Shown one piece after another: positions 1-44,524 of a DNA stretch of 44,524 nucleotides. This DNA is from Clostridia bacterium (GTDB taxonomy: Bacteria; Bacillota; Clostridia; Christensenellales; RUG350): positions 1-44,524 of the forward strand of contig JAZSRG010000171.1 of the NCBI GenBank assembly GCA_045538365.1, read 5' to 3'. The notes beneath the pieces were generated by a model. The model was not told the origin of the DNA. It saw only the letters and a list, made by a program, of their open reading frames with translations, and ran no database searches. Every line of letters begins with the position of its first letter. The stretch's first letter is position 1. The translations under genes and the position numbers were made by a program.

Positions 1-132
1 GGTTAAATGAGGGTTCGGTAACCGATTAAATGAAGCGATAAAGCCCGAAACTTTCAGAAACAACAACGAATAAAGACGACCGGGCGATTTCCCGGAACAT
101 TAAACAAAATTTATTATGGATTCAGTATTTGA
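1..132. repeat. Left copy of exact 132-bp direct repeat (right copy 44262..44393); implies a 44261-bp unit
   Basis: Identical string ggttaaatgagggttcgg...ggattcagtatttga at both sites. Copies diverge at 133 vs 44394. The left edge is the window edge, so the repeat may be longer. Confidence 0.95.
80..95 (+). promoter_or_regulatory. Early-leader hairpin copy 1 (CCGGG-CGATTT-CCCGG), 20 nt upstream of ATG 116
   Basis: 5-bp GC stem with 6-nt loop, flanked by CGAC and AAC. Member of an 8-copy family. Confidence 0.7.
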
Positions 133-310
133 ATTTAAGACCGCGAAACAAGCAATTAAGTTTCAAAAGGAAATGCACAAGCGTTTTATTTTGGTTGAAT
201 TTGTTGGGGATTGTAGCGTAAGAATTTATAATTACGAAAACATCAAAGCGGAACACAAAGCAACCGTAATGAATACCGCAAAATCTGTTTATAATAAGAT
301 AATGAATTAA
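116..310 (+). CDS. Hypothetical early protein (64 aa)
   Basis: ATG ORF with an A-rich leader and hairpin 80..95 upstream. Its promoter lies across the unit junction at 44130..44160. Confidence 0.7.
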   Translation: MDSVFEFKTAKQAIKFQKEMHKRFILVEFVGDCSVRIYNYENIKAEHKATVMNTAKSVYNKIMN

Positions 311-315
311 ACTAT

Positions 316-495
316 ATGTTTATAGACGAAAACGGCGCAATACGCCACGCCATGCGGGAAAGGGATTTGGACGCGCTATATAAGCAATTGGACGAATTTA
401 TTGCAGATTGCACGGTTGCGGAATATGAGAGTAACAAAGACCATTTCATTGCGATAAAGACGCTAATACATCAAAGAAAGTGTTTCATAAAATAA
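316..495 (+). CDS. Hypothetical small protein (59 aa, below the ORF-track cutoff)
   Basis: ATG 316, TAA 493-495, read by hand (MFIDENGAIRHAMRERDLDALYKQLDEF...). It fills the gap between flanking genes. Confidence 0.45.
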   Translation: MFIDENGAIRHAMRERDLDALYKQLDEFIADCTVAEYESNKDHFIAIKTLIHQRKCFIK

Positions 496-538
496 GTTTA
501 ACAGCCGGGGGCGACCACGGCACAAAGAGAGCGAAAAA

Positions 539-1984
539 ATGATTATCAAAAATTTGCAGTTGGTTAATTTCCAAGTTATCAAGGAATTTAACGCGGATTT
601 CGACGGTAACGTTTATTTCATTACCGGAGATAACGAATTAGGTAAATCCACATTGTTAAAGGCAATCGGCGCATTGCTGACCGGAAACCGCGACGCGGTA
701 TTGAGAAACGGCGAGGACAAAGGATTTGCAAAAATGGTGGTCGGCGACGACGGCGAGGAATACGAAGTTGAATTGCGATTTACCAAAGCGAACCCACGCG
801 GCACGCTGTCAATCAAACAGAAAACAACCGGGATGCGTTCGGATAACGTTTCAATGCTTCAAAAGATATTCGGTTATACCGATTTCGACGCGGTGGAATT
901 TTCCCGTTGGAGCGAAACCGCCGAGGGACGACGCAAGCAAATTGAAGTTGTCAAAGCGTTATTGCCGGAAAAGGTGCGCGAACGTATCGCCGCCATTGAT
1001 TCCGAGGTTGTCAAAGTCAAGGAAACCCGCAAGGATGCAAACGCCGAGGTTCGCACATATTCGACGATTTGCGCCAACGCTGAAAGGCAATTGAAGCCGG
1101 GAGACGTTAAGACATACGCGGAAAAGAAAGATATAACCGCGCTTATGGACGAACAGAACCAAAACGCCCAATTGATTGAAAAGGCAAAGACCGTTCGCGC
1201 GGCTCTCAAACAGAGAACCGAACAATTAGCCGAAATCCCGGAGCGTCTTGTATCGTTGGAATCGGACTACCAAAAAGAACTTCATGCGATTGCGGAAAGA
1301 CGCAACGAAGCCGACCGCGCATATAAAGAAGTTATGAAAAAAGCAGAAGCAGAAAGGCGGAGAATTTTAGATGAATGTAGGAAAGCGGACGAAGATAATG
1401 CCGCAAATTACAAATTGCGTCTTGCCGCTATTGAGAGCGAAAAGGCGGATTATGAAGCCCGCAAAGCCAATGCGGAAAGTTGGTTGGAGCGTTACGAAGC
1501 GAACAACCCCGAAAATCTTGATACAGCCGAACAATTACGCAAGGCGGAGGAACACAACCGTATTAACGCGTTGGTTGTAGATTATCTGACAAAGAAAGCC
1601 CAAAAGGAAGCGGCGGAAAAGAAAGCCCGCGAATACGAAACCATGTTGTCAGATTTGGCGAAAGAGCGCGAAACGCTTATATCGTCCGCCGAACTTCCAA
1701 TTGCCGGGTTGTCGTTTACTGACGACGGTTTAGAGTTAAACGGCGTTCCATTCGTGGCGGGTCGTGTATCAGATTCGCAGATTATGGAAGTTGCGGCAAA
1801 ACTTATCATTGCAAGCAATCCGACCGTTAAAGTATTCCGCATTGCAAGGGGCGAAAGTTTGGGCGAAAAGAGGTTGCAAGCAATCATTGACATTGCCCGC
1901 GCAAACGGTTTTCAAGGCTTCATTGAGGAAGTGAAACGCGGTCAAGACGATTTGATTATTGAGGAATACACAGAAGCCGAATAA
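539..1984 (+). CDS. SMC/SbcC/Rad50-like AAA ATPase (recombination/repair)
   Basis: N-terminal Walker A (GDNELGKST), long central E/K/A-rich coiled coil, globular C-terminal half. Confidence 0.75.
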   Translation: MIIKNLQLVNFQVIKEFNADFDGNVYFITGDNELGKSTLLKAIGALLTGNRDAVLRNGEDKGFAKMVVGDDGEEYEVELRFTKANPRGTLSIKQKTTGMRSDNVSMLQKIFGYTDFDAVEFSRWSETAEGRRKQIEVVKALLPEKVRERIAAIDSEVVKVKETRKDANAEVRTYSTICANAERQLKPGDVKTYAEKKDITALMDEQNQNAQLIEKAKTVRAALKQRTEQLAEIPERLVSLESDYQKELHAIAERRNEADRAYKEVMKKAEAERRRILDECRKADEDNAANYKLRLAAIESEKADYEARKANAESWLERYEANNPENLDTAEQLRKAEEHNRINALVVDYLTKKAQKEAAEKKAREYETMLSDLAKERETLISSAELPIAGLSFTDDGLELNGVPFVAGRVSDSQIMEVAAKLIIASNPTVKVFRIARGESLGEKRLQAIIDIARANGFQGFIEEVKRGQDDLIIEEYTEAE

Positions 1985-1992
1985 ATCAGAAT

Positions 1993-2016
1993 CCGGGGGC
2001 GGAATACCCCCGGTTT
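1993..2016 (+). terminator. Weak intrinsic terminator or attenuator hairpin
   Basis: CCGGGGG-cggaata-CCCCCGG followed by TTTaatccTTT, directly after the stop at 1984. Confidence 0.4.
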
Positions 2017-2029
2017 AATCCTTTCAAAT

Positions 2030-2488
2030 ATGAAAAAGAGAGTTGCAAAGAAAAAGACTAAATCGCAGAAAAAAGCGATTGCCGCCGGGCTTACTCCCAA
2101 CATGCAGCCGGAAAGAGTTGTAAAGCCAAAGACGGTTGCAGACCTTACCATTGCGGACGTTTTGCAGATGCGCGAATATTACGACGCAATGAAAGAATAT
2201 ATTGCTGAATTGGACAATTTACGCAAGGATGCGGAAATTACCGTAAGGAATCGTAATATGACATTATGCCGATGCGAAATTGACCGCTTACGCGAAAAAG
2301 GCGTTTGGAATGCAGGCGACATGACGGTTGCGTATGCAAAGGCAATGGAAAAGACGTTAACCGGGTTTTCAAGTGCCGAAAGGGCGTTTATTAAGGACGT
2401 GGGAACGGACGTATTTAACAAAGTAATGGCAAAGTTAATCAAGGATGAAAAGGCGCGAAATAACAGCAACGGGGACGATAAACAATAA
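2030..2488 (+). CDS. Hypothetical protein (152 aa), basic N-terminus
   Basis: ATG ORF in the tightly packed same-strand array. Confidence 0.65.
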   Translation: MKKRVAKKKTKSQKKAIAAGLTPNMQPERVVKPKTVADLTIADVLQMREYYDAMKEYIAELDNLRKDAEITVRNRNMTLCRCEIDRLREKGVWNAGDMTVAYAKAMEKTLTGFSSAERAFIKDVGTDVFNKVMAKLIKDEKARNNSNGDDKQ

Positions 2489-2501
2489 CGGCGGGTTGGC
2501 A

Positions 2502-2876
2502 ATGTATATGGGCGAACTCAACGCGTTTTTCAAGGAGTGGAAAGGAGCGCGCATTGTAGCCCGATTTTCGGTTGCGTCGCCCGGTTCGTCGGAAGCATTG
2601 AAAGGATATTATTTCAATTACGTTGTACCCACTTTCAAGCAAGCCATTTGGGATTCCGGGGAACGGAAAACCGAGGAACAAACCGAACGTTTTTTGCGGG
2701 AACTTTCCCCGGTTATGTATGAGCAAACCCCGGACGTTGAAACCGGACAATATGAAACCCGTTTGCGCGAAATCCGCGAATTGAGCAACGCCGAGTTGAT
2801 AGAACATATTGACACGTTGAAACAGATTGCGGCGGAAAATTACAGCGTATTTATTGACGACCCAAGAACGATTTGA
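2502..2876 (+). CDS. Hypothetical protein (124 aa from ATG 2502)
   Basis: The track ORF starts at 2445 but overlaps the upstream gene by 44 nt. ATG 2502 follows the upstream stop (2486-2488). Confidence 0.6.
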   Translation: MYMGELNAFFKEWKGARIVARFSVASPGSSEALKGYYFNYVVPTFKQAIWDSGERKTEEQTERFLRELSPVMYEQTPDVETGQYETRLREIRELSNAELIEHIDTLKQIAAENYSVFIDDPRTI

Positions 2877-3027
2877 TTATGACGGTACGCCGATAATTAG
2901 ATATTACGGCACTTTATGCACTCAATCCGGAAAGCCCCGGAAAATGTATTATAATCAAGGTTATTTATTACAAACAAACATTCGTAAGGTAAACGGAAAA
3001 CCATACGTTTACGCTGGAAAAAAATAA
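2827..3027 (+). CDS. Questionable small ORF (TTG start; first ATG only at 2944)
   Basis: Ends 1 nt before the next ATG (3029), which suggests coupling. The start is uncertain and overlaps the upstream gene. Confidence 0.3.
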   Translation: MRRKITAYLLTTQERFDYDGTPIIRYYGTLCTQSGKPRKMYYNQGYLLQTNIRKVNGKPYVYAGKK

Positions 3028-3028
3028 C

Positions 3029-3214
3029 ATGTTTTGCAAGTGTAACATAAGCCCGAAAGAATATCCGTTGAAATCGTGGCGAATAATTGCATACAGATAC
3101 ACCCCGCACGGATATAGCCGGGTTATGTGTTTGAAATGCGGTTGCGTATGGATTTCAAGGGCGGCAAAATACGTAAGCAAAACAGAGGATGCACAATTAA
3201 GGTTATACAAGTAA
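3029..3214 (+). CDS. Small Cys-rich (zinc-ribbon-like) protein, 61 aa
   Basis: CKC ... CLKCGC cysteine pairs. Tight spacing to both neighbours. Confidence 0.55.
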   Translation: MFCKCNISPKEYPLKSWRIIAYRYTPHGYSRVMCLKCGCVWISRAAKYVSKTEDAQLRLYK

Positions 3215-3215
3215 T

Positions 3216-4082
3216 ATGGCAAATTTTAACTTAAACGATGTTTTGTGTTTCGATTGCGAAACAACGGGCATACCCGAAAAGGGCATGAAATGGGATGAAG
3301 ATTTTTTAAGATTCCCGCGCCCGGTAACAATGGCATGGGCTTTCGGAGATACCGAACGACATGAGATTATACGCCCGCAAGGGTGGGACATTCCAACGGA
3401 AACCGTCGCAATTCATGGCGTGACAACAGAGCAAGCCGACAAAGAGGGAAAACCATTTGTTGAAGTTGTTACGGAATTTCTGAACGATGCGGAAAAATAC
3501 CCGTTGATTTGCGCACATAACGTTTATTTCGACACCTCAATAATCAAGGCGGCAATAATGGCACTTTGCCCGGAATTAGCCGACAAAGCCGACAGCGCAT
3601 TATTTAAGGGAAAGCGCATTGATACAATGCGAAAGACCATTAAATTTGTCGGCGCAAGAAAAGAGAATGGCAGCGGCAAATTTCCGACATTAGAAGAATT
3701 GTTTGCAAAGTTGTTCGACGGTGCAACATTCCCGGCGCATAACGCATTGGAAGATGTACGCGCATTGCGTAAGTGTTTGCCGCCATTGGTCGAAATGGGT
3801 ATTGTTGAGTTGGTGCAAAAAGAATATCCGGCGGAAAGTTTAGAACAGAAACCGGAAATTTTAGACCGGAAAACCCCAATTATGGAACGCAAAACGGAAA
3901 TTTTAGAACGCAACCCGGAAAGTTCCGAACGTTGCATTGAGTTTGACGACCCTAACCCGGTAACGCAACCCATTGGGGAAACTGCCAAACCTTTTCGTTT
4001 TAGGCTTAATTTTCCGGAGCAACAGCCGGAAACGCCAACCACTAACGTAACGAATGAATTGTTGAACGAAAACGATTTTTAA
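3216..4082 (+). CDS. DEDDh (DnaQ/epsilon-like) 3'-5' exonuclease with repeat-containing C-terminal extension
   Basis: Exo I CFDCETTG, Exo II AHNVYFDTSI, Exo III HNALEDVRAL. The C-terminus carries E(I)L(D/E)R(K/N) peptide repeats. Confidence 0.85.
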   Translation: MANFNLNDVLCFDCETTGIPEKGMKWDEDFLRFPRPVTMAWAFGDTERHEIIRPQGWDIPTETVAIHGVTTEQADKEGKPFVEVVTEFLNDAEKYPLICAHNVYFDTSIIKAAIMALCPELADKADSALFKGKRIDTMRKTIKFVGARKENGSGKFPTLEELFAKLFDGATFPAHNALEDVRALRKCLPPLVEMGIVELVQKEYPAESLEQKPEILDRKTPIMERKTEILERNPESSERCIEFDDPNPVTQPIGETAKPFRFRLNFPEQQPETPTTNVTNELLNENDF

Positions 4083-4085
4083 TTT

Positions 4086-4235
4086 ATGGGGGGGGCAAAA
4101 TATTGTATTGATTGTTTCGCATTTTGCGAATGTTCAATTGTTGGAGTTTGCGCGGACGACATACCATGCGAACATTTCCACGAAATAGACGATAACAGCC
4201 CGGAACAGCCGGGAAATACTAACGATAAACAATAA
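4086..4235 (+). CDS. Small Cys-rich ORF (49 aa) starting ATG-G8
   Basis: Hand translation MGGAKYCIDCFAFCECSIVGVCADDIPCEHFHEIDDNSPEQPGNTNDKQ, with TAA at 4233-4235. Confidence 0.4.
   Translation: MGGAKYCIDCFAFCECSIVGVCADDIPCEHFHEIDDNSPEQPGNTNDKQ
4088..4095 (+). repeat. Poly-G tract G8
   Basis: atGGGGGGGGca, immediately after the start codon of ORF 4086..4235. Confidence 0.95.
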
Positions 4236-4241
4236 AACATT

Positions 4242-4880
4242 ATGGAAGAAAACAAACCAAACGCAATGAGCGTTCCAAGCAAAAAGGCTTTTTCATTGGC
4301 AAAAGTAAAGTTGCTAAAAGACGGTGGATTATCGGCACAATATGAAGTTGTCGAAACAATCGGAACGGAAAGTTACACTAACGATTTTGAGATTGAAAGC
4401 CCGAAAGACATACACCCGGATTTGCGCGAATGTTTTGAGAGGTTGCGCCCGATAATGGCGCGTATCTTCAACGTTACTTCGTTTCTTTCATTGGTGGAGG
4501 GCAAAGACTTTGGCGCGTCAAAATCGCAGACAGAAGCCGCCCGCAATTTCGCCGATGAAATATTGAAAAACATAGAAATTCGCGGTATATCGTATTCGGG
4601 AATGGGCGACAACGTGGGCGTTGTAATTACCGGATTGTTGACCGTGGCAAACAATCAGAAAGTCGCAATCAATTCGCCGCGTATCAAATTCACTTCCATA
4701 ACGTTTGGATTTGAAGAGGAATTGGAAGAAATCGCCGCCGACATTGAAAACGAGGTTTACGCGTTTTTGTTTGAGGGCAAAAAGGCACAAACCGAACTTT
4801 TCGGGGCTGATGGCGAACCCGCACAAACTGACGATGACGATATGCCGGGCGGCATGTTCGACGATACGGATAACATGTAA
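4242..4880 (+). CDS. Hypothetical protein (212 aa) with strongly acidic C-terminal tail
   Basis: ATG ORF. C-terminus reads ...QTDDDDMPGGMFDDTDNM. TAATG overlap with the next gene. Confidence 0.7.
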   Translation: MEENKPNAMSVPSKKAFSLAKVKLLKDGGLSAQYEVVETIGTESYTNDFEIESPKDIHPDLRECFERLRPIMARIFNVTSFLSLVEGKDFGASKSQTEAARNFADEILKNIEIRGISYSGMGDNVGVVITGLLTVANNQKVAINSPRIKFTSITFGFEEELEEIAADIENEVYAFLFEGKKAQTELFGADGEPAQTDDDDMPGGMFDDTDNM

Positions 4881-5335
4881 TGGACGAACGGCACGTTATT
4901 ACGGAGCGTTGGGAATATGACTATTGCGTTAGTCGTGGTATTGAACCATTGATTGACGAAAGGCATATTAAAATGGAAATCGGGTTGCGTGTTAAGATTC
5001 AACGCGAATTGTTCGGACGCGGCGAAATCGGAAAAGACATTGCGCAAGCGAATGAAAAGTTTTTTCGTTGGGTATGGGAGCATAAACCGCATTATTGCGA
5101 GGAAACAATGAAACCATTGCCGAACTATTCCGCCGCCTTTTGTTCGCACATCTTAACACGTGGCGCGTTTCCCGAAATGGCAACAGACCCGCGAAACATA
5201 AATATCTTATCGTTGGAACAGCATAACAAATGGGAGAATGGAAACCGTAAGGAAATGCGAATTTACCCCGGAAACATGAAAACAATTGAAATGCTGAAAC
5301 GCGAATACAACGAATTACGACAACATGAGAACTAA
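4880..5335 (+). CDS. Hypothetical protein; weak HNH / beta-beta-alpha-Me nuclease-like features
   Basis: CEET..CSHILTRG...NINILSLEQHNKWENG resembles an H-N-H spacing. No search was possible. Confidence 0.6.
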   Translation: MDERHVITERWEYDYCVSRGIEPLIDERHIKMEIGLRVKIQRELFGRGEIGKDIAQANEKFFRWVWEHKPHYCEETMKPLPNYSAAFCSHILTRGAFPEMATDPRNINILSLEQHNKWENGNRKEMRIYPGNMKTIEMLKREYNELRQHEN

Positions 5336-5669
5336 ACAGAAGCCGAAAAGCGATTTTTTGACCGATTCCCGGCGTTCAATTCAACGGGACTTCCAAAGAT
5401 ACCGCCGAAAGGAGAAAGCTCCGGAAATCGAAGATTTGCCAAAAATAAATGCGGAACGTCGCATTGTCTTTGTCGGGGAGAAATCCGAATATTTCCGCTT
5501 TCGGTCGTATATCGTTGGCAAAAAGGTTCGGTTAATCCGTGAATCTGTTATGGGCGGGGGTTGGGTTTGCGAGTTTATCCACGACGACGACCGCAAGGCA
5601 TTGAACCGGGCGGGTGGTTGGTCTGACAATAAGAAACAATATTTGTTTGATTGTATAAAGTTTAAGTAA
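5325..5669 (+). CDS. Hypothetical protein (114 aa)
   Basis: ATG ORF with an 11-nt overlap upstream and TAATG coupling downstream. Confidence 0.6.
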   Translation: MRTKQKPKSDFLTDSRRSIQRDFQRYRRKEKAPEIEDLPKINAERRIVFVGEKSEYFRFRSYIVGKKVRLIRESVMGGGWVCEFIHDDDRKALNRAGGWSDNKKQYLFDCIKFK

Positions 5670-5863
5670 TGAACGACAGAATTAAAAACGTTTTGGCGGC
5701 TAAACACATTGAGCCGACCGACGAAAGGGCGTTGGATATTGTCTATAAGACAGCCCGCAAAGACGCATTGCGTGAATGTTTGGGATTGCTGAAAACAGCG
5801 TTGAAAACAAAAACAATCCCGGAAATCATGAGAATCATTGAAAAGAAAATCAAAGAAGTATGA
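5669..5863 (+). CDS. Hypothetical protein (64 aa)
   Basis: ATG ORF translationally coupled to its neighbours. Confidence 0.6.
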   Translation: MNDRIKNVLAAKHIEPTDERALDIVYKTARKDALRECLGLLKTALKTKTIPEIMRIIEKKIKEV

Positions 5864-5979
5864 AAATTAAAGCAAAGACCGGATATAAAATTGTCTTTTG
5901 GCTGTTTGTCCTTTTGACGATTGCCGCGTATGTTTGGGGCATTATATCCGTTATTCGTTGGATAATCCATTTATTCTAA
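5860..5979 (+). CDS. Small single-pass membrane protein (39 aa)
   Basis: ATGA overlap with the upstream stop. MKIKAKTGYKIVFWLFVLLTIAAYVWGIISVIRWIIHLF, read by hand. Confidence 0.45.
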   Translation: MKIKAKTGYKIVFWLFVLLTIAAYVWGIISVIRWIIHLF

Positions 5980-5984
5980 ACATC

Positions 5985-6365
5985 ATGAATATTGTTATTT
6001 TACGCGGTAATGTGGGAAGCGACCCACGCATTACAACATTTGAGAACGGCGGAAAGGTTGCACAATTCACATTTGCGACAACCGAACGCGGATTTACAGC
6101 GCAAGACGGGCGAGAAATCCCGGATAAAACAACATGGCATAACATAGTTGTAAAACGTACCGGGTTATCGGGAGTTTGCGAACAATTCGTAAAAAAGGGA
6201 ACGCCGCTATTGCTGAAAGGAAAGATTGAAACGCGAGAATGGCAAGACCAAGCCGGACAATCGCGTTTCATAACCGAAATTATCGTTGACGAAATGGAAT
6301 TGTTGGGCGGTAAAAAGCGCGAGGACGCACCCGCACCCGTTCCGGGTGTTGACGATTTACCATAA
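5985..6365 (+). CDS. ssb: Single-stranded DNA-binding protein (OB fold)
   Basis: MNIVILRGNVGSDP...TTWHNIVV...GKIETREWQDQAGQSRFITEIIVDEMELLG plus an acidic DDLP tip. The track start (5898) is an upstream extension. Confidence 0.9.
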   Translation: MNIVILRGNVGSDPRITTFENGGKVAQFTFATTERGFTAQDGREIPDKTTWHNIVVKRTGLSGVCEQFVKKGTPLLLKGKIETREWQDQAGQSRFITEIIVDEMELLGGKKREDAPAPVPGVDDLP

Positions 6366-6377
6366 TAACCGATTGGG

Positions 6378-6394
6378 ACGGGTTCGCCCGTTTT
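6378..6394 (+). terminator. Short intrinsic terminator with TTCG tetraloop
   Basis: ACGGG-TTCG-CCCGT followed by TTTTGTG, 13 nt after the ssb stop. Confidence 0.45.
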
Positions 6395-6451
6395 GTGTAT
6401 ATTCAAAACGCAACAATCTTGAATCCGTCCCAATTTTAAAAATCAATTATC

Positions 6452-6967
6452 ATGCAGTTTGACAAAAGAAAATACGACCCGGCGTATCATGATAAATTCC
6501 GAGCGTTGACCGTGAAACAGCCATACGCCAATGATTTAGTAACGGCGGCATATAAGGACGACAACGGCAATGTAATTGGGGTTAAATCTATCGAAGTACG
6601 CAGTAAGAATACGCAGTATCGCGGCAACTTACTAATTTGTTCGTCAAAAAGCCCGGTTTTGCCGGGAATGGAAAGCGGCGTAACGTTGGGATTCGTTGAA
6701 TTGTACGACGTAAAACCGATTTCAGAGTTTACCCCGGAAGATTGGGAAAATACCCGTATTCCGGTGGAGAAACGCAAGGAAATAACAATGGGTTACGGTT
6801 GGTTAATGAGAAACCCGCGCCGCGTGTTAGAATACCCGGTTAAGGGGCAATTAGGTATTTACAATTTGGTTTATACCAAAGGCGAAATTATCCAATATCC
6901 GCAAACCGTTGTAATGGATAAAGAGGGTTGGAAACATGTTAAAAACTCAATCAATCATGGAAAATAA
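6452..6967 (+). CDS. ASCH/PUA-like domain protein (putative)
   Basis: LTVKQPYANDLV...IEVRSKNTQYRGNLLICSSK resembles the ASCH N-terminal signature. Confidence 0.5.
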   Translation: MQFDKRKYDPAYHDKFRALTVKQPYANDLVTAAYKDDNGNVIGVKSIEVRSKNTQYRGNLLICSSKSPVLPGMESGVTLGFVELYDVKPISEFTPEDWENTRIPVEKRKEITMGYGWLMRNPRRVLEYPVKGQLGIYNLVYTKGEIIQYPQTVVMDKEGWKHVKNSINHGK

Positions 6968-7268
6968 AACAGAAATGACATTGCCGACGGAAAACGCGGC
7001 AATCATACAGAGAGAAGCCGCCAATTATGGATGCGTCGTTGTCGGATTGGCGGTTGTAGGTAATGGGAACGCCCGAATATCTGTAACCGGAAACCCGGAT
7101 AAGATAGACGAACTTATGCAGTTGGCAAAGCCTAAATTTACCACAAACGGCGAGGTTGTGGATATGTATAACAACGGCTATGCAATCGAAGATATTGCCG
7201 ACGAATTGGCATTGAGCGAAACGGATGTTTTTGAAATGCTACAAAACGCGAATTTAATACCGGAATAA
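6957..7268 (+). CDS. Hypothetical protein (103 aa from ATG 6957)
   Basis: The track ORF starts at 6936. ATG 6957 reduces the overlap with the upstream gene. Confidence 0.6.
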   Translation: MENKTEMTLPTENAAIIQREAANYGCVVVGLAVVGNGNARISVTGNPDKIDELMQLAKPKFTTNGEVVDMYNNGYAIEDIADELALSETDVFEMLQNANLIPE

Positions 7269-7269
7269 T

Positions 7270-7578
7270 ATGAATAATCTAATTAACAAAATCGGCGTTG
7301 ATAAAATATTGCATTTTGGATTGGGCGGCATAATATGCGCCGTTATTTCGTTCATCCTTATATTGCAAGATATGTGTTTTTGCACTTATAGAACAATTAT
7401 ACTATATCCAATTATCGGATATGTCGTTACATTCTTTTTCGCTCTGTTAAAAGAATATATAATTGACGAAACAAAGGATTGGAAAGATATATTTGCAACT
7501 ATGTTGGGTTGTATAATTGTCCATATTGCAATATGTCTTGGGGTATTATTTAATTATTTGTCATCATGTCTAAATTAA
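7270..7578 (+). CDS. Membrane protein, about 3 TM segments (102 aa)
   Basis: Hydrophobic stretches GGIICAVISFILIL, IILYPIIGYVVTFFFALL, MLGCIIVHIAICLGVLF. Confidence 0.65.
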   Translation: MNNLINKIGVDKILHFGLGGIICAVISFILILQDMCFCTYRTIILYPIIGYVVTFFFALLKEYIIDETKDWKDIFATMLGCIIVHIAICLGVLFNYLSSCLN

Positions 7579-8600
7579 CACCATTTGACAGCGAACTAAT
7601 TGTAATGGTTCGCAATCTTACCGGGAAAGAACCGGGCGTTGTGGAAAAAGAAAACGTTTATACGTTAACCGTTGATATGGCGGGGAAATCTGACGACGAA
7701 AAAAAGGCGATTGACGACGCGATTTGCGGGCGTATAACTCCACGGTTAAGACGCGCCGGATATACTCAATACGAAGCGGGAAAGATAGAATACGACATAA
7801 TGTATAATGCCGAATATATGCAATTACCCATTGAGGACCGTATGGAAATGGAGAAACCAGGATTTATCGAAGTTGGCAAACGCTATTGTCGAAAGTTAAA
7901 AGAAGTGTTTGCGATTCAGTTTACACGCGAAAACAACGCCGATGTTGTGGCATTTTGCGGTAACGGTATTGTCGAAATCCCACGCACTCCAAACGCATTG
8001 GGTAAATTTACATTTGCCAACGCAAACGGAGTGTTTCAGCACGCCAACGAAAGCGATGTTATTTGCACCGTTGACGGAAACGTCTTTGAGGTTATGCGAT
8101 ATTCCGATTTCGTCGCAATGTATGAGCCAAAAGACGACAACGCCGTTATTGATTTTCTCAATGAGAAATTCGGAACTGATATTTATATGCGTTGCAAGAA
8201 ATTGAACGAGGAAGTAAACGAATTGTTCCAAGTTGTCAGAAGTTCCGGGGCGCAAGTCTTAACCCAATTAGCCTATAACATTGACTTTATAGACGAATTG
8301 GCAGACGTGGCGGTTGTACTCAATCATATTGCCGGAATCGCTGGGTTTACAAACGCGGAATTGGAAAAAATCGCACTTGACAAAATCAAGGGACGCGAAA
8401 ATAACCCCGATTTTGCACGACGACACCCGCACACAGAAACGCCGGACATCCGAACAAAGATTGCACAAAAGGCGTTTGAAGTTCGCCAACTTCAAAAGGC
8501 TTATTTCAAGAGCAAGGACAAAGCCATTTTGATACGCTCAAAACAAGAGGAATGCGAATTGGATGCAATGTTGATGCAATATATTAACCCACAAAAATAA
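7566..8600 (+). CDS. Protein with C-terminal MazG-like nucleotide pyrophosphohydrolase domain
   Basis: KLNEEVNELFQ ... IDELADVAVVLNHIA matches the MazG EExxE / ExxD helices. The N-terminal half is unknown. Confidence 0.6.
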   Translation: MSKLTPFDSELIVMVRNLTGKEPGVVEKENVYTLTVDMAGKSDDEKKAIDDAICGRITPRLRRAGYTQYEAGKIEYDIMYNAEYMQLPIEDRMEMEKPGFIEVGKRYCRKLKEVFAIQFTRENNADVVAFCGNGIVEIPRTPNALGKFTFANANGVFQHANESDVICTVDGNVFEVMRYSDFVAMYEPKDDNAVIDFLNEKFGTDIYMRCKKLNEEVNELFQVVRSSGAQVLTQLAYNIDFIDELADVAVVLNHIAGIAGFTNAELEKIALDKIKGRENNPDFARRHPHTETPDIRTKIAQKAFEVRQLQKAYFKSKDKAILIRSKQEECELDAMLMQYINPQK

Positions 8601-8606
8601 ATCATT

Positions 8607-8933
8607 ATGAATCAAGATTTTCAAACAGAGTTAACGCAGTTGATTAACAAATACGGCTTAGATGCAGAAGCGAACACGCCGGATTTTATGTTGGCAGAAA
8701 TTGCAGTTGATGCGATAGCGTCCATTTGCGGTTTTGTCAAAGTTCGTGACGAATACAAAGAAAGACAGCAAGCCCCGGAAACGCCGAACATCCCAAAAGA
8801 GGTTTTGAGGGTTGCGGATGCAGTCGCAAAGGCGTTGGGCGGAAATTGCACCGTCGAAATTATCAAAGCCAAACCACAGCGTAAGCGCAAGAATCGCAAG
8901 AAAAAGAATTATGGAAAAGAAACTAACGTATAA
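8607..8933 (+). CDS. Hypothetical protein (108 aa), basic C-terminus
   Basis: ATG ORF. Confidence 0.6.
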   Translation: MNQDFQTELTQLINKYGLDAEANTPDFMLAEIAVDAIASICGFVKVRDEYKERQQAPETPNIPKEVLRVADAVAKALGGNCTVEIIKAKPQRKRKNRKKKNYGKETNV

Positions 8934-9183
8934 TCTTGAATATGCCGACAACGGCATGATTATAACGCAATCGCAATTTAATTCTATCGTAGTCGTCGAA
9001 TATTTAAAGGACGCGAAAGGGGAAGATATTTGCGAGAATTGCGCAAAGGAATTGGGAAAAGAAATATTTGAGGATTTAGACCAACGCTACAACGCAATTA
9101 TCGGAAATCTCCCGATTGGCAAAATCTTAATCGGTTGGGAACTTGACATAAAAGTTAAACCCCGTTACAAGAAAATGAAATAA
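8911..9183 (+). CDS. Hypothetical protein (90 aa from ATG 8911)
   Basis: The track ORF starts at 8812. ATG 8911 (MEKKLTYNLEYADNG...) gives only a 23-nt overlap. Confidence 0.55.
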   Translation: MEKKLTYNLEYADNGMIITQSQFNSIVVVEYLKDAKGEDICENCAKELGKEIFEDLDQRYNAIIGNLPIGKILIGWELDIKVKPRYKKMK

Positions 9184-9194
9184 GGCAGTAAACA

Positions 9195-9226
9195 CCCCGG
9201 AAATGACAACCGGGGGTTTGCTGTTT
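9195..9226 (+). terminator. Intrinsic terminator ending the 116..9183 early unit
   Basis: CCCCGG-9 nt-CCGGGG followed by GTTTGCTGTTTT. Confidence 0.6.
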
Positions 9227-9245
9227 TATGACATAAGCACGGAAA

Positions 9246-9278
9246 TTGCACAACGTATTGAAAAAAGCCGTAAATTTG
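9246..9278 (+). promoter_or_regulatory. Candidate promoter for the packaging/structural operon
   Basis: -7 box TAAATTTG (9271-9278) and TTG at 9246-9248. The 22-nt spacer is longer than the 19 nt seen in the early cassettes. Confidence 0.35.
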
Positions 9279-9330
9279 CCCCGTAGAGGGACGAAAGAAC
9301 CCAAGACAATAAAAGTATCATGTAAAGAAC

Positions 9331-9367
9331 AAAAGCCGCTTAAAACGAAAATTCCGAGAAAATAACA
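9331..9367 (+). repeat. 37-nt conserved element, copy A (33/37 identical to 31646..31682)
   Basis: aaaagCcgcttaaaacgAaaattcCgAgaaaataaca vs aaaagTcgcttaaaacgCaaattcGgGgaaaataaca. Confidence 0.8.
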
Positions 9368-9382
9368 AAGGGTTAGTTGTTT
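9360..9382 (+). promoter_or_regulatory. Late-gene stem-loop 1: AAATAAC-[AAAGGGTTA]-GTTGTTT
   Basis: 7-bp stem (one G-U) presenting the invariant 9-nt loop. Ends 80 nt upstream of ATG 9463. Confidence 0.7.
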
Positions 9383-9462
9383 CAAGCGAAAGAGAGAAAA
9401 ACAAAACATGCTTATCGTTGGAATTGTTATTGCTTTTCTTTCAGCGTTAAAGAGGTTAAGAA

Positions 9463-10110
9463 ATGGAAGAAGTCAGAAAGAGGGCTAAACCCCGAATGTG
9501 CAAGCGCACTAAAGAGCAAATCGCATTTGACCGCGCATTTTGCGCCGACTTGTTTTTGCGCGGTTATCCGTACCGGGAAATTGCCAAACGATTGAATGAT
9601 GATTTGGCAAAACGCAAAATGGAATATCGTTTGACGGAATCAATGGTTTATTACGATATTCAACAACTGCTTATTGCATGGAAGCGCGACCAATTGGAAA
9701 GCATAGACCAATATGTTACGGCGGAATTGCAGAAGTTGGATAAAATGGAGGTTGAAGCGTGGAACGCGTGGGAACTATCCAAGCAAACGAAAACGAAAAA
9801 CAAGACAAAGAAAGCCGGAAACGGTTTAATGGGTCGTCAAATAATGACGGAAAAGGCAACCGAAACGGCATCCGGAAACCCGCGTTATCTTGATTTGCTG
9901 TTGAACATACAGCACCGACGCGCAAAGATGTTGGGATTTGATGCGCCAATAAAAATAGCGATTCCGGGCGTTAATGTAACCGTCAACAATGAGAACGAAA
10001 GGTTTAACGTTGAATCAATCCCGGACGATTTGTTATTTGCAGTAGCGGACAAATTGCAATCCGCCGAATATGCCAAGATTTTAGCCGAAAAAACGGGCGG
10101 TAATGCTTAA
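9463..10110 (+). CDS. terS: Terminase small subunit (putative)
   Basis: Sits immediately upstream of terL. N-terminal HTH-like region (GYPYREIAKRLNDD). Size is typical. Confidence 0.5.
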   Translation: MEEVRKRAKPRMCKRTKEQIAFDRAFCADLFLRGYPYREIAKRLNDDLAKRKMEYRLTESMVYYDIQQLLIAWKRDQLESIDQYVTAELQKLDKMEVEAWNAWELSKQTKTKNKTKKAGNGLMGRQIMTEKATETASGNPRYLDLLLNIQHRRAKMLGFDAPIKIAIPGVNVTVNNENERFNVESIPDDLLFAVADKLQSAEYAKILAEKTGGNA

Positions 10111-10171
10111 AGTTTCGTTTTTGGAAGTCTTAAAAAACACGGGGTTTTAAATAATTTCCAAAGGTTTTAAC

Positions 10172-11740
10172 ATGGGTAACAAAAGAGAGCAAAAAGACGC
10201 TTTGTTAAAAGCATACGCGCAAATAAAAAATAACCCGGCGGAACTTGTCAAACAAGCCGCCCGGAAGCGATTGTTGAACTTTGCCCGATACATGCAACCG
10301 GATATGGTAGTTGAGCCGTTCCACGCTGTATATTACACGGTTTTAGACATGTTCGCACATGGCAAAATACGTAAGTTAATTATTCAGCAACCGCCGCAAC
10401 ACGGAAAATCCGAGGGTTCAAGCCGAAAATTGCCCGCATTCATGTTGGGTTTGAATCCCGATTTGAAAATATGTATTGGAAGTTATGCGGCGACAATCGC
10501 CCGCGACTTTAACCGCGATGTTCAACGCTTGATTGATACGCCAAGTTATCGCCAATTGTTCCCGGAAACCTATTTGAACGGTTCAAACGTGGTAACAATG
10601 GCGAATACTTATTTGCGCAACTCCGATGTTATTGAAATGGTGGGGCATAAAGGTTCGTTGCGCGTTGTCGGTCGTGGCGGTTCGTTGACTTCTAAGACGG
10701 TGGATGTTTCCATACTTGACGACGTATATAAGGACTATGCCGAGGGAAACAGCCCAATAGTACGCGAAGCGTCGTGGAAATGGTACACGTCCGTTGTCCG
10801 TCCCCGCTTGCATAATGATTCGCAAGAACTAATCGTTTTTACACGTTGGAATGATGACGACGTAATTGGACGTATTGAGAAATCCGACGAAGTGATTATT
10901 GATGTAAATTCATGGGACGACTTAAAAGATATTCCGCCGGGCGCATGGGTAAGAATCAATTTTGAAGCGCTAAAAACGGGCGAACCGACTGAAATAGACC
11001 CGCGCCCGGTTGGTGCGGCATTGTGGGAAAGCAGACACAGCCGCGAAAAGTTGGAAGCACAACGGGCACTTGACCCGGTGTTATTTAATTGCCTTTATCA
11101 AGGCAACCCCGGAAGTGCAGAGGGCAAATTGTATCAGCCGTTTAAAACATGGGTTGAAAAATCCGATTACGGGCAATATATCCGTTCGGGCTGTTACGTG
11201 GATGTTGCGGACGAGGGGGACGACTTGTTATTTGCCGCGACGTATGATATTTATAAATCCGACAATCAGTATTGGAACGAAAAGACGCGCCGATTTGAGC
11301 CGATTTTGTATGCGTTAATTACCGATATGGAAATGACGGACGAAAACACCGACGTAACCACGCGCACCGTCCCGGCGTTAATTAATCGAAACGGAGTGCA
11401 AAAAGCATGGGTTGAGAGTAACAACGGCGGTTCGCAGTTTGAAAAGACGATAAAAAGCAAAGTTAAGGCGTTGACCGTTCCGTTTTATCAGTCCGGAAAC
11501 AAGGAAAGCCGCGTTATTACAGCGTCCGCAATGGTAAATCAACAAATCATTATGCCGTTTGGCTGGGAAAAGAGATTTGAACCGATATACAAACATATTT
11601 CCGGTTTTCTCCGTGATTTCGGAGCAAACAAGCACGACGACCCGGAGGACGGATTGACGGGCATATATGAAAAAGAATTGGCGGACGGAAACATTAAGCC
11701 ATACGGACACGAAAACCGGGGCATTAAGGTACGCAATTAG
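10172..11740 (+). CDS. terL: Terminase large subunit
   Basis: Walker A-like QQPPQHGKSEGSS, Walker B VSILDDVYKD, and a C-terminal nuclease-like half. 522 aa. Confidence 0.9.
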   Translation: MGNKREQKDALLKAYAQIKNNPAELVKQAARKRLLNFARYMQPDMVVEPFHAVYYTVLDMFAHGKIRKLIIQQPPQHGKSEGSSRKLPAFMLGLNPDLKICIGSYAATIARDFNRDVQRLIDTPSYRQLFPETYLNGSNVVTMANTYLRNSDVIEMVGHKGSLRVVGRGGSLTSKTVDVSILDDVYKDYAEGNSPIVREASWKWYTSVVRPRLHNDSQELIVFTRWNDDDVIGRIEKSDEVIIDVNSWDDLKDIPPGAWVRINFEALKTGEPTEIDPRPVGAALWESRHSREKLEAQRALDPVLFNCLYQGNPGSAEGKLYQPFKTWVEKSDYGQYIRSGCYVDVADEGDDLLFAATYDIYKSDNQYWNEKTRRFEPILYALITDMEMTDENTDVTTRTVPALINRNGVQKAWVESNNGGSQFEKTIKSKVKALTVPFYQSGNKESRVITASAMVNQQIIMPFGWEKRFEPIYKHISGFLRDFGANKHDDPEDGLTGIYEKELADGNIKPYGHENRGIKVRN

Positions 11741-11782
11741 CAAAATATTTGATTGATAAATAATTTATTCGGTGCAATTTGT

Positions 11783-11790
11783 TATATTTG
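11783..11790 (+). promoter_or_regulatory. Candidate -7 promoter box TATATTTG
   Basis: Matches TAnnTTTG. No well-spaced -33 TTTG was found. Confidence 0.3.
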
Positions 11791-11799
11791 CCCCGAACA

Positions 11800-11818
11800 A
11801 CGGCAAAGGGTTAGCCGT
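11800..11818 (+). promoter_or_regulatory. Late-gene stem-loop 2: ACGGC-[AAAGGGTTA]-GCCGT
   Basis: 5-bp stem with the invariant loop. Ends 37 nt upstream of ATG 11856. Confidence 0.7.
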
Positions 11819-11855
11819 GAAATACTATTGTTTAACGTTAAAAAAGTAACAAATT

Positions 11856-12503
11856 ATGGCTATTACTTGTAAATGCCCGGCGGCGGCTTCACTTGAAACA
11901 ATCCCCGTCGTTGTTTGTACCGAGAGTTTCGGACAAATTCAAAAAGTAGCGTTTCAGCGTCTGACAAATGACAATGGCGTGAAAAATTCGTTTACAGCAG
12001 AAGCGGCAATTACCGCGCTTGCATCATGGACACCGAAATTGGCGGCGGACGATTCAACCAAAATCGTAGTTTCTCCGTACATCCAAGCCCCAACAGAGGA
12101 AGCGGGCGCGGCGCGTACATTCGGCGGCGGTAACGAAACATTGGGCGGAATCGAAGAAATCATTGGACGCGAGCCAAACGCATTTACGGCGGCACTCCGT
12201 AAAATGCCGCAGTCTGTTATCAAAATTATGAAGCAACTGCAATGCGAAGCGGCGGCGGGCAATTTGGGCGTTTTCCTTTTCGACGAAAACGGAAATATCG
12301 AAGCAATCCAAGACGAAACCACAAAGACAACGTATTATCCAATTCCGATTCGTTCGCTTTTCGTAGGCGACAAGGCGCATGGAGGTTTGGAAGCACCGGA
12401 CAGCAACGCAATTTCGTGGTCGTTCATGCCTAACTATTCCGACAACCTCGTTATCATTACGCCGGAGTTCAACCCACTTACAGACCTTAAACCCGTGCAG
12501 TAA
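11856..12503 (+). CDS. Hypothetical virion-module protein (215 aa) between terL and the portal gene
   Basis: ATG ORF with its own leader stem-loop. Function unknown; a major tail protein role is only a guess. Confidence 0.7.
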   Translation: MAITCKCPAAASLETIPVVVCTESFGQIQKVAFQRLTNDNGVKNSFTAEAAITALASWTPKLAADDSTKIVVSPYIQAPTEEAGAARTFGGGNETLGGIEEIIGREPNAFTAALRKMPQSVIKIMKQLQCEAAAGNLGVFLFDENGNIEAIQDETTKTTYYPIPIRSLFVGDKAHGGLEAPDSNAISWSFMPNYSDNLVIITPEFNPLTDLKPVQ

Positions 12504-12715
12504 TGAACGCGAAAACAACTAAAGTAGCGTTGCAATGCGACGCGTTGGGCGTTACGCAAGAATTTGAAATAACCCACGCCGAAAGGCTGTTAAGGATGCA
12601 GAACAACGGCGGTTGGGTATTACCTAAAGAATCCGATTATATTTTTGAAAATGGGACTATCAGTAAGCGAAATAAGAAAGCGAATAACGGAGCGAAGAAA
12701 GGCGGCGACAATTAG
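12503..12715 (+). CDS. Hypothetical protein (70 aa)
   Basis: TAATG coupling to the upstream gene. Confidence 0.5.
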   Translation: MNAKTTKVALQCDALGVTQEFEITHAERLLRMQNNGGWVLPKESDYIFENGTISKRNKKANNGAKKGGDN

Positions 12716-14354
12716 CCGTGCAATTCAGCACCAAAACCGCATACGTTTTCACGCGCAAACCGTGTTAACGCCGTACATTTGCCAACCGACGACGGATTTT
12801 TTGGCATTTGTTCAAAATCTTATTCCGCACGATAAGTTTAAAATTTTCAAGGCATTGTTCCGTTACCCCGTAAAAACAAACGAGGTAACGGGAATTTGCT
12901 TTGACAAATTAAGCCGCATTTTCGACGGTCGTAACCCGGCGTTCAACTATCAGTTCATGAGTTCAGAACAACGCGACGACTGGGAATATTACCGTAAAGA
13001 AGTATTGAAAGAACCGACCATTTGGGAAACCAAGGGTTGGGAATTTTTCAAATCGGAAATTAACAGCGTCTTAATCGTTGATTTGCCGACGGTGCAACGA
13101 AACGCAGATTATCCCGAACCGTATTTTTATTGGCTTCCAATCGAAAGCGTTATAACCTTTGAAGCGAACCGCACAACGGGCGTTATGGATTATATCGTTT
13201 TCCGTCAAGACGACGGGCATATTGCCGTTATTGACGACGAAAGGTATAGAATCTTTCGTGAGGACAAAAACCATAATATCGGGGAATTGTTGGTTGATAA
13301 TCCACACGACTTAGGATATTGCCCGGCGCGTTTCTTTTGGGATACGCCAATTTCATTGAAAGAACCCGACATAAAGGAAAGCCCGTTAACAAAGCAATTG
13401 GAAAGTTTGGATTGGTTTTTATTTTACCATACGTCGAAACGCCATTTGGATTTGTACGGTTCATATCCGATATATTCCGGTTACGAACAATCATGCGATT
13501 TCAGCAATGCGGAAAACGGCGACTATTGCGACGGGGGATTTTTGAAAAACAAACAAGGCTTTTATAAATTCGACCAAGCCGGGATGTTGTGGCGTTGTCC
13601 TAAATGCGGCGAAAAACGCATAATTGGCGCGGGTTCATTCGTGGAAGTTCCCGTACCAACCAACGAACAACCCGATTTACGCAACCCGGTTCAGATATTG
13701 AGCGTTGACCGTGAAAGTTTGGATTATAACGTTGATGAAGTCGAAAGGCTGAAAAACGACATAATTACGGCGGTTGTCGGAACAAATGAAGAAATTACGA
13801 CCCGCGACGCACTCAACGAACAACAGATAAGGGCGAACTTTGAAAGTCAATCAACAATCTTAAACCGCATTAAGAAAGGTTTTGAAAATGCGCAACAATT
13901 CGTTGATGAAACAATTTGCCGTTTGAGATATGGTGACATGTTTATTTCGGCAAAAGTGAATTTCGGCACGGAATTTTACATTTACGACGTTAACGATTTG
14001 CGACAGCAATACAAGACCGCAAAGGAAAGCGGCGCGAGTGAATCCGAGTTGGACGCATTGCACAACAAAATTATCGAAACGGAATACCGAAACAATCCGA
14101 CCGAATTACAACGTATGTTGGTATTGGCTGAACTTGAACCATACCGCCATTTAACACGTAATGAAGTGGTTGATTTTTACAAAGGCGGTATAATTTCCGA
14201 AACAGATATGAGAATTAAGTTGAATTTTTCTAACTTTGTTCGCAGATTTGAACGGGAAAATACAAACGTTTTGGAATTTGGTACAGAAATACCATATCAA
14301 AGAAAGATTGAAATAATAACATCTAAATTTAAAGATTATGCTAATCAGAACTGA
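12651..14354 (+). CDS. Portal protein (putative)
   Basis: 567 aa from the first ATG (the track start 12645 is TTG). Size and position just downstream of terL, upstream of the scaffold and capsid genes. Confidence 0.55.
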   Translation: MGLSVSEIRKRITERRKAATISRAIQHQNRIRFHAQTVLTPYICQPTTDFLAFVQNLIPHDKFKIFKALFRYPVKTNEVTGICFDKLSRIFDGRNPAFNYQFMSSEQRDDWEYYRKEVLKEPTIWETKGWEFFKSEINSVLIVDLPTVQRNADYPEPYFYWLPIESVITFEANRTTGVMDYIVFRQDDGHIAVIDDERYRIFREDKNHNIGELLVDNPHDLGYCPARFFWDTPISLKEPDIKESPLTKQLESLDWFLFYHTSKRHLDLYGSYPIYSGYEQSCDFSNAENGDYCDGGFLKNKQGFYKFDQAGMLWRCPKCGEKRIIGAGSFVEVPVPTNEQPDLRNPVQILSVDRESLDYNVDEVERLKNDIITAVVGTNEEITTRDALNEQQIRANFESQSTILNRIKKGFENAQQFVDETICRLRYGDMFISAKVNFGTEFYIYDVNDLRQQYKTAKESGASESELDALHNKIIETEYRNNPTELQRMLVLAELEPYRHLTRNEVVDFYKGGIISETDMRIKLNFSNFVRRFERENTNVLEFGTEIPYQRKIEIITSKFKDYANQN

Positions 14355-14856
14355 CGACGGAAGCGTTAAGGATGAATCAATTATCAAAGTAAACGCTTCA
14401 AATTACATTGTCCCGGACAATGAAAAACATCTTTATCATTGCAAAATAGAGGTTCGCAAGTTCGACCAAGACACGGGCGCAAGGCTTTCAAAACCACGTA
14501 TTCAGAAGTTCGGCGCAAAAATGTTCAAACAGATTTCCCACGAACTGAAAAGGCAGGGCTACACGATTGACATTTTGCACAATCCAACCGAGTATATGGA
14601 AGCCGAGAAAGCACGCAAAGCCGAGGAAGCGGCAATGACAGCCGAGCGCAAGGCAAAGGAAGCCGAGGAAAAGAGAGCCGCCGAGGAAGCGGCACGCAAA
14701 GCGGAAATTGACGCGGCGGTTGCGGCGGCATTGGCTGAACAAAAGAAACAGCATGAAGCCGAGATTGAAGCGGCGGTTGCAAAGGCAATGGCAAAGGCTG
14801 AAAAGAAATCTAAGAAAACCGTCAAAACAGAGGAATCAGAAACAAACGCCGAGTAA
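14338..14856 (+). CDS. Hypothetical head-module protein with Ala/Glu/Lys-rich helical C-terminal half
   Basis: KARKAEEAAMTAERKAKEAEEKRAAEEAARKAE... low-complexity helix. 17-nt overlap with the portal gene. Confidence 0.6.
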   Translation: MLIRTDDGSVKDESIIKVNASNYIVPDNEKHLYHCKIEVRKFDQDTGARLSKPRIQKFGAKMFKQISHELKRQGYTIDILHNPTEYMEAEKARKAEEAAMTAERKAKEAEEKRAAEEAARKAEIDAAVAAALAEQKKQHEAEIEAAVAKAMAKAEKKSKKTVKTEESETNAE

Positions 14857-14876
14857 ATCCCGGCAAAGTATAACAA

Positions 14877-14899
14877 ATAATTCAAAGGGTTAGAATTAT
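14877..14899 (+). promoter_or_regulatory. Late-gene stem-loop 3: ATAATTC-[AAAGGGTTA]-GAATTAT
   Basis: 7-bp stem. The 3' arm includes the A and T of start codon 14898. Confidence 0.7.
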
Positions 14900-15848
14900 G
14901 GCACTAACAAGAGAAATTATAACGGCAAATGCCGTTTTGTCCGGTCTTACAGACGAACAGATTAACGCGATTACTACATTATCGCAGAACGACGAAAATA
15001 CGGTTATCGGTCAAAGAATCGGGGAAATTTACCGACAAATGGATGCGACCATTGCGACCGCAACCGGAATACAGCGCAACGGCGACGAAAAGACGTACAA
15101 TTATTTGGAAAGAGCAACCGCCGAATTGTCCGAAAAGGCAAAAGGCGTTGACGGTCTTAACCGTCAAATTGCAGACCTTACCAAAGAAAAAGCCCGACTT
15201 GAAAAGGTAATCGCCGAGGGCACGGGCGACGCTGAAACACGCAAAGCATTGGAGCAAACCCGAAAGGATTTGGCGGCGGTAACAAAACAATTTACCGACC
15301 TTAAAACCGAATATGACAGCGCGAAACAGCAACACGCAACCGAATTGTTCAACGTTAAGATAGACCAAGAAATTGGCGTGGCAACGGCGGCAATCAAATT
15401 CAAAGACGGATTTCCGGCAAGTGTTACCGGGGTATTGCTTAGCCAAGCAATTGAAAAGGTTAAAGGCATGCACCCGGAATATATAGACGACGGAAAGGGC
15501 GGCAAGGTTTTAGCGTTTAAGGACGAAAACGGCGCAATCATGAGGAATCCGGAAAATCAGTTGCACCCGTACACCGCGAGCGACCTAATTACAAAGGAAC
15601 TCAAAGGAATGGGCGTTTTGCATGAGGGACGACAGCAAACCGGGGGCGGAACACAGCAACCGGGCGGCGGAAATGGCGGAAACGGTGGAACAATTGACAT
15701 ATCCGGAGCGAAAACACGCGTTGAAGCATACGACGCAATCGCCGCAAGCCTTATGGCGCAAGGACTTGTTAACGGTTCGGCTGAATTTGACGCGGCAATG
15801 AATCAAGCATGGAAAGACAACAACGTTGCATCATTGCCGGAAAAGTAA
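14898..15848 (+). CDS. Scaffolding protein (putative)
   Basis: Coiled-coil-rich 316-aa protein with a Gly-rich segment (GGGTQQPGGGNGGNGG), directly upstream of the capsid gene. Confidence 0.45.
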   Translation: MALTREIITANAVLSGLTDEQINAITTLSQNDENTVIGQRIGEIYRQMDATIATATGIQRNGDEKTYNYLERATAELSEKAKGVDGLNRQIADLTKEKARLEKVIAEGTGDAETRKALEQTRKDLAAVTKQFTDLKTEYDSAKQQHATELFNVKIDQEIGVATAAIKFKDGFPASVTGVLLSQAIEKVKGMHPEYIDDGKGGKVLAFKDENGAIMRNPENQLHPYTASDLITKELKGMGVLHEGRQQTGGGTQQPGGGNGGNGGTIDISGAKTRVEAYDAIAASLMAQGLVNGSAEFDAAMNQAWKDNNVASLPEK

Positions 15849-15856
15849 GACAAGCA

Positions 15857-15875
15857 CGGGCAAAGGGTTAGCCCG
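15857..15875 (+). promoter_or_regulatory. Late-gene stem-loop 4: CGGGC-[AAAGGGTTA]-GCCCG
   Basis: 5-bp GC stem with the invariant loop. Ends 29 nt upstream of ATG 15905. Confidence 0.7.
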
Positions 15876-15904
15876 AATTTAATAACAACAAAAATTTATC
15901 AATT

Positions 15905-17005
15905 ATGAGTTTAGTAGCAACAAGACTTCAAAATTGGCGAGTTGAAAACCCGGAGTTAGACCGTAATATGACCCGCCCGTGCGAGTATGGCGCGTTGGAT
16001 TTCTTCATTGAGCAGACCAACGCCGCAAACTCTATTCTTTCCCCGTATCTGCGTGAACGTGCGTTTGCGTCTATGGGTAACACCGTACAAATTCCGGTAA
16101 TTGAGTATGACGGAAACGTGCAAGTTTCCAACCAAAGAACATGCGTTATCGCCGACAACGAAAATACGTCCGCACTCTATACGATTGCATGGGTAACGTA
16201 TTCGGTGGGCTTTACAATGGTTCCGGCGGCGTACTCAAACAACGAAATTTCATACGAACATGACTTCATGCGTAAAATGGAAAAGATTTCAAGGGCATTG
16301 GCAAACGAACTTGACAAAGGCGCGGTTGCGGCACTTGAAGCCAACAAAACGCAGGTGTTCAAAGACCTTTTGCAGTATCAGGAGGTAGGAAACGTTATTG
16401 AAGTTCCAACCCAAATGGCAACCGAAATTTTGGGCGATGTTAACCCAATCATGAGGGCAAATTGCTATCCGGAAATGATACACATTATCGGTAACGCGGG
16501 CGTTGATTCGCTTGTACGCAAACTTGCACAACATGGCGTGTATAACGACGTTAACAAGCGTATGGAATACGATAACAAGGTACTCCACTACACTAACAAC
16601 GTAACAAACGAAGAGGGCAAAAACGGAACATTCTTTGCCGCTGTTGACGGTAACGTTGGCGTACTTACACGCGTTGACCGTGAAGCACTCCGCCGCGCCC
16701 GTGCAAACTTCCATGAATGGGATGTTGTAAGACTTCCATTCATTGACCTCCCGGTTGGTTCGCACTATTACACAGCCGTAGGCGACCAATCCGCAATCAT
16801 GGGCGATGCAACCGCCGACCTTACATGTGCAGTTAAGGAGTATTTCGGATTTAGCGTTGACGTGGCATTTGTTGTGGCATACAACAGCGACCCGGAAACC
16901 GTAGCAAATCCAATCATTAAGGCGCAGATTGCCGCACCGGGCGCAAATACTCCAATCGGAATGCCCGTTTATGTTACTAACGCCGCACAATTTCCCGGCG
17001 CGTAA
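15905..17005 (+). CDS. Major capsid protein (putative)
   Basis: 366 aa, follows the scaffold-like gene and is followed by the strongest terminator in the window. Confidence 0.6.
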   Translation: MSLVATRLQNWRVENPELDRNMTRPCEYGALDFFIEQTNAANSILSPYLRERAFASMGNTVQIPVIEYDGNVQVSNQRTCVIADNENTSALYTIAWVTYSVGFTMVPAAYSNNEISYEHDFMRKMEKISRALANELDKGAVAALEANKTQVFKDLLQYQEVGNVIEVPTQMATEILGDVNPIMRANCYPEMIHIIGNAGVDSLVRKLAQHGVYNDVNKRMEYDNKVLHYTNNVTNEEGKNGTFFAAVDGNVGVLTRVDREALRRARANFHEWDVVRLPFIDLPVGSHYYTAVGDQSAIMGDATADLTCAVKEYFGFSVDVAFVVAYNSDPETVANPIIKAQIAAPGANTPIGMPVYVTNAAQFPGA

Positions 17006-17033
17006 CATCTAACGAAACGTATTGTATAACCGA

Positions 17034-17063
17034 GGGACGGGGCTAATTGTCCCGTCCCTTTTT
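17034..17063 (+). terminator. Strong intrinsic terminator after the capsid gene
   Basis: GGGACGGGGC-taatt-GTCCCGTCCC followed by TTTTT. Confidence 0.8.
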
Positions 17064-17075
17064 CAATTTAAGACA

Positions 17076-18410
17076 ATGTACCGAATATCAGACATACAAA
17101 ATGCGTTGTTGCATGTTGTAGGCTGGGAACAATCATTTGACCCGGCGCGAGCAATAGACAACGATATGACGCAGACGGAAAGCGGTTTATTTTTTCAAAA
17201 TGCACATCCGCTTTTAACGTTAGACAACATCCGGGCTATCATGCCGGATAATTTCATTATGCAATATCCCGAATGGAATATGATAGTTGGGTATCGTGTC
17301 GGACAAAAAGTGCGATATAATAACGTTGTATGGATAGCGCAAGCAGACAACATCAATGAAAAGCCCGCAGGCGATTTTAATAATGATTTTTCACAAGATT
17401 TTAACGGGAGCGCGTGGAAACCATATAATTTCATTAGTGATTATTTGGAAAGATTAACCCGAAATGGAATCGCAACAGCCGTGCAAACATTTACGCAAAT
17501 GAAAGGTTTGCAGAAAGAAACAAAGAATTTGTTGGAGCGTCGAACATTCTTTGACGGGGCGGGACGAATTAACGCCACTTTGCCGAATAGAAATAAAATC
17601 GTTGGTTTTGAAATTACCCCGGTTCGTTCAATGGGCGTTACGTCTAAAATTGAAAGAATCGGTTTGCAAATGACCGGGGGAACGGGTACGGTCAAATTGT
17701 ATTTGTTCCATTCCTCCCAAGTTGACCCAATCCAAACGTTTGAATTGGAGTTTACCAAGACAAATGGCGGCTTCCAATGGTTCGACGTTAAAGATGCGTA
17801 TATGCCGTATATCAGCGACGGAAATAACGCCGGGGGTTCGTGGTTTCTTTGCTACAATCAAGACGAATTGCCGGACGGAATGGAAGCAATCAACGTTTCA
17901 AAGGATTGGTCACGTGAGCCGTGCGGAACATGCAATATCGGCAATATTGAAGCATGGCGGGAATTGACGAAATATTTACAAATATCGCCTTTCATGCGTA
18001 ACGCCCCGTCCACATTCGCAGAATATCCGGAAATGTGGGATATAACCGAAAATTCCTACACTAATACGCAGAATTACGGATTGAACGTTGAAATTACGGT
18101 TGGTTGTGACTTAACCGATTTTATCATTGAGCAACGCCAACTTTTCGCAACCGTTATACAACGTCAAGTTGCGGCAATCGCATTGCGCACGTTGGCAATG
18201 AATCCGGATGTTAGGGTAAACCGCAACCAATCCAACGCGTCCCGTATGGACATACTATATGAATTGGACGGCAATACGTCCGGCGTTCGTCCGTCCGGGT
18301 TGGGTTATGACCTCAAAAAAGCGTATGACGCATTGAGTATTGACACATCCGGAATTGACCGTATTTGTTTGTCGTGCAATAACCACGGCGTTAAATATAG
18401 AACCGTATAA
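17076..18410 (+). CDS. Virion structural protein, unknown role (444 aa)
   Basis: The first ATG after the terminator is 17076. The track start 17022 is TTG and would span the terminator. Confidence 0.7.
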   Translation: MYRISDIQNALLHVVGWEQSFDPARAIDNDMTQTESGLFFQNAHPLLTLDNIRAIMPDNFIMQYPEWNMIVGYRVGQKVRYNNVVWIAQADNINEKPAGDFNNDFSQDFNGSAWKPYNFISDYLERLTRNGIATAVQTFTQMKGLQKETKNLLERRTFFDGAGRINATLPNRNKIVGFEITPVRSMGVTSKIERIGLQMTGGTGTVKLYLFHSSQVDPIQTFELEFTKTNGGFQWFDVKDAYMPYISDGNNAGGSWFLCYNQDELPDGMEAINVSKDWSREPCGTCNIGNIEAWRELTKYLQISPFMRNAPSTFAEYPEMWDITENSYTNTQNYGLNVEITVGCDLTDFIIEQRQLFATVIQRQVAAIALRTLAMNPDVRVNRNQSNASRMDILYELDGNTSGVRPSGLGYDLKKAYDALSIDTSGIDRICLSCNNHGVKYRTV

Positions 18411-18422
18411 TTGTTTTGGGAT

Positions 18423-18881
18423 ATGGATGTAATACAAGCATTGTTAAACCGGGTTGTTGAGTTTAACACCGGGTTAACGTCCGGGGCTTATATCAAAGAA
18501 GCGATTGAGGAAAACGAAGCGTTTATTGTTGAGATAAACAGCGAGGAACAATTGTTTGAAAAGGGTATAACAAGCACGGGCGTATCAATTGCCGATTATG
18601 CACCATATTCGCCCGTAACTGAGGAAATAAAGTTGCAAAAGGGACAACCGATTAATCGCGTAACATTGCGCGATGAGGGCGATTTCCACGCGTCTTTTGC
18701 TATCGAAGCAACCGACGAAGATTTTGAAATTGTCGCAAACGATTGGAAAGTTAAGGATTTGACGTTGTATTATGGCGACGAAATTTTAGGATTGACAGAC
18801 AAAAACATTTTGGTTGTCGCACGTGAATTTGTTTACCCGGCGTTAATGACAACCGCAAGAAAAGTTATTTTGAATGATTGA
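18423..18881 (+). CDS. Hypothetical head-tail module protein (152 aa)
   Basis: ATG 18423 (the track start 18411 is TTG). ATGATTGA overlap with the next gene. Confidence 0.6.
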   Translation: MDVIQALLNRVVEFNTGLTSGAYIKEAIEENEAFIVEINSEEQLFEKGITSTGVSIADYAPYSPVTEEIKLQKGQPINRVTLRDEGDFHASFAIEATDEDFEIVANDWKVKDLTLYYGDEILGLTDKNILVVAREFVYPALMTTARKVILND

Positions 18882-19437
18882 ACGCGTACCAATTAAGAGC
18901 AACCCGCAATTGTTCGACAAAGTGATTGCCAATTTGCAACAAGGCTTGGCGGACAATTTGCCGTGGTTAAACCATTCATTCGGCAAGGCTGAACGATTGG
19001 TTAAGATTATAGGCGGCAAACGTTATTATTCGCCCAATATTTACATTGGAAACAACGAATATGAACTAATAGCCCCCGATTCCAATTTTGGGAATTATTC
19101 GTTTTTCGTGTTAGACGACCCGCAAACGGTGGATTGGAACGTTGGCGAAACAAGCAAATATAAAGTTCCGTTTTCGCTTATTGTTTGGGTTGACATGCGC
19201 ACGATTGAGGATATAGACCAACGGGACACGGAAAGCGTCAAACAACAAATTATCCGGGCGTTAAACGGCGGTATATGGTTACGACATGGTTCGATACAGA
19301 TAAACAAGATATACGAAAGAGCCGAAAACGTTTTTGCCGGGTTTACGCTTGACGAAGTAGATAACCAATTTTTGATGCACCCTTTTTGCGGTTGGCGTTT
19401 TACGGGCGAAATGAGGGTATCAGATAGTTGTATTTAA
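18874..19437 (+). CDS. Hypothetical head-tail module protein (187 aa)
   Basis: ATG ORF coupled to the upstream gene. Confidence 0.65.
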   Translation: MIERVPIKSNPQLFDKVIANLQQGLADNLPWLNHSFGKAERLVKIIGGKRYYSPNIYIGNNEYELIAPDSNFGNYSFFVLDDPQTVDWNVGETSKYKVPFSLIVWVDMRTIEDIDQRDTESVKQQIIRALNGGIWLRHGSIQINKIYERAENVFAGFTLDEVDNQFLMHPFCGWRFTGEMRVSDSCI

Positions 19438-19441
19438 TAAG

Positions 19442-19699
19442 ATGTTAACATTTGTATTATATACCGTAATAATCGCGTTGTTCGCGGGCTTTTGCATTAC
19501 TTTATTACGCAAATGGGGCGTGATTGAGTGGGTGCAAGTCCACGGCAACGCATTTTTCGCAAAGATGTTTAATTGCGATTTCTGTTTGAGTTGGTGGGCG
19601 GGCGTTATATTGTCCGTCGCATTTGCTGTTTGTACCGGGAACGCAACGTTATTGTTAGTTCCCTTTTGTTCCACTATGATAACCCGTTATTTGCTATGA
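19442..19699 (+). CDS. Small integral membrane protein (85 aa, 2-3 TM) inside the tail module
   Basis: Hydrophobic segments FVLYTVIIALFAGFCITLL and WWAGVILSVAFAVCTG. ATGA-coupled to the next gene. Confidence 0.6.
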   Translation: MLTFVLYTVIIALFAGFCITLLRKWGVIEWVQVHGNAFFAKMFNCDFCLSWWAGVILSVAFAVCTGNATLLLVPFCSTMITRYLL

Positions 19700-20466
19700 G
19701 AACAACCAAGATTGGAAAATTTGAAGTTGAGATTTACGACGCTATCGAAGATTTGCCAATGCAACGATTTCATAAGTACAACAAAATGTTGTTAGTTGAC
19801 GCGGGCATTGGTTCGGATTTGTCAGATTTTGACCGACACATTGAGAAAGCCGCGATTTATGCCCGGAGCAAAACCCCGGAATTGGCGGCGGTCGAATTGG
19901 ATAATATGCGACAAAACGTGTATTTCATTCAAACCGGGATTTCTCCCCGCCATTTGGCGTTTGCTGTTTTGGTAAAGAGCATTGACGGGAAAGAATATAA
20001 CGACCTTTCCGACGACGGCTTGCAAAAAATTGTTGACATGTTCGCCGATGTTCCGGTTAAGGACATAACCGCCGAATTTGCGGCGGTCAAAAAAAAAATA
20101 GACGATGAATTGCAAACCTATTTCCCCCGGCTGTTTGACGATGCGACTATAAAGGAGTATTTCGACCAATTAAGACAACGCACGTTGGTTGTATTAGATT
20201 CCATAATTAACGGCGACACGGACGACAAACGGGCGGAAATTGAGAGGATAACAACAGCGTTATTGATGTATAACAAGCCGCAAATTTTTTCCGGTTCGGA
20301 TAATTTGGAAATATCGTTTGACAAGCAATTTGAAAAGATGTGTTTGATGTTGTCCCAACATTTAAACGTAAACCCGAAAAATTATACCGTTTTGGAATAT
20401 TACAACGCGTATGAATATATCAAAGACATGATGAAAGAGAAAGCCAAGAGAGCAAAACGTAAATAA
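19696..20466 (+). CDS. Tail assembly chaperone-like protein (by position only)
   Basis: ATG 19696 overlaps the upstream stop (the track start 19573 is an extension). Lies immediately upstream of the tape measure gene. Contains an A10 run at 20089..20098. Confidence 0.5.
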   Translation: MRTTKIGKFEVEIYDAIEDLPMQRFHKYNKMLLVDAGIGSDLSDFDRHIEKAAIYARSKTPELAAVELDNMRQNVYFIQTGISPRHLAFAVLVKSIDGKEYNDLSDDGLQKIVDMFADVPVKDITAEFAAVKKKIDDELQTYFPRLFDDATIKEYFDQLRQRTLVVLDSIINGDTDDKRAEIERITTALLMYNKPQIFSGSDNLEISFDKQFEKMCLMLSQHLNVNPKNYTVLEYYNAYEYIKDMMKEKAKRAKRK

Positions 20467-20574
20467 ATGCCCCAATTTGGCGCGATAATTTCCCGGATGA
20501 TAAATTACACGTACCGCGAAAGAAAACGCCAATACGGGCAAATTCCGTTTAAATAACATTAAATTTTACATACA

Positions 20575-23500
20575 ATGCCGAACAATCCAATAAAATATTC
20601 GGATTTGGTAAGCCCGGACAATTCGATTACCGACCTTATCAAACAATTGCAAGACCTTTTAAAGACGTACAACGATACCGCCGGGGGAATTAAGGCGGAA
20701 GCCATACAATTAACGCAAGTTTTAAAAGGCGTATCGGGTGCGACGGATGAGGGACGAACCGCCACAAAAAAGGCGGCAGACGATGCGGAAAGATTGGCAA
20801 AGGCTCAACGCGATTTGGCATTTGCTGAGAGCGAAACAGCCCAAAAGATTGCCGAACTGAAAGCTGCGCAAAACGAAGCAAACCAAATTAACAAATTGAC
20901 GGTTAAATTGAATAGTTCCGCCGAAGGTAGTTATGACAGATTGTCGGCGCAATATTCATTAAATAAAATCCGTATCAATGCAATGACGCAAGAGGAGCGA
21001 GAATTGGCAGAGGAGCAAGAGGGACTTATAACTAAAACGCGCGAATTATACGAGGAAATGAAGCGTTTGCAGGAGGAAACGGGCAAACATCAATTGAACG
21101 TCGGTAATTATCCGGAAGTAAGCGGCGCAATTGCGGGCGTTTCGGATAAAGTAACCGAGTTAATCGGGCTTAATAACGCTTTTGGACAAAGTATTTTGGC
21201 GTTGGGTCGTGGCGGTGCGGATAGTAAGGCAGTATTTACAGCAATGGCGGACGGTGCAAAAGCATTGGGCGCGTCGTTAATGGGATTGTTAACTAACCCG
21301 GTATTTATCGCAATCGCAGGAATTGCGGGCGCGGGCGTGGCGTTTAAATGGTGGTATGACTATAACGCCGGATTGGTAGAAGCAACCCGACTAACCCAAC
21401 AATTTACGGGCAAATCCGGGGACGACCTCAAAGCATACCGCAACCAAGTTCAAGCAATCGCGGACACTTTCGACGTTGAATTTAAAGAAACATTGATTGC
21501 CGCCAATGCACTTTCAAAGCAATTCGGAATTGACGCAAACGAAGCGTTACAACTGATTCAAGACGGATTCGTTGCGGGCGCAAATGCCAACGGCGAATTT
21601 ATTGATACGCTGAAAGAATATCCGGCGTATTTTAAGGAAGCCGGAATAAGTGCCGACCAATTCGTTGCAATCGTCGCGCAAACCAATAAAGCGGGTATTT
21701 TCAGCGACAAAGGCGTTGACGCAATCAAGGAAGCAAATTTGAGATTGCGCGAAATGACAACAGCAACGGCGGAAGCGTTAGAGGGTATCGGCATTTCGTC
21801 CGAGCAAGTCCAAGCCGATTTGCAAAGCGGAGCAAAAACAACGTTCCAAGTGATGCAAGATGTTTCGGCAAAACTTAATGAATTGCCGGAAAGTTCCGCC
21901 GCCGTTGGTACAGCCATTGCGGACATATTCGGTGGTCCGGGAGAAGATGCAGGCTTGCAGTATTTACAGACGTTGAGAGATATTTCGACGAATTTAGACG
22001 ACGTAAAGACGAAAGCCGGAATATTGGGACAATTGCAGGAACAGCAGTTGCAAAGCCAATTGGAGTTGCAAAATGCGTTATCGGGATTGTTCGATTTGAC
22101 CGGGGGCAACTTTGAAACACTACAAACCCGCGTTAAAATCTTTATCAATGGAGCATTAACCGGGCTTATCAAGGGCGTTATAAATCTTGCAAATTATCTG
22201 ATTGACTTTTATAACAATTCGTTGTTGTTACGTGCGGCATGGCAAGGAATCGTTGTAACGTTCAAAAATGCGTTCGATACAATCGGCAATTTATTTGGCT
22301 ATTTCATGGATGTATTACGCGCCGTTGGTTCAACTATTAAGGGCGTATTTACATTGGATTGGGACGAATTTAAGGCGGGTTTGTCCGGATTTGCAAACGC
22401 ATTGCCTAATCTTGTTAAGGCGCAAATAAATGATGTACGCGAAAATATAACCGAGGGAATCGAAAACATAAATAACCGATTAGAACCAATTACGATTCCG
22501 GTAACGGTTGACAATGCAGAAGTTGAACAAGTTGCGGCGCAAGTCGTTAAATCTGTTGAGAAAGCGGCGCAAACCGGGGACGGGGGAACGAAACCAAAGC
22601 CAATTGAAAGGATGTTGGGAATTACCCCAATAGATACAAAAAAAATGCTTGGCGGTGTTAAAAAAACAACGCAAGACACATTAACAACGGTTGACAATGT
22701 AATAACAGAAGCGACGCAAGAAACTAAACAGCGCGGAACGGATATATATAGCGTTTTCGGGCTGAATCTTGACGACGACACCAAAGCGGGTATTGATTCA
22801 TCCGTACAATACGCAAAAGATGCGTTAAATAGTTACATAGACGAATATATTGCGGCGACGGAAAAAAAGGTTGAAGCCGCCGACCGTGACGTTGAAGCGG
22901 CACAAAGAGCGTTGGAAGTTGAGATTGAAAACAGAAACGCCGGATATGCGCATAATGTAGCGACCGCGCAAAAGGAATTGGAAATGGCGAAACGCAATCA
23001 AGAAAAGGCGTTGAGAGAGCAAGAGAAAGCCCAAAAGGCACAAGCCGCCGTACAATCTATTATGCAAATCGGCGATTTGGTCACAGCGTCGGCAATGATA
23101 TGGTCGCAACTGGGATTCCCGTGGGCTATCCCGGCTATCGGTATAATGTGGGGGTCTTTTGCCGCTTCAAAAGTAAAAGCGGCGCAATTGGCGAAAACAC
23201 AGACATACGGCGACGGTGGTGTTGAATTGTTGCAAGGAGGTTCGCACCAATCCGGAAACGACATTGATTTCGGAACACGCCCGGACGGAACACGCCGACG
23301 TGCCGAGGGCGGCGAATTTTTCGCGGTTATCAATAAACGCAATTCGCGCCGTTTCCGCCACTTGATACCGGATATTGTTCATTCGCTGAATAATGGAACA
23401 TTCCCGGCAAAGTATATGAACGCGTATGCAACCGGGGACGGGCTGACATTAAACATTGGCGGAAATTCGCCGGATTTACGGGCATTGTCTGACGATGTGC

Positions 23501-23598
23501 GAGAAATCAAGGAACAAAACAAACGCCGTGTTTACGTGGATGCGAACGGCAATATAATTGAAGTTTACAAAAATCTAAGACGCAAAATTAAATCATGA
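20575..23598 (+). CDS. Tail tape measure protein
   Basis: 1007 aa with an N-terminal coiled coil, Gly/Ala-rich hydrophobic segments (NPVFIAIAGIAGAGVAF, WAIPAIGIMWGSFAA) and long helical regions. Confidence 0.8.
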   Translation: MPNNPIKYSDLVSPDNSITDLIKQLQDLLKTYNDTAGGIKAEAIQLTQVLKGVSGATDEGRTATKKAADDAERLAKAQRDLAFAESETAQKIAELKAAQNEANQINKLTVKLNSSAEGSYDRLSAQYSLNKIRINAMTQEERELAEEQEGLITKTRELYEEMKRLQEETGKHQLNVGNYPEVSGAIAGVSDKVTELIGLNNAFGQSILALGRGGADSKAVFTAMADGAKALGASLMGLLTNPVFIAIAGIAGAGVAFKWWYDYNAGLVEATRLTQQFTGKSGDDLKAYRNQVQAIADTFDVEFKETLIAANALSKQFGIDANEALQLIQDGFVAGANANGEFIDTLKEYPAYFKEAGISADQFVAIVAQTNKAGIFSDKGVDAIKEANLRLREMTTATAEALEGIGISSEQVQADLQSGAKTTFQVMQDVSAKLNELPESSAAVGTAIADIFGGPGEDAGLQYLQTLRDISTNLDDVKTKAGILGQLQEQQLQSQLELQNALSGLFDLTGGNFETLQTRVKIFINGALTGLIKGVINLANYLIDFYNNSLLLRAAWQGIVVTFKNAFDTIGNLFGYFMDVLRAVGSTIKGVFTLDWDEFKAGLSGFANALPNLVKAQINDVRENITEGIENINNRLEPITIPVTVDNAEVEQVAAQVVKSVEKAAQTGDGGTKPKPIERMLGITPIDTKKMLGGVKKTTQDTLTTVDNVITEATQETKQRGTDIYSVFGLNLDDDTKAGIDSSVQYAKDALNSYIDEYIAATEKKVEAADRDVEAAQRALEVEIENRNAGYAHNVATAQKELEMAKRNQEKALREQEKAQKAQAAVQSIMQIGDLVTASAMIWSQLGFPWAIPAIGIMWGSFAASKVKAAQLAKTQTYGDGGVELLQGGSHQSGNDIDFGTRPDGTRRRAEGGEFFAVINKRNSRRFRHLIPDIVHSLNNGTFPAKYMNAYATGDGLTLNIGGNSPDLRALSDDVREIKEQNKRRVYVDANGNIIEVYKNLRRKIKS

Positions 23599-25805
23599 AC
23601 CCAAAATATAGATTCTTTTTGCAGTTGAACGGGGGCGGCGAGAAAATCGCCTCTAACCCCGTTTTTAAGGATGATATGACGTTGGATTATGAGTTGGAAA
23701 GCAACCAACGTTTTTATCGTGCCAAGTTGTCCGGTAAATTTTCATTTGTCCGTCAAGATTTCGCAACAATCATGGGGGCGGCATTTGATACCGTGTATTA
23801 TTTTTATATCGAAAAATCCGACGATTGGGGGCAAACATGGACGCAATATTATAAATCAATGTTCATGCGTACCGATTGCACGATAAACACGGACGACCAA
23901 ATTATTTCAGTACAGCCGAACCCGATAGACCAATATAACGACGTTTTGGCGGGACTTGAAAAGGAATATAACCTAATATCATTAGCCCCGGCAATAGAGC
24001 GAATAACATTACAGAAACGCCCGTTAATTCAAATATATATACCGGGCGAAAATATCGTATCATGTTTTTTGTCCGGGTTATCATGGGAGCAAGACGCAAA
24101 CGCAATTGATAGCGTTAGCGATTTAGAAAATATATACCATTTTGCCGCTATTACAAATATTGCGTCAATAACATTGTCGGTTGGCACTCCACAAAACACA
24201 ACTGAACAACAATATTTGGATGCAAACCCGTGGATAAATGAAGCAAGGGGGCAATATATTGGCGATTTGCGAACATATAAGTTTATCAATCCGGATAATG
24301 GCTATTATATCCAAGCGGAAAATCCGGGACAAAGTGGGCGTTATTTGCTATTCGATGCCGATAACGTGCAATTAGCCGCCACGCCTATTTTTACAGACCC
24401 CGACCCAACGTCATACGGGGCGAATTTCCGTTTTGAATATGGGTACGATGTAGAAGATGCAACATATCAATTCGCTTTCCTTTTCCAATCAGTCGGGGCA
24501 AGCGTTCCCGTAATGGGGCGTTATCTGTTAGACGTGGAAACAATCGCGGGTTTGAATACATATGAATTGCCCGTTGATGATATGGTAGGGAACAATCGTA
24601 ATTACCGCCGGGCAATAGGTTACGCCGTTACGGATGTAATAGCCGTTTCCATGAACTTTTCAGATACTCCAACCGAATACGGATTGGCGGACAATGGAAA
24701 ATATTACAATCCGCCTTATTCGTTTTTTGGACAAAAATTTTATCCTATCGCCCGCACGCAATGGGGCAATTATTCAATTTGGTTTGCATTCCACTATTTT
24801 GATGATGCGTTAGAAGTGGCAGGGCGCAAAGCATACACGTTGTGCGATAGTTACCCGGTATCGTCTGTTTTATCTGTTTTGTTACAGCAATTCGCGCCGG
24901 GAATCACGCATGAAGCAACGCCAGAATATAGCCAATTTCTATATAATGCGAACAATCCGATAACGGGTTATTCTTTCCAGTTGTTTGTTACTCCGAAATC
25001 AAATATATTGGTTGGAGATTATCAAACCCCGGTACAGAAAGCCCCAACCACATTGCAACAATTTTTGGATATGTTGCGCAATACATTTCAATTGTATTGG
25101 CATATTGAGGATAACAAATTACGTATTGAACATATTAGTTGGTATCGCAACGGCGGAACATACACCGGAAACGCGGTTGTCGGTTATAATCTTACCACGT
25201 TGGAAAACGTGAGAAACGGCAAAAAATGGGCGTTTGGTACTTCTGAATATACCTTTGACAAAGAGGATATGCCGGAACGTTACCAATTTAGTTGGGCGGA
25301 CGAAGTGACAGAACCATTTGAGGGGCAACCAATACAAATCGTTTCTAAATATGTGCAACCGGGCAAGATTGAAGAAATAAACATTGGCGGTTTTTCGTCT
25401 GACATTGATTTGATGTTGTTAAATCCGGAGCAGTTCAGCCAAGACGGGTTCGCGTTATTAGCAGCGACGCAAGGGGCTAACGGTTGGGAATTACCATTTG
25501 TTCGCCGGGATGTTGACAACGTTACATATTATTTGCAAAACGGTTTAGTTGCAATGGTTAATTTGCAACCTCAATATTGGCTTTATGACATGCCCGCCCG
25601 CAATCTTATTGTCAACGGGGTTCAAGTTTGGGCGTATGGAATCCAACGCAGAAAGTCGCAAACGCTGACTTTCCCGGTTGGGGACGACGACCCGGATTTG
25701 TTGCAACTTGTTAAAACTTACATTGGTAACGGTCAATATGAAAAATTATCTATAAATTTGTTGTCAAGGACAGCAGAAGCAACATTGAAATATGACACAG
25801 AATAA
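23595..25805 (+). CDS. Tail tip/baseplate structural protein (736 aa)
   Basis: ATGA overlap with the tape measure stop. Size and position are typical of distal tail or tail-tip proteins. Confidence 0.55.
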   Translation: MNPKYRFFLQLNGGGEKIASNPVFKDDMTLDYELESNQRFYRAKLSGKFSFVRQDFATIMGAAFDTVYYFYIEKSDDWGQTWTQYYKSMFMRTDCTINTDDQIISVQPNPIDQYNDVLAGLEKEYNLISLAPAIERITLQKRPLIQIYIPGENIVSCFLSGLSWEQDANAIDSVSDLENIYHFAAITNIASITLSVGTPQNTTEQQYLDANPWINEARGQYIGDLRTYKFINPDNGYYIQAENPGQSGRYLLFDADNVQLAATPIFTDPDPTSYGANFRFEYGYDVEDATYQFAFLFQSVGASVPVMGRYLLDVETIAGLNTYELPVDDMVGNNRNYRRAIGYAVTDVIAVSMNFSDTPTEYGLADNGKYYNPPYSFFGQKFYPIARTQWGNYSIWFAFHYFDDALEVAGRKAYTLCDSYPVSSVLSVLLQQFAPGITHEATPEYSQFLYNANNPITGYSFQLFVTPKSNILVGDYQTPVQKAPTTLQQFLDMLRNTFQLYWHIEDNKLRIEHISWYRNGGTYTGNAVVGYNLTTLENVRNGKKWAFGTSEYTFDKEDMPERYQFSWADEVTEPFEGQPIQIVSKYVQPGKIEEINIGGFSSDIDLMLLNPEQFSQDGFALLAATQGANGWELPFVRRDVDNVTYYLQNGLVAMVNLQPQYWLYDMPARNLIVNGVQVWAYGIQRRKSQTLTFPVGDDDPDLLQLVKTYIGNGQYEKLSINLLSRTAEATLKYDTE

Positions 25806-26952
25806 CAATTTTTCCGTACTTCCATTTTACACGGACATAGAGCAACAAAACCATAGAAAAAGTTACGCATTTGGGGCGATTTATCCGTTATTCGCCCCCG
25901 CAAATATTCTTTTGCCATTTCAAATAATGCGCGAACACAGAGAAAAAGAAGTTATTGGCGTTGAATTACAACAACAAAATAGATATAACAATTACTATAT
26001 AAACGAAAATGGGGTACAACCAGCCGAAAGCGGGTTTGATGTTATATCATATTCGCTTGACCTTGATACACATTATTCTATAAAATTTGAAGATTTCGGT
26101 AATGCCAAACGTCGTTATGACGATGCGGTTATAGCATTAGTTGAGGATATAAACGGCAATTATACTGCCTTATCTTCGTCAAATGACCCATTTACGGGCG
26201 TGTGGGTACTTCCTCAAAATTCCGTGCGTCTATATGTTCAAATAAAAGTTACGGGTTCGGAGAATACATTTGTTGCGATTGCTCAATATTTACGTCCTAT
26301 CGAATTAGTGAATTTATATGATAAAGACGGGGTTTTGATAGGGGATATAACGCAATACATGCAAGATGCAGGATTGCAAGTTGTCGAATTTTCGCCACTT
26401 GGTTATGATGTTATTGTTTTTCCGGCTATTATGCCGATGCAAACAAACATGTTAGACGGATTCCACTATTTGAGTATTTCCGACGGTGTGCAAACATGGT
26501 ATTCCGACATGTTTACAATAGTGCATGACATGACACCATATTTGAAAATAGAATGGTGGGACGTGGAAAATTTCGTATTTGACGCGGGGCAAATTGTATA
26601 TCAGAATCCGGCATTTAAAAACCGCTTGTATTTCTGTACGGAATTGGGAAAACCCGAATATCAGTTTGAGGAAGAGGGCGAAAGCCGGGACGGGTACTAT
26701 TTCCCAACTAAACAGATAAGCGAAAAGACATACAAATGCACGGTTTTAGCGCCGGAATATCTTTGCGACGTTATGCGCTTTATCCGAATGGCTGATTACG
26801 TCAGAATAACGGATAAATACGGACGCGAATATGACGTTGATACGTTTTTAATAACACCGAAATGGCAGACGCAAGGCGATTTGGCAAGCGTCGAAATTGA
26901 GTTTGAAACAAACACCGTTGCAAAGAAGATTGGGAAAGGTTATACAATGTAG
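25792..26952 (+). CDS. Tail/baseplate structural protein (386 aa)
   Basis: Overlaps the upstream gene by 14 nt. Lies in the tail module. Confidence 0.5.
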   Translation: MTQNNNFSVLPFYTDIEQQNHRKSYAFGAIYPLFAPANILLPFQIMREHREKEVIGVELQQQNRYNNYYINENGVQPAESGFDVISYSLDLDTHYSIKFEDFGNAKRRYDDAVIALVEDINGNYTALSSSNDPFTGVWVLPQNSVRLYVQIKVTGSENTFVAIAQYLRPIELVNLYDKDGVLIGDITQYMQDAGLQVVEFSPLGYDVIVFPAIMPMQTNMLDGFHYLSISDGVQTWYSDMFTIVHDMTPYLKIEWWDVENFVFDAGQIVYQNPAFKNRLYFCTELGKPEYQFEEEGESRDGYYFPTKQISEKTYKCTVLAPEYLCDVMRFIRMADYVRITDKYGREYDVDTFLITPKWQTQGDLASVEIEFETNTVAKKIGKGYTM

Positions 26953-27009
26953 ACATAGGCAAGAAAGCCGATTAAAGTAATGATTTAAAAATCAATAAAA
27001 ATTATCATC

Positions 27010-28842
27010 ATGGGAACGTATGAAGATTTAAAAAAAGCCATTCAAGCCGTTATAAAAACTAACGGAAATAATGAAATTACGGGCGAATTACTGCAACAAA
27101 CACTTTTGGCAATCGTTAATACTATTGGGAAAAATGCAACCTATGCAGGGGTTGCAACCCCAACGACCAATCCGGGTTCGCCAGACCAAAATGTTATATA
27201 TTTGGCAGTTGCCCCCGGAAATTATGCGAACTTCAATGCTATCGCATTATCGCCCGGAGAAATTGCAATCATTTCTAATAACAACGGTTTTTGGGAAAAA
27301 CACACGCTTTCCCCAATTAATTATACGCCGATTACCTATGCTGAATTGGTAAATTTAAGAAATGGCGGTGGGTTGTTTCCGGGGTATTATTACCGAATAA
27401 CAGATTACGAAACTACAACCACACAAGCAAACACGCGTGCGGCGGGACATTTATTTGATATTGTCGTTTTGGCATTGTCACCAAATGAACTTTCGGAACG
27501 CGCATGGGCTGTACATTCTGAAAGGGATGTTGACGGGTACTTTTCAAATTCAAATCTTTCAGCGTGGGAAATATGGTACGCGTTGAATAACGATTCGGAA
27601 CGTTTCGCATGGGCTGATGTGAATAACGGAAAGGGCGTTATTTATCGCATGGTTGACGAATGGAATAACGATTGTCCGTATGACTTTAAGAACATTATAA
27701 TCGTTAACAATTATAGTTTTCAATATTTTCAATGGGGGCAAACTTATCAATTTATTCGAAATGAAAGCATTGATATTGTTATTGACAATATACAATATTA
27801 TGGCTATACTTCTAACAAGGTACCGAGTGCATGGAACAATGGTAATTGTTGGCTTATAGATGAAATCCCGTCTATTGATAGCGTACTATATAAAAATGAT
27901 GGTTCTGTTATTTCTTATGGCGGGACAATTCGAAAGGTAAATTCTGTGTATAGTGCAAACTATACTTTTGAAGGTGCTAATGATTTAGTCGGAAGGAGTA
28001 CGCAAAATACCATTCGACCGTATATAATAAACGACAAAAGACATATTAACAACATAACTTTTCGCGATATTTGCCATGGCAACACTTTCGGTGATAATTG
28101 CAGTAGTAACGTTTTAGGTCAAAACTGCAGTAATAACACATTCGGCAATGGTTGCAGTAATAACACATTCGGCAATGGTTGCGATAGTAACACATTCGGC
28201 AATAATTGCAGTGGTAACACATTCGACGATGAATGTAGTAGTAACACTTTCGGTGATAATTGCAGCAATAACACTTTCGGTATTTATTGCAGCAATAACA
28301 CTTTCGGCGATGAATGTAGTAGTAACACTTTCGGTGATAATTGCAGCAATAACACTTTCGGCGACCGTTGCAATAGTAACACTTTCGGTATTTATTGCAG
28401 CAATAACACTTTCGGCGATGAATGTAGTAGTAACACTTTCGGCGACCGTTGCAATAGTAACACTTTCGGCAATGAATGTAGAAGTAACACATTCGGCAAT
28501 GGTTGCGGCAATAACACTTTCGGTATTTATTGCAGCAATAACACTTTCGGCGATGAATGTAGTAGTAACACTTTCGGCAATGATTGCTATGATAATGCAA
28601 TGCTTGCATACGCACGATATAACACATTCGGCAATGGCGTACAACGCATGAATCTTATATCAGCAGCACCCGGTAGCGCGTTAAATTTCGCGCAAAATTA
28701 TCGCATTACTAATGGCTTACAGGCAGGATCGGGAGGTTCAGCGCAAATCATACAAGTTGAACGAAACAGAAATTACGAAACAACCATTGGTAGAAATAGT
28801 GCCGGGAATATTAAACAATTTTGCGTTGCTGATATGTTTTAA
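27010..28842 (+). CDS. Tail fiber / receptor-binding protein candidate with NTFGxxCxx nonapeptide repeat array
   Basis: Last large gene of the tail module. About 21 tandem 9-aa repeats lie in the C-terminal third. Confidence 0.65.
   Translation: MGTYEDLKKAIQAVIKTNGNNEITGELLQQTLLAIVNTIGKNATYAGVATPTTNPGSPDQNVIYLAVAPGNYANFNAIALSPGEIAIISNNNGFWEKHTLSPINYTPITYAELVNLRNGGGLFPGYYYRITDYETTTTQANTRAAGHLFDIVVLALSPNELSERAWAVHSERDVDGYFSNSNLSAWEIWYALNNDSERFAWADVNNGKGVIYRMVDEWNNDCPYDFKNIIIVNNYSFQYFQWGQTYQFIRNESIDIVIDNIQYYGYTSNKVPSAWNNGNCWLIDEIPSIDSVLYKNDGSVISYGGTIRKVNSVYSANYTFEGANDLVGRSTQNTIRPYIINDKRHINNITFRDICHGNTFGDNCSSNVLGQNCSNNTFGNGCSNNTFGNGCDSNTFGNNCSGNTFDDECSSNTFGDNCSNNTFGIYCSNNTFGDECSSNTFGDNCSNNTFGDRCNSNTFGIYCSNNTFGDECSSNTFGDRCNSNTFGNECRSNTFGNGCGNNTFGIYCSNNTFGDECSSNTFGNDCYDNAMLAYARYNTFGNGVQRMNLISAAPGSALNFAQNYRITNGLQAGSGGSAQIIQVERNRNYETTIGRNSAGNIKQFCVADMF
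28081..28647 (+). repeat. In-frame tandem repeat array, 21 x 27 nt (NTFG-x-x-C-x-x)
   Basis: aacac(t/a)ttcgg recurs every 27 nt. Exact 65-nt blocks occur at 28270-28334, 28378-28442 and 28513-28577. Confidence 0.95.
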
Positions 28843-28855
28843 CAACTATTTAACA

Positions 28856-29317
28856 ATGAACTTACATTTTAATATTACCCAAGATTTGGGACACGGCATA
28901 ACAATAATATTTATATGCTGTATTATGATAATCTTTGCCGTATTGCTTGACCTCAATACGGGAATCAATGCGGCAAAGAAAGCGAAAGAAAAGATAAAAA
29001 GCCGCATTTTGCGCCGGACGGTCACAAAGATAGTTGACTATTACCGCATTTTGTTTTTCGGCGTTATGGTTGACGTTTTGGGGTTATGCTTTCCGTGGTA
29101 TTACATCCCGTATCTTGCAATCGTCGTGACGTTGGGTATTATATGCGTTGAAGCGAAAAGCGTATTGGAGAATTACCATAAAAGCAAGAGCGCGGCGCGT
29201 GAATTGCCCGATACCATATTGCAGATTATCAAATGCGCCAATAAAGAGGATGCGGCAAAGATTGTTGAATTTATCAAGCAAAATGCCAATGAATCAAAAG
29301 TTAATCCCGATTCTTGA
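28856..29317 (+). CDS. Holin (Phage_holin_4_1-like)
   Basis: Three TM segments, a DLNTG motif after TM1 and EAKSVLEN after TM3. Lies directly upstream of the amidase. The track start 28712 overlaps the fiber gene. Confidence 0.6.
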   Translation: MNLHFNITQDLGHGITIIFICCIMIIFAVLLDLNTGINAAKKAKEKIKSRILRRTVTKIVDYYRILFFGVMVDVLGLCFPWYYIPYLAIVVTLGIICVEAKSVLENYHKSKSAARELPDTILQIIKCANKEDAAKIVEFIKQNANESKVNPDS

Positions 29318-29885
29318 CAAAGGACATGGGAAAGATACGCCCGGCAAATGTTCCCTCCGATTTGGAGGGAATTTACCTATTTTATACGAATGGGAATTTA
29401 ACCGGGATGTTGTAGGGCGGATTTGTCGAATGTGCCAAGATGCAGGCATTGAATATTGGTTGTTAGCCCCGGAACAAAACGACATCCCATTACAAGAGCG
29501 TTGCGAACGTGCAAACCGCATTTATGAGGAAACCGGGGGCAAATGCTTTTTGTTGACCATACACGCGAACGCCGGGGGCGGCACGGGTTGGGAATGCTAT
29601 ACGACAAAGGGCGAAACAAAATCCGACCGAATAGCCGAAATTTTGGCGGACGAATGGCGGGCGGAATTTGGCGACCAATGGAAAATCCGGGCGGACTATT
29701 CCGACGGGGACGCAGACAAAGAAAGCCAATTTTATATTTTGCGACACACGAAATGCCCGGCGGTATTGTCTGAAAATTTGTTTATGGATAATTACAAAGA
29801 TTATCAATTTCTAATGACAGACGCAGGACGTGAACGGATTGCAAAGGTACATTTTGAAACAATTAAACGACTGATTTATGAATAA
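29283..29885 (+). CDS. N-acetylmuramoyl-L-alanine amidase (endolysin)
   Basis: ILDKGHGKDTPGK ... LLTIHANAGGGTG ... YILRHTKCPAVLSENLFMDN are amidase_3-type motifs. The start is ATG 29283 or 29289. Confidence 0.8.
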   Translation: MPMNQKLIPILDKGHGKDTPGKCSLRFGGNLPILYEWEFNRDVVGRICRMCQDAGIEYWLLAPEQNDIPLQERCERANRIYEETGGKCFLLTIHANAGGGTGWECYTTKGETKSDRIAEILADEWRAEFGDQWKIRADYSDGDADKESQFYILRHTKCPAVLSENLFMDNYKDYQFLMTDAGRERIAKVHFETIKRLIYE

Positions 29886-30303
29886 GCAACAAATTATGCA
29901 AGCAATTGACATGTTCGTTACCGGGCAAGGCAACCAAGCCGGATTGCAAGGATTGGCGGACATCTTACACGCATTGAACAACGAAACGGAAACGGTTGTA
30001 ATGGCTGATATTCCATATATCGTTAATATTTCCGCATTGCAGACCGTGGAAATGACAGCCGAGCAAGCAACGGCGGCGGGCTTCACTATGGAAATGATAA
30101 TGGAACTTACACGGATAGCGCACCCGACAATCAAGTTTTCGGATATGGTCGTAACATTCAACGCATACGAACAGATAAGCAACGAATTATCAATTTGGAC
30201 GGGGATAGTTTACGACGCGCCCGCCGATACCGTTTATCATTGCGCGTTATATCTGTATTATGACGGACGCATTTTATATAATGTGGACGTAATGCAACAT
30301 TAA
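29878..30303 (+). CDS. Hypothetical protein (141 aa)
   Basis: ATG ORF overlapping the endolysin stop. Confidence 0.6.
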   Translation: MNKQQIMQAIDMFVTGQGNQAGLQGLADILHALNNETETVVMADIPYIVNISALQTVEMTAEQATAAGFTMEMIMELTRIAHPTIKFSDMVVTFNAYEQISNELSIWTGIVYDAPADTVYHCALYLYYDGRILYNVDVMQH

Positions 30304-30322
30304 CCCATAAATTAAAAACATC

Positions 30323-30709
30323 ATGACAAAGTACGAGAAATTGGACTACCTGCAAAAGTATGTAGCAAGTCAAGGAACGCAAGCCGGATTAAGTATTGCG
30401 CCGTTGCTTCAATCAATCATTGAGGAAAACGAAGATATTTTTGACGTGCAAGTTGAGGACACAGAAGTTAACGACCGTTTGGTTATCAATGAGCAAATCG
30501 CCATTGACGAATTTATTGACGCGGTTAACGCTGACCCACTCCACAACAAAGCGCGTGTAAGTTTTCCGGGCGTTGTCCTTTCATTCGCACAAATGGAGTT
30601 TGAGGACGACCAAGTTAACGCAATGGTTGAGTTGACCGGGGGCAAATATTCGCTTACTTTGAGCAAAACGCCGGGTAATTCGCAATTGGTATTCACTCCA
30701 AACGCATAA
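30323..30709 (+). CDS. Hypothetical protein (128 aa), acidic
   Basis: ATG ORF. Confidence 0.6.
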   Translation: MTKYEKLDYLQKYVASQGTQAGLSIAPLLQSIIEENEDIFDVQVEDTEVNDRLVINEQIAIDEFIDAVNADPLHNKARVSFPGVVLSFAQMEFEDDQVNAMVELTGGKYSLTLSKTPGNSQLVFTPNA

Positions 30710-30713
30710 GGTT

Positions 30714-31334
30714 ATGAAAAAATGGTTTTACATTGCCATTGCCGCCGCAATTTTGGCGGTCGTGGCTGTTATTTGGGGGCAATCCGCCCGGATAACGCAA
30801 TTAAAAGACGAACGCAACACGTACCGAACCAATACGGAAACGCTTTTGTTAGACGTGGAGCGTTACCAAACAAAAGATTCATTGAACGCCGCCAAAGTGG
30901 GCGAATTGGAATTGAAGTTGTCCGAATATGAACGTTACAGAGCCGACGACGCGGCATTGATTCGGACGCTGAAAGCCAAAAACAAGGAATTGCAAGCCGT
31001 GACAACCGCACAATTGGAAACGATTACAGAGTTACGCGGAACGGTCAAAGATTCCATTGTTTATTTGCCGGGCGATACGGTTAAAATTTACGCAAAATGC
31101 ATTGATGTTGTCGAACCATATATTGAGTTGCACGGATGCGCAACGCCGGACAATCAATTTTCGGGTACTATTATAACACGCGATTCCCTTTTGATTACGG
31201 AAATGGTCGAATATAAACGATTTTGGGGCTTTCTATGGAAAACGAAACAGATTAAAGACCGCGAATTTGACATTGTTAGCCGCAATCCATATACAAATAT
31301 TGTTGGTTTTGAGGTTGTAACCGTGGAAAAATAG
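30714..31334 (+). CDS. Type II membrane protein with coiled coil; spanin-like candidate
   Basis: N-terminal TM segment (FYIAIAAAILAVVAVIWG) followed by a coiled coil. Last gene of the lysis module. Confidence 0.45.
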   Translation: MKKWFYIAIAAAILAVVAVIWGQSARITQLKDERNTYRTNTETLLLDVERYQTKDSLNAAKVGELELKLSEYERYRADDAALIRTLKAKNKELQAVTTAQLETITELRGTVKDSIVYLPGDTVKIYAKCIDVVEPYIELHGCATPDNQFSGTIITRDSLLITEMVEYKRFWGFLWKTKQIKDREFDIVSRNPYTNIVGFEVVTVEK

Positions 31335-31377
31335 TATATTTGCATCGTGACATAAGATAAGCCATTTAAGTAGAGTG

Positions 31378-31414
31378 AAAAACCGGGAATGTCGTGAGAT
31401 AATCCCGGTTTTTT
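31378..31414 (+). terminator. Intrinsic terminator T1 (bidirectional shape)
   Basis: AAAAACCGGGA-14 nt-TCCCGGTTTTTT. Confidence 0.75.
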
Positions 31415-31463
31415 AATATCTTTGTTTCGCCGTTAACTTTACTTGTTAATCTTTCTCAATGTT

Positions 31464-31498
31464 CCCCGGTAGTCCCTTTATGGATTATCGGGGTTTTT
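31464..31498 (+). terminator. Intrinsic terminator T2
   Basis: 12-bp stem CCCCGGTAGTCC / GGATTATCGGGG (two G-U pairs), 6-nt loop, then TTTTT. Confidence 0.75.
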
Positions 31499-31540
31499 CT
31501 TATTTTTGCATTGCCTTTTTTAAAATACTTTGACATTATC

Positions 31541-31576
31541 AACCGGGGAACGTTGCGAAATGCGCCCCGGTTTTTC
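31541..31576 (+). terminator. Intrinsic terminator T3
   Basis: AACCGGGG-16 nt-CCCCGGTT followed by TTT CT. Confidence 0.7.
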
Positions 31577-31645
31577 TATTTGGGACATAAACGCCCCAAA
31601 TTCGCGTTTTCTTTTCAAAGTGGATAAATTATATATCCCGTCGGA

Positions 31646-31682
31646 AAAAGTCGCTTAAAACGCAAATTCGGGGAAAATAACA
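31646..31682 (+). repeat. 37-nt conserved element, copy B (see 9331..9367)
   Basis: 33/37 identity with copy A. Both copies sit in the two large intergenic regions that separate the early and late blocks. Confidence 0.8.
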
Positions 31683-31730
31683 TGAAAAATCAAAATTTTA
31701 TGCAATTTCTTTGAAAATTAAAATAAAACT

Positions 31731-31761
31731 TTTGGAAATTAAAAATAATTGATTACCTTTG
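31731..31761 (+). promoter_or_regulatory. Early promoter P1 (Bacteroidota sigma-A type)
   Basis: TTTG (31731-34), 19-nt spacer, TACCTTTG (31754-61). Part of a repeated cassette of about 45 bp. Confidence 0.75.
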
Positions 31762-31786
31762 CACCATACAAATAAAACAACAGCGA

Positions 31787-31802
31787 CCCGGCGCATTCCG
31801 GG
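31787..31802 (+). promoter_or_regulatory. Early-leader hairpin copy 2 (CCCGG-CGCATT-CCGGG), 18 nt upstream of ATG 31821
   Basis: The stem is swapped relative to copy 1, so pairing is preserved. Confidence 0.7.
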
Positions 31803-31820
31803 AAAGTAACAGAAAGCAAA

Positions 31821-32066
31821 ATGACAACATCAATTTACAACGGTTTGGAGTACACAACAACAGAGATTAACCGCAACTATAAAATTAAGGTTTACGGATA
31901 TGTTGACGGAATCAAGATTAACAAGTTGGTAGGCGTTCGCGGTCTTATACAGTTAATCGGCGTTGAAATGGCTAACAAGATGTTGCGCCGCGCTTTCCGT
32001 TGCATGGACGATGTGCAGGTTTGCAAACTTCGTCGCGGTATTAAGATTTCGTTTTATTCATGCTAA
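31821..32066 (+). CDS. Hypothetical early protein (81 aa)
   Basis: ATG ORF downstream of P1 and the hairpin. Confidence 0.65.
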   Translation: MTTSIYNGLEYTTTEINRNYKIKVYGYVDGIKINKLVGVRGLIQLIGVEMANKMLRRAFRCMDDVQVCKLRRGIKISFYSC

Positions 32067-32075
32067 TTCATTCGA

Positions 32076-32091
32076 CCGGGCGATTTCCCGG
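32076..32091 (+). promoter_or_regulatory. Early-leader hairpin copy 3 (CCGGG-CGATTT-CCCGG), 20 nt upstream of ATG 32112
   Basis: Intercistronic, with no promoter in between. Confidence 0.7.
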
Positions 32092-32111
32092 AAACTTAAT
32101 ATTATATCATT

Positions 32112-32348
32112 ATGGCAACAAAAATTTCACACGTTGGCGAAGTATTTAGTTATTACATGGCGGGAATTAATTTTATCTATATTCCGCAAACTATTGAACC
32201 GGAGGGGGAGAAATTCGCGTCGGAATCTTATGAGGGGCGCAAAATTATGATTTATTCCGACGGGCAATCATCTAACGTATATTGGTGCGCTGATAAAGCC
32301 GCATTTGATTCTTTCGTTGAAAGTGGAAAATATATTAAAATACGATAG
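32112..32348 (+). CDS. Hypothetical early protein (78 aa)
   Basis: ATG ORF. Confidence 0.65.
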   Translation: MATKISHVGEVFSYYMAGINFIYIPQTIEPEGEKFASESYEGRKIMIYSDGQSSNVYWCADKAAFDSFVESGKYIKIR

Positions 32349-32349
32349 T

Positions 32350-32787
32350 ATGGCAACATTTCATACAAACGCGGATTATTACAAAGCCGCCCCGAACTTT
32401 GAGCCAACACAGCCCAACCCCACGGAAAAGGTTGGGCGGGCTACGAAAAAAGCGGATTGCGTCGTTAGGGCTTTTTCTATCGTAACCGGATATTCATGGT
32501 TGGAATCGTTCGACATTTTGGCGGAACATGCCCGCCGGACTTACAACATGGTTAACGACCCATTGAATTATTACGAAGTACTCCGGGAACGTGGATATAA
32601 AGAATACACAGAAAAAGCGGTTAAGGGTAAAAAGCGTTTGACCGTTGAGCAATTCGCGCAACAGCACCCAACCGGGCGTTATCTTGTTAAAGTGGCGCAC
32701 CATTTAACCGCCGTTGTTGACGGGGTAATAAAAGACGTATGGAACACGTCTAACGAAGTTGTTTATAAATATTTTGAAGTTGTTTGA
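32350..32787 (+). CDS. Hypothetical protein with papain-fold-like Cys...His pattern (145 aa)
   Basis: KKADCVVRAFSIVTG ... VAHHLTAVVDGVIKDVWN resembles C39/papain-like peptidases (weak). ATG 32350 follows the upstream stop. Confidence 0.6.
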   Translation: MATFHTNADYYKAAPNFEPTQPNPTEKVGRATKKADCVVRAFSIVTGYSWLESFDILAEHARRTYNMVNDPLNYYEVLRERGYKEYTEKAVKGKKRLTVEQFAQQHPTGRYLVKVAHHLTAVVDGVIKDVWNTSNEVVYKYFEVV

Positions 32788-32788
32788 T

Positions 32789-33052
32789 ATGGCAAAAGTT
32801 ATTCAAAGTGAAAAAGGTTTTAAACTAATTGAAGTAAGTTGGTTGGAAATTGTGGAATTGGGCGGATTAGGTATTTGCGATTCATGCGGAAAAACAGCGG
32901 GAACCGGGGTTTATATTGCCGTCTTAAATTCATGGTATTGTAAAGAATGTTTTGAAAAATGGCACAAAAGGGCAAAACATTACGCACAAGATTCAAGAAT
33001 TGAGGAATCTAATTTTAATGTGTATAAATCATTATTACGTCCTAAAAGATAA
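32789..33052 (+). CDS. Small zinc-binding-like protein (87 aa)
   Basis: CDSCGK ... CKECFEKWH gives two CxxC pairs. ATG 32789 lies 1 nt after the upstream stop. Confidence 0.6.
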   Translation: MAKVIQSEKGFKLIEVSWLEIVELGGLGICDSCGKTAGTGVYIAVLNSWYCKECFEKWHKRAKHYAQDSRIEESNFNVYKSLLRPKR

Positions 33053-33339
33053 TGGCAAAACAGAAAACGCGGGAAAGTCAGTATAACGACATCTTGCAAC
33101 GTTGGCACGATACCAATATTTTGAAATGTGATGTTTTGGGGTTTGTCTTTCCGGGAAACTATATTATCAAATTCCATTACGCGACATTATCCGAACATTT
33201 ACGCGGGTATATTTACGACACAATCGGCGACCGGGTTATTATGGTAATGCCTAAAAATAGCCCAATGATACCGCGAATTAAGAAAATAGCCGAAATATAC
33301 GGCGGTATAGAATACACTCCGAATTTAAAAACGGTATGA
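33052..33339 (+). CDS. Hypothetical protein (95 aa)
   Basis: TAATG coupling. Confidence 0.6.
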   Translation: MAKQKTRESQYNDILQRWHDTNILKCDVLGFVFPGNYIIKFHYATLSEHLRGYIYDTIGDRVIMVMPKNSPMIPRIKKIAEIYGGIEYTPNLKTV

Positions 33340-33340
33340 T

Positions 33341-33694
33341 ATGGAAACTAACAGCATGACAAAGAAAAAATTGATTGAATCGGTTATTGATTCGATAAAG
33401 AGGTTGCAGAAGTACGACACGCAATTTTATCAACTTGAACCCGAAACGTATTACAAGGCATTGAACCGCCGGGCGTTGACAGAATTAGACGCGGAATTAA
33501 AACGCCGTTTGAAAATGGCGGCATGGGTTGAGGGATTAGGCGGGCGAATTATTCCGCGTGCTATGGCAATTGAAATGCAATTGAAAAAGGTTGTTAAATC
33601 CGGCGAACTCTGTGAATACGTGGGTTTGGGATTTGCCAAAATAAAAGATGCAAGCGAAAGGGATGTAAGGACATATTATAACATCATTTCATAA
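33341..33694 (+). CDS. Hypothetical protein (117 aa)
   Basis: ATG 1 nt after the upstream stop. Confidence 0.6.
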   Translation: METNSMTKKKLIESVIDSIKRLQKYDTQFYQLEPETYYKALNRRALTELDAELKRRLKMAAWVEGLGGRIIPRAMAIEMQLKKVVKSGELCEYVGLGFAKIKDASERDVRTYYNIIS

Positions 33695-34173
33695 TGAATC
33701 CGTTAATTGAGGAAATACAAGGGTGGGCGAAATTATGCACCGGGAAACAACGGGAATTTTACCGGGATATGTTGGAAGTCGCAAAGCCCGTTGAAGTCGT
33801 CCGCGCTGTTGACGTGTTGACCCCGGAACAAATGGATTATCTTTTGCGTGTTGTAAACCCCCGCCCGAAACATTGTTATCGAAATGCGTATTTATTGGCG
33901 CAAGGATTCCCGGACGAAATACAATATTGCGAATGTAAAGTTGCAATACCTTTCGGCATAGACCACGCAATTAACAAGGTCGGCGACAAATACATTGATA
34001 TAACATTTGAATTTGCGTTGGAAGATTGCCCCCCGGAATGTTACGATTACGTTGTTATTGGGGAATGGGAGGTTGACGAAGTGCGCCGCATGGTTCGCAA
34101 AACCGGGATGTATGGCGACATGTACGCCCGGACATATTGGGAAAGCCATAAAAAGACCCCCGCCGTTCAGTAA
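33694..34173 (+). CDS. Hypothetical protein with Cys/His/Asp pattern (159 aa)
   Basis: PKHCYRNAYLLAQ ... GIDHAINKVGDKYIDITFE could be a cysteine hydrolase fold (weak). Confidence 0.6.
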   Translation: MNPLIEEIQGWAKLCTGKQREFYRDMLEVAKPVEVVRAVDVLTPEQMDYLLRVVNPRPKHCYRNAYLLAQGFPDEIQYCECKVAIPFGIDHAINKVGDKYIDITFEFALEDCPPECYDYVVIGEWEVDEVRRMVRKTGMYGDMYARTYWESHKKTPAVQ

Positions 34174-34185
34174 GGACGACGGGGG
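34157..34185 (+). terminator. Hairpin overlapping the stop codon; weak terminator
   Basis: CCCCCGCCGT-9 nt-ACGACGGGGG (one mismatch). The T tract is poor. Confidence 0.35.
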
Positions 34186-34293
34186 AACGCTTTATGTATA
34201 AGAGCGAAAACGTAAAGCGATGCGCAAAAATAGGTATTTTTAACCGGGAAAATCAAAAATTTAGATAAAATCGCATAAAATTAAATTAAAACC

Positions 34294-34324
34294 TTTGGAA
34301 ATTAAAAATAAATATCTACCTTTG
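34294..34324 (+). promoter_or_regulatory. Early promoter P2
   Basis: TTTG (34294-97), 19-nt spacer, TACCTTTG (34317-24). Same cassette as P1 (cctttggaaattaaaaata). Confidence 0.75.
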
Positions 34325-34350
34325 CATCGTTGGAATGAGCCAACGACCGA

Positions 34351-34367
34351 CCGGGCGGGATTCCCGG
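34351..34367 (+). promoter_or_regulatory. Early-leader hairpin copy 4 (CCGGG-CGGGATT-CCCGG), 19 nt upstream of ATG 34387
   Basis: 7-nt loop variant. Confidence 0.7.
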
Positions 34368-34386
34368 AACTTACCGTTTTTTTGTT

Positions 34387-34596
34387 ATGGGTGCAAATAT
34401 TTCAAATATCAATGTTAAAGAATATCGCTTAATGTATCTTTTTGGCGCGTGGGTAACTAAAGAAGTTATTATTGCGGAAACAGACAACGAAGCAATTTTT
34501 GACGCTGACGAAGCATTTGCAAACAGCAATTTGGCAAATTGGAAATATGGCGTTGCGCTGTTTTGCGGAAATCGCAAAGTCAAGCAATACAGATAA
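34387..34596 (+). CDS. Hypothetical early protein (69 aa)
   Basis: ATG ORF downstream of P2 and the hairpin. Confidence 0.6.
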   Translation: MGANISNINVKEYRLMYLFGAWVTKEVIIAETDNEAIFDADEAFANSNLANWKYGVALFCGNRKVKQYR

Positions 34597-34603
34597 TTGG
34601 AAT

Positions 34604-34675
34604 TGGGATTTGGTGTAATGGTTAGCACATTAGATTTTGGTTCTGACAATCCGGGTTCGATTCCCGGAATCCCAA
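34604..34675 (+). tRNA. trnQ: tRNA-Gln (anticodon UUG)
   Basis: Hand-folded cloverleaf: acceptor TGGGATT/AATCCCA, D arm GTGT-AATGGTTA-GCAC, anticodon arm TTAGA-TTTTGGT-TCTGA, variable loop CAAT, T arm CCGGG-TTCGATT-CCCGG, discriminator A. CCA is not encoded. Confidence 0.85.
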
Positions 34676-34684
34676 CTAAACCGA

Positions 34685-34700
34685 CCCGGCGATTTCCGGG
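34685..34700 (+). promoter_or_regulatory. Early-leader hairpin copy 5 (CCCGG-CGATTT-CCGGG), 16 nt upstream of ATG 34717
   Basis: Lies 10 nt after the tRNA 3' end. Confidence 0.7.
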
Positions 34701-34716
34701 CAAAAATCAAAGTATT

Positions 34717-35151
34717 ATGAAATTCAAACTTACTGCATCATTAGACAATTTGGCGAACAAAGCGGGTTTGTCAATCGCTGAATTTTCGGACACCGTTATT
34801 TCTCAACTTATCAAGGCGGAAGCAATAGAGGACATCCCGGATTTGTGGGGACTTACCATTAAAGAAGCGGTTGACGGTGGAACGAATGTAAAAACATTAT
34901 CTGACATTCTGTATAATACCGGAATCCCAATTGTCACAAATCGTCATTTTGATGCGCTGTTGGAACTGGTAATTGTCGGCGAACACGATTGCCCGAAATG
35001 TGGCGGCGAAATGGAAGTTATAGACGGGAAATATAGACGAACTTTCGGCGACGGATATATGACACCATACGAACTTGAACCGGAATGGGAGGACAAAAGA
35101 TGTACTAATTGCGGACATGTTGAGATAGGCACGCGATACGACGAAGAATAA
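34717..35151 (+). CDS. Hypothetical protein with C-terminal zinc ribbon (144 aa)
   Basis: CPKCGGEM ... CTNCGH. The track ORF (34597) runs through the tRNA. ATG 34717 follows the conserved hairpin. Confidence 0.65.
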   Translation: MKFKLTASLDNLANKAGLSIAEFSDTVISQLIKAEAIEDIPDLWGLTIKEAVDGGTNVKTLSDILYNTGIPIVTNRHFDALLELVIVGEHDCPKCGGEMEVIDGKYRRTFGDGYMTPYELEPEWEDKRCTNCGHVEIGTRYDEE

Positions 35152-35167
35152 CTAAAAATATGTAATC

Positions 35168-35410
35168 ATGGAAAAGAATGTAAGATTGAGGGTTAACGAA
35201 GCGATTGCCCGCGCACAAACTAACGGAAAAAAGATATTGAAAAAGGACGTTGCGGCGAAACTTTGGAAAGGTAGAAACGCAACCGCACAGCAAGTCAATA
35301 TGACTGCATTGTGCAACGGTTCAACAAAGCAGATACGCCCGGAATGGGTCGCAATCATTTGCGAAATGTGCGATTGTACGCCGAATTATTTATTTGGATA
35401 TGAGGAATAA
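35168..35410 (+). CDS. Cro/CI-type (XRE-family) HTH transcriptional regulator
   Basis: KKDVAAKLWKGRNATAQQVNMTALCNG ... ICEMCDCTPNYLFGYE has the typical HTH_XRE layout. Confidence 0.6.
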   Translation: MEKNVRLRVNEAIARAQTNGKKILKKDVAAKLWKGRNATAQQVNMTALCNGSTKQIRPEWVAIICEMCDCTPNYLFGYEE

Positions 35411-35417
35411 AAAAGAT

Positions 35418-35555
35418 ATGCCCGTTATCGAAATTGTTTTTTTATGCGGTGCAATTGCATGGTTTATTAAGACTTTACTCGGGTGGGAATTTTTAGTATT
35501 TTTCATTTTCTATTTAGTGTTAAGTTGGTTATTTTCAAAGATTTTCAAAGACTAA
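35418..35555 (+). CDS. Small membrane protein (45 aa)
   Basis: Hand translation MPVIEIVFLCGAIAWFIKTLLGWEFLVFFIFYLVLSWLFSKIFKD. Fills the gap. Confidence 0.4.
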   Translation: MPVIEIVFLCGAIAWFIKTLLGWEFLVFFIFYLVLSWLFSKIFKD

Positions 35556-35561
35556 AACATA

Positions 35562-36833
35562 ATGAGAGCGAAAGAAATAGAAAACGACGCATTGGCGGCA
35601 CTTATGGCAACAGAGCCGGAAAACCGCGCGTTTGAGATTGTCCCCGGAATGACGGTTGAGGAAATGCAATGTATGTTTTTCGACAAAACGGCATTGATTG
35701 AACCCCCGTACAAAGTATTTCAGTTAAACAGCAAGGGACACCGTTATTATTACCGATTCGACGAAAACGGACAACCCGAATTTTTCCCGTCCGTAACAAC
35801 CATTTTGTCGCAGACACTCCCAAAATCGCCATTCCTTATTGAATGGATTGCGTCAAAGGGCATGGACGAAGCGGAACGATACAAGGCGGAACGCGCGGCA
35901 TACGGAACGTTTATGCACGCCCAATTTGAGGAACTTATCATTAACCGCGTGTATAATCTTGATGACCTCAAAGAGAAGTTGAAAACATATATTGAGGTTA
36001 ACAGATTGCCGGACAACTTCATTTATTACGCGGACGACTTGAAAAAGGACGTTTTAGCGTTCGCACAATTCGTCAAAGATTATGACGTGCGCCCGTTGGC
36101 TGTCGAAATTGCGTTGGTACATCCATATTACAAGTATGCCGGAATGATTGATTTGCCGTGTACGATGTTACGCAAGCTGGGCGGAACGGAAAGGATTAAC
36201 GCCATAGTTGATTTTAAGAGTGGGCGCAAAGGTTTTTATGAGGAAGCCGAAATACAATTACATCTTTACAAAATGATGTGGAATGTGACGTTTGAGGAAC
36301 ATCCGATAACAAACGTTTTCAATTTCAGCCCGAAAGATTGGCGCAAAAAACCGTCTTACAACCTCAAAGACCAAACAGACAGCCCGAACGCCGCAAAGAT
36401 TCCGGCATTGTTGGAGATTGCCGCCATTGAGGACGACAAGCGCGACAACATATTTACAGCCGTTTCCGGTTCAATCAGTTTGGACGAACCGCAAGATTTT
36501 ACGGACAACGTTATATCGTTGACATTGGCGGAACTTATCAAGACAAAAGCCCCGGTTGAGGAAACCCCGGACGAAACCACGGACGCAACCGTTGAAGTCA
36601 AGGCGGCAAAGCCGGAAAAAGCCGTTAAAAAGGAAACAAAGACAACAAAGGTTGTCAAGCGTACAGCCAAAAAGACGGACACCGCGAAAAAGGGCGAAAA
36701 CAAGCCCGTCAAGGCTTCCAAATCTTCAAAAGGTACAACCGCACCAAAAAAGGAAGAAAAGCCCGTAAACGCGAAAAAAGAAAAAATTAACGCACAAAAG
36801 AAGTCGTTATTGGCAGACGACCCGGAAATATAG
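35562..36833 (+). CDS. PD-(D/E)XK (RecB/lambda-Exo-like) nuclease with Lys-rich C-terminal tail
   Basis: GTFMHAQFEE, GMIDLPC, IVDFKSGRK (DxK), EIQLHLYK (QxxxY). The last 90 aa or so are K/T/A-rich and histone H1-like. Confidence 0.65.
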   Translation: MRAKEIENDALAALMATEPENRAFEIVPGMTVEEMQCMFFDKTALIEPPYKVFQLNSKGHRYYYRFDENGQPEFFPSVTTILSQTLPKSPFLIEWIASKGMDEAERYKAERAAYGTFMHAQFEELIINRVYNLDDLKEKLKTYIEVNRLPDNFIYYADDLKKDVLAFAQFVKDYDVRPLAVEIALVHPYYKYAGMIDLPCTMLRKLGGTERINAIVDFKSGRKGFYEEAEIQLHLYKMMWNVTFEEHPITNVFNFSPKDWRKKPSYNLKDQTDSPNAAKIPALLEIAAIEDDKRDNIFTAVSGSISLDEPQDFTDNVISLTLAELIKTKAPVEETPDETTDATVEVKAAKPEKAVKKETKTTKVVKRTAKKTDTAKKGENKPVKASKSSKGTTAPKKEEKPVNAKKEKINAQKKSLLADDPEI

Positions 36834-36836
36834 GAT

Positions 36837-37547
36837 ATGAACGGACGTATTATAACAAGACCGGGGACTGAATCGCCCCGGCTTAAATTTCCGAGAATCG
36901 GAAAAATCAAAATCGGAATGAAAAACGCAAAGGGATTCCCGCAAAGTGTGGATTATTTCATTGCAACCGGGAAATATGCCGGATTGTTTACACAAGCATA
37001 CGGCGACAAGCCGCAAACAATCCAAATAGTATTCCCGGACGACGACCCGAAAACGGTATGTTGCGAACAATACGAATATAGGGACGATTCCGGGCGGCTG
37101 ATTGCAACCGGGGACGGGGAAACGTTCAAGGTTTGGAACGGGTCAAGGTATGAGGAAATGACGCGGACGCAATACCCGCATATCATGGAATCAATCGGCA
37201 AACGATACCCAAACAAAGAGTACAAAAAGACCGGGGACGGTTGGCGTGTACGTTTAACGCTTAACTTCATTATTCCAATGGTTCGCGGCGTGGTTGGCGT
37301 TTGGACGTTTGAAACCAACGGCAATGCGTCAACAATCCCGCAAATTACGGATGCGTTCGATACCATGTTAATTGAACGCGGATTTGCAAAGGGTATCATT
37401 TTCGACCTAAACGTTAAGTTTGCGACGACACAGAAGCCCGGCGATAATTCCCGTTTTCCGGTCGTTTCATTGGTAGCCAATGAAAGCGCGGAAAACATAG
37501 CCCGGATAAAAAGAGCAAACGAACCGTTGCAGATTGAAAATAAATAA
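36837..37547 (+). CDS. Hypothetical protein; possible recombination partner of the nuclease (synteny only)
   Basis: 236-aa ORF directly downstream of the PD-(D/E)XK nuclease. I recognise no motif. Confidence 0.6.
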   Translation: MNGRIITRPGTESPRLKFPRIGKIKIGMKNAKGFPQSVDYFIATGKYAGLFTQAYGDKPQTIQIVFPDDDPKTVCCEQYEYRDDSGRLIATGDGETFKVWNGSRYEEMTRTQYPHIMESIGKRYPNKEYKKTGDGWRVRLTLNFIIPMVRGVVGVWTFETNGNASTIPQITDAFDTMLIERGFAKGIIFDLNVKFATTQKPGDNSRFPVVSLVANESAENIARIKRANEPLQIENK

Positions 37548-37556
37548 TTACCTTTG
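37527..37556 (+). promoter_or_regulatory. Promoter P5
   Basis: TTG (37527-29), 19-nt spacer, TACCTTTG (37549-56). Overlaps the stop of the upstream gene. Confidence 0.55.
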
Positions 37557-37561
37557 TAGCG

Positions 37562-37665
37562 TGAAAATCATATTTGGCGGAATATGAGAACAGAAAATTA
37601 TGATACCCAACAAAGTAGATTGACAACCGCCATTGTCCTTTGAAATGTTGGGTATTGCTTTTTTA
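37562..37665 (+). ncRNA. Candidate ~100-nt promoter-to-terminator transcript (sRNA or leader/attenuator)
   Basis: P5 is followed about 45 nt later by a long compound hairpin plus a T tract. Only a 19-codon mini-ORF (37584..37643) lies inside. Confidence 0.3.
37603..37665 (+). terminator. Compound intrinsic terminator
   Basis: ATACCCAACA/TGTTGGGTAT outer stem, inner GACAA-ccgcca-TTGTC, followed by TGCTTTTTT. Confidence 0.65.
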
Positions 37666-37667
37666 CA

Positions 37668-37895
37668 ATGGATAGATACACATTTAGCGAATTAATAAAC
37701 ATGCCCCCGGATGTAAAAATTGAACATCCAATAGGGGAAATCGTACAAATTCAATACGGCGAATGTAAGGTTGTGGAATCTGACGATTATTGCGACGGTT
37801 GCATATTTGAAGATGATTTGAGCGCTTGCACAAATATAATGTGTTGTTCAAGACAAAGAAAGGACGGTAAAAACGTAATATATCAAGAGCAATGA
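37668..37895 (+). CDS. Small Cys-rich protein (75 aa)
   Basis: YGECKV..DYCDGCIFEDDLSACTNIMCCSRQ. Confidence 0.6.
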   Translation: MDRYTFSELINMPPDVKIEHPIGEIVQIQYGECKVVESDDYCDGCIFEDDLSACTNIMCCSRQRKDGKNVIYQEQ

Positions 37896-38689
37896 ACGAC
37901 GTAATTAAAAGGCGGTCAAGGAAAGAGAATTTTACAACCGTCAATAATGAATATTTGCAGGATGCGGCGTTATCATGGAAAGCCAAAGGGCTTATTACTT
38001 ACATTATGAGTTTGCCCCCGGATTGGCGGTTAAACGTCCGAGATTTAAAGAATCGTTCAAAGGACGGGCGCGATGCAACCGCCGCCGGATTGCGTGAACT
38101 TATCGAAAACGGATATTGCCAACGTTTAGAGATACGAAAGAATGGCGGCGAATTTGGGGGCTATTCTTATGAGGTTAGCGACTTGAAAGAGTTTGCACAA
38201 CCGGAAACGGAAAACCCGTTTACGGTAAACCCGGAAACGGAAAACCCGAACACGGGAAATCCGCAACTAATAAATACTAATAATAACCAAGATTCATTTA
38301 TACAAAATACTGATAATAGGGTTGCGCCGCAAACGCTGTTTGCGCCCGAACCCGCCCCGGAATCAAGCGAGAAAAAAACATTGTTTCGTAATTCTGCAAT
38401 CTATCAGTTAGTAAGATTTGACGCGAACGGATGCGGCGATTACAGCGAGTTTGAAAAAAAGTTTGCAACGCCGGAATTTGCCCCGGTTGATTTGGTTTAT
38501 TACTTTCATGCGGTTGCGGATTGGAGCGACCAAAAGAATATGAAACGAACCGCAAACGGTTGGTTGGCGACCGTCCGAAACTTTATCCGTGGCGACATGG
38601 AAAAGAATAAATTGCATTTGAAACAGCAACGCACAACGCCCGGAATTGATATTGGAAACGCTGTTGATTTTCTGAATAATAATTATTGA
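37892..38689 (+). CDS. Replication initiator / replisome-organizer-like wHTH protein (putative)
   Basis: N-terminal FTTVNNEYLQD..LSWKAKGLITYIMSLPPDW..NVRDL and GLRELIENGY are typical of phage DnaD/O-like wHTH proteins. Internal PETENP repeat. Confidence 0.45.
   Translation: MNDVIKRRSRKENFTTVNNEYLQDAALSWKAKGLITYIMSLPPDWRLNVRDLKNRSKDGRDATAAGLRELIENGYCQRLEIRKNGGEFGGYSYEVSDLKEFAQPETENPFTVNPETENPNTGNPQLINTNNNQDSFIQNTDNRVAPQTLFAPEPAPESSEKKTLFRNSAIYQLVRFDANGCGDYSEFEKKFATPEFAPVDLVYYFHAVADWSDQKNMKRTANGWLATVRNFIRGDMEKNKLHLKQQRTTPGIDIGNAVDFLNNNY
38201..38248 (+). repeat. Two exact 18-bp direct repeats (ccggaaacggaaaacccg) spaced 30 bp; iteron-like
   Basis: 38201-38218 and 38231-38248, plus a degenerate third copy (cacgggaaatccg) downstream. 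Lies inside the initiator-like gene. Confidence 0.8.
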
Positions 38690-38691
38690 TT

Positions 38692-39633
38692 ATGGATAAA
38701 TTACCCGCAATCATTGAGAATTTACCCGCCGTTCGGCAAAATGCCGGAATAATGGTTTATGAACCAAAACCGGGAACGCGAGCAATAGACGTGCGCCGAC
38801 AAATCGCAGTCTTGCCGGAAGTGGCGCAAGCCTTGACGCAAGTAGAAAAATATGTGTTTGACGCTTCAACGAAAACACAGATTGCCGAACTTGACGAAAA
38901 GGTTTTTGCGGAAAAAGCCGCACAAATATTGCGGTTCGTCGCTATGGATGTAGGGTATAACATCCCGGCAAATGCGCAAGATTGGGCATATATCCAAGTT
39001 AGATTGTTAGACATAATCAAACGTTATTATTCCCAATTGACATTATCCGACATCAAATTAGCGTTTGAGTTGGCGACGACCGGGGAATTAAACGACTATT
39101 TGCCGAAAGATTCAAAAGGAAACCCGGACAAAAACCATTATCAGAATTTCAACGCCGATTATTTCGCAAAGATTCTGAACGCTTACAAGCGTAAACAATC
39201 CGAGGTTGTCGGGAAAGCATATAACGCCGTACCAAAGCCGAAAAAGGAATTAAGCCCGGATGTAATACGGTTTTACGAAATAATCTGCATTGAAACCAAC
39301 CAACGAATATTTTTGCAATATAAGTACCGGGGCGAACTGATATTTGGGGCGGTGGATGAAATGTTGGTTTACAATTGGTTGGTTGCTGTCGGATTGGCTA
39401 ACCCTATAACGGAAACGGAGCAAGACCGAAAACAAGCCTTAACCCGTTATCTTGACAGAGCCGCCCGGAATATGTTACAACCAAATCAATTTTACGACAT
39501 CCGGACAAAAGGCATTGACAGCCCGGAAATTGATTTTACAGCGTTTGAGATTGCCCGCCGCCGGGAAATTATCGAAACATTCGATTACATGATTGAAAAT
39601 GAAATTTACGTTAATAACTATTTAGATTTATAA
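38692..39633 (+). CDS. Hypothetical replication-module protein (313 aa)
   Basis: First ATG is 38692 (the track start 38686 is TTG). Confidence 0.65.
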   Translation: MDKLPAIIENLPAVRQNAGIMVYEPKPGTRAIDVRRQIAVLPEVAQALTQVEKYVFDASTKTQIAELDEKVFAEKAAQILRFVAMDVGYNIPANAQDWAYIQVRLLDIIKRYYSQLTLSDIKLAFELATTGELNDYLPKDSKGNPDKNHYQNFNADYFAKILNAYKRKQSEVVGKAYNAVPKPKKELSPDVIRFYEIICIETNQRIFLQYKYRGELIFGAVDEMLVYNWLVAVGLANPITETEQDRKQALTRYLDRAARNMLQPNQFYDIRTKGIDSPEIDFTAFEIARRREIIETFDYMIENEIYVNNYLDL

Positions 39634-39637
39634 CACT

Positions 39638-39991
39638 ATGAGAGCGAAAGAAATTAGTTTGGCAACCCCGTTTTATATGGTAAGCCGAGAACAAATTGTT
39701 ATTATTTATCCTACAAGTGTAAGTTATAATCTTAACAGCGAAATTCGCGTTATGTTGGGTGGTCAATATTGGGATGTTATTAAGCAGAATTTTAATAATG
39801 GTTATTTGGGTTGTGAAGATAGGCGTTTTTATTGGGATTTGGAGAAAGCGCAACAATACCAATATCAATTGCGTAAAGAAAGAGCCGAAAAGGTTAAACG
39901 TGAATTGGACGGGAAATATAGAGAGCATGAGGACGCACAACGCCTTTTATATTCTCCATTAAGCAAACCCACAGAACGCCCGATTGAATGA
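39638..39991 (+). CDS. Hypothetical protein (117 aa)
   Basis: ATG ORF. Shares its first 17 nt (MRAKEI) with gene 35562. Confidence 0.6.
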   Translation: MRAKEISLATPFYMVSREQIVIIYPTSVSYNLNSEIRVMLGGQYWDVIKQNFNNGYLGCEDRRFYWDLEKAQQYQYQLRKERAEKVKRELDGKYREHEDAQRLLYSPLSKPTERPIE

Positions 39992-40227
39992 TGAAGAAAC
40001 CACAATATATTGACATGACCGGGGAGCGTTACGGACGTGTTGAAGTGTTGGAATTTGCCGGGCGTAACGAGAACGGGAACGCATTATGGAAATGCCGTTG
40101 CGATTGCGGGGTTGAGTTCATAACATGCCGTTCCAATTTACGCAACGGGACAACGAAAAGTTGCGGTTGTTTGAGGGCTGAAAAAAGTTGTTATAACGCC
40201 CGGAAAGTTTATAATAAAGTTTATTGA
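39988..40227 (+). CDS. Small zinc-binding protein (79 aa)
   Basis: WKCRCDCG ... TKSCGC motif, as found at the N-termini of some phage HNH/AP2-type proteins. Confidence 0.55.
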   Translation: MMKKPQYIDMTGERYGRVEVLEFAGRNENGNALWKCRCDCGVEFITCRSNLRNGTTKSCGCLRAEKSCYNARKVYNKVY

Positions 40228-40228
40228 T

Positions 40229-40948
40229 ATGATAACAAAAGTTCATTGCATGTTTGAGCAATCCGGAACATTCAAAAACCAATTTATCGCATTGGGTATT
40301 GATGCAGAGGATTACGACATACAAAACAATTTCGGACAAACGGACAACGTTATTGATTTGTTCGCCGAAATTGAAAACGCCTATATGGGGGGGGTAAGCA
40401 TATTTGATAATATAAAACAATCCGATTTGATAATTGCATTTTTTCCATGTATTTATTTTGAAGCATTGCAAATGCCGTATTATACGAATAAGAATAACAA
40501 CAATAAGAAAGAGGGCAAAGAAAAGTTTGATATTATTTTAGACAGAATCGAAAAACGCGAAAAGTTATACAAGTTATTATATAAACTTATCGCAATAGTT
40601 GAGATTCGCGGATTAAGGCTAATTATTGAGAACCCGGCAACGCAACCGCATTATCTTTTGTTTGTTGAAAACTTTTATTGTAAGCCGACAATTATAGATA
40701 AAAATAGATTGTTACGCGGGGATTATTATAGAAAACCTACGGCGTATTGGTTTTTTAACATAAAACCTACATACGGAGAGAGTTTCAAAGTGACAAAAGC
40801 CGTTAAAACAATACAAGATGCGGCAAGAGGAAAGGACGGTTTGTGTAGCGAGGAACGGTCAATGATTAGTCCGGAATATGCAAAGAACTTTATTTGTGAT
40901 TTCATATTAGGAAAAGAGAACGAAAACACACAAGCAAGATTATTTTGA
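40229..40948 (+). CDS. Divergent DNA C5-cytosine methyltransferase-like protein (239 aa)
   Basis: MFEQSGTF (motif I-like), FFPCIYFE (PC motif IV-like), IIENPA (ENV-like). Short for the family. Carries an in-frame G8 tract. Confidence 0.4.
   Translation: MITKVHCMFEQSGTFKNQFIALGIDAEDYDIQNNFGQTDNVIDLFAEIENAYMGGVSIFDNIKQSDLIIAFFPCIYFEALQMPYYTNKNNNNKKEGKEKFDIILDRIEKREKLYKLLYKLIAIVEIRGLRLIIENPATQPHYLLFVENFYCKPTIIDKNRLLRGDYYRKPTAYWFFNIKPTYGESFKVTKAVKTIQDAARGKDGLCSEERSMISPEYAKNFICDFILGKENENTQARLF
40387..40394 (+). repeat. Poly-G tract G8 (in frame)
   Basis: tatatGGGGGGGGtaag encodes M-G-G-V. Confidence 0.95.
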
Positions 40949-40949
40949 T

Positions 40950-41507
40950 ATGAAGATTGATTGTATTATCGGAATAGACCCCGGCGCGTCCGGTGGTATC
41001 GTAACATGGCGACCGAACGCCAATACAAAGGCAATCAAAATGCCGCGTAATATTGAGGATTTCCGCGCTTATATGGATTGGGCGAAAACCAATTTTAACC
41101 CAATCGTCTTTATGGAAAAAGTGACCGTAAGACCGGACGACGTGAAAGTTGACGGAACGGCGGCGAACATGGGTAAATTATACCGCGTTCAAAAGATGAT
41201 TGCAGATTTTGAGCAAATGAAAGCGTTGTTGACCGTGTTAAACATTCCTTTCGTATTGGTTAATCCTATGAAGTGGCAAAGCGAATTGGAATTGCGGGTA
41301 ACAGCAAAGGGAAAACCGAAAGAGGAAAAAAGCGACCGAAAAAAGCGTTACCGCGACATTGCCGGGACACTTTACCCGGAAATCGCGCCGACCTTATGGA
41401 ACGCGGATGCAACGTTAATAATGCACTTTGGACGTTACATGTTGCAGAACAAACGCGATTGGGTTTTAGAGAATTTACCAACGAAAATGCACAATACATT
41501 GTTTTAG
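40950..41507 (+). CDS. RuvC-like Holliday junction resolvase
   Basis: IIGIDPGASGG at the N-terminus, FMEKV, and NADATLIMHFG near the C-terminus. Confidence 0.65.
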   Translation: MKIDCIIGIDPGASGGIVTWRPNANTKAIKMPRNIEDFRAYMDWAKTNFNPIVFMEKVTVRPDDVKVDGTAANMGKLYRVQKMIADFEQMKALLTVLNIPFVLVNPMKWQSELELRVTAKGKPKEEKSDRKKRYRDIAGTLYPEIAPTLWNADATLIMHFGRYMLQNKRDWVLENLPTKMHNTLF

Positions 41508-41509
41508 CC

Positions 41510-42366
41510 ATGAACGAACAATTGAACAAAAAGATAAGTTTTGCGATTTCAATAATTCAGAGTGCCGCAGAGCAAGCCGGGAAAGCCGGGCAACCGTTAG
41601 AAATATGTTACAGCGGGGGCAAGGATTCCGACGTAATTTTAGAATTGGCGAAAATGGCATTGAGGGGGGGGGGCAATACCGCGCAATTTATAAAAACACG
41701 ACAATTGACCCGCCGGGAACAATTAAGCATTGCAAGGAAAAAGGCGTTGAAATTCTCCAACCAAAAACGACGTTCCGGGAACTTATCGAAAAACGTGGCA
41801 GTCCGTCCCGATTTCGCCGCCATTGTTGCGAGGTATTGAAAGAATACAAAGTATTGGATTATGCCGTTGTAGGAATCAGACGAAGCGAAAGCGTTAAAAG
41901 GGCGCAACGATATAAAGAACCCGAAATTTGCCGCGTCTATAACAGCAAAGAAAAGGTAAGGCAATATTTACCGATTCTTGAGTGGACGGATAAAGACGTT
42001 GAAGATTTCATTTTGATTCGCGGGATAAAATGCCACCCGCTTTATTACGACGAAATGGGGAATTTTCATGTTGAACGACGGTTGGGTTGCATCGGTTGCC
42101 CATTGCAATCCCAAAAGCAAAGACGGGGAGAATTTGCCCGTTTTCCTAAAATGTTACGTCTTTACGTCCAGGCGCAACAAAAGTTTGTTGATACGCACCC
42201 GAATTGTAAAAGTAGGGAATATTTCAAGGATGCAAGCGAAACATTTGTTTACGAACTTTATTGTAATAATATAGTCGAATTTCGGGAAAAGTTCAAATGC
42301 AATTTATTTGATTCCGGGATTGACTGCAAAACGTATCTTGAAAATCAATTTGGCGTGAAACTTTGA
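41510..42366 (+). CDS. PAPS reductase / DndC-like PP-loop ATPase; reading frame broken at a G10 tract
   Basis: Frame A (41510-) gives ...EICYSGGKDSDVILELAKMALRGGG. Frame B continues QYRAIYKNTTIDPPGT...RHCCEVLK...GIRRSESVKRA...LGCIGCP. G11, G8 or a -1 shift restores one 285-aa protein. Confidence 0.75.
41664..41673 (+). repeat. Poly-G tract G10 (frame-breaking)
   Basis: cattgaGGGGGGGGGGcaatacc. Confidence 0.95.
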
Positions 42367-42399
42367 TTTTAGCCCGAATTTGGCGTTATCTTCTGTAAA

Positions 42400-42621
42400 A
42401 TGATAAAGAGTATTGACGACATGGCAAAAGCCCCGCAAATCGAAAATTCGGCAAAAATAACGTTGGAATCATTCGCCGAACTTGCAAAGCAAATGCGACA
42501 TGCACAACGTCGTTATCGGAGATTTGGCAAATTGGAAATATTGGAACAAATGGAACGATTAGAAGCGGAATTTGATTTGCTGATTGCGGAAATATTAGAA
42601 CCACAACCGAAATTATTTTGA
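42400..42621 (+). CDS. Hypothetical helical protein (73 aa)
   Basis: ATG ORF between the two modification genes. Confidence 0.55.
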   Translation: MIKSIDDMAKAPQIENSAKITLESFAELAKQMRHAQRRYRRFGKLEILEQMERLEAEFDLLIAEILEPQPKLF

Positions 42622-42622
42622 T

Positions 42623-43277
42623 ATGTTAATAGAAAGATTTGGTACAATTACATTGGTTTGCGGGGATTGCATGGAATACATGCAGAATTGCCCGGATAAA
42701 TCATTTGATTTGGCGATTGTTGACCCGCCGTATGGATTAGGCATTGACGGGCAAAAAGAGCAGAAAAGCAAAAACCCGAAACACAGCCGAAAATATCATA
42801 AAAGAAAAAATTGGGATGATGCAACGCCGGACAAAATGTATTTTACCGAATTGGAAAGAGTTACGAAAAATCAAATTATATGGGGGGGGGAATTACTTTG
42901 TTGAACATTTGCACAAAGGAACAAAAGGTTGGATTGTATGGTTTAAGGGTCAAACCGGGTTAACAATGAGCGATTGCGAATTGGCGTATAGTTCGTTTAA
43001 TTGCGTAACGCGCGTTGTTACTATCAATCGCGGGGAACTTGTTAAACAAAATACATTCCACCCCACAGAAAAGCCGTTAAAGTTATATGAATGGCTGTTG
43101 ACTAATTATGCCGAACCGGGGCAAAAGATAATTGACACGCACGGCGGAAGTATGAGCCATGCGATAGCGGCGCACAAATTGGGTTTTGATTTGACGATAA
43201 TAGAGAAAGACCCGGAATATTACGCGCAAGCGAAAGCCCGGTTGTTGGAGTATCAAAAGCAATTAACATTATTTTAA
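42623..43277 (+). CDS. Beta-class N6-adenine/N4-cytosine DNA methyltransferase; reading frame broken at a G9 tract
   Basis: N-terminal part has LAIVDPPYGLG (motif IV). C-terminal part has FHPTEKPLKLYEWLL and IIDTHGGSMS (motif I). G8 would read ...NQIIWGGNYFVEHL in one frame. Confidence 0.8.
42882..42890 (+). repeat. Poly-G tract G9 (frame-breaking)
   Basis: attataTGGGGGGGGGaattac. Confidence 0.95.
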
Positions 43278-43283
43278 TAATTC

Positions 43284-43316
43284 ATTCCCGGCGTATAATG
43301 CACCGGGAATTTTTTG
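43284..43316 (+). terminator. Intrinsic terminator
   Basis: ATTCCCGG-11 nt-CCGGGAAT followed by TTTTTT. Confidence 0.75.
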
Positions 43317-43346
43317 CAAAAAAATGTGAAAAATTAAAGTAAAAGT

Positions 43347-43377
43347 TTTGGTATTTCAAAAAATAATGCTACCTTTG
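43347..43377 (+). promoter_or_regulatory. Early promoter P3
   Basis: TTTG (43347-50), 19-nt spacer, TACCTTTG (43370-77). Confidence 0.7.
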
Positions 43378-43403
43378 CATTGTTGAATTAAGACAACGAC
43401 CGA

Positions 43404-43419
43404 CGGGGCGGATTCCTCG
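43404..43419 (+). promoter_or_regulatory. Early-leader hairpin copy 6 (CGGGG-CGGATT-CCTCG, includes a G-U pair), 20 nt upstream of ATG 43440
   Basis: Pairs only if a G-U wobble is allowed, which argues for RNA-level structure. Confidence 0.6.
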
Positions 43420-43439
43420 AACCGATAAAGAGAAACAAA

Positions 43440-43670
43440 ATGAACGCAACATTAACAGCAGTAAAAAAGAATCTTGAAACCGTATTGTCAAAGGTAGCCG
43501 GAATCGAAGTTGAAATAACATTTGCACGTATTAACATGGTTACTATCTGTTGGGACGGCGAAAACGAAACAGCGTTTGAGAAATTGCAAAAATACTTCGA
43601 CGGTAAATTATACGGATATGAATATGACGCAGAATGTGAATTGTCCGTTTGCTGTCTGAACTACAAGTAA
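43440..43670 (+). CDS. Hypothetical early protein (76 aa)
   Basis: ATG ORF downstream of P3 and the hairpin. Confidence 0.65.
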   Translation: MNATLTAVKKNLETVLSKVAGIEVEITFARINMVTICWDGENETAFEKLQKYFDGKLYGYEYDAECELSVCCLNYK

Positions 43671-43676
43671 AACACC

Positions 43677-43692
43677 GGGGGCGCAAGCCCCC
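43677..43692 (+). promoter_or_regulatory. Stable GC hairpin with GCAA tetraloop and no T tract
   Basis: GGGGGC-GCAA-GCCCCC, 7 nt after the stop codon. Possibly an mRNA-stabilising or processing element. Confidence 0.45.
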
Positions 43693-43707
43693 AACCAAAT
43701 ACAGCGA

Positions 43708-43723
43708 CCCGGCGCGTTCCGGG
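43708..43723 (+). promoter_or_regulatory. Early-leader hairpin copy 7 (CCCGG-CGCGTT-CCGGG), 18 nt upstream of ATG 43742
   Basis: The flank acagcgaCCCGG is identical to copy 2. Confidence 0.7.
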
Positions 43724-43741
43724 AAATTAAAATAACAAGCC

Positions 43742-44059
43742 ATGAAAGCAAACGAAATCAATTGGAACGAAAGGGACATGTTAATTTTTAACGCCAACCC
43801 CGCAAGAGGACATTATAAATTTATGATGCGTTTGGGACGCTGTTTGCCAACCACAAAGGCGCAAGCAAAATATTTCATTTCCGAGGGCATACATATTGAC
43901 GTACTTAACAATATAGATGTTGCGATTGTCGAAAAGATATTGAATGAAGCGGGATTTGTCGGAAACTATCAATTTACCAAAAGTAAACGTTGGGTTCGTC
44001 TTATCAATCAAAGCGACTTACACCGTGCATTTGCAAAGAAATTTGGACTTAAATACTAA
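43742..44059 (+). CDS. Hypothetical early protein (105 aa)
   Basis: ATG ORF. Confidence 0.65.
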   Translation: MKANEINWNERDMLIFNANPARGHYKFMMRLGRCLPTTKAQAKYFISEGIHIDVLNNIDVAIVEKILNEAGFVGNYQFTKSKRWVRLINQSDLHRAFAKKFGLKY

Positions 44060-44066
44060 CATACAG

Positions 44067-44092
44067 AACCGGGGCAAAACCCCGGTTTTTTC
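44067..44092 (+). terminator. Intrinsic terminator
   Basis: AACCGGGG-caaaa-CCCCGGTT followed by TTTTCTTTTC. Confidence 0.8.
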
Positions 44093-44129
44093 TTTTCTGT
44101 AAAAATTTTGCAAAATTTATATTAAAACT

Positions 44130-44160
44130 TTTGGAAATTAAAAATATATCCTTACCTTTG
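44130..44160 (+). promoter_or_regulatory. Early promoter P4 (drives gene 116 across the unit junction)
   Basis: TTTG (44130-33), 19-nt spacer, TACCTTTG (44153-60). The cassette is nearly identical to P1 and P2. Confidence 0.75.
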
Positions 44161-44171
44161 TAACGTTGTTA

Positions 44172-44267
44172 ATGAAAGACCCCACGACCAAGCCAATACA
44201 CAAACGAGGTCGTTATAAGGCAAAAGCCGTAAGAGTTGTAAGAAGCACGGGAACAACAAAGGGTTAA
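44172..44267 (+). CDS. Possible 31-aa highly basic leader ORF
   Basis: Hand translation MKDPTTKPIHKRGRYKAKAVRVVRSTGTTKG. Its stop codon lies inside the CAAAGGGTTAA motif. May be non-coding. Confidence 0.2.
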   Translation: MKDPTTKPIHKRGRYKAKAVRVVRSTGTTKG

Positions 44268-44393
44268 ATGAGGGTTCGGTAACCGATTAAATGAAGCGAT
44301 AAAGCCCGAAACTTTCAGAAACAACAACGAATAAAGACGACCGGGCGATTTCCCGGAACATTAAACAAAATTTATTATGGATTCAGTATTTGA
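44262..44393. repeat. Right copy of the exact 132-bp direct repeat
   Basis: Identical to 1..132 (offset 44261). Confidence 0.95.
44341..44356 (+). promoter_or_regulatory. Early-leader hairpin copy 8 (duplicate of copy 1 within the terminal repeat)
   Basis: Same sequence as 80..95. Confidence 0.7.
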
Positions 44394-44524
44394 GTTAGAT
44401 TTCCCCGTTCCTCACCCGTCGCGGCTAACGCCGCGCCACCCTCCCCCCGGGGGAGGATATTTTGCACATTCACCTCTTGTCTGGCATATCCTGATAAGAG
44501 GTGATTTTTATGCCCATTGTGGAT
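44394..44524. other. 131 nt of unrelated, GC-richer, hairpin-dense sequence after the repeat (host flank, variant path or chimeric end)
   Basis: Hairpins CGCGGC-TAAC-GCCGCG (44420-35), CCTCCC-cccgg-GGGAGG (44440-56), and CACCTCTT-17 nt-AAGAGGTG followed by ATTTTTA (44471-44509). The ATG at 44377 stays open to the window end. Confidence 0.5.

Follow-up and report, generated by a model that had tools for sequence, protein, structure and literature searches.

A covarying hairpin with a conserved nine-nucleotide loop in the late-gene leaders of Bacteroidota phages

The window, by which we mean the whole stretch of 44,524 nucleotides analysed (Clostridia bacterium, GCA_045538365.1 JAZSRG010000171.1:1-44524), carries four late phage genes of interest on its + strand. 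A terS-like gene (9463-10110, 215 aa, phrog_645), whose product has an N-terminal HTH, lies directly upstream of terL; public records label its homologues 'sigma factor' or 'RNase E'. Further along are the MP2 gene (11856-12503, 215 aa, phrog_8193 at 1e-73), a homologue of which is 'major protein 2' of B40-8, a scaffold-like gene (14898-15848, phrog_7970, with weak matches to Phage_scaffold and phrog_194), and the gene for the major capsid protein, an MP1 homologue (15905-17005, phrog_7231, 4e-121). A strong intrinsic terminator on the same strand (17032-17065, 12-bp stem and T-run) ends the head-gene unit, and a hairpin with a T-run occupies this post-capsid position in all lineages. Two late promoters are inferred from Bacteroides-type -7 boxes on the + strand: P1, with TAAATTTG at 9271-9278, preceded by a terminator-like hairpin with a T-rich tail (9195-9215), and P2, with TATATTTG at 11783-11790. 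Since the -7 box on its own is not enriched in the window (54 matches versus 52 expected), the P1 call depends on intergenic position and on conservation, GTAAATTTGC being conserved in PDS1, AS73P1, TCUEAP2 and many IMG/VR loci.

Each of the four genes is preceded by a + strand hairpin. Hairpin 1 (9360-9382), past which the terS-like gene is the first, has the arms AAATAAC/GTTGTTT (9360-9366 and 9376-9382; 7 bp including one U-G) around the loop AAAGGGUUA (9367-9375). It sits within the long terS-like leader, about 90 nt past the -7 box at 9271 and 80 nt ahead of the ATG at 9463, and scores 22.1 bits with R1, our covariance model of the hairpin. Its orthologues in PDS1, AS73P1 and TCUEAP2 have unrelated stems (ATTTC/GAAAT in TCUEAP2). 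Hairpin 2 (11800-11818; arms ACGGC/GCCGU, loop 11805-11813, 28.7 bits) lies 37 nt ahead of the MP2 ATG at 11856, with the P2 box directly upstream; because it begins about 10 nt past that box, it would stand close to where the MP2 transcript is predicted to start. A TAnnTTTG box is kept 14-35 nt upstream of the MP2 hairpin in all lineages examined. Hairpin 3 (14877-14899; arms AUAAUUC/GAAUUAU, loop 14884-14892, 30.3 bits) reaches into the scaffold gene, the final two bases of its 3' arm being the AT of the ATG at 14898, and its GGG stands 8 nt from that AUG. Hairpin 4 (15857-15875; arms CGGGC/GCCCG, loop 15862-15870, 31.5 bits) lies 8 nt past the scaffold stop codon and 29 nt ahead of the capsid ATG at 15905. 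Sites 3 and 4 fall in intercistronic gaps of 41 nt and 56 nt, neither of which contains a promoter box.

Are four such copies more than chance would supply? The exact 11-mer CAAAGGGTTAG occurs at 9366, 11804, 14883 and 15861, always on the + strand, and a scan allowing up to one mismatch adds a single copy at 44257. Shuffled windows contained a mean of 0.43 matches at this tolerance, and none of 100 shuffles reached five. Neither a broad scan for hairpins with AAGGG-type loops nor R1 found additional copies in the window, and hence the early regions hold none. These results bear out the initial annotation, which had proposed four exact 11-mers beyond chance, flanked by complementary arms that differ in sequence from site to site (all four arm pairs are as it described) and confined to late-gene leaders. 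It had also noted a stemless copy at 44257-44267. This we do not count as part of the system: one match with one mismatch is within chance expectation. That copy has no counterpart among relatives by R1 and spans the point at which the terminal redundancy of 132 nt begins (1-132 = 44262-44393).

The stems are defined by covariation. Among the four, hairpin 4 only has a clearly favourable local fold (z = -1.9), and the A/U-stem hairpins at sites 1 and 3 are missing from the minimum-free-energy fold of their local context, so that the case for these two comes from covariation and not from thermodynamics. None of the four is listed by a terminator scan and their 3' flanks lack T-runs, which sets them apart from intrinsic terminators. 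Across 51 distinct hairpin copies, with stems of 4-7 bp, 229 of the 255 cells at the five inner stem pairs (90%) are Watson-Crick, and compensatory, two-sided changes occur at all five. The covariation score is 0.669, compared with 0.238 +/- 0.025 in shuffles (reached by 0 of 500) and at most 0.20 when the register is slid; RNAalifold predicts the identical helix. All 51 loops are 9 nt long (AAAGGGNNA), with A1, G4, G5, G6 and A9 invariant and A2 and A3 each present in 50. A fixed loop on covarying stems, as first proposed, is thereby upheld. The further claim of an invariant C-loop-G holds within this genome but not in relatives, whose loops read A-A-A-G-G-G-N-N-A and are closed by C-G, U-A or U-G. 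The hairpin is a selected stem-loop, constrained in the sequence of its loop and free in that of its stems, and specific to late packaging and head genes.

The hairpin occurs at the four equivalent leaders in PDS1-like gut phages, 80 IMG/VR contigs and an Elizabethkingia phage, and in weaker versions in Croceibacter, Flavobacterium and other Bacteroides/Parabacteroides phages. R1 finds exactly four matches in each of five complete genomes; in 80 loci (1.15 Mb of relatives) it finds 228, all on the coding (+) strand and at the four known sites, with none downstream of the capsid gene. We surveyed the sites by position, so that loci were not chosen by their stems. At the scaffold site the hairpin is present in 81 of 81 relatives (stems AATTC/GAATT, AAATC/GATTT, TAATC/GATTA and TAAAC/GTTTA, and AGTAA/TTACT in Croceibacter phage P2559S) and at the capsid site in 85 of 85 (CGGGT/ACCCG, CGGGT/GCCCG, GCGC/GCGC), while a copy of the motif precedes MP2 in 67 of 71. 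The MP2 site is the most widely retained, with variants in L093, BF486P2, PD691P3, P2559S and FPSV-S2. Ahead of terL, the portal gene, g172 and the post-capsid gene the same survey found no hairpin. Across classes AAAGGG stands in a constant register to the scaffold AUG, even in Flavobacterium phages whose stem has been lost. As judged from sequence, the hairpin is a genuine, if predicted, regulatory RNA signal of a large Bacteroidota phage family, new to Rfam: gathering-threshold scanning of the whole window with Rfam 15 returned tRNA-Gln only, and a permissive scan of 9150-16000 gave three chance-level matches, none on a hairpin. The initial view that the motif is undescribed agrees with these searches.

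Is the element read as RNA or as DNA? A requirement for a G-U pair had been cited as a sign of RNA. That argument fails: in the 51 copies, T-G/G-T and A-C/C-A pairs number five each, which discriminates neither RNA from DNA nor one strand from the other. Since the copies always lie on the coding strand, always in leader or intercistronic positions, and at the scaffold gene in a fixed register to the AUG, we infer that the four elements act as RNA. A site acting at the DNA level seems very improbable, be it an element of a late promoter, a site bound by a protein or a hairpin extruded as in the N4 early promoters. A conserved 9-mer loop upstream of late genes would suit it, and the wobble counts are compatible with it, but duplex recognition gives no cause for arms to covary and yet differ among sites. 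Moreover, searches for a sigma factor or phage RNA polymerase were empty, a host-type promoter already stands just upstream of site 2, and a promoter at site 3 would initiate at or past the AUG. Extrusion of a cruciform with a 5-bp arm and a 9-nt loop is energetically very unfavourable, which also counts against a DNA site. An N4-type hairpin promoter in particular was rejected, as its loop has 3 nt instead of 9 and no RNA polymerase gene was found among the phage ORFs.

What, then, would read the loop? The hairpin may be a translational operator, a processing site or an antitermination signal, all three being live options. The explanation that we place foremost, though tentatively, is an RNA operator whose loop is read by a trans-acting factor in the post-transcriptional control of head-gene expression. 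The four elements would be copies of a single cis-acting hairpin in the late mRNAs, in which a stem of arbitrary sequence, 4-7 bp long, presents the nine-nucleotide loop to the factor; this would coordinate translation and/or mRNA stability of the terS-like cistron, which presumably opens the late operon, and of the MP2, scaffold and major capsid cistrons. At the scaffold gene, where the weak A/U stem runs into the AUG, binding would clamp or expose the start codon in the manner of a classical translational operator; ahead of MP2 and capsid the hairpin, 33-45 nt upstream of the AUG, would border the ribosome-binding region on its 5' side. A post-transcriptional role is suggested because sites 3 and 4 are intercistronic without a promoter box and the scaffold AUG register is conserved. 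As the A/U hairpins are unstable alone, the hairpin would be bound rather than self-sufficient, most likely by a protein and more probably by a phage-encoded than a host-encoded one, a partner in the host, the ribosome included, being the less probable case. The partner would travel with the phage, since the motif is identical between phages of Bacteroidia and of Elizabethkingia and, among those checked, is lacking in two unrelated Bacteroidales phages and in B40-8-like relatives of the same hosts. That the hairpin accompanies the structural genes in heaviest use may point to a positive effect on expression. Hairpin 1, 80-170 nt from the AUG, fits translational control poorly, occlusion of a start codon is possible at the scaffold site only of the four, and scans of about 60 ORFs gave no recognisable RNA-binding regulator.

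A less probable reading is that an endoribonuclease from either host or phage cleaves near the loop after recognising it, leaving head mRNAs with a protective 5' hairpin and the post-capsid terminator as their end, and so more scaffold, capsid and MP2 mRNA. The closeness of hairpin 2 to its -7 box, and thus to a transcript 5' end, speaks for this, as do the intercistronic hairpins 3 and 4 ahead of the two genes of greatest demand and the strong terminator closing the unit. B40-8-like phages have a plain GC hairpin upstream of the capsid gene from which the loop motif is missing, suggesting a structural role that predates the motif. But a mere 5' stabiliser does not need an invariant loop, the A/U stems of sites 1 and 3 are too weak for end protection alone, no nuclease candidate was found, and the scaffold AUG register is left unexplained. 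We think it unlikely, too, that the hairpin in the nascent RNA, alone like HK022 put RNA or together with a phage protein, modifies RNA polymerase in a nut-like way so that it passes the post-capsid terminator into the tail genes. The 12-bp terminator is only about 25 nt from the next gene in all lineages, so the tail genes may depend on read-through; the promoter-proximal sites 1 and 2 resemble nutL and nutR, and a short stem that carries its specific signal in the loop is comparable in action to boxB. Against antitermination count the L093 lineage, which retains only the promoter-proximal copy, and the B40-8-like phages, which share the terminator arrangement without the motif. Three copies per transcript, two of them hugging start codons, would be unnecessary if the modification were processive, the AUG register is again conserved, and N-, Q- or NusG-like proteins were not detected. 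On the comparative data, a post-transcriptional role is to be preferred to antitermination.

Could the loop instead address the ribosome itself? Direct pairing of AAAGGG with the 16S 3' tail (5'-UCCUUU-3'), which would bring 30S subunits, perhaps those without bS21 or bS18, to late mRNAs in a phylum that normally ignores the Shine-Dalgarno (SD) sequence, is quite improbable. AAAGGG can pair along the whole of UCCUUU, one of the pairs being G-U, and stands 8 nt from the scaffold AUG, a position occupied in B40-8-like phages by a canonical GAAAGGAG(G); the terS leader of relatives contains TAAGGAGGT and repeats of AAAGG, and SD-led rpsU and rpsR genes exist in Bacteroidota (PMC7797042). Yet G6 is invariant where A would pair better, three of the four sites are 33-170 nt from the AUG, the 5-10 nt spacing being found at the scaffold only, and Bacteroidia ribosomes are reportedly blind to SD (PMC13000453). 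Elizabethkingia has an altered anti-SD (ASD2), UCUCA (PMC13000453, PMC7797042, PMC6107228), which breaks pairing at G4; its phage TCUEAP2 nevertheless has AAAGGG/AGAGGG at all four sites, which disfavours pairing with the 16S tail. Also unlikely, though less so, is a phage-specific recruitment in which the AAAGGG..A loop docks late mRNAs on the 30S subunit, directly or via a phage adaptor. This would explain both the SD-like distance at the scaffold gene and the position at the 5' edge of a ribosome footprint at MP2 and capsid, and, if true, would mean privileged translation of head mRNAs where ribosomes ignore Shine-Dalgarno.

The proposed operator shares features with several known systems. 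As in lambda boxB/N, a short stem (5 bp in boxB) whose sequence matters little presents a sequence-specific, purine-rich loop, in several copies per genome and in phage-operon leaders, two of the four here being promoter-proximal. BoxB, in contrast, has a GNRA-like pentaloop (GAAAA/GAAGA), and relative to lambda nut we identified neither a boxA partner nor an N-like protein, the hosts belong to another phylum, two copies abut start codons within the operon, and sites 3 and 4 are intercistronic. Site 3, a weak hairpin containing the start codon, which would be read via its loop bases and need protein binding for stability, is reminiscent of the MS2/R17/PP7 operators; those are single sites of RNA phages with a bulged A and a 4-6-nt loop, whereas this dsDNA phage has four sites, three far from the AUG, and includes the start codon at site 3 only. 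CsrA/RsmA targets likewise have a G-rich motif in short-hairpin loops and multiple leader sites, one overlapping the translation initiation region, and AAAGG(A/G) recurs in purine tracts of the relatives. The core of the hairpin loop, however, is GGG and not GGA: position 7 is A in 21 of 51 loops, so 30 lack GGA, and no CsrA family match was found in the scanned ORFs. The Com/mom leader of phage Mu and the LoaP leader also have small hairpins bound by a dedicated small protein; Com activates translation and LoaP promotes read-through. There is no sequence resemblance, and neither a Com zinc finger nor a NusG paralogue was detected here. P22 scaffolding protein regulates its own gene post-transcriptionally while heads assemble, a kind of feedback for which hairpin 3 would be well placed; to our knowledge no RNA operator has been defined there, and nothing ties the scaffold protein to the hairpin here. 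ANTAR target RNAs were rejected: these are tandem hexaloop (A1, G4) hairpins, the second of which overlaps a terminator, whereas the hairpins here are solitary, have 9-nt loops and do not adjoin a terminator.

In roughly 60 ORFs, Pfam and PHROGs searches recognised neither an RNA-binding regulator nor a sigma factor nor an antiterminator, N, Q and NusG-like families included; small arginine-rich proteins are hard to detect in this way. The sole hint of a candidate partner is the ORF at 6452-6967, with a sub-threshold match to the ASCH domain (E = 0.06). Its phyletic pattern tracks the motif, and so does that of the whole replication module.

The four hairpins share the exact 11-mer CAAAGGGTTAG, which lies on the + strand in all four cases, at 9366, 11804, 14883 and 15861, as the initial annotation had reported. 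That this recurrence exceeds chance is borne out by dinucleotide shuffles, which, with up to one mismatch allowed, give a mean of 0.43 matches and reach five in 0/100 trials. On re-inspection of the sequence, the flanks also read as first described: AAATAAC/GTTGTTT at site 1 (9360-9382), ACGGC/GCCGT at site 2 (11800-11818), ATAATTC/GAATTAT at site 3 (14877-14899) and CGGGC/GCCCG at site 4 (15857-15875), all on the + strand and each with a C-G closing pair around the loop AAAGGGTTA. A wider scan of the window for hairpins with AAGGG-type loops found no copy besides these four. The single one-mismatch copy of the 11-mer, CAAAGGGTTAA at 44257, which the initial annotation had described as stemless, lacks arms, lies within chance expectation and has no counterpart in relatives, and is not counted here as part of the system. 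Only site 4 folds locally significantly better than shuffled sequence, and thermodynamic support is confined there; the A/U hairpins of sites 1 and 3 are unstable alone.

Which genes do the hairpins precede? The window holds a siphovirus genome of about 44 kb with all genes on the + strand, and its packaging and head region shares about 75% nucleotide identity with the Parabacteroides phages PDS1 and PD491P1, the Bacteroides phages C1_85S2P and BKO1-3, and the Alistipes phage AS73P1. Site 1 is followed by a terS-like gene (9463-10110, 215 aa, phrog_645) that encodes a helix-turn-helix (HTH) and lies directly upstream of terL, site 2 by a 215-aa homologue of B40-8 'major protein 2' (MP2; 11856-12503, phrog_8193), site 3 by a scaffold-like gene (14898-15848) and site 4 by the major capsid protein gene (15905-17005). 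Homologues of the terS-like gene are annotated 'RNA polymerase sigma factor' in PDS1 and 'RNase E' in BKO1-3, P2559S and phrog_645; its sequence and location point to a small terminase subunit. Bacteroides-type -7 boxes (TAnnTTTG), conserved in relatives, occur at 9271, downstream of a terminator-like hairpin (9195-9215), and at 11783, some 10 nt ahead of hairpin 2. Sites 3 and 4 occupy intercistronic gaps of 41 and 56 nt, neither of which contains such a box. Directly after the capsid gene stands an intrinsic terminator with a 12-bp stem (17032-17065). Since this terminator is strong and only about 25 nt lie between it and the next gene in all lineages, transcription of the tail genes must depend on read-through. 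A mechanical ORF call from 17022 (TTG) overlaps the terminator, and the true start probably lies later.

Are the hairpins retained where the same genes occur elsewhere? We surveyed 86 sequences by position (the window, five isolates and 80 IMG/VR loci), locating the four genes by tblastn and examining the upstream DNA without selecting for stems. An AAAGGG-type loop with at least 4 flanking paired bases was present upstream of the capsid gene in 85/85 loci and of the scaffold gene in 81/81. Ahead of the MP2 gene, a copy of the motif occurs in 67 of 71 loci, about 63 of which have at least 4 flanking pairs, and most terS leaders contain one as well. Nothing comparable was seen in the survey upstream of terL, the portal gene, the 172-aa gene or the post-capsid gene.

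A covariance model (R1), a check suggested in the initial annotation, was built on 51 distinct copies and recovers the hairpins at homologous sites in related phages. It gives exactly four significant matches in each complete genome tested (the window, PDS1, AS73P1, PD491P1 and TCUEAP2), and in 1.15 Mb of IMG/VR loci it gives 228, on the coding strand only and all at the four homologous positions; the 8 kb that follow the capsid gene contain none. A related capsid protein is encoded in 565 IMG/VR contig stretches and by phages of Bacteroides, Parabacteroides, Alistipes, Elizabethkingia, Croceibacter and Flavobacterium. The Elizabethkingia phage TCUEAP2, whose host belongs to the class Flavobacteriia and whose capsid protein is 71% identical, has all four hairpins, built on new stems (GGGGC/GCCCC, AATTC/GAATT, GGGC/GCCC and ATTTC/GAAAT). 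More distant lineages display recognisable versions with an AAGGG core: agtaaAAAGGGAAAttactATG at the scaffold site of P2559S; gtgCAAGGGTAAcac, gcgCAAGGGTAAcgc and aatgtaCATGGGTAAtgcatt at the capsid sites of P2559Y, PD691P3 and BF486P2; and, at the MP2 site, ttgcAAAGGGAACgcaa in FPSV-S2 and a 9-bp stem around TAAGGGTG in MT835637. The copy that closely follows the MP2 promoter is the most widely retained. In B40-8-like phages the loop motif is missing, and a plain GC hairpin occupies the equivalent position ahead of the capsid gene. No match came from two unrelated Bacteroidales phages or from one Bifidobacterium phage. The initial annotation did not recognise the motif as a described one; likewise, no Rfam family matches the hairpins, and we found no description in the literature of the motif or of hairpins in these phages.

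The loop had been called invariant; across the 51 copies, this holds for positions 1, 4, 5, 6 and 9; positions 2 and 3 are A in 50/51, and positions 7 and 8 vary. The claimed covariation of the stems around it stands. The five inner pairs are Watson-Crick in 229/255 cells, with two-sided changes at every pair, and the covariation score is 0.669 against 0.238 +/- 0.025 for shuffled alignments, a value reached in 0/500 shuffles, although these counts are not probabilities because the sequences are related. The case for covariation is made by the slid-register control, in which displacing the 3' partner by 1-3 columns lowers the score to at most 0.20, and by the many stem types. RNAalifold independently returns the same helix. 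Compensatory changes alter the stems stepwise within single orthologous sites. Capsid-site stems are CGGGC/GCCCG, CGGGT/ACCCG, GCGC/GCGC and a wobble intermediate, CGGGT/GCCCG; scaffold-site stems are AATTC/GAATT, AAATC/GATTT, TAATC/GATTA and TAAAC/GTTTA.

Does the element act as RNA or as DNA? The G-U pair that had been cited in favour of RNA does not help: as a test of the RNA strand, wobble asymmetry is uninformative, with 5 T-G and 5 A-C pairs across the alignment. A protein site in duplex DNA is ruled out because the arms covary yet differ between sites, and a cruciform is implausible for a 5-bp arm with a 9-nt loop. All copies are on the strand that is transcribed, either within leaders or in intercistronic positions, and at the scaffold gene the register of the copy to the AUG is preserved from one host class to another. 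Arm covariation and this genomic context suggest that the hairpin acts as RNA. We rejected a sigma-factor promoter, an idea raised by the label in the PDS1 record: the terS-like homologue has no Pfam support for it, carries a terS-type N-terminal HTH and occupies the terS position, and covarying arms are unsuited to a duplex promoter. The reverse complement TAACCCTTTG also fails as a Bacteroides -7 box, in spacing and in strand.

The motif, as judged from sequence, is real, strongly conserved and new, a putative cis-regulatory RNA of the general boxB/operator-hairpin kind that fits no known family among those tested. Since the A/U hairpins are unstable alone while the loop is invariant, a bound partner is pointed to, and we favour a trans-acting factor that would read the loop post-transcriptionally and set translation and/or mRNA stability of the four cistrons. 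The nearest rival is a processing or stability signal. The position of the hairpins, ahead of the MP2, scaffold and capsid genes, whose products are required in the greatest quantity, and of the first late-operon gene, hints at a positive effect on expression; the geometry at the scaffold AUG would suit a repressor equally, in the manner of MS2 and of P22 scaffold autoregulation. Pairing of the AAAGGG loop with the 16S 3' tail, which its complementarity to UCCUUU and its Shine-Dalgarno (SD)-like spacing to the scaffold AUG might suggest, is disfavoured: G6 is never replaced by A, which would pair better; of the four sites, three lie 33-170 nt away from the AUG; and ribosomes of Bacteroidia reportedly do not recognise SD sequences (PMC13000453). 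Moreover, the alternative anti-SD of Elizabethkingia, UCUCA (PMC13000453, PMC7797042, PMC6107228), would break the pairing, yet TCUEAP2 retains AAAGGG. The promoter-proximal copies and the strong terminator ahead of the tail genes suggest processive antitermination, but such a mechanism leaves the copies that hug start codons unexplained, and B40-8-like phages cope with the same terminator without the motif.

What, then, could read the loop? An antisense or kissing partner TAACCCTT occurs nowhere in the window, and each of the five CCCTTT occurrences there falls in a terminator tail or in coding sequence. Domain scans of the phage ORFs for a partner protein were negative except for a sub-threshold ASCH match (6452-6967). 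Phyletic profiling does not discriminate, since this ORF and four others (539-1984, 31821-32066, 35562-36833 and 36837-37547) all share the distribution of the motif, nor does it set this ORF apart from a co-inherited module; a single-sequence AlphaFold model of the 81-aa ORF 31821-32066 was of unusable quality (pLDDT 60). Phages of this group are common in the human gut, and several are cultured on Bacteroides, Parabacteroides and Alistipes. To our knowledge, little is known of how Bacteroidota phages control late gene dosage, or of how Bacteroidota mRNAs reach high translation without SD pairing. With its four sites and 9-nt recognition loop, the putative RNA regulon offers a compact, directly testable handle, which could reveal a new RNA-binding regulator, explain how scaffold/capsid/MP2 stoichiometry is set, and yield a portable expression-control part for Bacteroides engineering.

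Other signals were seen in the leaders. In the MP2 leader, a perfect palindrome, TTTAACGTTAAA (11831-11842), lies between hairpin 2 and the ATG and is kept in PDS1, C1_85S2P, AS73P1, BKO1-3, TCUEAP2 and PD691P3. The phylum is largely without SD-like sequences, yet AAGAGGT stands 6 nt before the terS-like ATG (9450-9456), conserved even in the Elizabethkingia phage, and a canonical GAAAGGAG(G) stands 7 nt before the scaffold ATG in B40-8 (L087, about 7013-7032) and two B40-8-like sequences (L094, L095). Past hairpin 1, the terS leader is 80-100 nt longer in relatives (PDS1, about 22455-22570, and most IMG/VR loci) than in the window; the longer leaders are rich in purines, repeat AAAGG(G/A) and GGAACC units and contain a perfect TAAGGAGGT with no ORF behind it.

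Early-gene leaders carry a second hairpin class, CCGGG-N6-7-CCCGG or CCCGG-N6-CCGGG, about 15-25 nt before ATGs (80-95, equivalent to 44341-44356; 31787-31802; 32076-32091; 34351-34367; 34685-34700; 43708-43723). In contrast to the late hairpins, their stem sequence is conserved; they may serve either as a DNA operator or as an RNA element. They resemble the T-arm (34651-34667, CCGGGTTCGATTCCCGG) of the phage's own tRNA-Gln(UUG), encoded at 34604-34676; AS73P1 has such a tRNA too. Behind the 132-nt terminal redundancy (1-132, repeated at 44262-44393) comes an unrelated, GC-rich stretch of 131 nt (44394-44524), and together these look like an assembly overlap plus a foreign tail. ORF 27010-28842 contains a 27-bp tandem repeat (28081-28587; 18.8 copies, 75% matches); in the protein, probably a tail or fibre component, this would give a repeat of 9 residues.

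Follow-up and report, generated by a model that had tools for sequence, protein, structure and literature searches.

A 5-bp GC hairpin recurs upstream of start codons in the genome of a PDS1-like Bacteroidota siphophage, and we identify it as a new, unnamed leader motif of a gut Bacteroidota phage family, with no matching family in Rfam. The hairpin probably aids translation of the downstream genes or survival of their messages, effects on initiation and stability that we infer from its structure and placement. Our best explanation, which we hold tentatively and at somewhat less than an even chance, is that it is a cis-acting mRNA element forming the 5' boundary of an unstructured ribosome landing zone in Bacteroidota, where initiation proceeds without Shine-Dalgarno (SD) pairing.

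The window, the whole stretch of 44,524 nt that was analysed, holds a genome of ~44.3 kb, and its positions 1..132 are identical to 44262..44393, a terminal overlap of the assembly. All eight hairpins listed in a preliminary description of this DNA were present (Table 1); seven are distinct, and the eighth is a true duplicate of the first that arises from the terminal overlap. The pattern CSSGGCGNNNNYCSSG gave 7 matches on the + strand of the window against 0.33 expected. Covariance model (CM) R1, run with filters off, retrieved exactly these 8 sites in the window, all on the + strand (29.6-41.7 bits, E <= 2e-6), and the next-best match scored 13 bits (E 0.13). Hairpin copies are therefore far more frequent than expected by chance. 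In addition to the listed copies, the window has three degenerate hairpins at corresponding positions (504-521, 1993-2013 and 4199-4213; Table 1).

Table 1. Hairpin copies, variants, promoters and neighbouring features in the window.
Feature	Position	Strand	Sequence elements	Setting	Spacer (last stem base to ATG)	CM score (bits)
Copy 1	76..97 (hairpin 80-95)	+	flank ACGA, stem CCGGG/CCCGG, loop CGATTT, then AA		20 nt, ATG 116	41.7
Copy 2	31783..31804 (hairpin 31787-31802)	+	flank GCGA, stem CCCGG/CCGGG, loop CGCATT	25 nt past P1 -7 element	18 nt, ATG 31821	35.6
Copy 3	32072..32093 (hairpin 32076-32091)	+	flank TCGA, stem CCGGG/CCCGG, loop CGATTT	intercistronic; stem begins 9 nt past stop-codon end of ORF 31821-32066	20 nt, ATG 32112	34.5
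Copy 4	34347..34369 (hairpin 34351-34367)	+	flank CCGA, stem CCGGG/CCCGG, 7-nt loop CGGGATT	26 nt past P2 -7 element	19 nt, ATG 34387	29.6
Copy 5	34681..34702 (hairpin 34685-34700)	+	flank CCGA, stem CCCGG/CCGGG, loop CGATTT	flank begins 4 nt past tRNA-Gln	16 nt, ATG 34717	37
Copy 6	43400..43421 (hairpin 43404-43419)	+	flank CCGA, stem CGGGG/CCTCG (one G-U pair), loop CGGATT	26 nt past P3 -7 element	20 nt, ATG 43440	33.6
Copy 7	43704..43725 (hairpin 43708-43723)	+	flank GCGA, stem CCCGG/CCGGG, loop CGCGTT	intercistronic	18 nt, ATG 43742	35.8
Copy 8	44337..44358 (hairpin 44341-44356)	+		duplicate of copy 1; 180 nt downstream of P4		
Degenerate variant	504..521	+	stem GCCG/CGGC, 10-nt loop	ATPase gene	17 nt, ATG 539	
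Variant	1993..2013	+	7-bp stem CCGGGGG/CCCCCGG, loop CGGAATA		16 nt, ATG 2030	
Degenerate variant	4199..4213	+	CCCGG-AACAG-CCGGG		28 nt, ATG 4242	
Terminator-type hairpin	17039-17057		U-tract		18 nt, ATG 17076	
Promoter P1	31731..31761	+	Bacteroidota type, TTTG..TACCTTTG			
Promoter P2	34294..34324	+	nearly the same sequence as P1			
Promoter P3	43347..43377	+				
Promoter P4	44130..44160	+		~180-nt leader, then copy 1/8		
tRNA-Gln	34604-34676			upstream of copy 5		

The preliminary description was right about the hairpin, but its consensus is better worded as NCGA-[C-S-S-G-G]-CG-(N)N-N-U-U-[C-C-S-S-G]-N-A (also written NCGA-[CSSGG]-CG(N)NUU-[CCSSG]-NA). Among 91 distinct copies that were aligned to the CM and drawn from 67 sources, compensatory and G-U changes were found at three of the five stem pairs (CG63/GC25/UA2; GC74/CG7/GU7; GC84/AU5/GU1), and three pairs were near-invariant. 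In 80 viral contigs, the stem at the orthologous position ahead of gene 1 appeared as CTGGG/CCCAG, CGGAG/CCTCG, CCGGA/TCCGG and CCAGG/CCTGG. These compensatory changes in copies and contigs bear out the proposal that pairing is conserved and not a DNA half-site, and the G-U wobble described for copy 6 was likewise found. G-U variants made up 8 distinct rows, including that of the window and two copies in the complete genome of the isolated phage TCUEAP2, and A-C variants were seen in only 3 singleton metagenome rows. Since A-C is the variant that would be tolerated if the hairpin formed from the other strand, the excess of G-U favours the sense strand, and the covariation of the stem points to a sense-strand RNA structure.

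A site acting in DNA, either a palindromic operator bound by a dimeric protein or a hairpin in single-stranded DNA used in replication, appears highly improbable in this light. An inverted repeat does lie between promoter and gene in half of the copies, and a Cro/C1-type HTH protein is encoded within the P2 operon. However, the arm changes together with tolerance of G-T preserve pairing and not a half-site. Flanks and loop lack symmetry and always share the orientation of the genes, no promoter lies near half of the copies, and position follows the ATG and not the promoter. The coding strand carried every copy, both in the window and across six complete genomes.

Conservation extends beyond the variable stem to the loop (CG..UU), the flank (NCGA) and the A at position +2 after the stem, present in 99 of 106 distinct contexts. 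NCG in the 5' flank and CGN' in the loop are complementary, and the possible mini-pseudoknot that this pairing would close, new in this analysis, is suggestive only: it would allow a one-nucleotide loop 1 and coaxial helices, the putative second helix has only 3 bp, and covariation backs just one of them.

The hairpin is linked to start codons and not to promoters. The spacer measured 18-21 nt in 85 of the 106 distinct contexts, with spacer sequences unrelated to one another, whereas a -7 promoter element was found upstream in 54 contexts and was lacking in 52, in agreement with the earlier view that the element marks translation starts or mRNA processing points and not transcription starts. 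Copies without a promoter sit after a stop codon (mode 7 nt to the stem) or a tRNA. The spacer lengths first given for the window were reproduced, as was the A-rich character of these spacers without an SD-like run, and no ATG was found inside them. Copies follow promoters P1-P3 at ~25 nt, but the copy assigned to P4 lies 180 nt downstream of that promoter (Table 1). Each downstream ATG in the window opens an ORF of 64-144 aa. The remaining genes of the hairpin-bearing operons have stop/start overlaps, i.e. translational coupling, and copies in these operons are confined to sites with an intergenic gap. We infer that the hairpin-led genes are early from their host-type promoters alone; some copies in relatives precede genes of the replication module.

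Start codons of Flavobacterium johnsoniae lie in a measured low-structure zone from -20 to +20, and the 3' edge of the hairpin matches its -20 limit (PMC6847099). As a landing-zone border, the 5-bp GC hairpin with its conserved hexaloop, perhaps closed into a mini-pseudoknot, would act in mRNA rather than DNA and delimit the A-rich, unstructured tract of each early cistron that needs de novo initiation. At -17 to -22 it would most likely fence and position the 30S subunit, either as a backstop or by docking bS1 or the platform, and would also shield the landing zone from upstream sequence and block message decay that depends on the 5' end. A precedent is the standby site of tisB, where a 5' structure or pseudoknot beside a single-stranded tract binds S1/30S (PMC6690012, PMC7708055). 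Both tisB and the T4 gene 32 leader pseudoknot (PMC3014915) resemble the present motif in having a compact 5' structure followed by an unstructured A/U-rich tract to the start codon. However, the tisB structure acts ~100 nt from a sequestered ribosome-binding site and the gene 32 pseudoknot nucleates gp32 about 67 nt upstream, whereas in the present motif 16-21 nt separate the structure from an unsequestered start codon.

Spacing is a weaker argument than it appears, because a terminator-type hairpin with a U-tract (Table 1) and GNRA-loop hairpins share the same distance from start codons. The hairpin may sit as near to the ATG as an unstructured initiation region of -20..+20 permits (PMC6847099), in combination with genome compaction. 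The GNRA-loop hairpins occur at the ATPase-gene site in three relatives, PDS1, BKO1-3 and AS73P1, where PD491P1 and TCUEAP2 have the canonical hairpin; whether canonical, GNRA-loop or irregular, the GC hairpin at this site ends 16-21 nt from the ATG. Structure thus seems to count more than loop sequence, which we take as support for the landing-zone border. At the site equivalent to 4199..4213, relatives carry a version of the motif with a 6-bp stem.

Conservation of loop and flank, together with three stem pairs that hardly vary, exceeds what a passive fence needs and suggests a sequence-specific partner. One candidate is a phage or host RNA-binding protein that binds all copies at the 5' edge of the 30S footprint and jointly shuts off or activates the early cistrons; we regard such a translational operator of a regulon as unlikely. 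Conservation far beyond the needs of stability would suit it, as would the clustering of 4-8 copies per genome at first cistrons behind host-type promoters. T4 RegA offers a likeness in scope for a multi-gene translational operator. The T4/RB69 gene 43 operator is also a conserved-loop hairpin of 16-18 nt lying immediately 5' of a phage ribosome-binding region, with structure and loop sequence both kept between related phages (PMC3014915). In contrast, the gp43 site is single-copy and autoregulatory with a known binder, whereas the present motif has several copies per genome, before unrelated small genes and without SD, and its binder is only hypothetical. Pfam scans of about 40 window proteins gave no RNA-binding domain. 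The sole small early protein common to all hairpin-bearing genomes is the product of gene 1 (31821-32066), whose confident model (pLDDT 84) had no fold match in the PDB; gene 1 is also found in contigs without the hairpin. The replacement of the motif by hairpins with unrelated loops at the ATPase gene, at the same distance, argues against strict sequence recognition.

The distribution of the motif bears on the nature of the partner. The covariance-model search proposed in the preliminary description found the hairpin present and positionally conserved in related phages, with 4-8 copies per genome in six sequenced relatives, and it occurs in many gut viral contigs. Phages that infect Bacteroidales and phages that infect Flavobacteriales carry nearly identical motifs. 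Among 185,579 reference genomes scanned, no cultured Bacteroidota chromosome had a match, and matches were only on phage-sized MAG contigs or scattered. This host breadth and near-absence from host genomes fit a partner as conserved as the ribosome; absence from host chromosomes and from the related phage B40-8 is also what an operator would predict if its partner travels with the phage clade. B40-8 expresses its early genes from the same promoter type without the hairpin, and more distant relatives that lack the motif have a different, AU-rich hairpin whose position is the +1 predicted for the gene-1 mRNA. The hairpin is thus not required for early expression in Bacteroidota.

The AU-rich hairpin at +1 has the geometry of a classical 5' stabiliser, and we also considered that the motif determines processing or stability, a reading we find doubtful. 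Early polycistronic RNA would be cut near the hairpins, or the hairpin would halt 5'-to-3' decay or RNase E-type scanning, or cap the 3' end of the upstream fragment. Such roles accord with the location of copies past promoters, in gaps between cistrons and immediately behind a tRNA, with tRNA-Gln maturation, which gives rise to a new 5' end 4 nt ahead of the copy 5 flank, and with substitution by GNRA-loop GC hairpins at one orthologous site. In 31 of the 52 promoter-less contexts the stem begins 5-13 nt past the upstream stop codon, the position of an intercistronic 3' stabiliser. However, copies close to a promoter lack an upstream cistron that they could protect. Transcription from Bacteroidota-type promoters is expected to start 4-5 nt past the -7 element (PMC6847099), and ahead of these copies 14-21 nt of the transcript 5' end stay unpaired, unlike the geometry of a classical 5'-terminal stabiliser. 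Conservation of loop and flank would further need a specific nuclease as reader, and none was found. T7 early RNA has RNase III sites that are long irregular duplexes, one of them between the promoters and the first gene. The likeness lies in repeated structured elements after early promoters and between early cistrons, but the 5-bp stem here is one that RNase III should not recognise.

A signal acting during transcription, in which the nascent hairpin would pause RNA polymerase or load an antitermination factor, as in lambda nut/boxB, LoaP-type leaders or the ops of Bacteroides capsule operons, seems to us improbable. Copies do lie in leaders just past strong promoters and upstream of terminator-like hairpins, and a small leader hairpin of 5 bp that follows early promoters is a likeness to lambda nut (boxA-boxB) and to Bacteroides ops. 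In class-2 Bacteroides ops the pause hairpin ends at -14 with the start codon at +9, a similar overall distance (PMC11685472). On the other hand, one operon holds two copies within 300 nt and promoter-less copies exist. BoxA-like elements were not enriched in the window and none lay near any copy, and the position table of the 106 contexts showed no conserved pause- or ops-like sequence 9-14 nt past the stem. The motif has a CG..UU hexaloop and not a GNRA-like pentaloop, the sequence after the hairpin is A-rich rather than U-rich, and no NusG/KOW or N-like protein was found among the proteins scanned.

Taken as a whole, the interpretation in the preliminary description was partly supported. 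Among multi-copy phage hairpins, the T4-type C(UUCG)G extra-stable hairpins (Tuerk et al., 1988, as cited in PMC8948821) share a fixed loop, variable complementary stems and a mainly intergenic location; the present motif differs in its CG(N)NUU loop, its fixed distance to start codons and its conserved 5' and 3' flanks. A separate GC hairpin with a GCAA loop was observed at 43677-43692, upstream of copy 7.

The GC hairpin that leads early genes was present at each coordinate reported in the preliminary description, and the last of these, at 44341, duplicates the first as had been stated, being the overlap copy of that at 80, which leaves seven distinct copies. A degenerate pattern gave 7 plus-strand copies in the window against 0.33 expected. 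We built a covariance model (R1, from alignment A1) on 40 distinct copies and ran it without filters; it returned exactly eight sites in the window, all on the plus strand and scoring 29.6-41.7 bits, the next match having 13 bits. The hairpin is 16-17 nt long and ends 16-21 nt ahead of an ATG that, after each window copy, starts an ORF of 64-144 aa. The stem has 5 bp, or 6 bp in one variant, and is not extended by conserved pairing of the flanking sequence; the loop is 6-7 nt long, CG(N)NUU, with positions 1, 2, 5 and 6 conserved; the consensus is NCGA-[C-S-S-G-G]-C-G-(N)-N-N-U-U-[C-C-S-S-G]-N-A. Spacers, counted from the last base of the stem to the next ATG, had the lengths previously listed and are A-rich as described; in predicted folds they are unpaired in five of the seven copies, and copies 4 and 6 pair part of theirs. 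Over 106 distinct contexts the region 3' of the stem is A-rich, with A at +2 in 99 and mostly A from +1 to +10.

All long ORFs of the window lie on the plus strand. The terminase and most other proteins show 55-85% identity to those of Parabacteroides phages PDS1 and PD491P1, Bacteroides phages BKO1-3 and C1_85S2P, Alistipes phage AS73P1 and Elizabethkingia phage TCUEAP2, and Bacteroides phage B40-8 has ~54% identity to window proteins. Positions 1-132 are repeated at 44262-44393, as in a circular or terminally redundant assembly, and the window is thus one ~44.3-kb genome, the overlap and an unrelated tail of 131 nt. This GC-rich tail (44394-44524), with its own palindrome (CCTCCCCCCGGGGGAGG), is possibly an assembly chimera or junction. 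Four near-identical Bacteroidota-type promoters, TTTGGAAATTAAAAATA..TACCTTTG, were found.

Positions of features in the window and in related phages
Feature	Genome	Position	Remark
Leader hairpin copy 1	window	80	spacer 20 nt
Leader hairpin copy 2	window	31787	spacer 18 nt
Leader hairpin copy 3	window	32076	spacer 20 nt
Leader hairpin copy 4	window	34351	spacer 19 nt
Leader hairpin copy 5	window	34685	spacer 16 nt
Leader hairpin copy 6	window	43404	spacer 20 nt
Leader hairpin copy 7	window	43708	spacer 18 nt
Promoters P1-P4	window	ends 31761, 34324, 43377, 44160	
ATPase-gene hairpin	window	504-521	irregular GC
ATPase-gene hairpin	PD491P1, TCUEAP2		canonical
ATPase-gene hairpin	PDS1, BKO1-3, AS73P1		6-7-bp GC stem, GNRA loop
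GNRA hairpin	window	43677-43692	
GNRA hairpin	PDS1 (L001)	upstream of 10879	
GNRA hairpin	relative L006	upstream of 23418	
GNRA hairpin	relative L006	upstream of 31403	
tRNA-Gln(UUG)	window	34604-34676	T-arm 34651-34667
AAAGGGTTA hairpin	window	9362-9380	
AAAGGGTTA hairpin	window	11800-11818	
AAAGGGTTA hairpin	window	14879-14897	
AAAGGGTTA hairpin	window	15857-15875	
AAAGGGTTA match	window	44258-44266	loop only
AAAGGGTTA hairpin	relative L005	37412	
AAAGGGTTA hairpin	relative L005	38391	
AAAGGGTTA hairpin	relative L006	6173	
AAAGGGTTA hairpin	relative L006	42503	
SD-like AAAGAGGT	window	9441-9462	
AGAGCGA(A/T)A	window	528-534, 35565-35571, 39641-39647	
Tandem 27-nt repeats	window	28242-28574	within ORF 27010-28842

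A covariance-model search in related phages found 4-8 copies in each of six complete genomes, always on the coding strand. A further 80 viral contigs were retrieved with the gene-1 protein (ORF 31821-32066, the first hairpin-led gene) as query, independently of the motif, and most of them have the hairpin at the same place; gene 1 is also found without the hairpin among these contigs. The claim that it is pairing that is conserved was borne out at this site by the compensatory stems CTGGG/CCCAG, CGGAG/CCTCG, CCGGA/TCCGG and CCAGG/CCTGG, with mismatches in a few singleton contigs. Across 126 model matches, 91 of them distinct, the three variable stem pairs are CG63/GC25/UA2, GC74/CG7/GU7 and GC84/AU5/GU1, and the remaining two are essentially invariant. 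G-U variants occur in the window and in the complete genome of one isolated phage, whereas A-C variants are singletons. Given this pattern and the asymmetry of flanks and loop, the structure lies on the sense strand, that is, in the transcript. A site recognised in DNA fits poorly and is very improbable. We regard it as established, with high confidence, that the hairpin is an RNA structure that acts in cis in the 5' leader.

B40-8 is without any copy of the hairpin, the same kind of promoter leading straight into an A-rich leader, and in more distant contigs bearing gene 1 another stem-loop, rich in AU, stands precisely at the predicted +1. A consensus scan of one genome per species (185,579 species) gave 25 matches, which were phage-sized contigs in metagenome-assembled genomes and scattered singles; the two labelled Bacteroidota were both contigs of metagenome-assembled genomes (one of 46.6 kb), and no named Bacteroides or Parabacteroides chromosome matched. 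With Rfam 15, tRNA-Gln alone passed the gathering score in the window, and E-value scans of 31700-34760 and 43280-44524 placed nothing on any hairpin copy. No description of the motif was found in the literature. The leader hairpin is a new phage leader motif that has no name as yet, and the comparative evidence for it is unusually clean; it is a variant among known leader hairpins, not a new category.

The distance to the start codon is narrowly distributed, at 18-21 nt in 85 of the 106 contexts (range 10-23). About half of the contexts (54) follow a -7 promoter element, the stem beginning 19 or 24-26 nt past it; since transcription starts 4-5 nt after the -7 element (PMC6847099), the promoter-linked hairpins would be preceded by 14-21 unpaired nucleotides at the 5' end. 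The other 52 have no preceding promoter, and for 31 of these the stem follows the end of the upstream ORF's stop codon by 5-13 nt (mode 7). Copies had been described as following promoters P1-P4, which holds for P1, P2 and P3, each with two copies in its operon; the copy assigned to P4 lies 180 nt from it. The other genes of hairpin operons overlap stop to start, so the hairpin marks cistrons in need of independent initiation. The ~180-nt leader between P4 and copy 1 (44165-44340) folds somewhat better than shuffled sequences (z = -1.98), includes the AAAGGGTTA motif and could be a small RNA or regulatory leader. Copy 5 begins 4 nt after the tRNA-Gln gene; AS73P1 also has a tRNA-Gln gene.

Before the ATPase gene (ATG 539), differing hairpins in the window and its relatives all end 16-21 nt ahead of the ATG; a stable stem and its position are kept even where the loop changes. 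GC-rich hairpins capped by a GNRA tetraloop (GCAA, GAAA) and lacking a U-tract also occur at gene ends, either directly before a canonical hairpin or replacing it 16-17 nt ahead of the ATPase start codon. In Flavobacterium johnsoniae the initiation region from -20 to +20 is unstructured (PMC6847099), and the distance between hairpin and ATG may be the closest approach that such a region permits in a compact genome, because a U-tract terminator-type hairpin likewise ends 18 nt ahead of the ATG at 17076. Several public gene calls (PDS1 gp5 at 1886-2203, P0060, P0109 and others) begin upstream and translate through the hairpin (...TTGRFPG...), and in P0070 read-through fuses gene 1 to a WYL_2 protein; alignment and motif put the true start at the ATG ~20 nt past the stem. 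In public records of these phages, gene callers read through the hairpin and place start codons wrongly.

Translation initiation in Bacteroidota does not use Shine-Dalgarno pairing. Our best guess, held tentatively, is that the hairpin bounds the ribosome landing zone on its 5' side and acts on the cistron downstream. There it would fence in the 30S subunit or set its position, possibly by way of bS1, for which the tisB standby site is a parallel (PMC6690012, PMC7708055), and would also protect the message from 5'-end-dependent decay. A processing or stability role as such is rather unlikely; copies do lie after stop codons and after a tRNA, but a T7-type RNase III site is an extended irregular duplex of about 20 bp or more, whereas the stem here has 5 bp. 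Public RNA-seq of PDS1 is available (PMC12118408) and could serve as a first test for processing.

The conserved loop and flank would also suit a translational operator shared by several genes and bound by a putative protein partner. The hairpin resembles the T4 gp43-type operator, in which a hairpin of ~16-18 nt with a conserved loop stands immediately 5' of the ribosome-binding region, but that system includes a specific repressor competing with the 30S subunit, and here the partner is putative only. When ~40 window proteins and 10 from relatives were scanned with Pfam and PHROG, no domain of RNA-binding, NusG or N-like type came up, and an AlphaFold model of the conserved gene-1 protein (pLDDT 84) had no fold match in the PDB (best E 0.2); these searches thus yielded no candidate repressor, and we consider an operator unlikely. 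The sole lead was a WYL_2 Sm-like protein, encoded by the first hairpin-led gene in TCUEAP2 and missing from the window. Profiling by presence or absence against B40-8 reduced the candidates to about 10, none of which was informative.

Pausing or antitermination is a poor fit and improbable. In the 106 contexts the spacer is not conserved beyond +4 after the stem, which leaves no pause or ops-like signal; Bacteroides ops/pause sites have a conserved sequence 9-14 nt past the hairpin and a cognate NusG paralogue; here that stretch is not conserved, and no NusG/KOW match was found in the scanned proteins. At lambda nut a boxA (CGCUCUUUA-like) lies a few nucleotides upstream of the hairpin, where the conserved flank here is NCGA; CGCTCTTWA with one mismatch gave 20 matches against 17.9 expected, none near a copy. 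The boxB hairpin has a 5-bp stem and a GNRA-like pentaloop and occurs once per operon, unlike the 6-7-nt CG(N)NUU loops found here twice per operon. Pfam found no N-type arginine-rich protein in ~40 proteins, which is weak negative evidence.

The flank (the four bases 5' of the stem) raises a further reading. Its NCG is complementary to the first three loop bases, CGN', and among the 91 distinct copies the pair between flank position -4 and loop position 3, which adjoins an invariant C-G and G-C, is AU in 50, CG in 31, GC in 2, UA in 1 and unpaired in 7. CCG:CGG pairing is kept with flank-stem linkers A, G, C, T, AT and AC, C-to-U changes in the flank retain a wobble, and five of the seven window copies can form the pairing. 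Such pairing would give an H-type pseudoknot of minimal size, in which loop 1 is a single base and the second helix has only 3 bp. The sequence evidence is only suggestive, since the two large flank/loop classes, ACGA..CGUUUU and CCGA..CGGGUU, could go back to a single event and travel as cassettes, just 3 of the 8 distinct cases with a loop starting CGA or CGC pair with the flank, a fourth pair that was proposed is unsupported, and DNA-level quasi-palindrome correction could imitate the covariation. Pseudoknot leaders of the gene 32/tisB type have an unstructured A/U-rich tract up to the start codon, which the A-rich spacers match. It is conceivable, if doubtful, that the mini-pseudoknot with the NCGA flank is a structured element that recruits ribosomes and positions the start site, a functional Shine-Dalgarno substitute giving the early messages of this phage clade priority over host mRNAs across Bacteroidota; by docking on bS1 or the 30S platform it would set the P site ~20 nt downstream. 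Compared by eye with the 16S rRNA 3' region, flank and loop showed no complementarity beyond 5 nt.

How Bacteroidota choose and tune start sites is an open question, for which the hairpin offers a compact, natural and mutable handle. In this phage clade every early gene that is initiated independently has one small structure, always the same, bordering its initiation zone on the 5' side, and the structure is retained across hosts of different orders; stem, loop, flank and spacer can each be altered in a reporter, making the hairpin directly testable. Should it enhance or position initiation, or stabilise messages, it would also serve as a portable 5'-UTR part in the engineering of gut Bacteroides.

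Other identities were considered and rejected or set aside. An intrinsic terminator needs a U-tract right after the hairpin, where the sequence is A-rich, and the copies were absent from a plus-strand terminator scan. The T-arm of tRNA-Gln (CCGGG TTCGATT CCCGG) has a stem identical to the CCGGG/CCCGG of the leader hairpin, which prompted us to consider T-arm mimicry; the leader loops are mostly of 6 nt and are without the UUC..A T-loop signature. Mimicry of a CRISPR repeat (an RNA anti-CRISPR) would leave the coupling to ATG unexplained, and a genome scan found no arrays, although this exclusion is weak because the scan pattern included the flank. For an N4-type DNA hairpin promoter, a sense G-T would be an A-C mismatch in the template, and the copies lie downstream of canonical host promoters.

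A second class of hairpin has an invariant 9-nt loop, AAAGGGTTA, with 5 exact plus-strand matches in the window. Its 5-bp stems are entirely different yet complementary (ATAAC/GTTGT, ACGGC/GCCGT, AATTC/GAATT and CGGGC/GCCCG; CGGGT/ACCCG and ATTTC/GAAAT in relatives), and it stands upstream of structural genes and a sigma-like gene at a variable distance of 0-85 nt from the ATG. It resembles a counterpart, for late genes, of the early hairpin. SD elements are rare in Bacteroidota, and it is thus unusual that an SD-like element lies ~9-14 nt ahead of ORF 9463-10110, whose PDS1 annotation is RNA polymerase sigma factor; the element is also conserved among relatives (aaaagaggttgaac-ATG). AGAGCGA(A/T)A recurs in the window and in leaders of PDS1, AS73P1 and TCUEAP2, either just ahead of the ATG (gene-1 and ATPase-gene leaders) or as the first codons (ATGAGAGCGAAA), and might be a second initiation-region signal. 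Lastly, about a dozen tandem 27-nt repeats within a large ORF carry a periodic AAAGTGTTA on the minus strand.

Follow-up and report, generated by a model that had tools for sequence, protein, structure and literature searches.

Phase-variable DNA methyltransferases are well known from bacteria. The Type III mod genes of Haemophilus, Neisseria and Helicobacter carry simple-sequence repeats, and slippage at these repeats switches the enzymes ON and OFF and gives rise to phasevarions. The polyG Type IIG enzyme cj0031 of C. jejuni is phase-variable as well (PMC4889913). Hypermutable polyG tracts have also been described in the Fletchervirus phages of Campylobacter (Sorensen et al. 2021, Cell Rep 35:109214, as summarized in PMC12633550), and a polyG tract in the methylase gene of Bordetella phage BPP-1 is noted in passing in the same source (Liu et al. 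2004, via PMC12633550). For agt of phage T2, Gomez, Barrick and Waters (2025, bioRxiv, PMC12633550) described a contingency locus whose state decides between exposure to TgvAB, a modification-dependent defence, and exposure to McrA/BC restriction. The homopolymer of this gene frameshifts and reverts about 1000-fold faster than point mutation (PMC12633550).

We analysed a stretch of 44,524 nucleotides, referred to as the window, which is the complete genome of a PDS1-like, virulent-type gut Bacteroidales siphovirus. Three poly-G tracts in neighbouring DNA-modification genes of this phage are probably another case of the phenomenon known from Campylobacter phages and T2 agt. As in Fletchervirus, G runs of 7–11 occur in phage coding sequences, and the summary of that work describes tract lengths that give ON/OFF subpopulations in each stock, with a bet-hedging logic. 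According to the same summary, the Fletchervirus tracts lie in receptor-binding protein genes and act on host recognition, whereas those of the window lie in DNA-modification genes of a Bacteroidales siphovirus; switching was shown experimentally for Fletchervirus and is deduced from natural variants here. T2 agt shares with the window phage a homopolymer in a DNA-modification gene and the same proposed trade-off logic (PMC12633550). It differs in being a single glucosyltransferase gene with an A9 run in a hydroxymethylcytosine phage, while the window phage and its relatives have G8–G11 runs in two methyltransferase genes and a PAPS-reductase-like gene, that is, three adjacent switches. The strong confinement of long runs to modification genes seen here was not reported in the BASEL survey of PMC12633550. 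The BPP-1 tract, as mentioned there, likewise consists of G residues within a phage-borne methylase gene; phage and host are unrelated to those considered here. Bacterial phasevarions resemble the window in having a simple-sequence repeat inside a DNA methyltransferase reading frame, and they also show ON/OFF slippage and methylome heterogeneity. However, they are chromosomal, they usually belong to restriction-modification systems, and what defines them is the altered host regulon that results. The methyltransferases of the window are phage-borne orphans; no partner endonuclease is in view, and a regulon is not expected. For a lytic phage, the term phasevarion, which implies a regulon under the control of methylation, is not an obvious fit. 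The relevant features of the window are as follows.

4086–4235, + strand: 49-aa Cys-rich ORF, whose ATG runs into a G8 tract (site D, 4088–4095); by translation the tract is in frame
40229–40948, + strand: methyltransferase A, phrog_757 family, C5-cytosine-methyltransferase-like, 239 aa, ON in the window
40387–40394, + strand: site A, G8 (ATG GGG GGG GTA; Met53-Gly-Gly), in frame, 3′ of motif I and 5′ of the catalytic PC motif
40950–41507, + strand: RuvC-like Holliday junction resolvase, phrog_1770 (E 6e-26), tract-free
41510–42366, + strand: PAPS-reductase-like (PP-loop) gene, frameshifted (OFF) in the window, 284 aa if G8
41664–41673, + strand: site B, G10 as assembled (in-frame form AGG GGG GGG), just 3′ of the SGGKDS PP-loop
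42400–42621, + strand: 73-aa ORF between the PAPS-reductase-like and methyltransferase C cassettes, weak phrog_15937 match
42623–43277, + strand: methyltransferase C, beta-class N6/N4 DNA methyltransferase, frameshifted (OFF) in the window, 217 aa if G8
42882–42890, + strand: site C, G9 as assembled (in-frame form TGG GGG GGG), encoding WGG of IIWGGNYF

G runs of one to five nucleotides occur 5791, 1536, 393, 73 and 28 times in the window. Runs of six or seven are missing, and the only runs of at least eight are the four tracts listed above. Given P(G|G)=0.255, one would expect about 8.5 runs of at least six and 0.55 of at least eight, so that the distribution is bimodal rather than the tail of a geometric one. 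Three of the four tracts fall into the modification genes (approximately 2.2 kb, 5% of the genome), for which hand arithmetic gives a binomial chance of roughly 5e-4. GGG makes up 19% of the glycine codons, and among the 69 Gly-Gly dipeptides GGG-GGG is confined to the tract genes. Counting of G runs and checking of frames confirmed the tract coordinates and frame states of the initial annotation in full, as well as its remark that the only further G run of at least eight sits in an ORF directly after the ATG, where it is in frame. No C run of eight or more had been noticed, and the longest C run is indeed six. It had also been stressed that all four tracts lie on the sense strand. This is correct in that all are G and none is C, but it adds little beyond that, since every gene of the window is on the + strand.

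Profile searches upheld the calls of a RuvC-like resolvase, a PP-loop PAPS reductase and a DPPY beta-class N6/N4 methyltransferase. The repaired PAPS-reductase-like protein scored 65.9 bits against PF01507 PAPS_reduct (cut-off 22.5), matched phrog_424 and carries the SGGKDS PP-loop at residues 35–40. The further label 'DndC-like' found no specific support: TIGR03183 gave 20.7 bits against a cut-off of 290.4, and dndA, dndB, dndD and dndE are missing among the neighbouring genes, so assignment to DndC or to a phosphorothioation role was rejected. Repaired methyltransferase C scored 46.9 bits against PF01555 N6_N4_Mtase (cut-off 26.7), matched phrog_67 with an E value of 9e-43 and has DPPY at residues 34–37 ahead of THGGSMS near residue 172. 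Methyltransferase A matched PHROG phrog_757 'DNA methyltransferase' (E 1.4e-23); the profile search returned no Pfam or NCBIfam match for it, including PF00145, and a PDB sequence search returned nothing meaningful. Its invariant motifs are F9-x-Q-S-G13, P73-C74 and E134-N135. The AF2 model (pLDDT 84) had DNMT3A/3B and DNMT1 as top PDB folds at E values of 7e-4 to 2e-3, with TM scores of only 0.40–0.42. For the 49-aa Cys-rich ORF, profile and PHROG searches gave no family match.

Relatives of the window were located using the resolvase, a conserved core gene between the cassettes, as an anchor. When the 3-kb region was compared by megablast with 50,697 phage records, no match was obtained, and a scan of JGI metagenomes with the site B flanks gave 0 matches. 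Exact-protein look-ups with the window resolvase and methyltransferase A were also without match, and cluster members were used instead. IMG/VR contained just distant relatives of two module genes (53–70% amino-acid identity), which served for the question of generality and not for same-site comparison. The metagenome contigs thus assembled for comparison (L numbers) are 94–100% identical to the window. Some of the ENA and Logan contigs, several in number, may stem from repeated assembly of one set of runs, and contig counts are not counts of independent populations. Segments of the module are missing from some of them. Window positions 40233–40944 are lacking in L095 and L097, and methyltransferase A therefore behaves, by this sequence comparison, as an insertable cassette; the same holds for methyltransferase C because positions 42623–43267 are lacking in L097, L100 and L103. 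The 73-aa ORF is conserved in the relatives and called as 66 aa in L097–L104.

The initial annotation had proposed a phase-variable module and had suggested related phages as a check, with tract-free relatives or invariant lengths counting against it. The tracts were present at the same codons in the contigs, with lengths from G7 to G11 and toggling frames, and the proposal is thereby supported. Including the window, lengths range from G8 to G10 at site A, from G7 to G10 at site B and from G8 to G11 at site C. At site A, G8 was found in L099 and L115, G9 in L112, L113, L116, L117, L143 and L144, and G10 in L114. Site B is G7 in L101 and L102, G8 in L099 and L105, and G9 in L097, L100 and L103; G10 occurs in the window only. 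At site C, L112 has G8 (ON, 201 aa), L120 and L122 have G9 (OFF, 93+103 aa), L143 has G10 (OFF) and L144 has G11 (ON, 218 aa). In several contig pairs the tract difference is accompanied by just 0–3 substitutions over 3–13 kb. The site A flanks are identical at 800/800 nt among L113–L117, which include G8 (L115), G9 (L113) and G10 (L114) alleles, and L113 and L114 differ by one SNP in 3.3 kb besides the tract. L097 (G9) and L101 (G7) share 800/800 nt around site B, with about three substitutions in 8.2 kb, and L143 and L144 have no mismatch in 13,049 nt besides G10 versus G11 at site C.

Such differences might be technical, in which case the true genome would have G8 (or G11) at every site and the G9 and G10 of the window as well as the differences between contigs would be sequencing or assembly errors. 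Homopolymers are error-prone on some platforms, no relative shares the G10 of the window at site B, and a single sample might have been assembled twice as L143 and L144. In addition, L101 and L102 stop at, or 6 nt short of, the poly-G of another cassette, so assemblers struggle there. Against this, the same lengths recur across assemblies (G9 and G7 at site B in three and two contigs, G9 at site A in at least six). Site D is G8 in 10/10 genomes of the same assemblies although its flanks are divergent, which shows that G8 runs are not simply mis-assembled. An interrupted form of site B, AGA or AGT followed by G6, is always intact and never varies in L120–L124. Error could moreover create neither the tracts nor their confinement to modification genes, and cultured, plaque-purified and annotated phages show the same frameshifts (see below). 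We consider a technical origin very improbable.

Intact and split genes track tract length in the calls of independent gene callers. The frames of the PAPS-reductase-like gene and of methyltransferase C are open with G8 or G11, and the window has G10 and G9, respectively. Methyltransferase A is called as an intact protein of 239 aa, while its G9 and G10 alleles give 215 aa, 49+158 aa or 59+171 aa. The PAPS-reductase-like gene is called as 284 aa, as in L099 where it is intact, or as 252 aa. For methyltransferase C the calls by tract are 218, 132 and 93+103 aa. Thus in-frame and out-of-frame states both occur, and at site C both G8 and G11 are ON.

Full-length protein could nevertheless be made from out-of-frame alleles by programmed ribosomal frameshifting or RNA-polymerase slippage, so that the genes would never be OFF. 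Long homopolymers can cause transcriptional slippage, which is established for A/T runs, and both halves of each gene stay open. However, restoring the frames of the window takes a −1 shift at site B and a +1 shift at site C, the G7, G9 and G10 alleles of relatives call for yet other shifts, and in-frame alleles exist at the same sites. No stimulatory RNA structure was predicted 3′ of any tract (z-scores +0.4 to +1.3). A programmed ribosomal frameshift site was rejected on the grounds that the required shift varies by site and relative and that downstream structure is missing. Recoding as the whole explanation is extremely unlikely in our view; low-level leakiness of this kind could coexist with contingency loci.

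At sites B and C, OFF alleles make up most of the sample. Recurrent inactivation of dispensable genes would give this as well, and it raises the possibility of non-adaptive hot spots: G-rich Gly-Gly codons would form runs by chance, slippage would repeatedly knock out dispensable genes and be tolerated by selection, long runs would stand out in methyltransferase genes because they are purged in all others, and no switch would be selected. The genes are indeed dispensable cassettes missing in close relatives, and one synonymous change, AGA to AGG, suffices to make the site B tract. The substitution pattern points the other way. Out-of-frame alleles have no other lesions and dN/dS values of 0.06–0.17 (about 0.17 for methyltransferase A); values involving L121 were discarded because an indel invalidates the ungapped comparison. 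Between the window and L097, both OFF, the PAPS-reductase-like gene has 18 synonymous and 6 non-synonymous changes, a dN/dS of 0.08 and no extra stops. Methyltransferase C of the window and L120, again both OFF, differs by 18 synonymous and 5 non-synonymous changes, with a dN/dS of 0.06 and no extra stops. OFF alleles with a dN/dS of 0.06–0.08 and free of secondary lesions must have been functional through nearly all of their divergence, and these comparisons support the view that out-of-frame alleles remain under purifying selection. The in-frame G11 allele, three steps from G8, also argues against mere inactivation.

To assess generality, we surveyed 593 kb of IMG/VR phage loci, of which methyltransferase/PAPS-homologous DNA makes up 13.9%. 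This DNA holds 12% of the G/C runs of length 5, 39% of those of length 6, 81% of those of length 7 and 91% (39/43) of those of at least 8, an enrichment that is inflated by kinship among the loci and corresponds to perhaps 12–15 independent tract sites. Outside modification genes the counts for lengths 5, 6, 7 and at least 8 drop steeply (221, 19, 3 and 4), which fits purging. Inside them they are 30, 12, 13 and 39, a rise with length that a neutral, tolerated tail would not produce. Many other small accessory ORFs of the same loci are without tracts. The IMG/VR tracts occur in the C5, Dam, N6_N4 and PAPS families at differing positions. Across all phages compared, the phrog_757 family alone carries tracts at three different positions, which again speaks against chance hot spots. 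Cultured B. fragilis phages have poly-G at the third phrog_757 position: it is G10 or G8 and frameshifted in BF10P1, BF8P1, BF10P3 and BF766P1, and G5 or an interrupted G7 and intact in vB_BfrS_23, UZM3 and BF10P2. Taken with the selection data, these observations make non-adaptive hot spots unlikely.

The three tracts of the module are thus probably hypermutable simple-sequence repeats, that is, contingency loci in accessory phage DNA-modification genes. Slipped-strand mispairing during phage DNA replication would add or remove G residues in runs of at least eight, far more commonly than ordinary substitution occurs. Each change of length would shift the gene between in-frame (G8, G11) and out-of-frame (G7, G9, G10) states, the latter presumably cutting the enzyme short before its catalytic or AdoMet-binding parts. 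Because the three genes would switch independently, a phage population could contain up to eight modification states; that of the window is methyltransferase A ON with the PAPS-reductase-like gene and methyltransferase C OFF. We infer slippage as the mechanism; its rate, the ability of a single lineage to switch back, the effect on methylation and the source of selection are inferred as well. The benefit would be a hedge between restriction-modification and modification-dependent restriction: self-methylation would evade host restriction endonucleases, and in other hosts it would make the phage a target of modification-dependent (Type IV-like) defences or carry some other cost.

The closest cultured relatives, picked by portal protein, are PDS1, PD491P1, AS73P1, BKO1-3 and C1_85S2P. 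The three-gene module is absent from all five. In PDS1, PD491P1 and AS73P1, G and C runs do not exceed six, BKO1-3 and C1_85S2P have one intergenic G8/G9 tract each, and BKO1-3, alone of the five, has a phrog_757 methyltransferase, which is tract-free. The trait therefore belongs to the cassettes and not to the whole phage lineage. A literature search on homopolymers or frameshifts in Bacteroides phages found no publication. We tentatively suggest that the DNA-modification genes of gut and environmental phages, largely those infecting Bacteroidota, may in general carry long G/C homopolymers as a selected trait. Exchangeable cassettes would then bring their own switch, and combinatorial 'modification phasotypes', here 2^3, would be routine.

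Phage methyltransferases are usually read as fixed anti-restriction genes, and frameshifted copies are usually dismissed as sequencing errors or pseudogenes, which annotation tacitly 'repairs' or leaves out. In the present phages, a frameshift looks like a functional setting of a switch. The tract pattern is visible in public metagenomes and in experimentally available cultured Bacteroides phages, and it provides several natural loci at which the bet-hedging idea put forward recently for T-even phages can be tested. If this is true, annotation pipelines should flag G/C runs of at least eight in modification genes instead of calling pseudogenes, and phage-host matching by methylation motifs would have to take mixed populations into account. 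Stocks of Bacteroides phages used in therapy or as tracers, such as the B40-8 and GB124 types, would be mixtures of phenotypes. Which hosts a gut phage can infect would depend on a modification state that is inherited yet reversible and changes quickly, and, should the feature be as widespread as suggested, stochastic epigenetic bet-hedging would be a widespread layer of phage counter-defence and not a curiosity of a few model phages.

The window has a G+C content of 42.7%, and all credible genes lie on the + strand. Because its PHROG matches include the large terminase, portal (E 1e-204), structural proteins, tape measure, exonuclease and replication initiator, it can be assigned to a siphovirus. 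The portal protein shares 76-77% identity with its counterparts in the Parabacteroides phages PDS1 and PD491P1, the Bacteroides phages BKO1-3 and C1_85S2P and the Alistipes phage AS73P1. The record is complete and circularly permuted relative to its relatives. Its large terminase is a single 522-aa gene (10172-11740), whereas PDS1 (L090) has two annotated CDS (23502-24515 and 24608-25054). The division in PDS1 may come from a frameshift, from an intervening element or from the annotation itself. An A10 run (AAV KKK IDD) is located at 20089-20098, inside the ORF directly upstream of the tape-measure gene. In siphoviruses, the frameshift of the tail assembly chaperone is usually found just upstream of the tape-measure gene.

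Runs of one to five G occur 5791, 1536, 393, 73 and 28 times in the window, respectively. Runs of six or seven are absent, but four long runs are present: G8 at 4088, G8 at 40387, G10 at 41664 and G9 at 42882. No C run longer than six was found, and the run count thus agrees with the initial annotation, which had placed four G tracts at these positions and seen no C run of eight or more. A first-order model predicts approximately 8.5 runs of at least six and 0.55 runs of at least eight for the window. The gap at six and seven combined with the excess at eight and above shows that the tracts are not a compositional tail. GGG accounts for 19% of the glycine codons in the window, and among its 69 Gly-Gly dipeptides GGG-GGG is used only in tract genes.

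Tract genes and the intervening gene in the window
4086-4235, + strand: small ORF, tract 4088-4095 (site D)
40229-40948, + strand: methyltransferase A, tract 40387-40394 (site A)
40950-41507, + strand: RuvC-like resolvase
41510-42366, + strand: PAPS-reductase-like gene, tract 41664-41673 (site B)
42623-43277, + strand: DPPY methyltransferase C, tract 42882-42890 (site C)

Reading frames were judged by rebuilding each tract gene with alternative tract lengths. Methyltransferase A (239 aa) is open with G8, its length in the window. The PAPS-reductase-like gene and methyltransferase C each require G8 or G11, and the window, as assembled, carries G10 and G9, respectively. At site D, the first G of the tract is the G of the ATG and the 49-aa Cys-rich ORF is in frame. 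The rebuilt genes therefore confirmed the frames first read from the sequence (in at 40387, out at 41664 and 42882, tract at the ATG at 4088). Once the tract was set to an in-frame length, no additional stops were present in any allele.

The repaired PAPS-like protein matched PF01507 and the repaired methyltransferase C matched PF01555, both above threshold, while the gene between methyltransferase A and the PAPS-like gene matched the resolvase family phrog_1770, in line with the resolvase, PAPS reductase and DPPY N6/N4 methyltransferase initially proposed. Methyltransferase C belongs to the beta-class N6/N4 enzymes. The label 'DndC-like' had to be dropped, as the PAPS-like protein does not fall within DndC; it is a generic PP-loop enzyme. 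For methyltransferase A, phrog_757 'DNA methyltransferase' was the sole family match. The best PDB fold matches of its predicted structure (pLDDT 84) were DNMT3A/3B and DNMT1, with a TM of only about 0.4, and its invariant residues agree with C5 motifs I, IV and VI. On the modelled fold and these residues, we describe it as C5-like, a putative rather than a proven C5 enzyme.

IMG/VR contained distant homologues only, and a look-up of the exact resolvase and methyltransferase A proteins gave no match. Relatives were found via the resolvase, whose 97%-identity cluster has 100 members; contigs encoding members were compared with the window. In common parts these contigs are 94-100% identical to it. 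The initial annotation had left to related phages whether the same tracts recur at the same codons; they do, and lengths vary at sites A-C (G7-G11).

Tract lengths in the window and related metagenome contigs (L numbers)
Site A, methyltransferase A: G8 in window, L099, L115; G9 in L112, L113 (and 9 similar places), L116, L117, L143, L144; G10 in L114
Site B, PAPS-reductase-like gene: G7 in L101, L102; G8 in L099, L105; G9 in L097, L100, L103; G10 in window; interrupted AGA/AGT+G6 in L120-L124
Site C, methyltransferase C: G8 in L112; G9 in window, L120, L122; G10 in L143; G11 in L144
Site D, small ORF: G8 in 10/10 genomes covering the site

Third-party gene calls follow tract length: 284 aa (G8) versus 252 aa or no call for the PAPS-like gene, 239 aa versus 215, 49+158 or 59+171 aa for methyltransferase A, and 201 or 218 aa versus 93+103 or 132 aa for methyltransferase C. 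Often the tract is the sole difference between relatives. Flanks of site A are identical at 800/800 positions among L115 (G8), L113, L116 and L117 (G9) and L114 (G10), and over their whole overlap L113 and L114 differ by 1 SNP in 3.3 kb. The same holds for the flanks of site B in L097 (G9) and L101 (G7; 800/800), with approximately 3 substitutions in the 8.2 kb overlap. L143 and L144 show 0 mismatches over 13,049 nt, the sole gap being G10 versus G11 at site C. Since G11 restores the frame, with one glycine more, in-frame (ON) alleles exist at two lengths with out-of-frame (OFF) lengths between them, as expected for a tract that drifts out of frame and returns.

These differences are unlikely to stem mainly from technical error: the same lengths come back in separate assemblies (some ENA and Logan contigs may share source runs), the interrupted G6 alleles of site B are invariant and always intact, G8 at site D is constant in the same data, and cultured phages show the same pattern. 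Assemblies or their graphs do break at variable tracts, through real heterogeneity or poor coverage. In L097, L100 and L103 the sequence continues through the G9 tract of an N6_N4 methyltransferase cassette (12276 in L097), whereas L101 ends exactly at this tract (8343) and L102 6 bases short of it (8277). Among the Logan contigs, several (L113-L119) share an end point 44 nt past the resolvase stop codon. The site D ORF (MGGAKYCIDCFAFCECS...), which lies after an RNase_T-like exonuclease gene, had no family match; its G8 is retained in all 10 genomes despite divergent flanks.

Between the window (G10) and L097 (G9), both OFF, the PAPS-like gene differs by 18 synonymous and 6 non-synonymous changes (dN/dS 0.08). 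Methyltransferase C of the window and L120, again both OFF, differs by 18 and 5 (0.06), and pairs of methyltransferase A gave about 0.17. By these ratios, OFF alleles are not decaying pseudogenes: purifying selection acted across nearly all of the divergence, and the OFF states are therefore young. The serious rival explanation is that of tolerated, non-adaptive knock-outs. Against it speak the dN/dS values, the existence of an ON allele with G11 and the fact that run counts climb with length only inside modification genes. Programmed frameshifting was rejected because the required direction differs among sites and among relatives and no downstream structure was found. The best-supported reading is slippage-driven switching, in which slipped-strand mispairing at runs of at least eight G would turn the three modification genes ON and OFF independently.

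Methyltransferase A (40233-40944) or methyltransferase C (42623-43267) is precisely absent in close relatives. In other relatives, these slots or a place at about 3216 of the window are occupied by different methyltransferase-like genes, likewise with G8-G9 runs. By these alignments, methyltransferases A and C are precise presence/absence cassettes. The junctions at 40944-40952 and 42617-42625 both have TTTGATATG (stop and start codon one base apart), which occurs 4 times in the window versus 0.7 expected and may provide recombination microhomology for cassette exchange. L106-L108, relatives lacking G runs of at least six, have another cassette after the resolvase (about 7267-9472 in L106) with a 233-236-aa ORF, a 192-aa ORF that matches N6_Mtase faintly and a tyrosine recombinase (PF00589). 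It could represent recombinase-based variation of a modification system or an integration module.

Generality was surveyed in 89 IMG/VR loci (593 kb), where methyltransferase or PAPS reductase homologues account for 13.9% of the sequence; length-5 runs served as internal control.

Share of G/C runs located in modification-gene DNA
Length 5: 12%
Length 6: 39%
Length 7: 81%
Length at least 8: 91% (39/43)

The nominal p for this enrichment, 3e-29, treats the runs as more independent than they are, the number of independent sites being perhaps 12-15. Tracts occur at differing positions in C5 (PF00145), Dam (PF05869), N6_N4 (PF01555) and PAPS reductase genes. Out-of-frame examples are L006, L007 and L008 (PAPS), L002 (C5) and L055, compared with its in-frame twin L056. 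Cultured B40-8-like B. fragilis phages carry a phrog_757-family gene with a poly-G site near residue 201, frameshifted by G10 in BF10P1, BF8P1 and BF10P3 and by G8 in BF766P1, and intact with AGT+G7 in BF10P2 and G5 in vB_BfrS_23 and UZM3. In L098, the tract lies at about residue 65 of a 280-aa phrog_757-family gene. Together with residue 53 in the window, this gives three independent tract positions in the family.

Among the IMG/VR loci, a group of DPPY methyltransferases in L010-L017, L021 and L022 (about 4200) contains in-frame C8-C9 on the coding strand, encoding Pro-Pro-Pro (KLPPP), so long tracts in these genes are not restricted to G. Others have G9-G11 at the extreme 3' end (FDF-GGG; 4622 in L057/L081, 4631 and 684 in L075), where a gain or loss of G would not switch the gene off but would give the protein a different or longer C-terminus or join the gene to the following ORF. 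BKO1-3 (L091) and C1_85S2P (L093), cultured relatives in which the three-gene module is absent, each contain one long tract (G8 at 16291 and G9 at 42356; C8/C9 on the coding strand). It is intergenic, between a large tail-fibre-like gene and a downstream lysis-region gene, and differs in length between the two phages.

Known phage contingency loci comprise homopolymers of T2 and T4, among them one in the modification gene agt; a polyG tract in the methylase of BPP-1 has been mentioned, not studied (PMC12633550). For phages of Bacteroidales or of the gut, and for multi-gene methyltransferase modules, our literature search gave no such report. By analogy with T2 agt (PMC12633550), switching may balance evasion of restriction against modification-dependent defence or cost. 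The added interest of the present phages lies in the adjacent triple switch, in its association with cassettes and in how strongly long runs are confined to modification genes.
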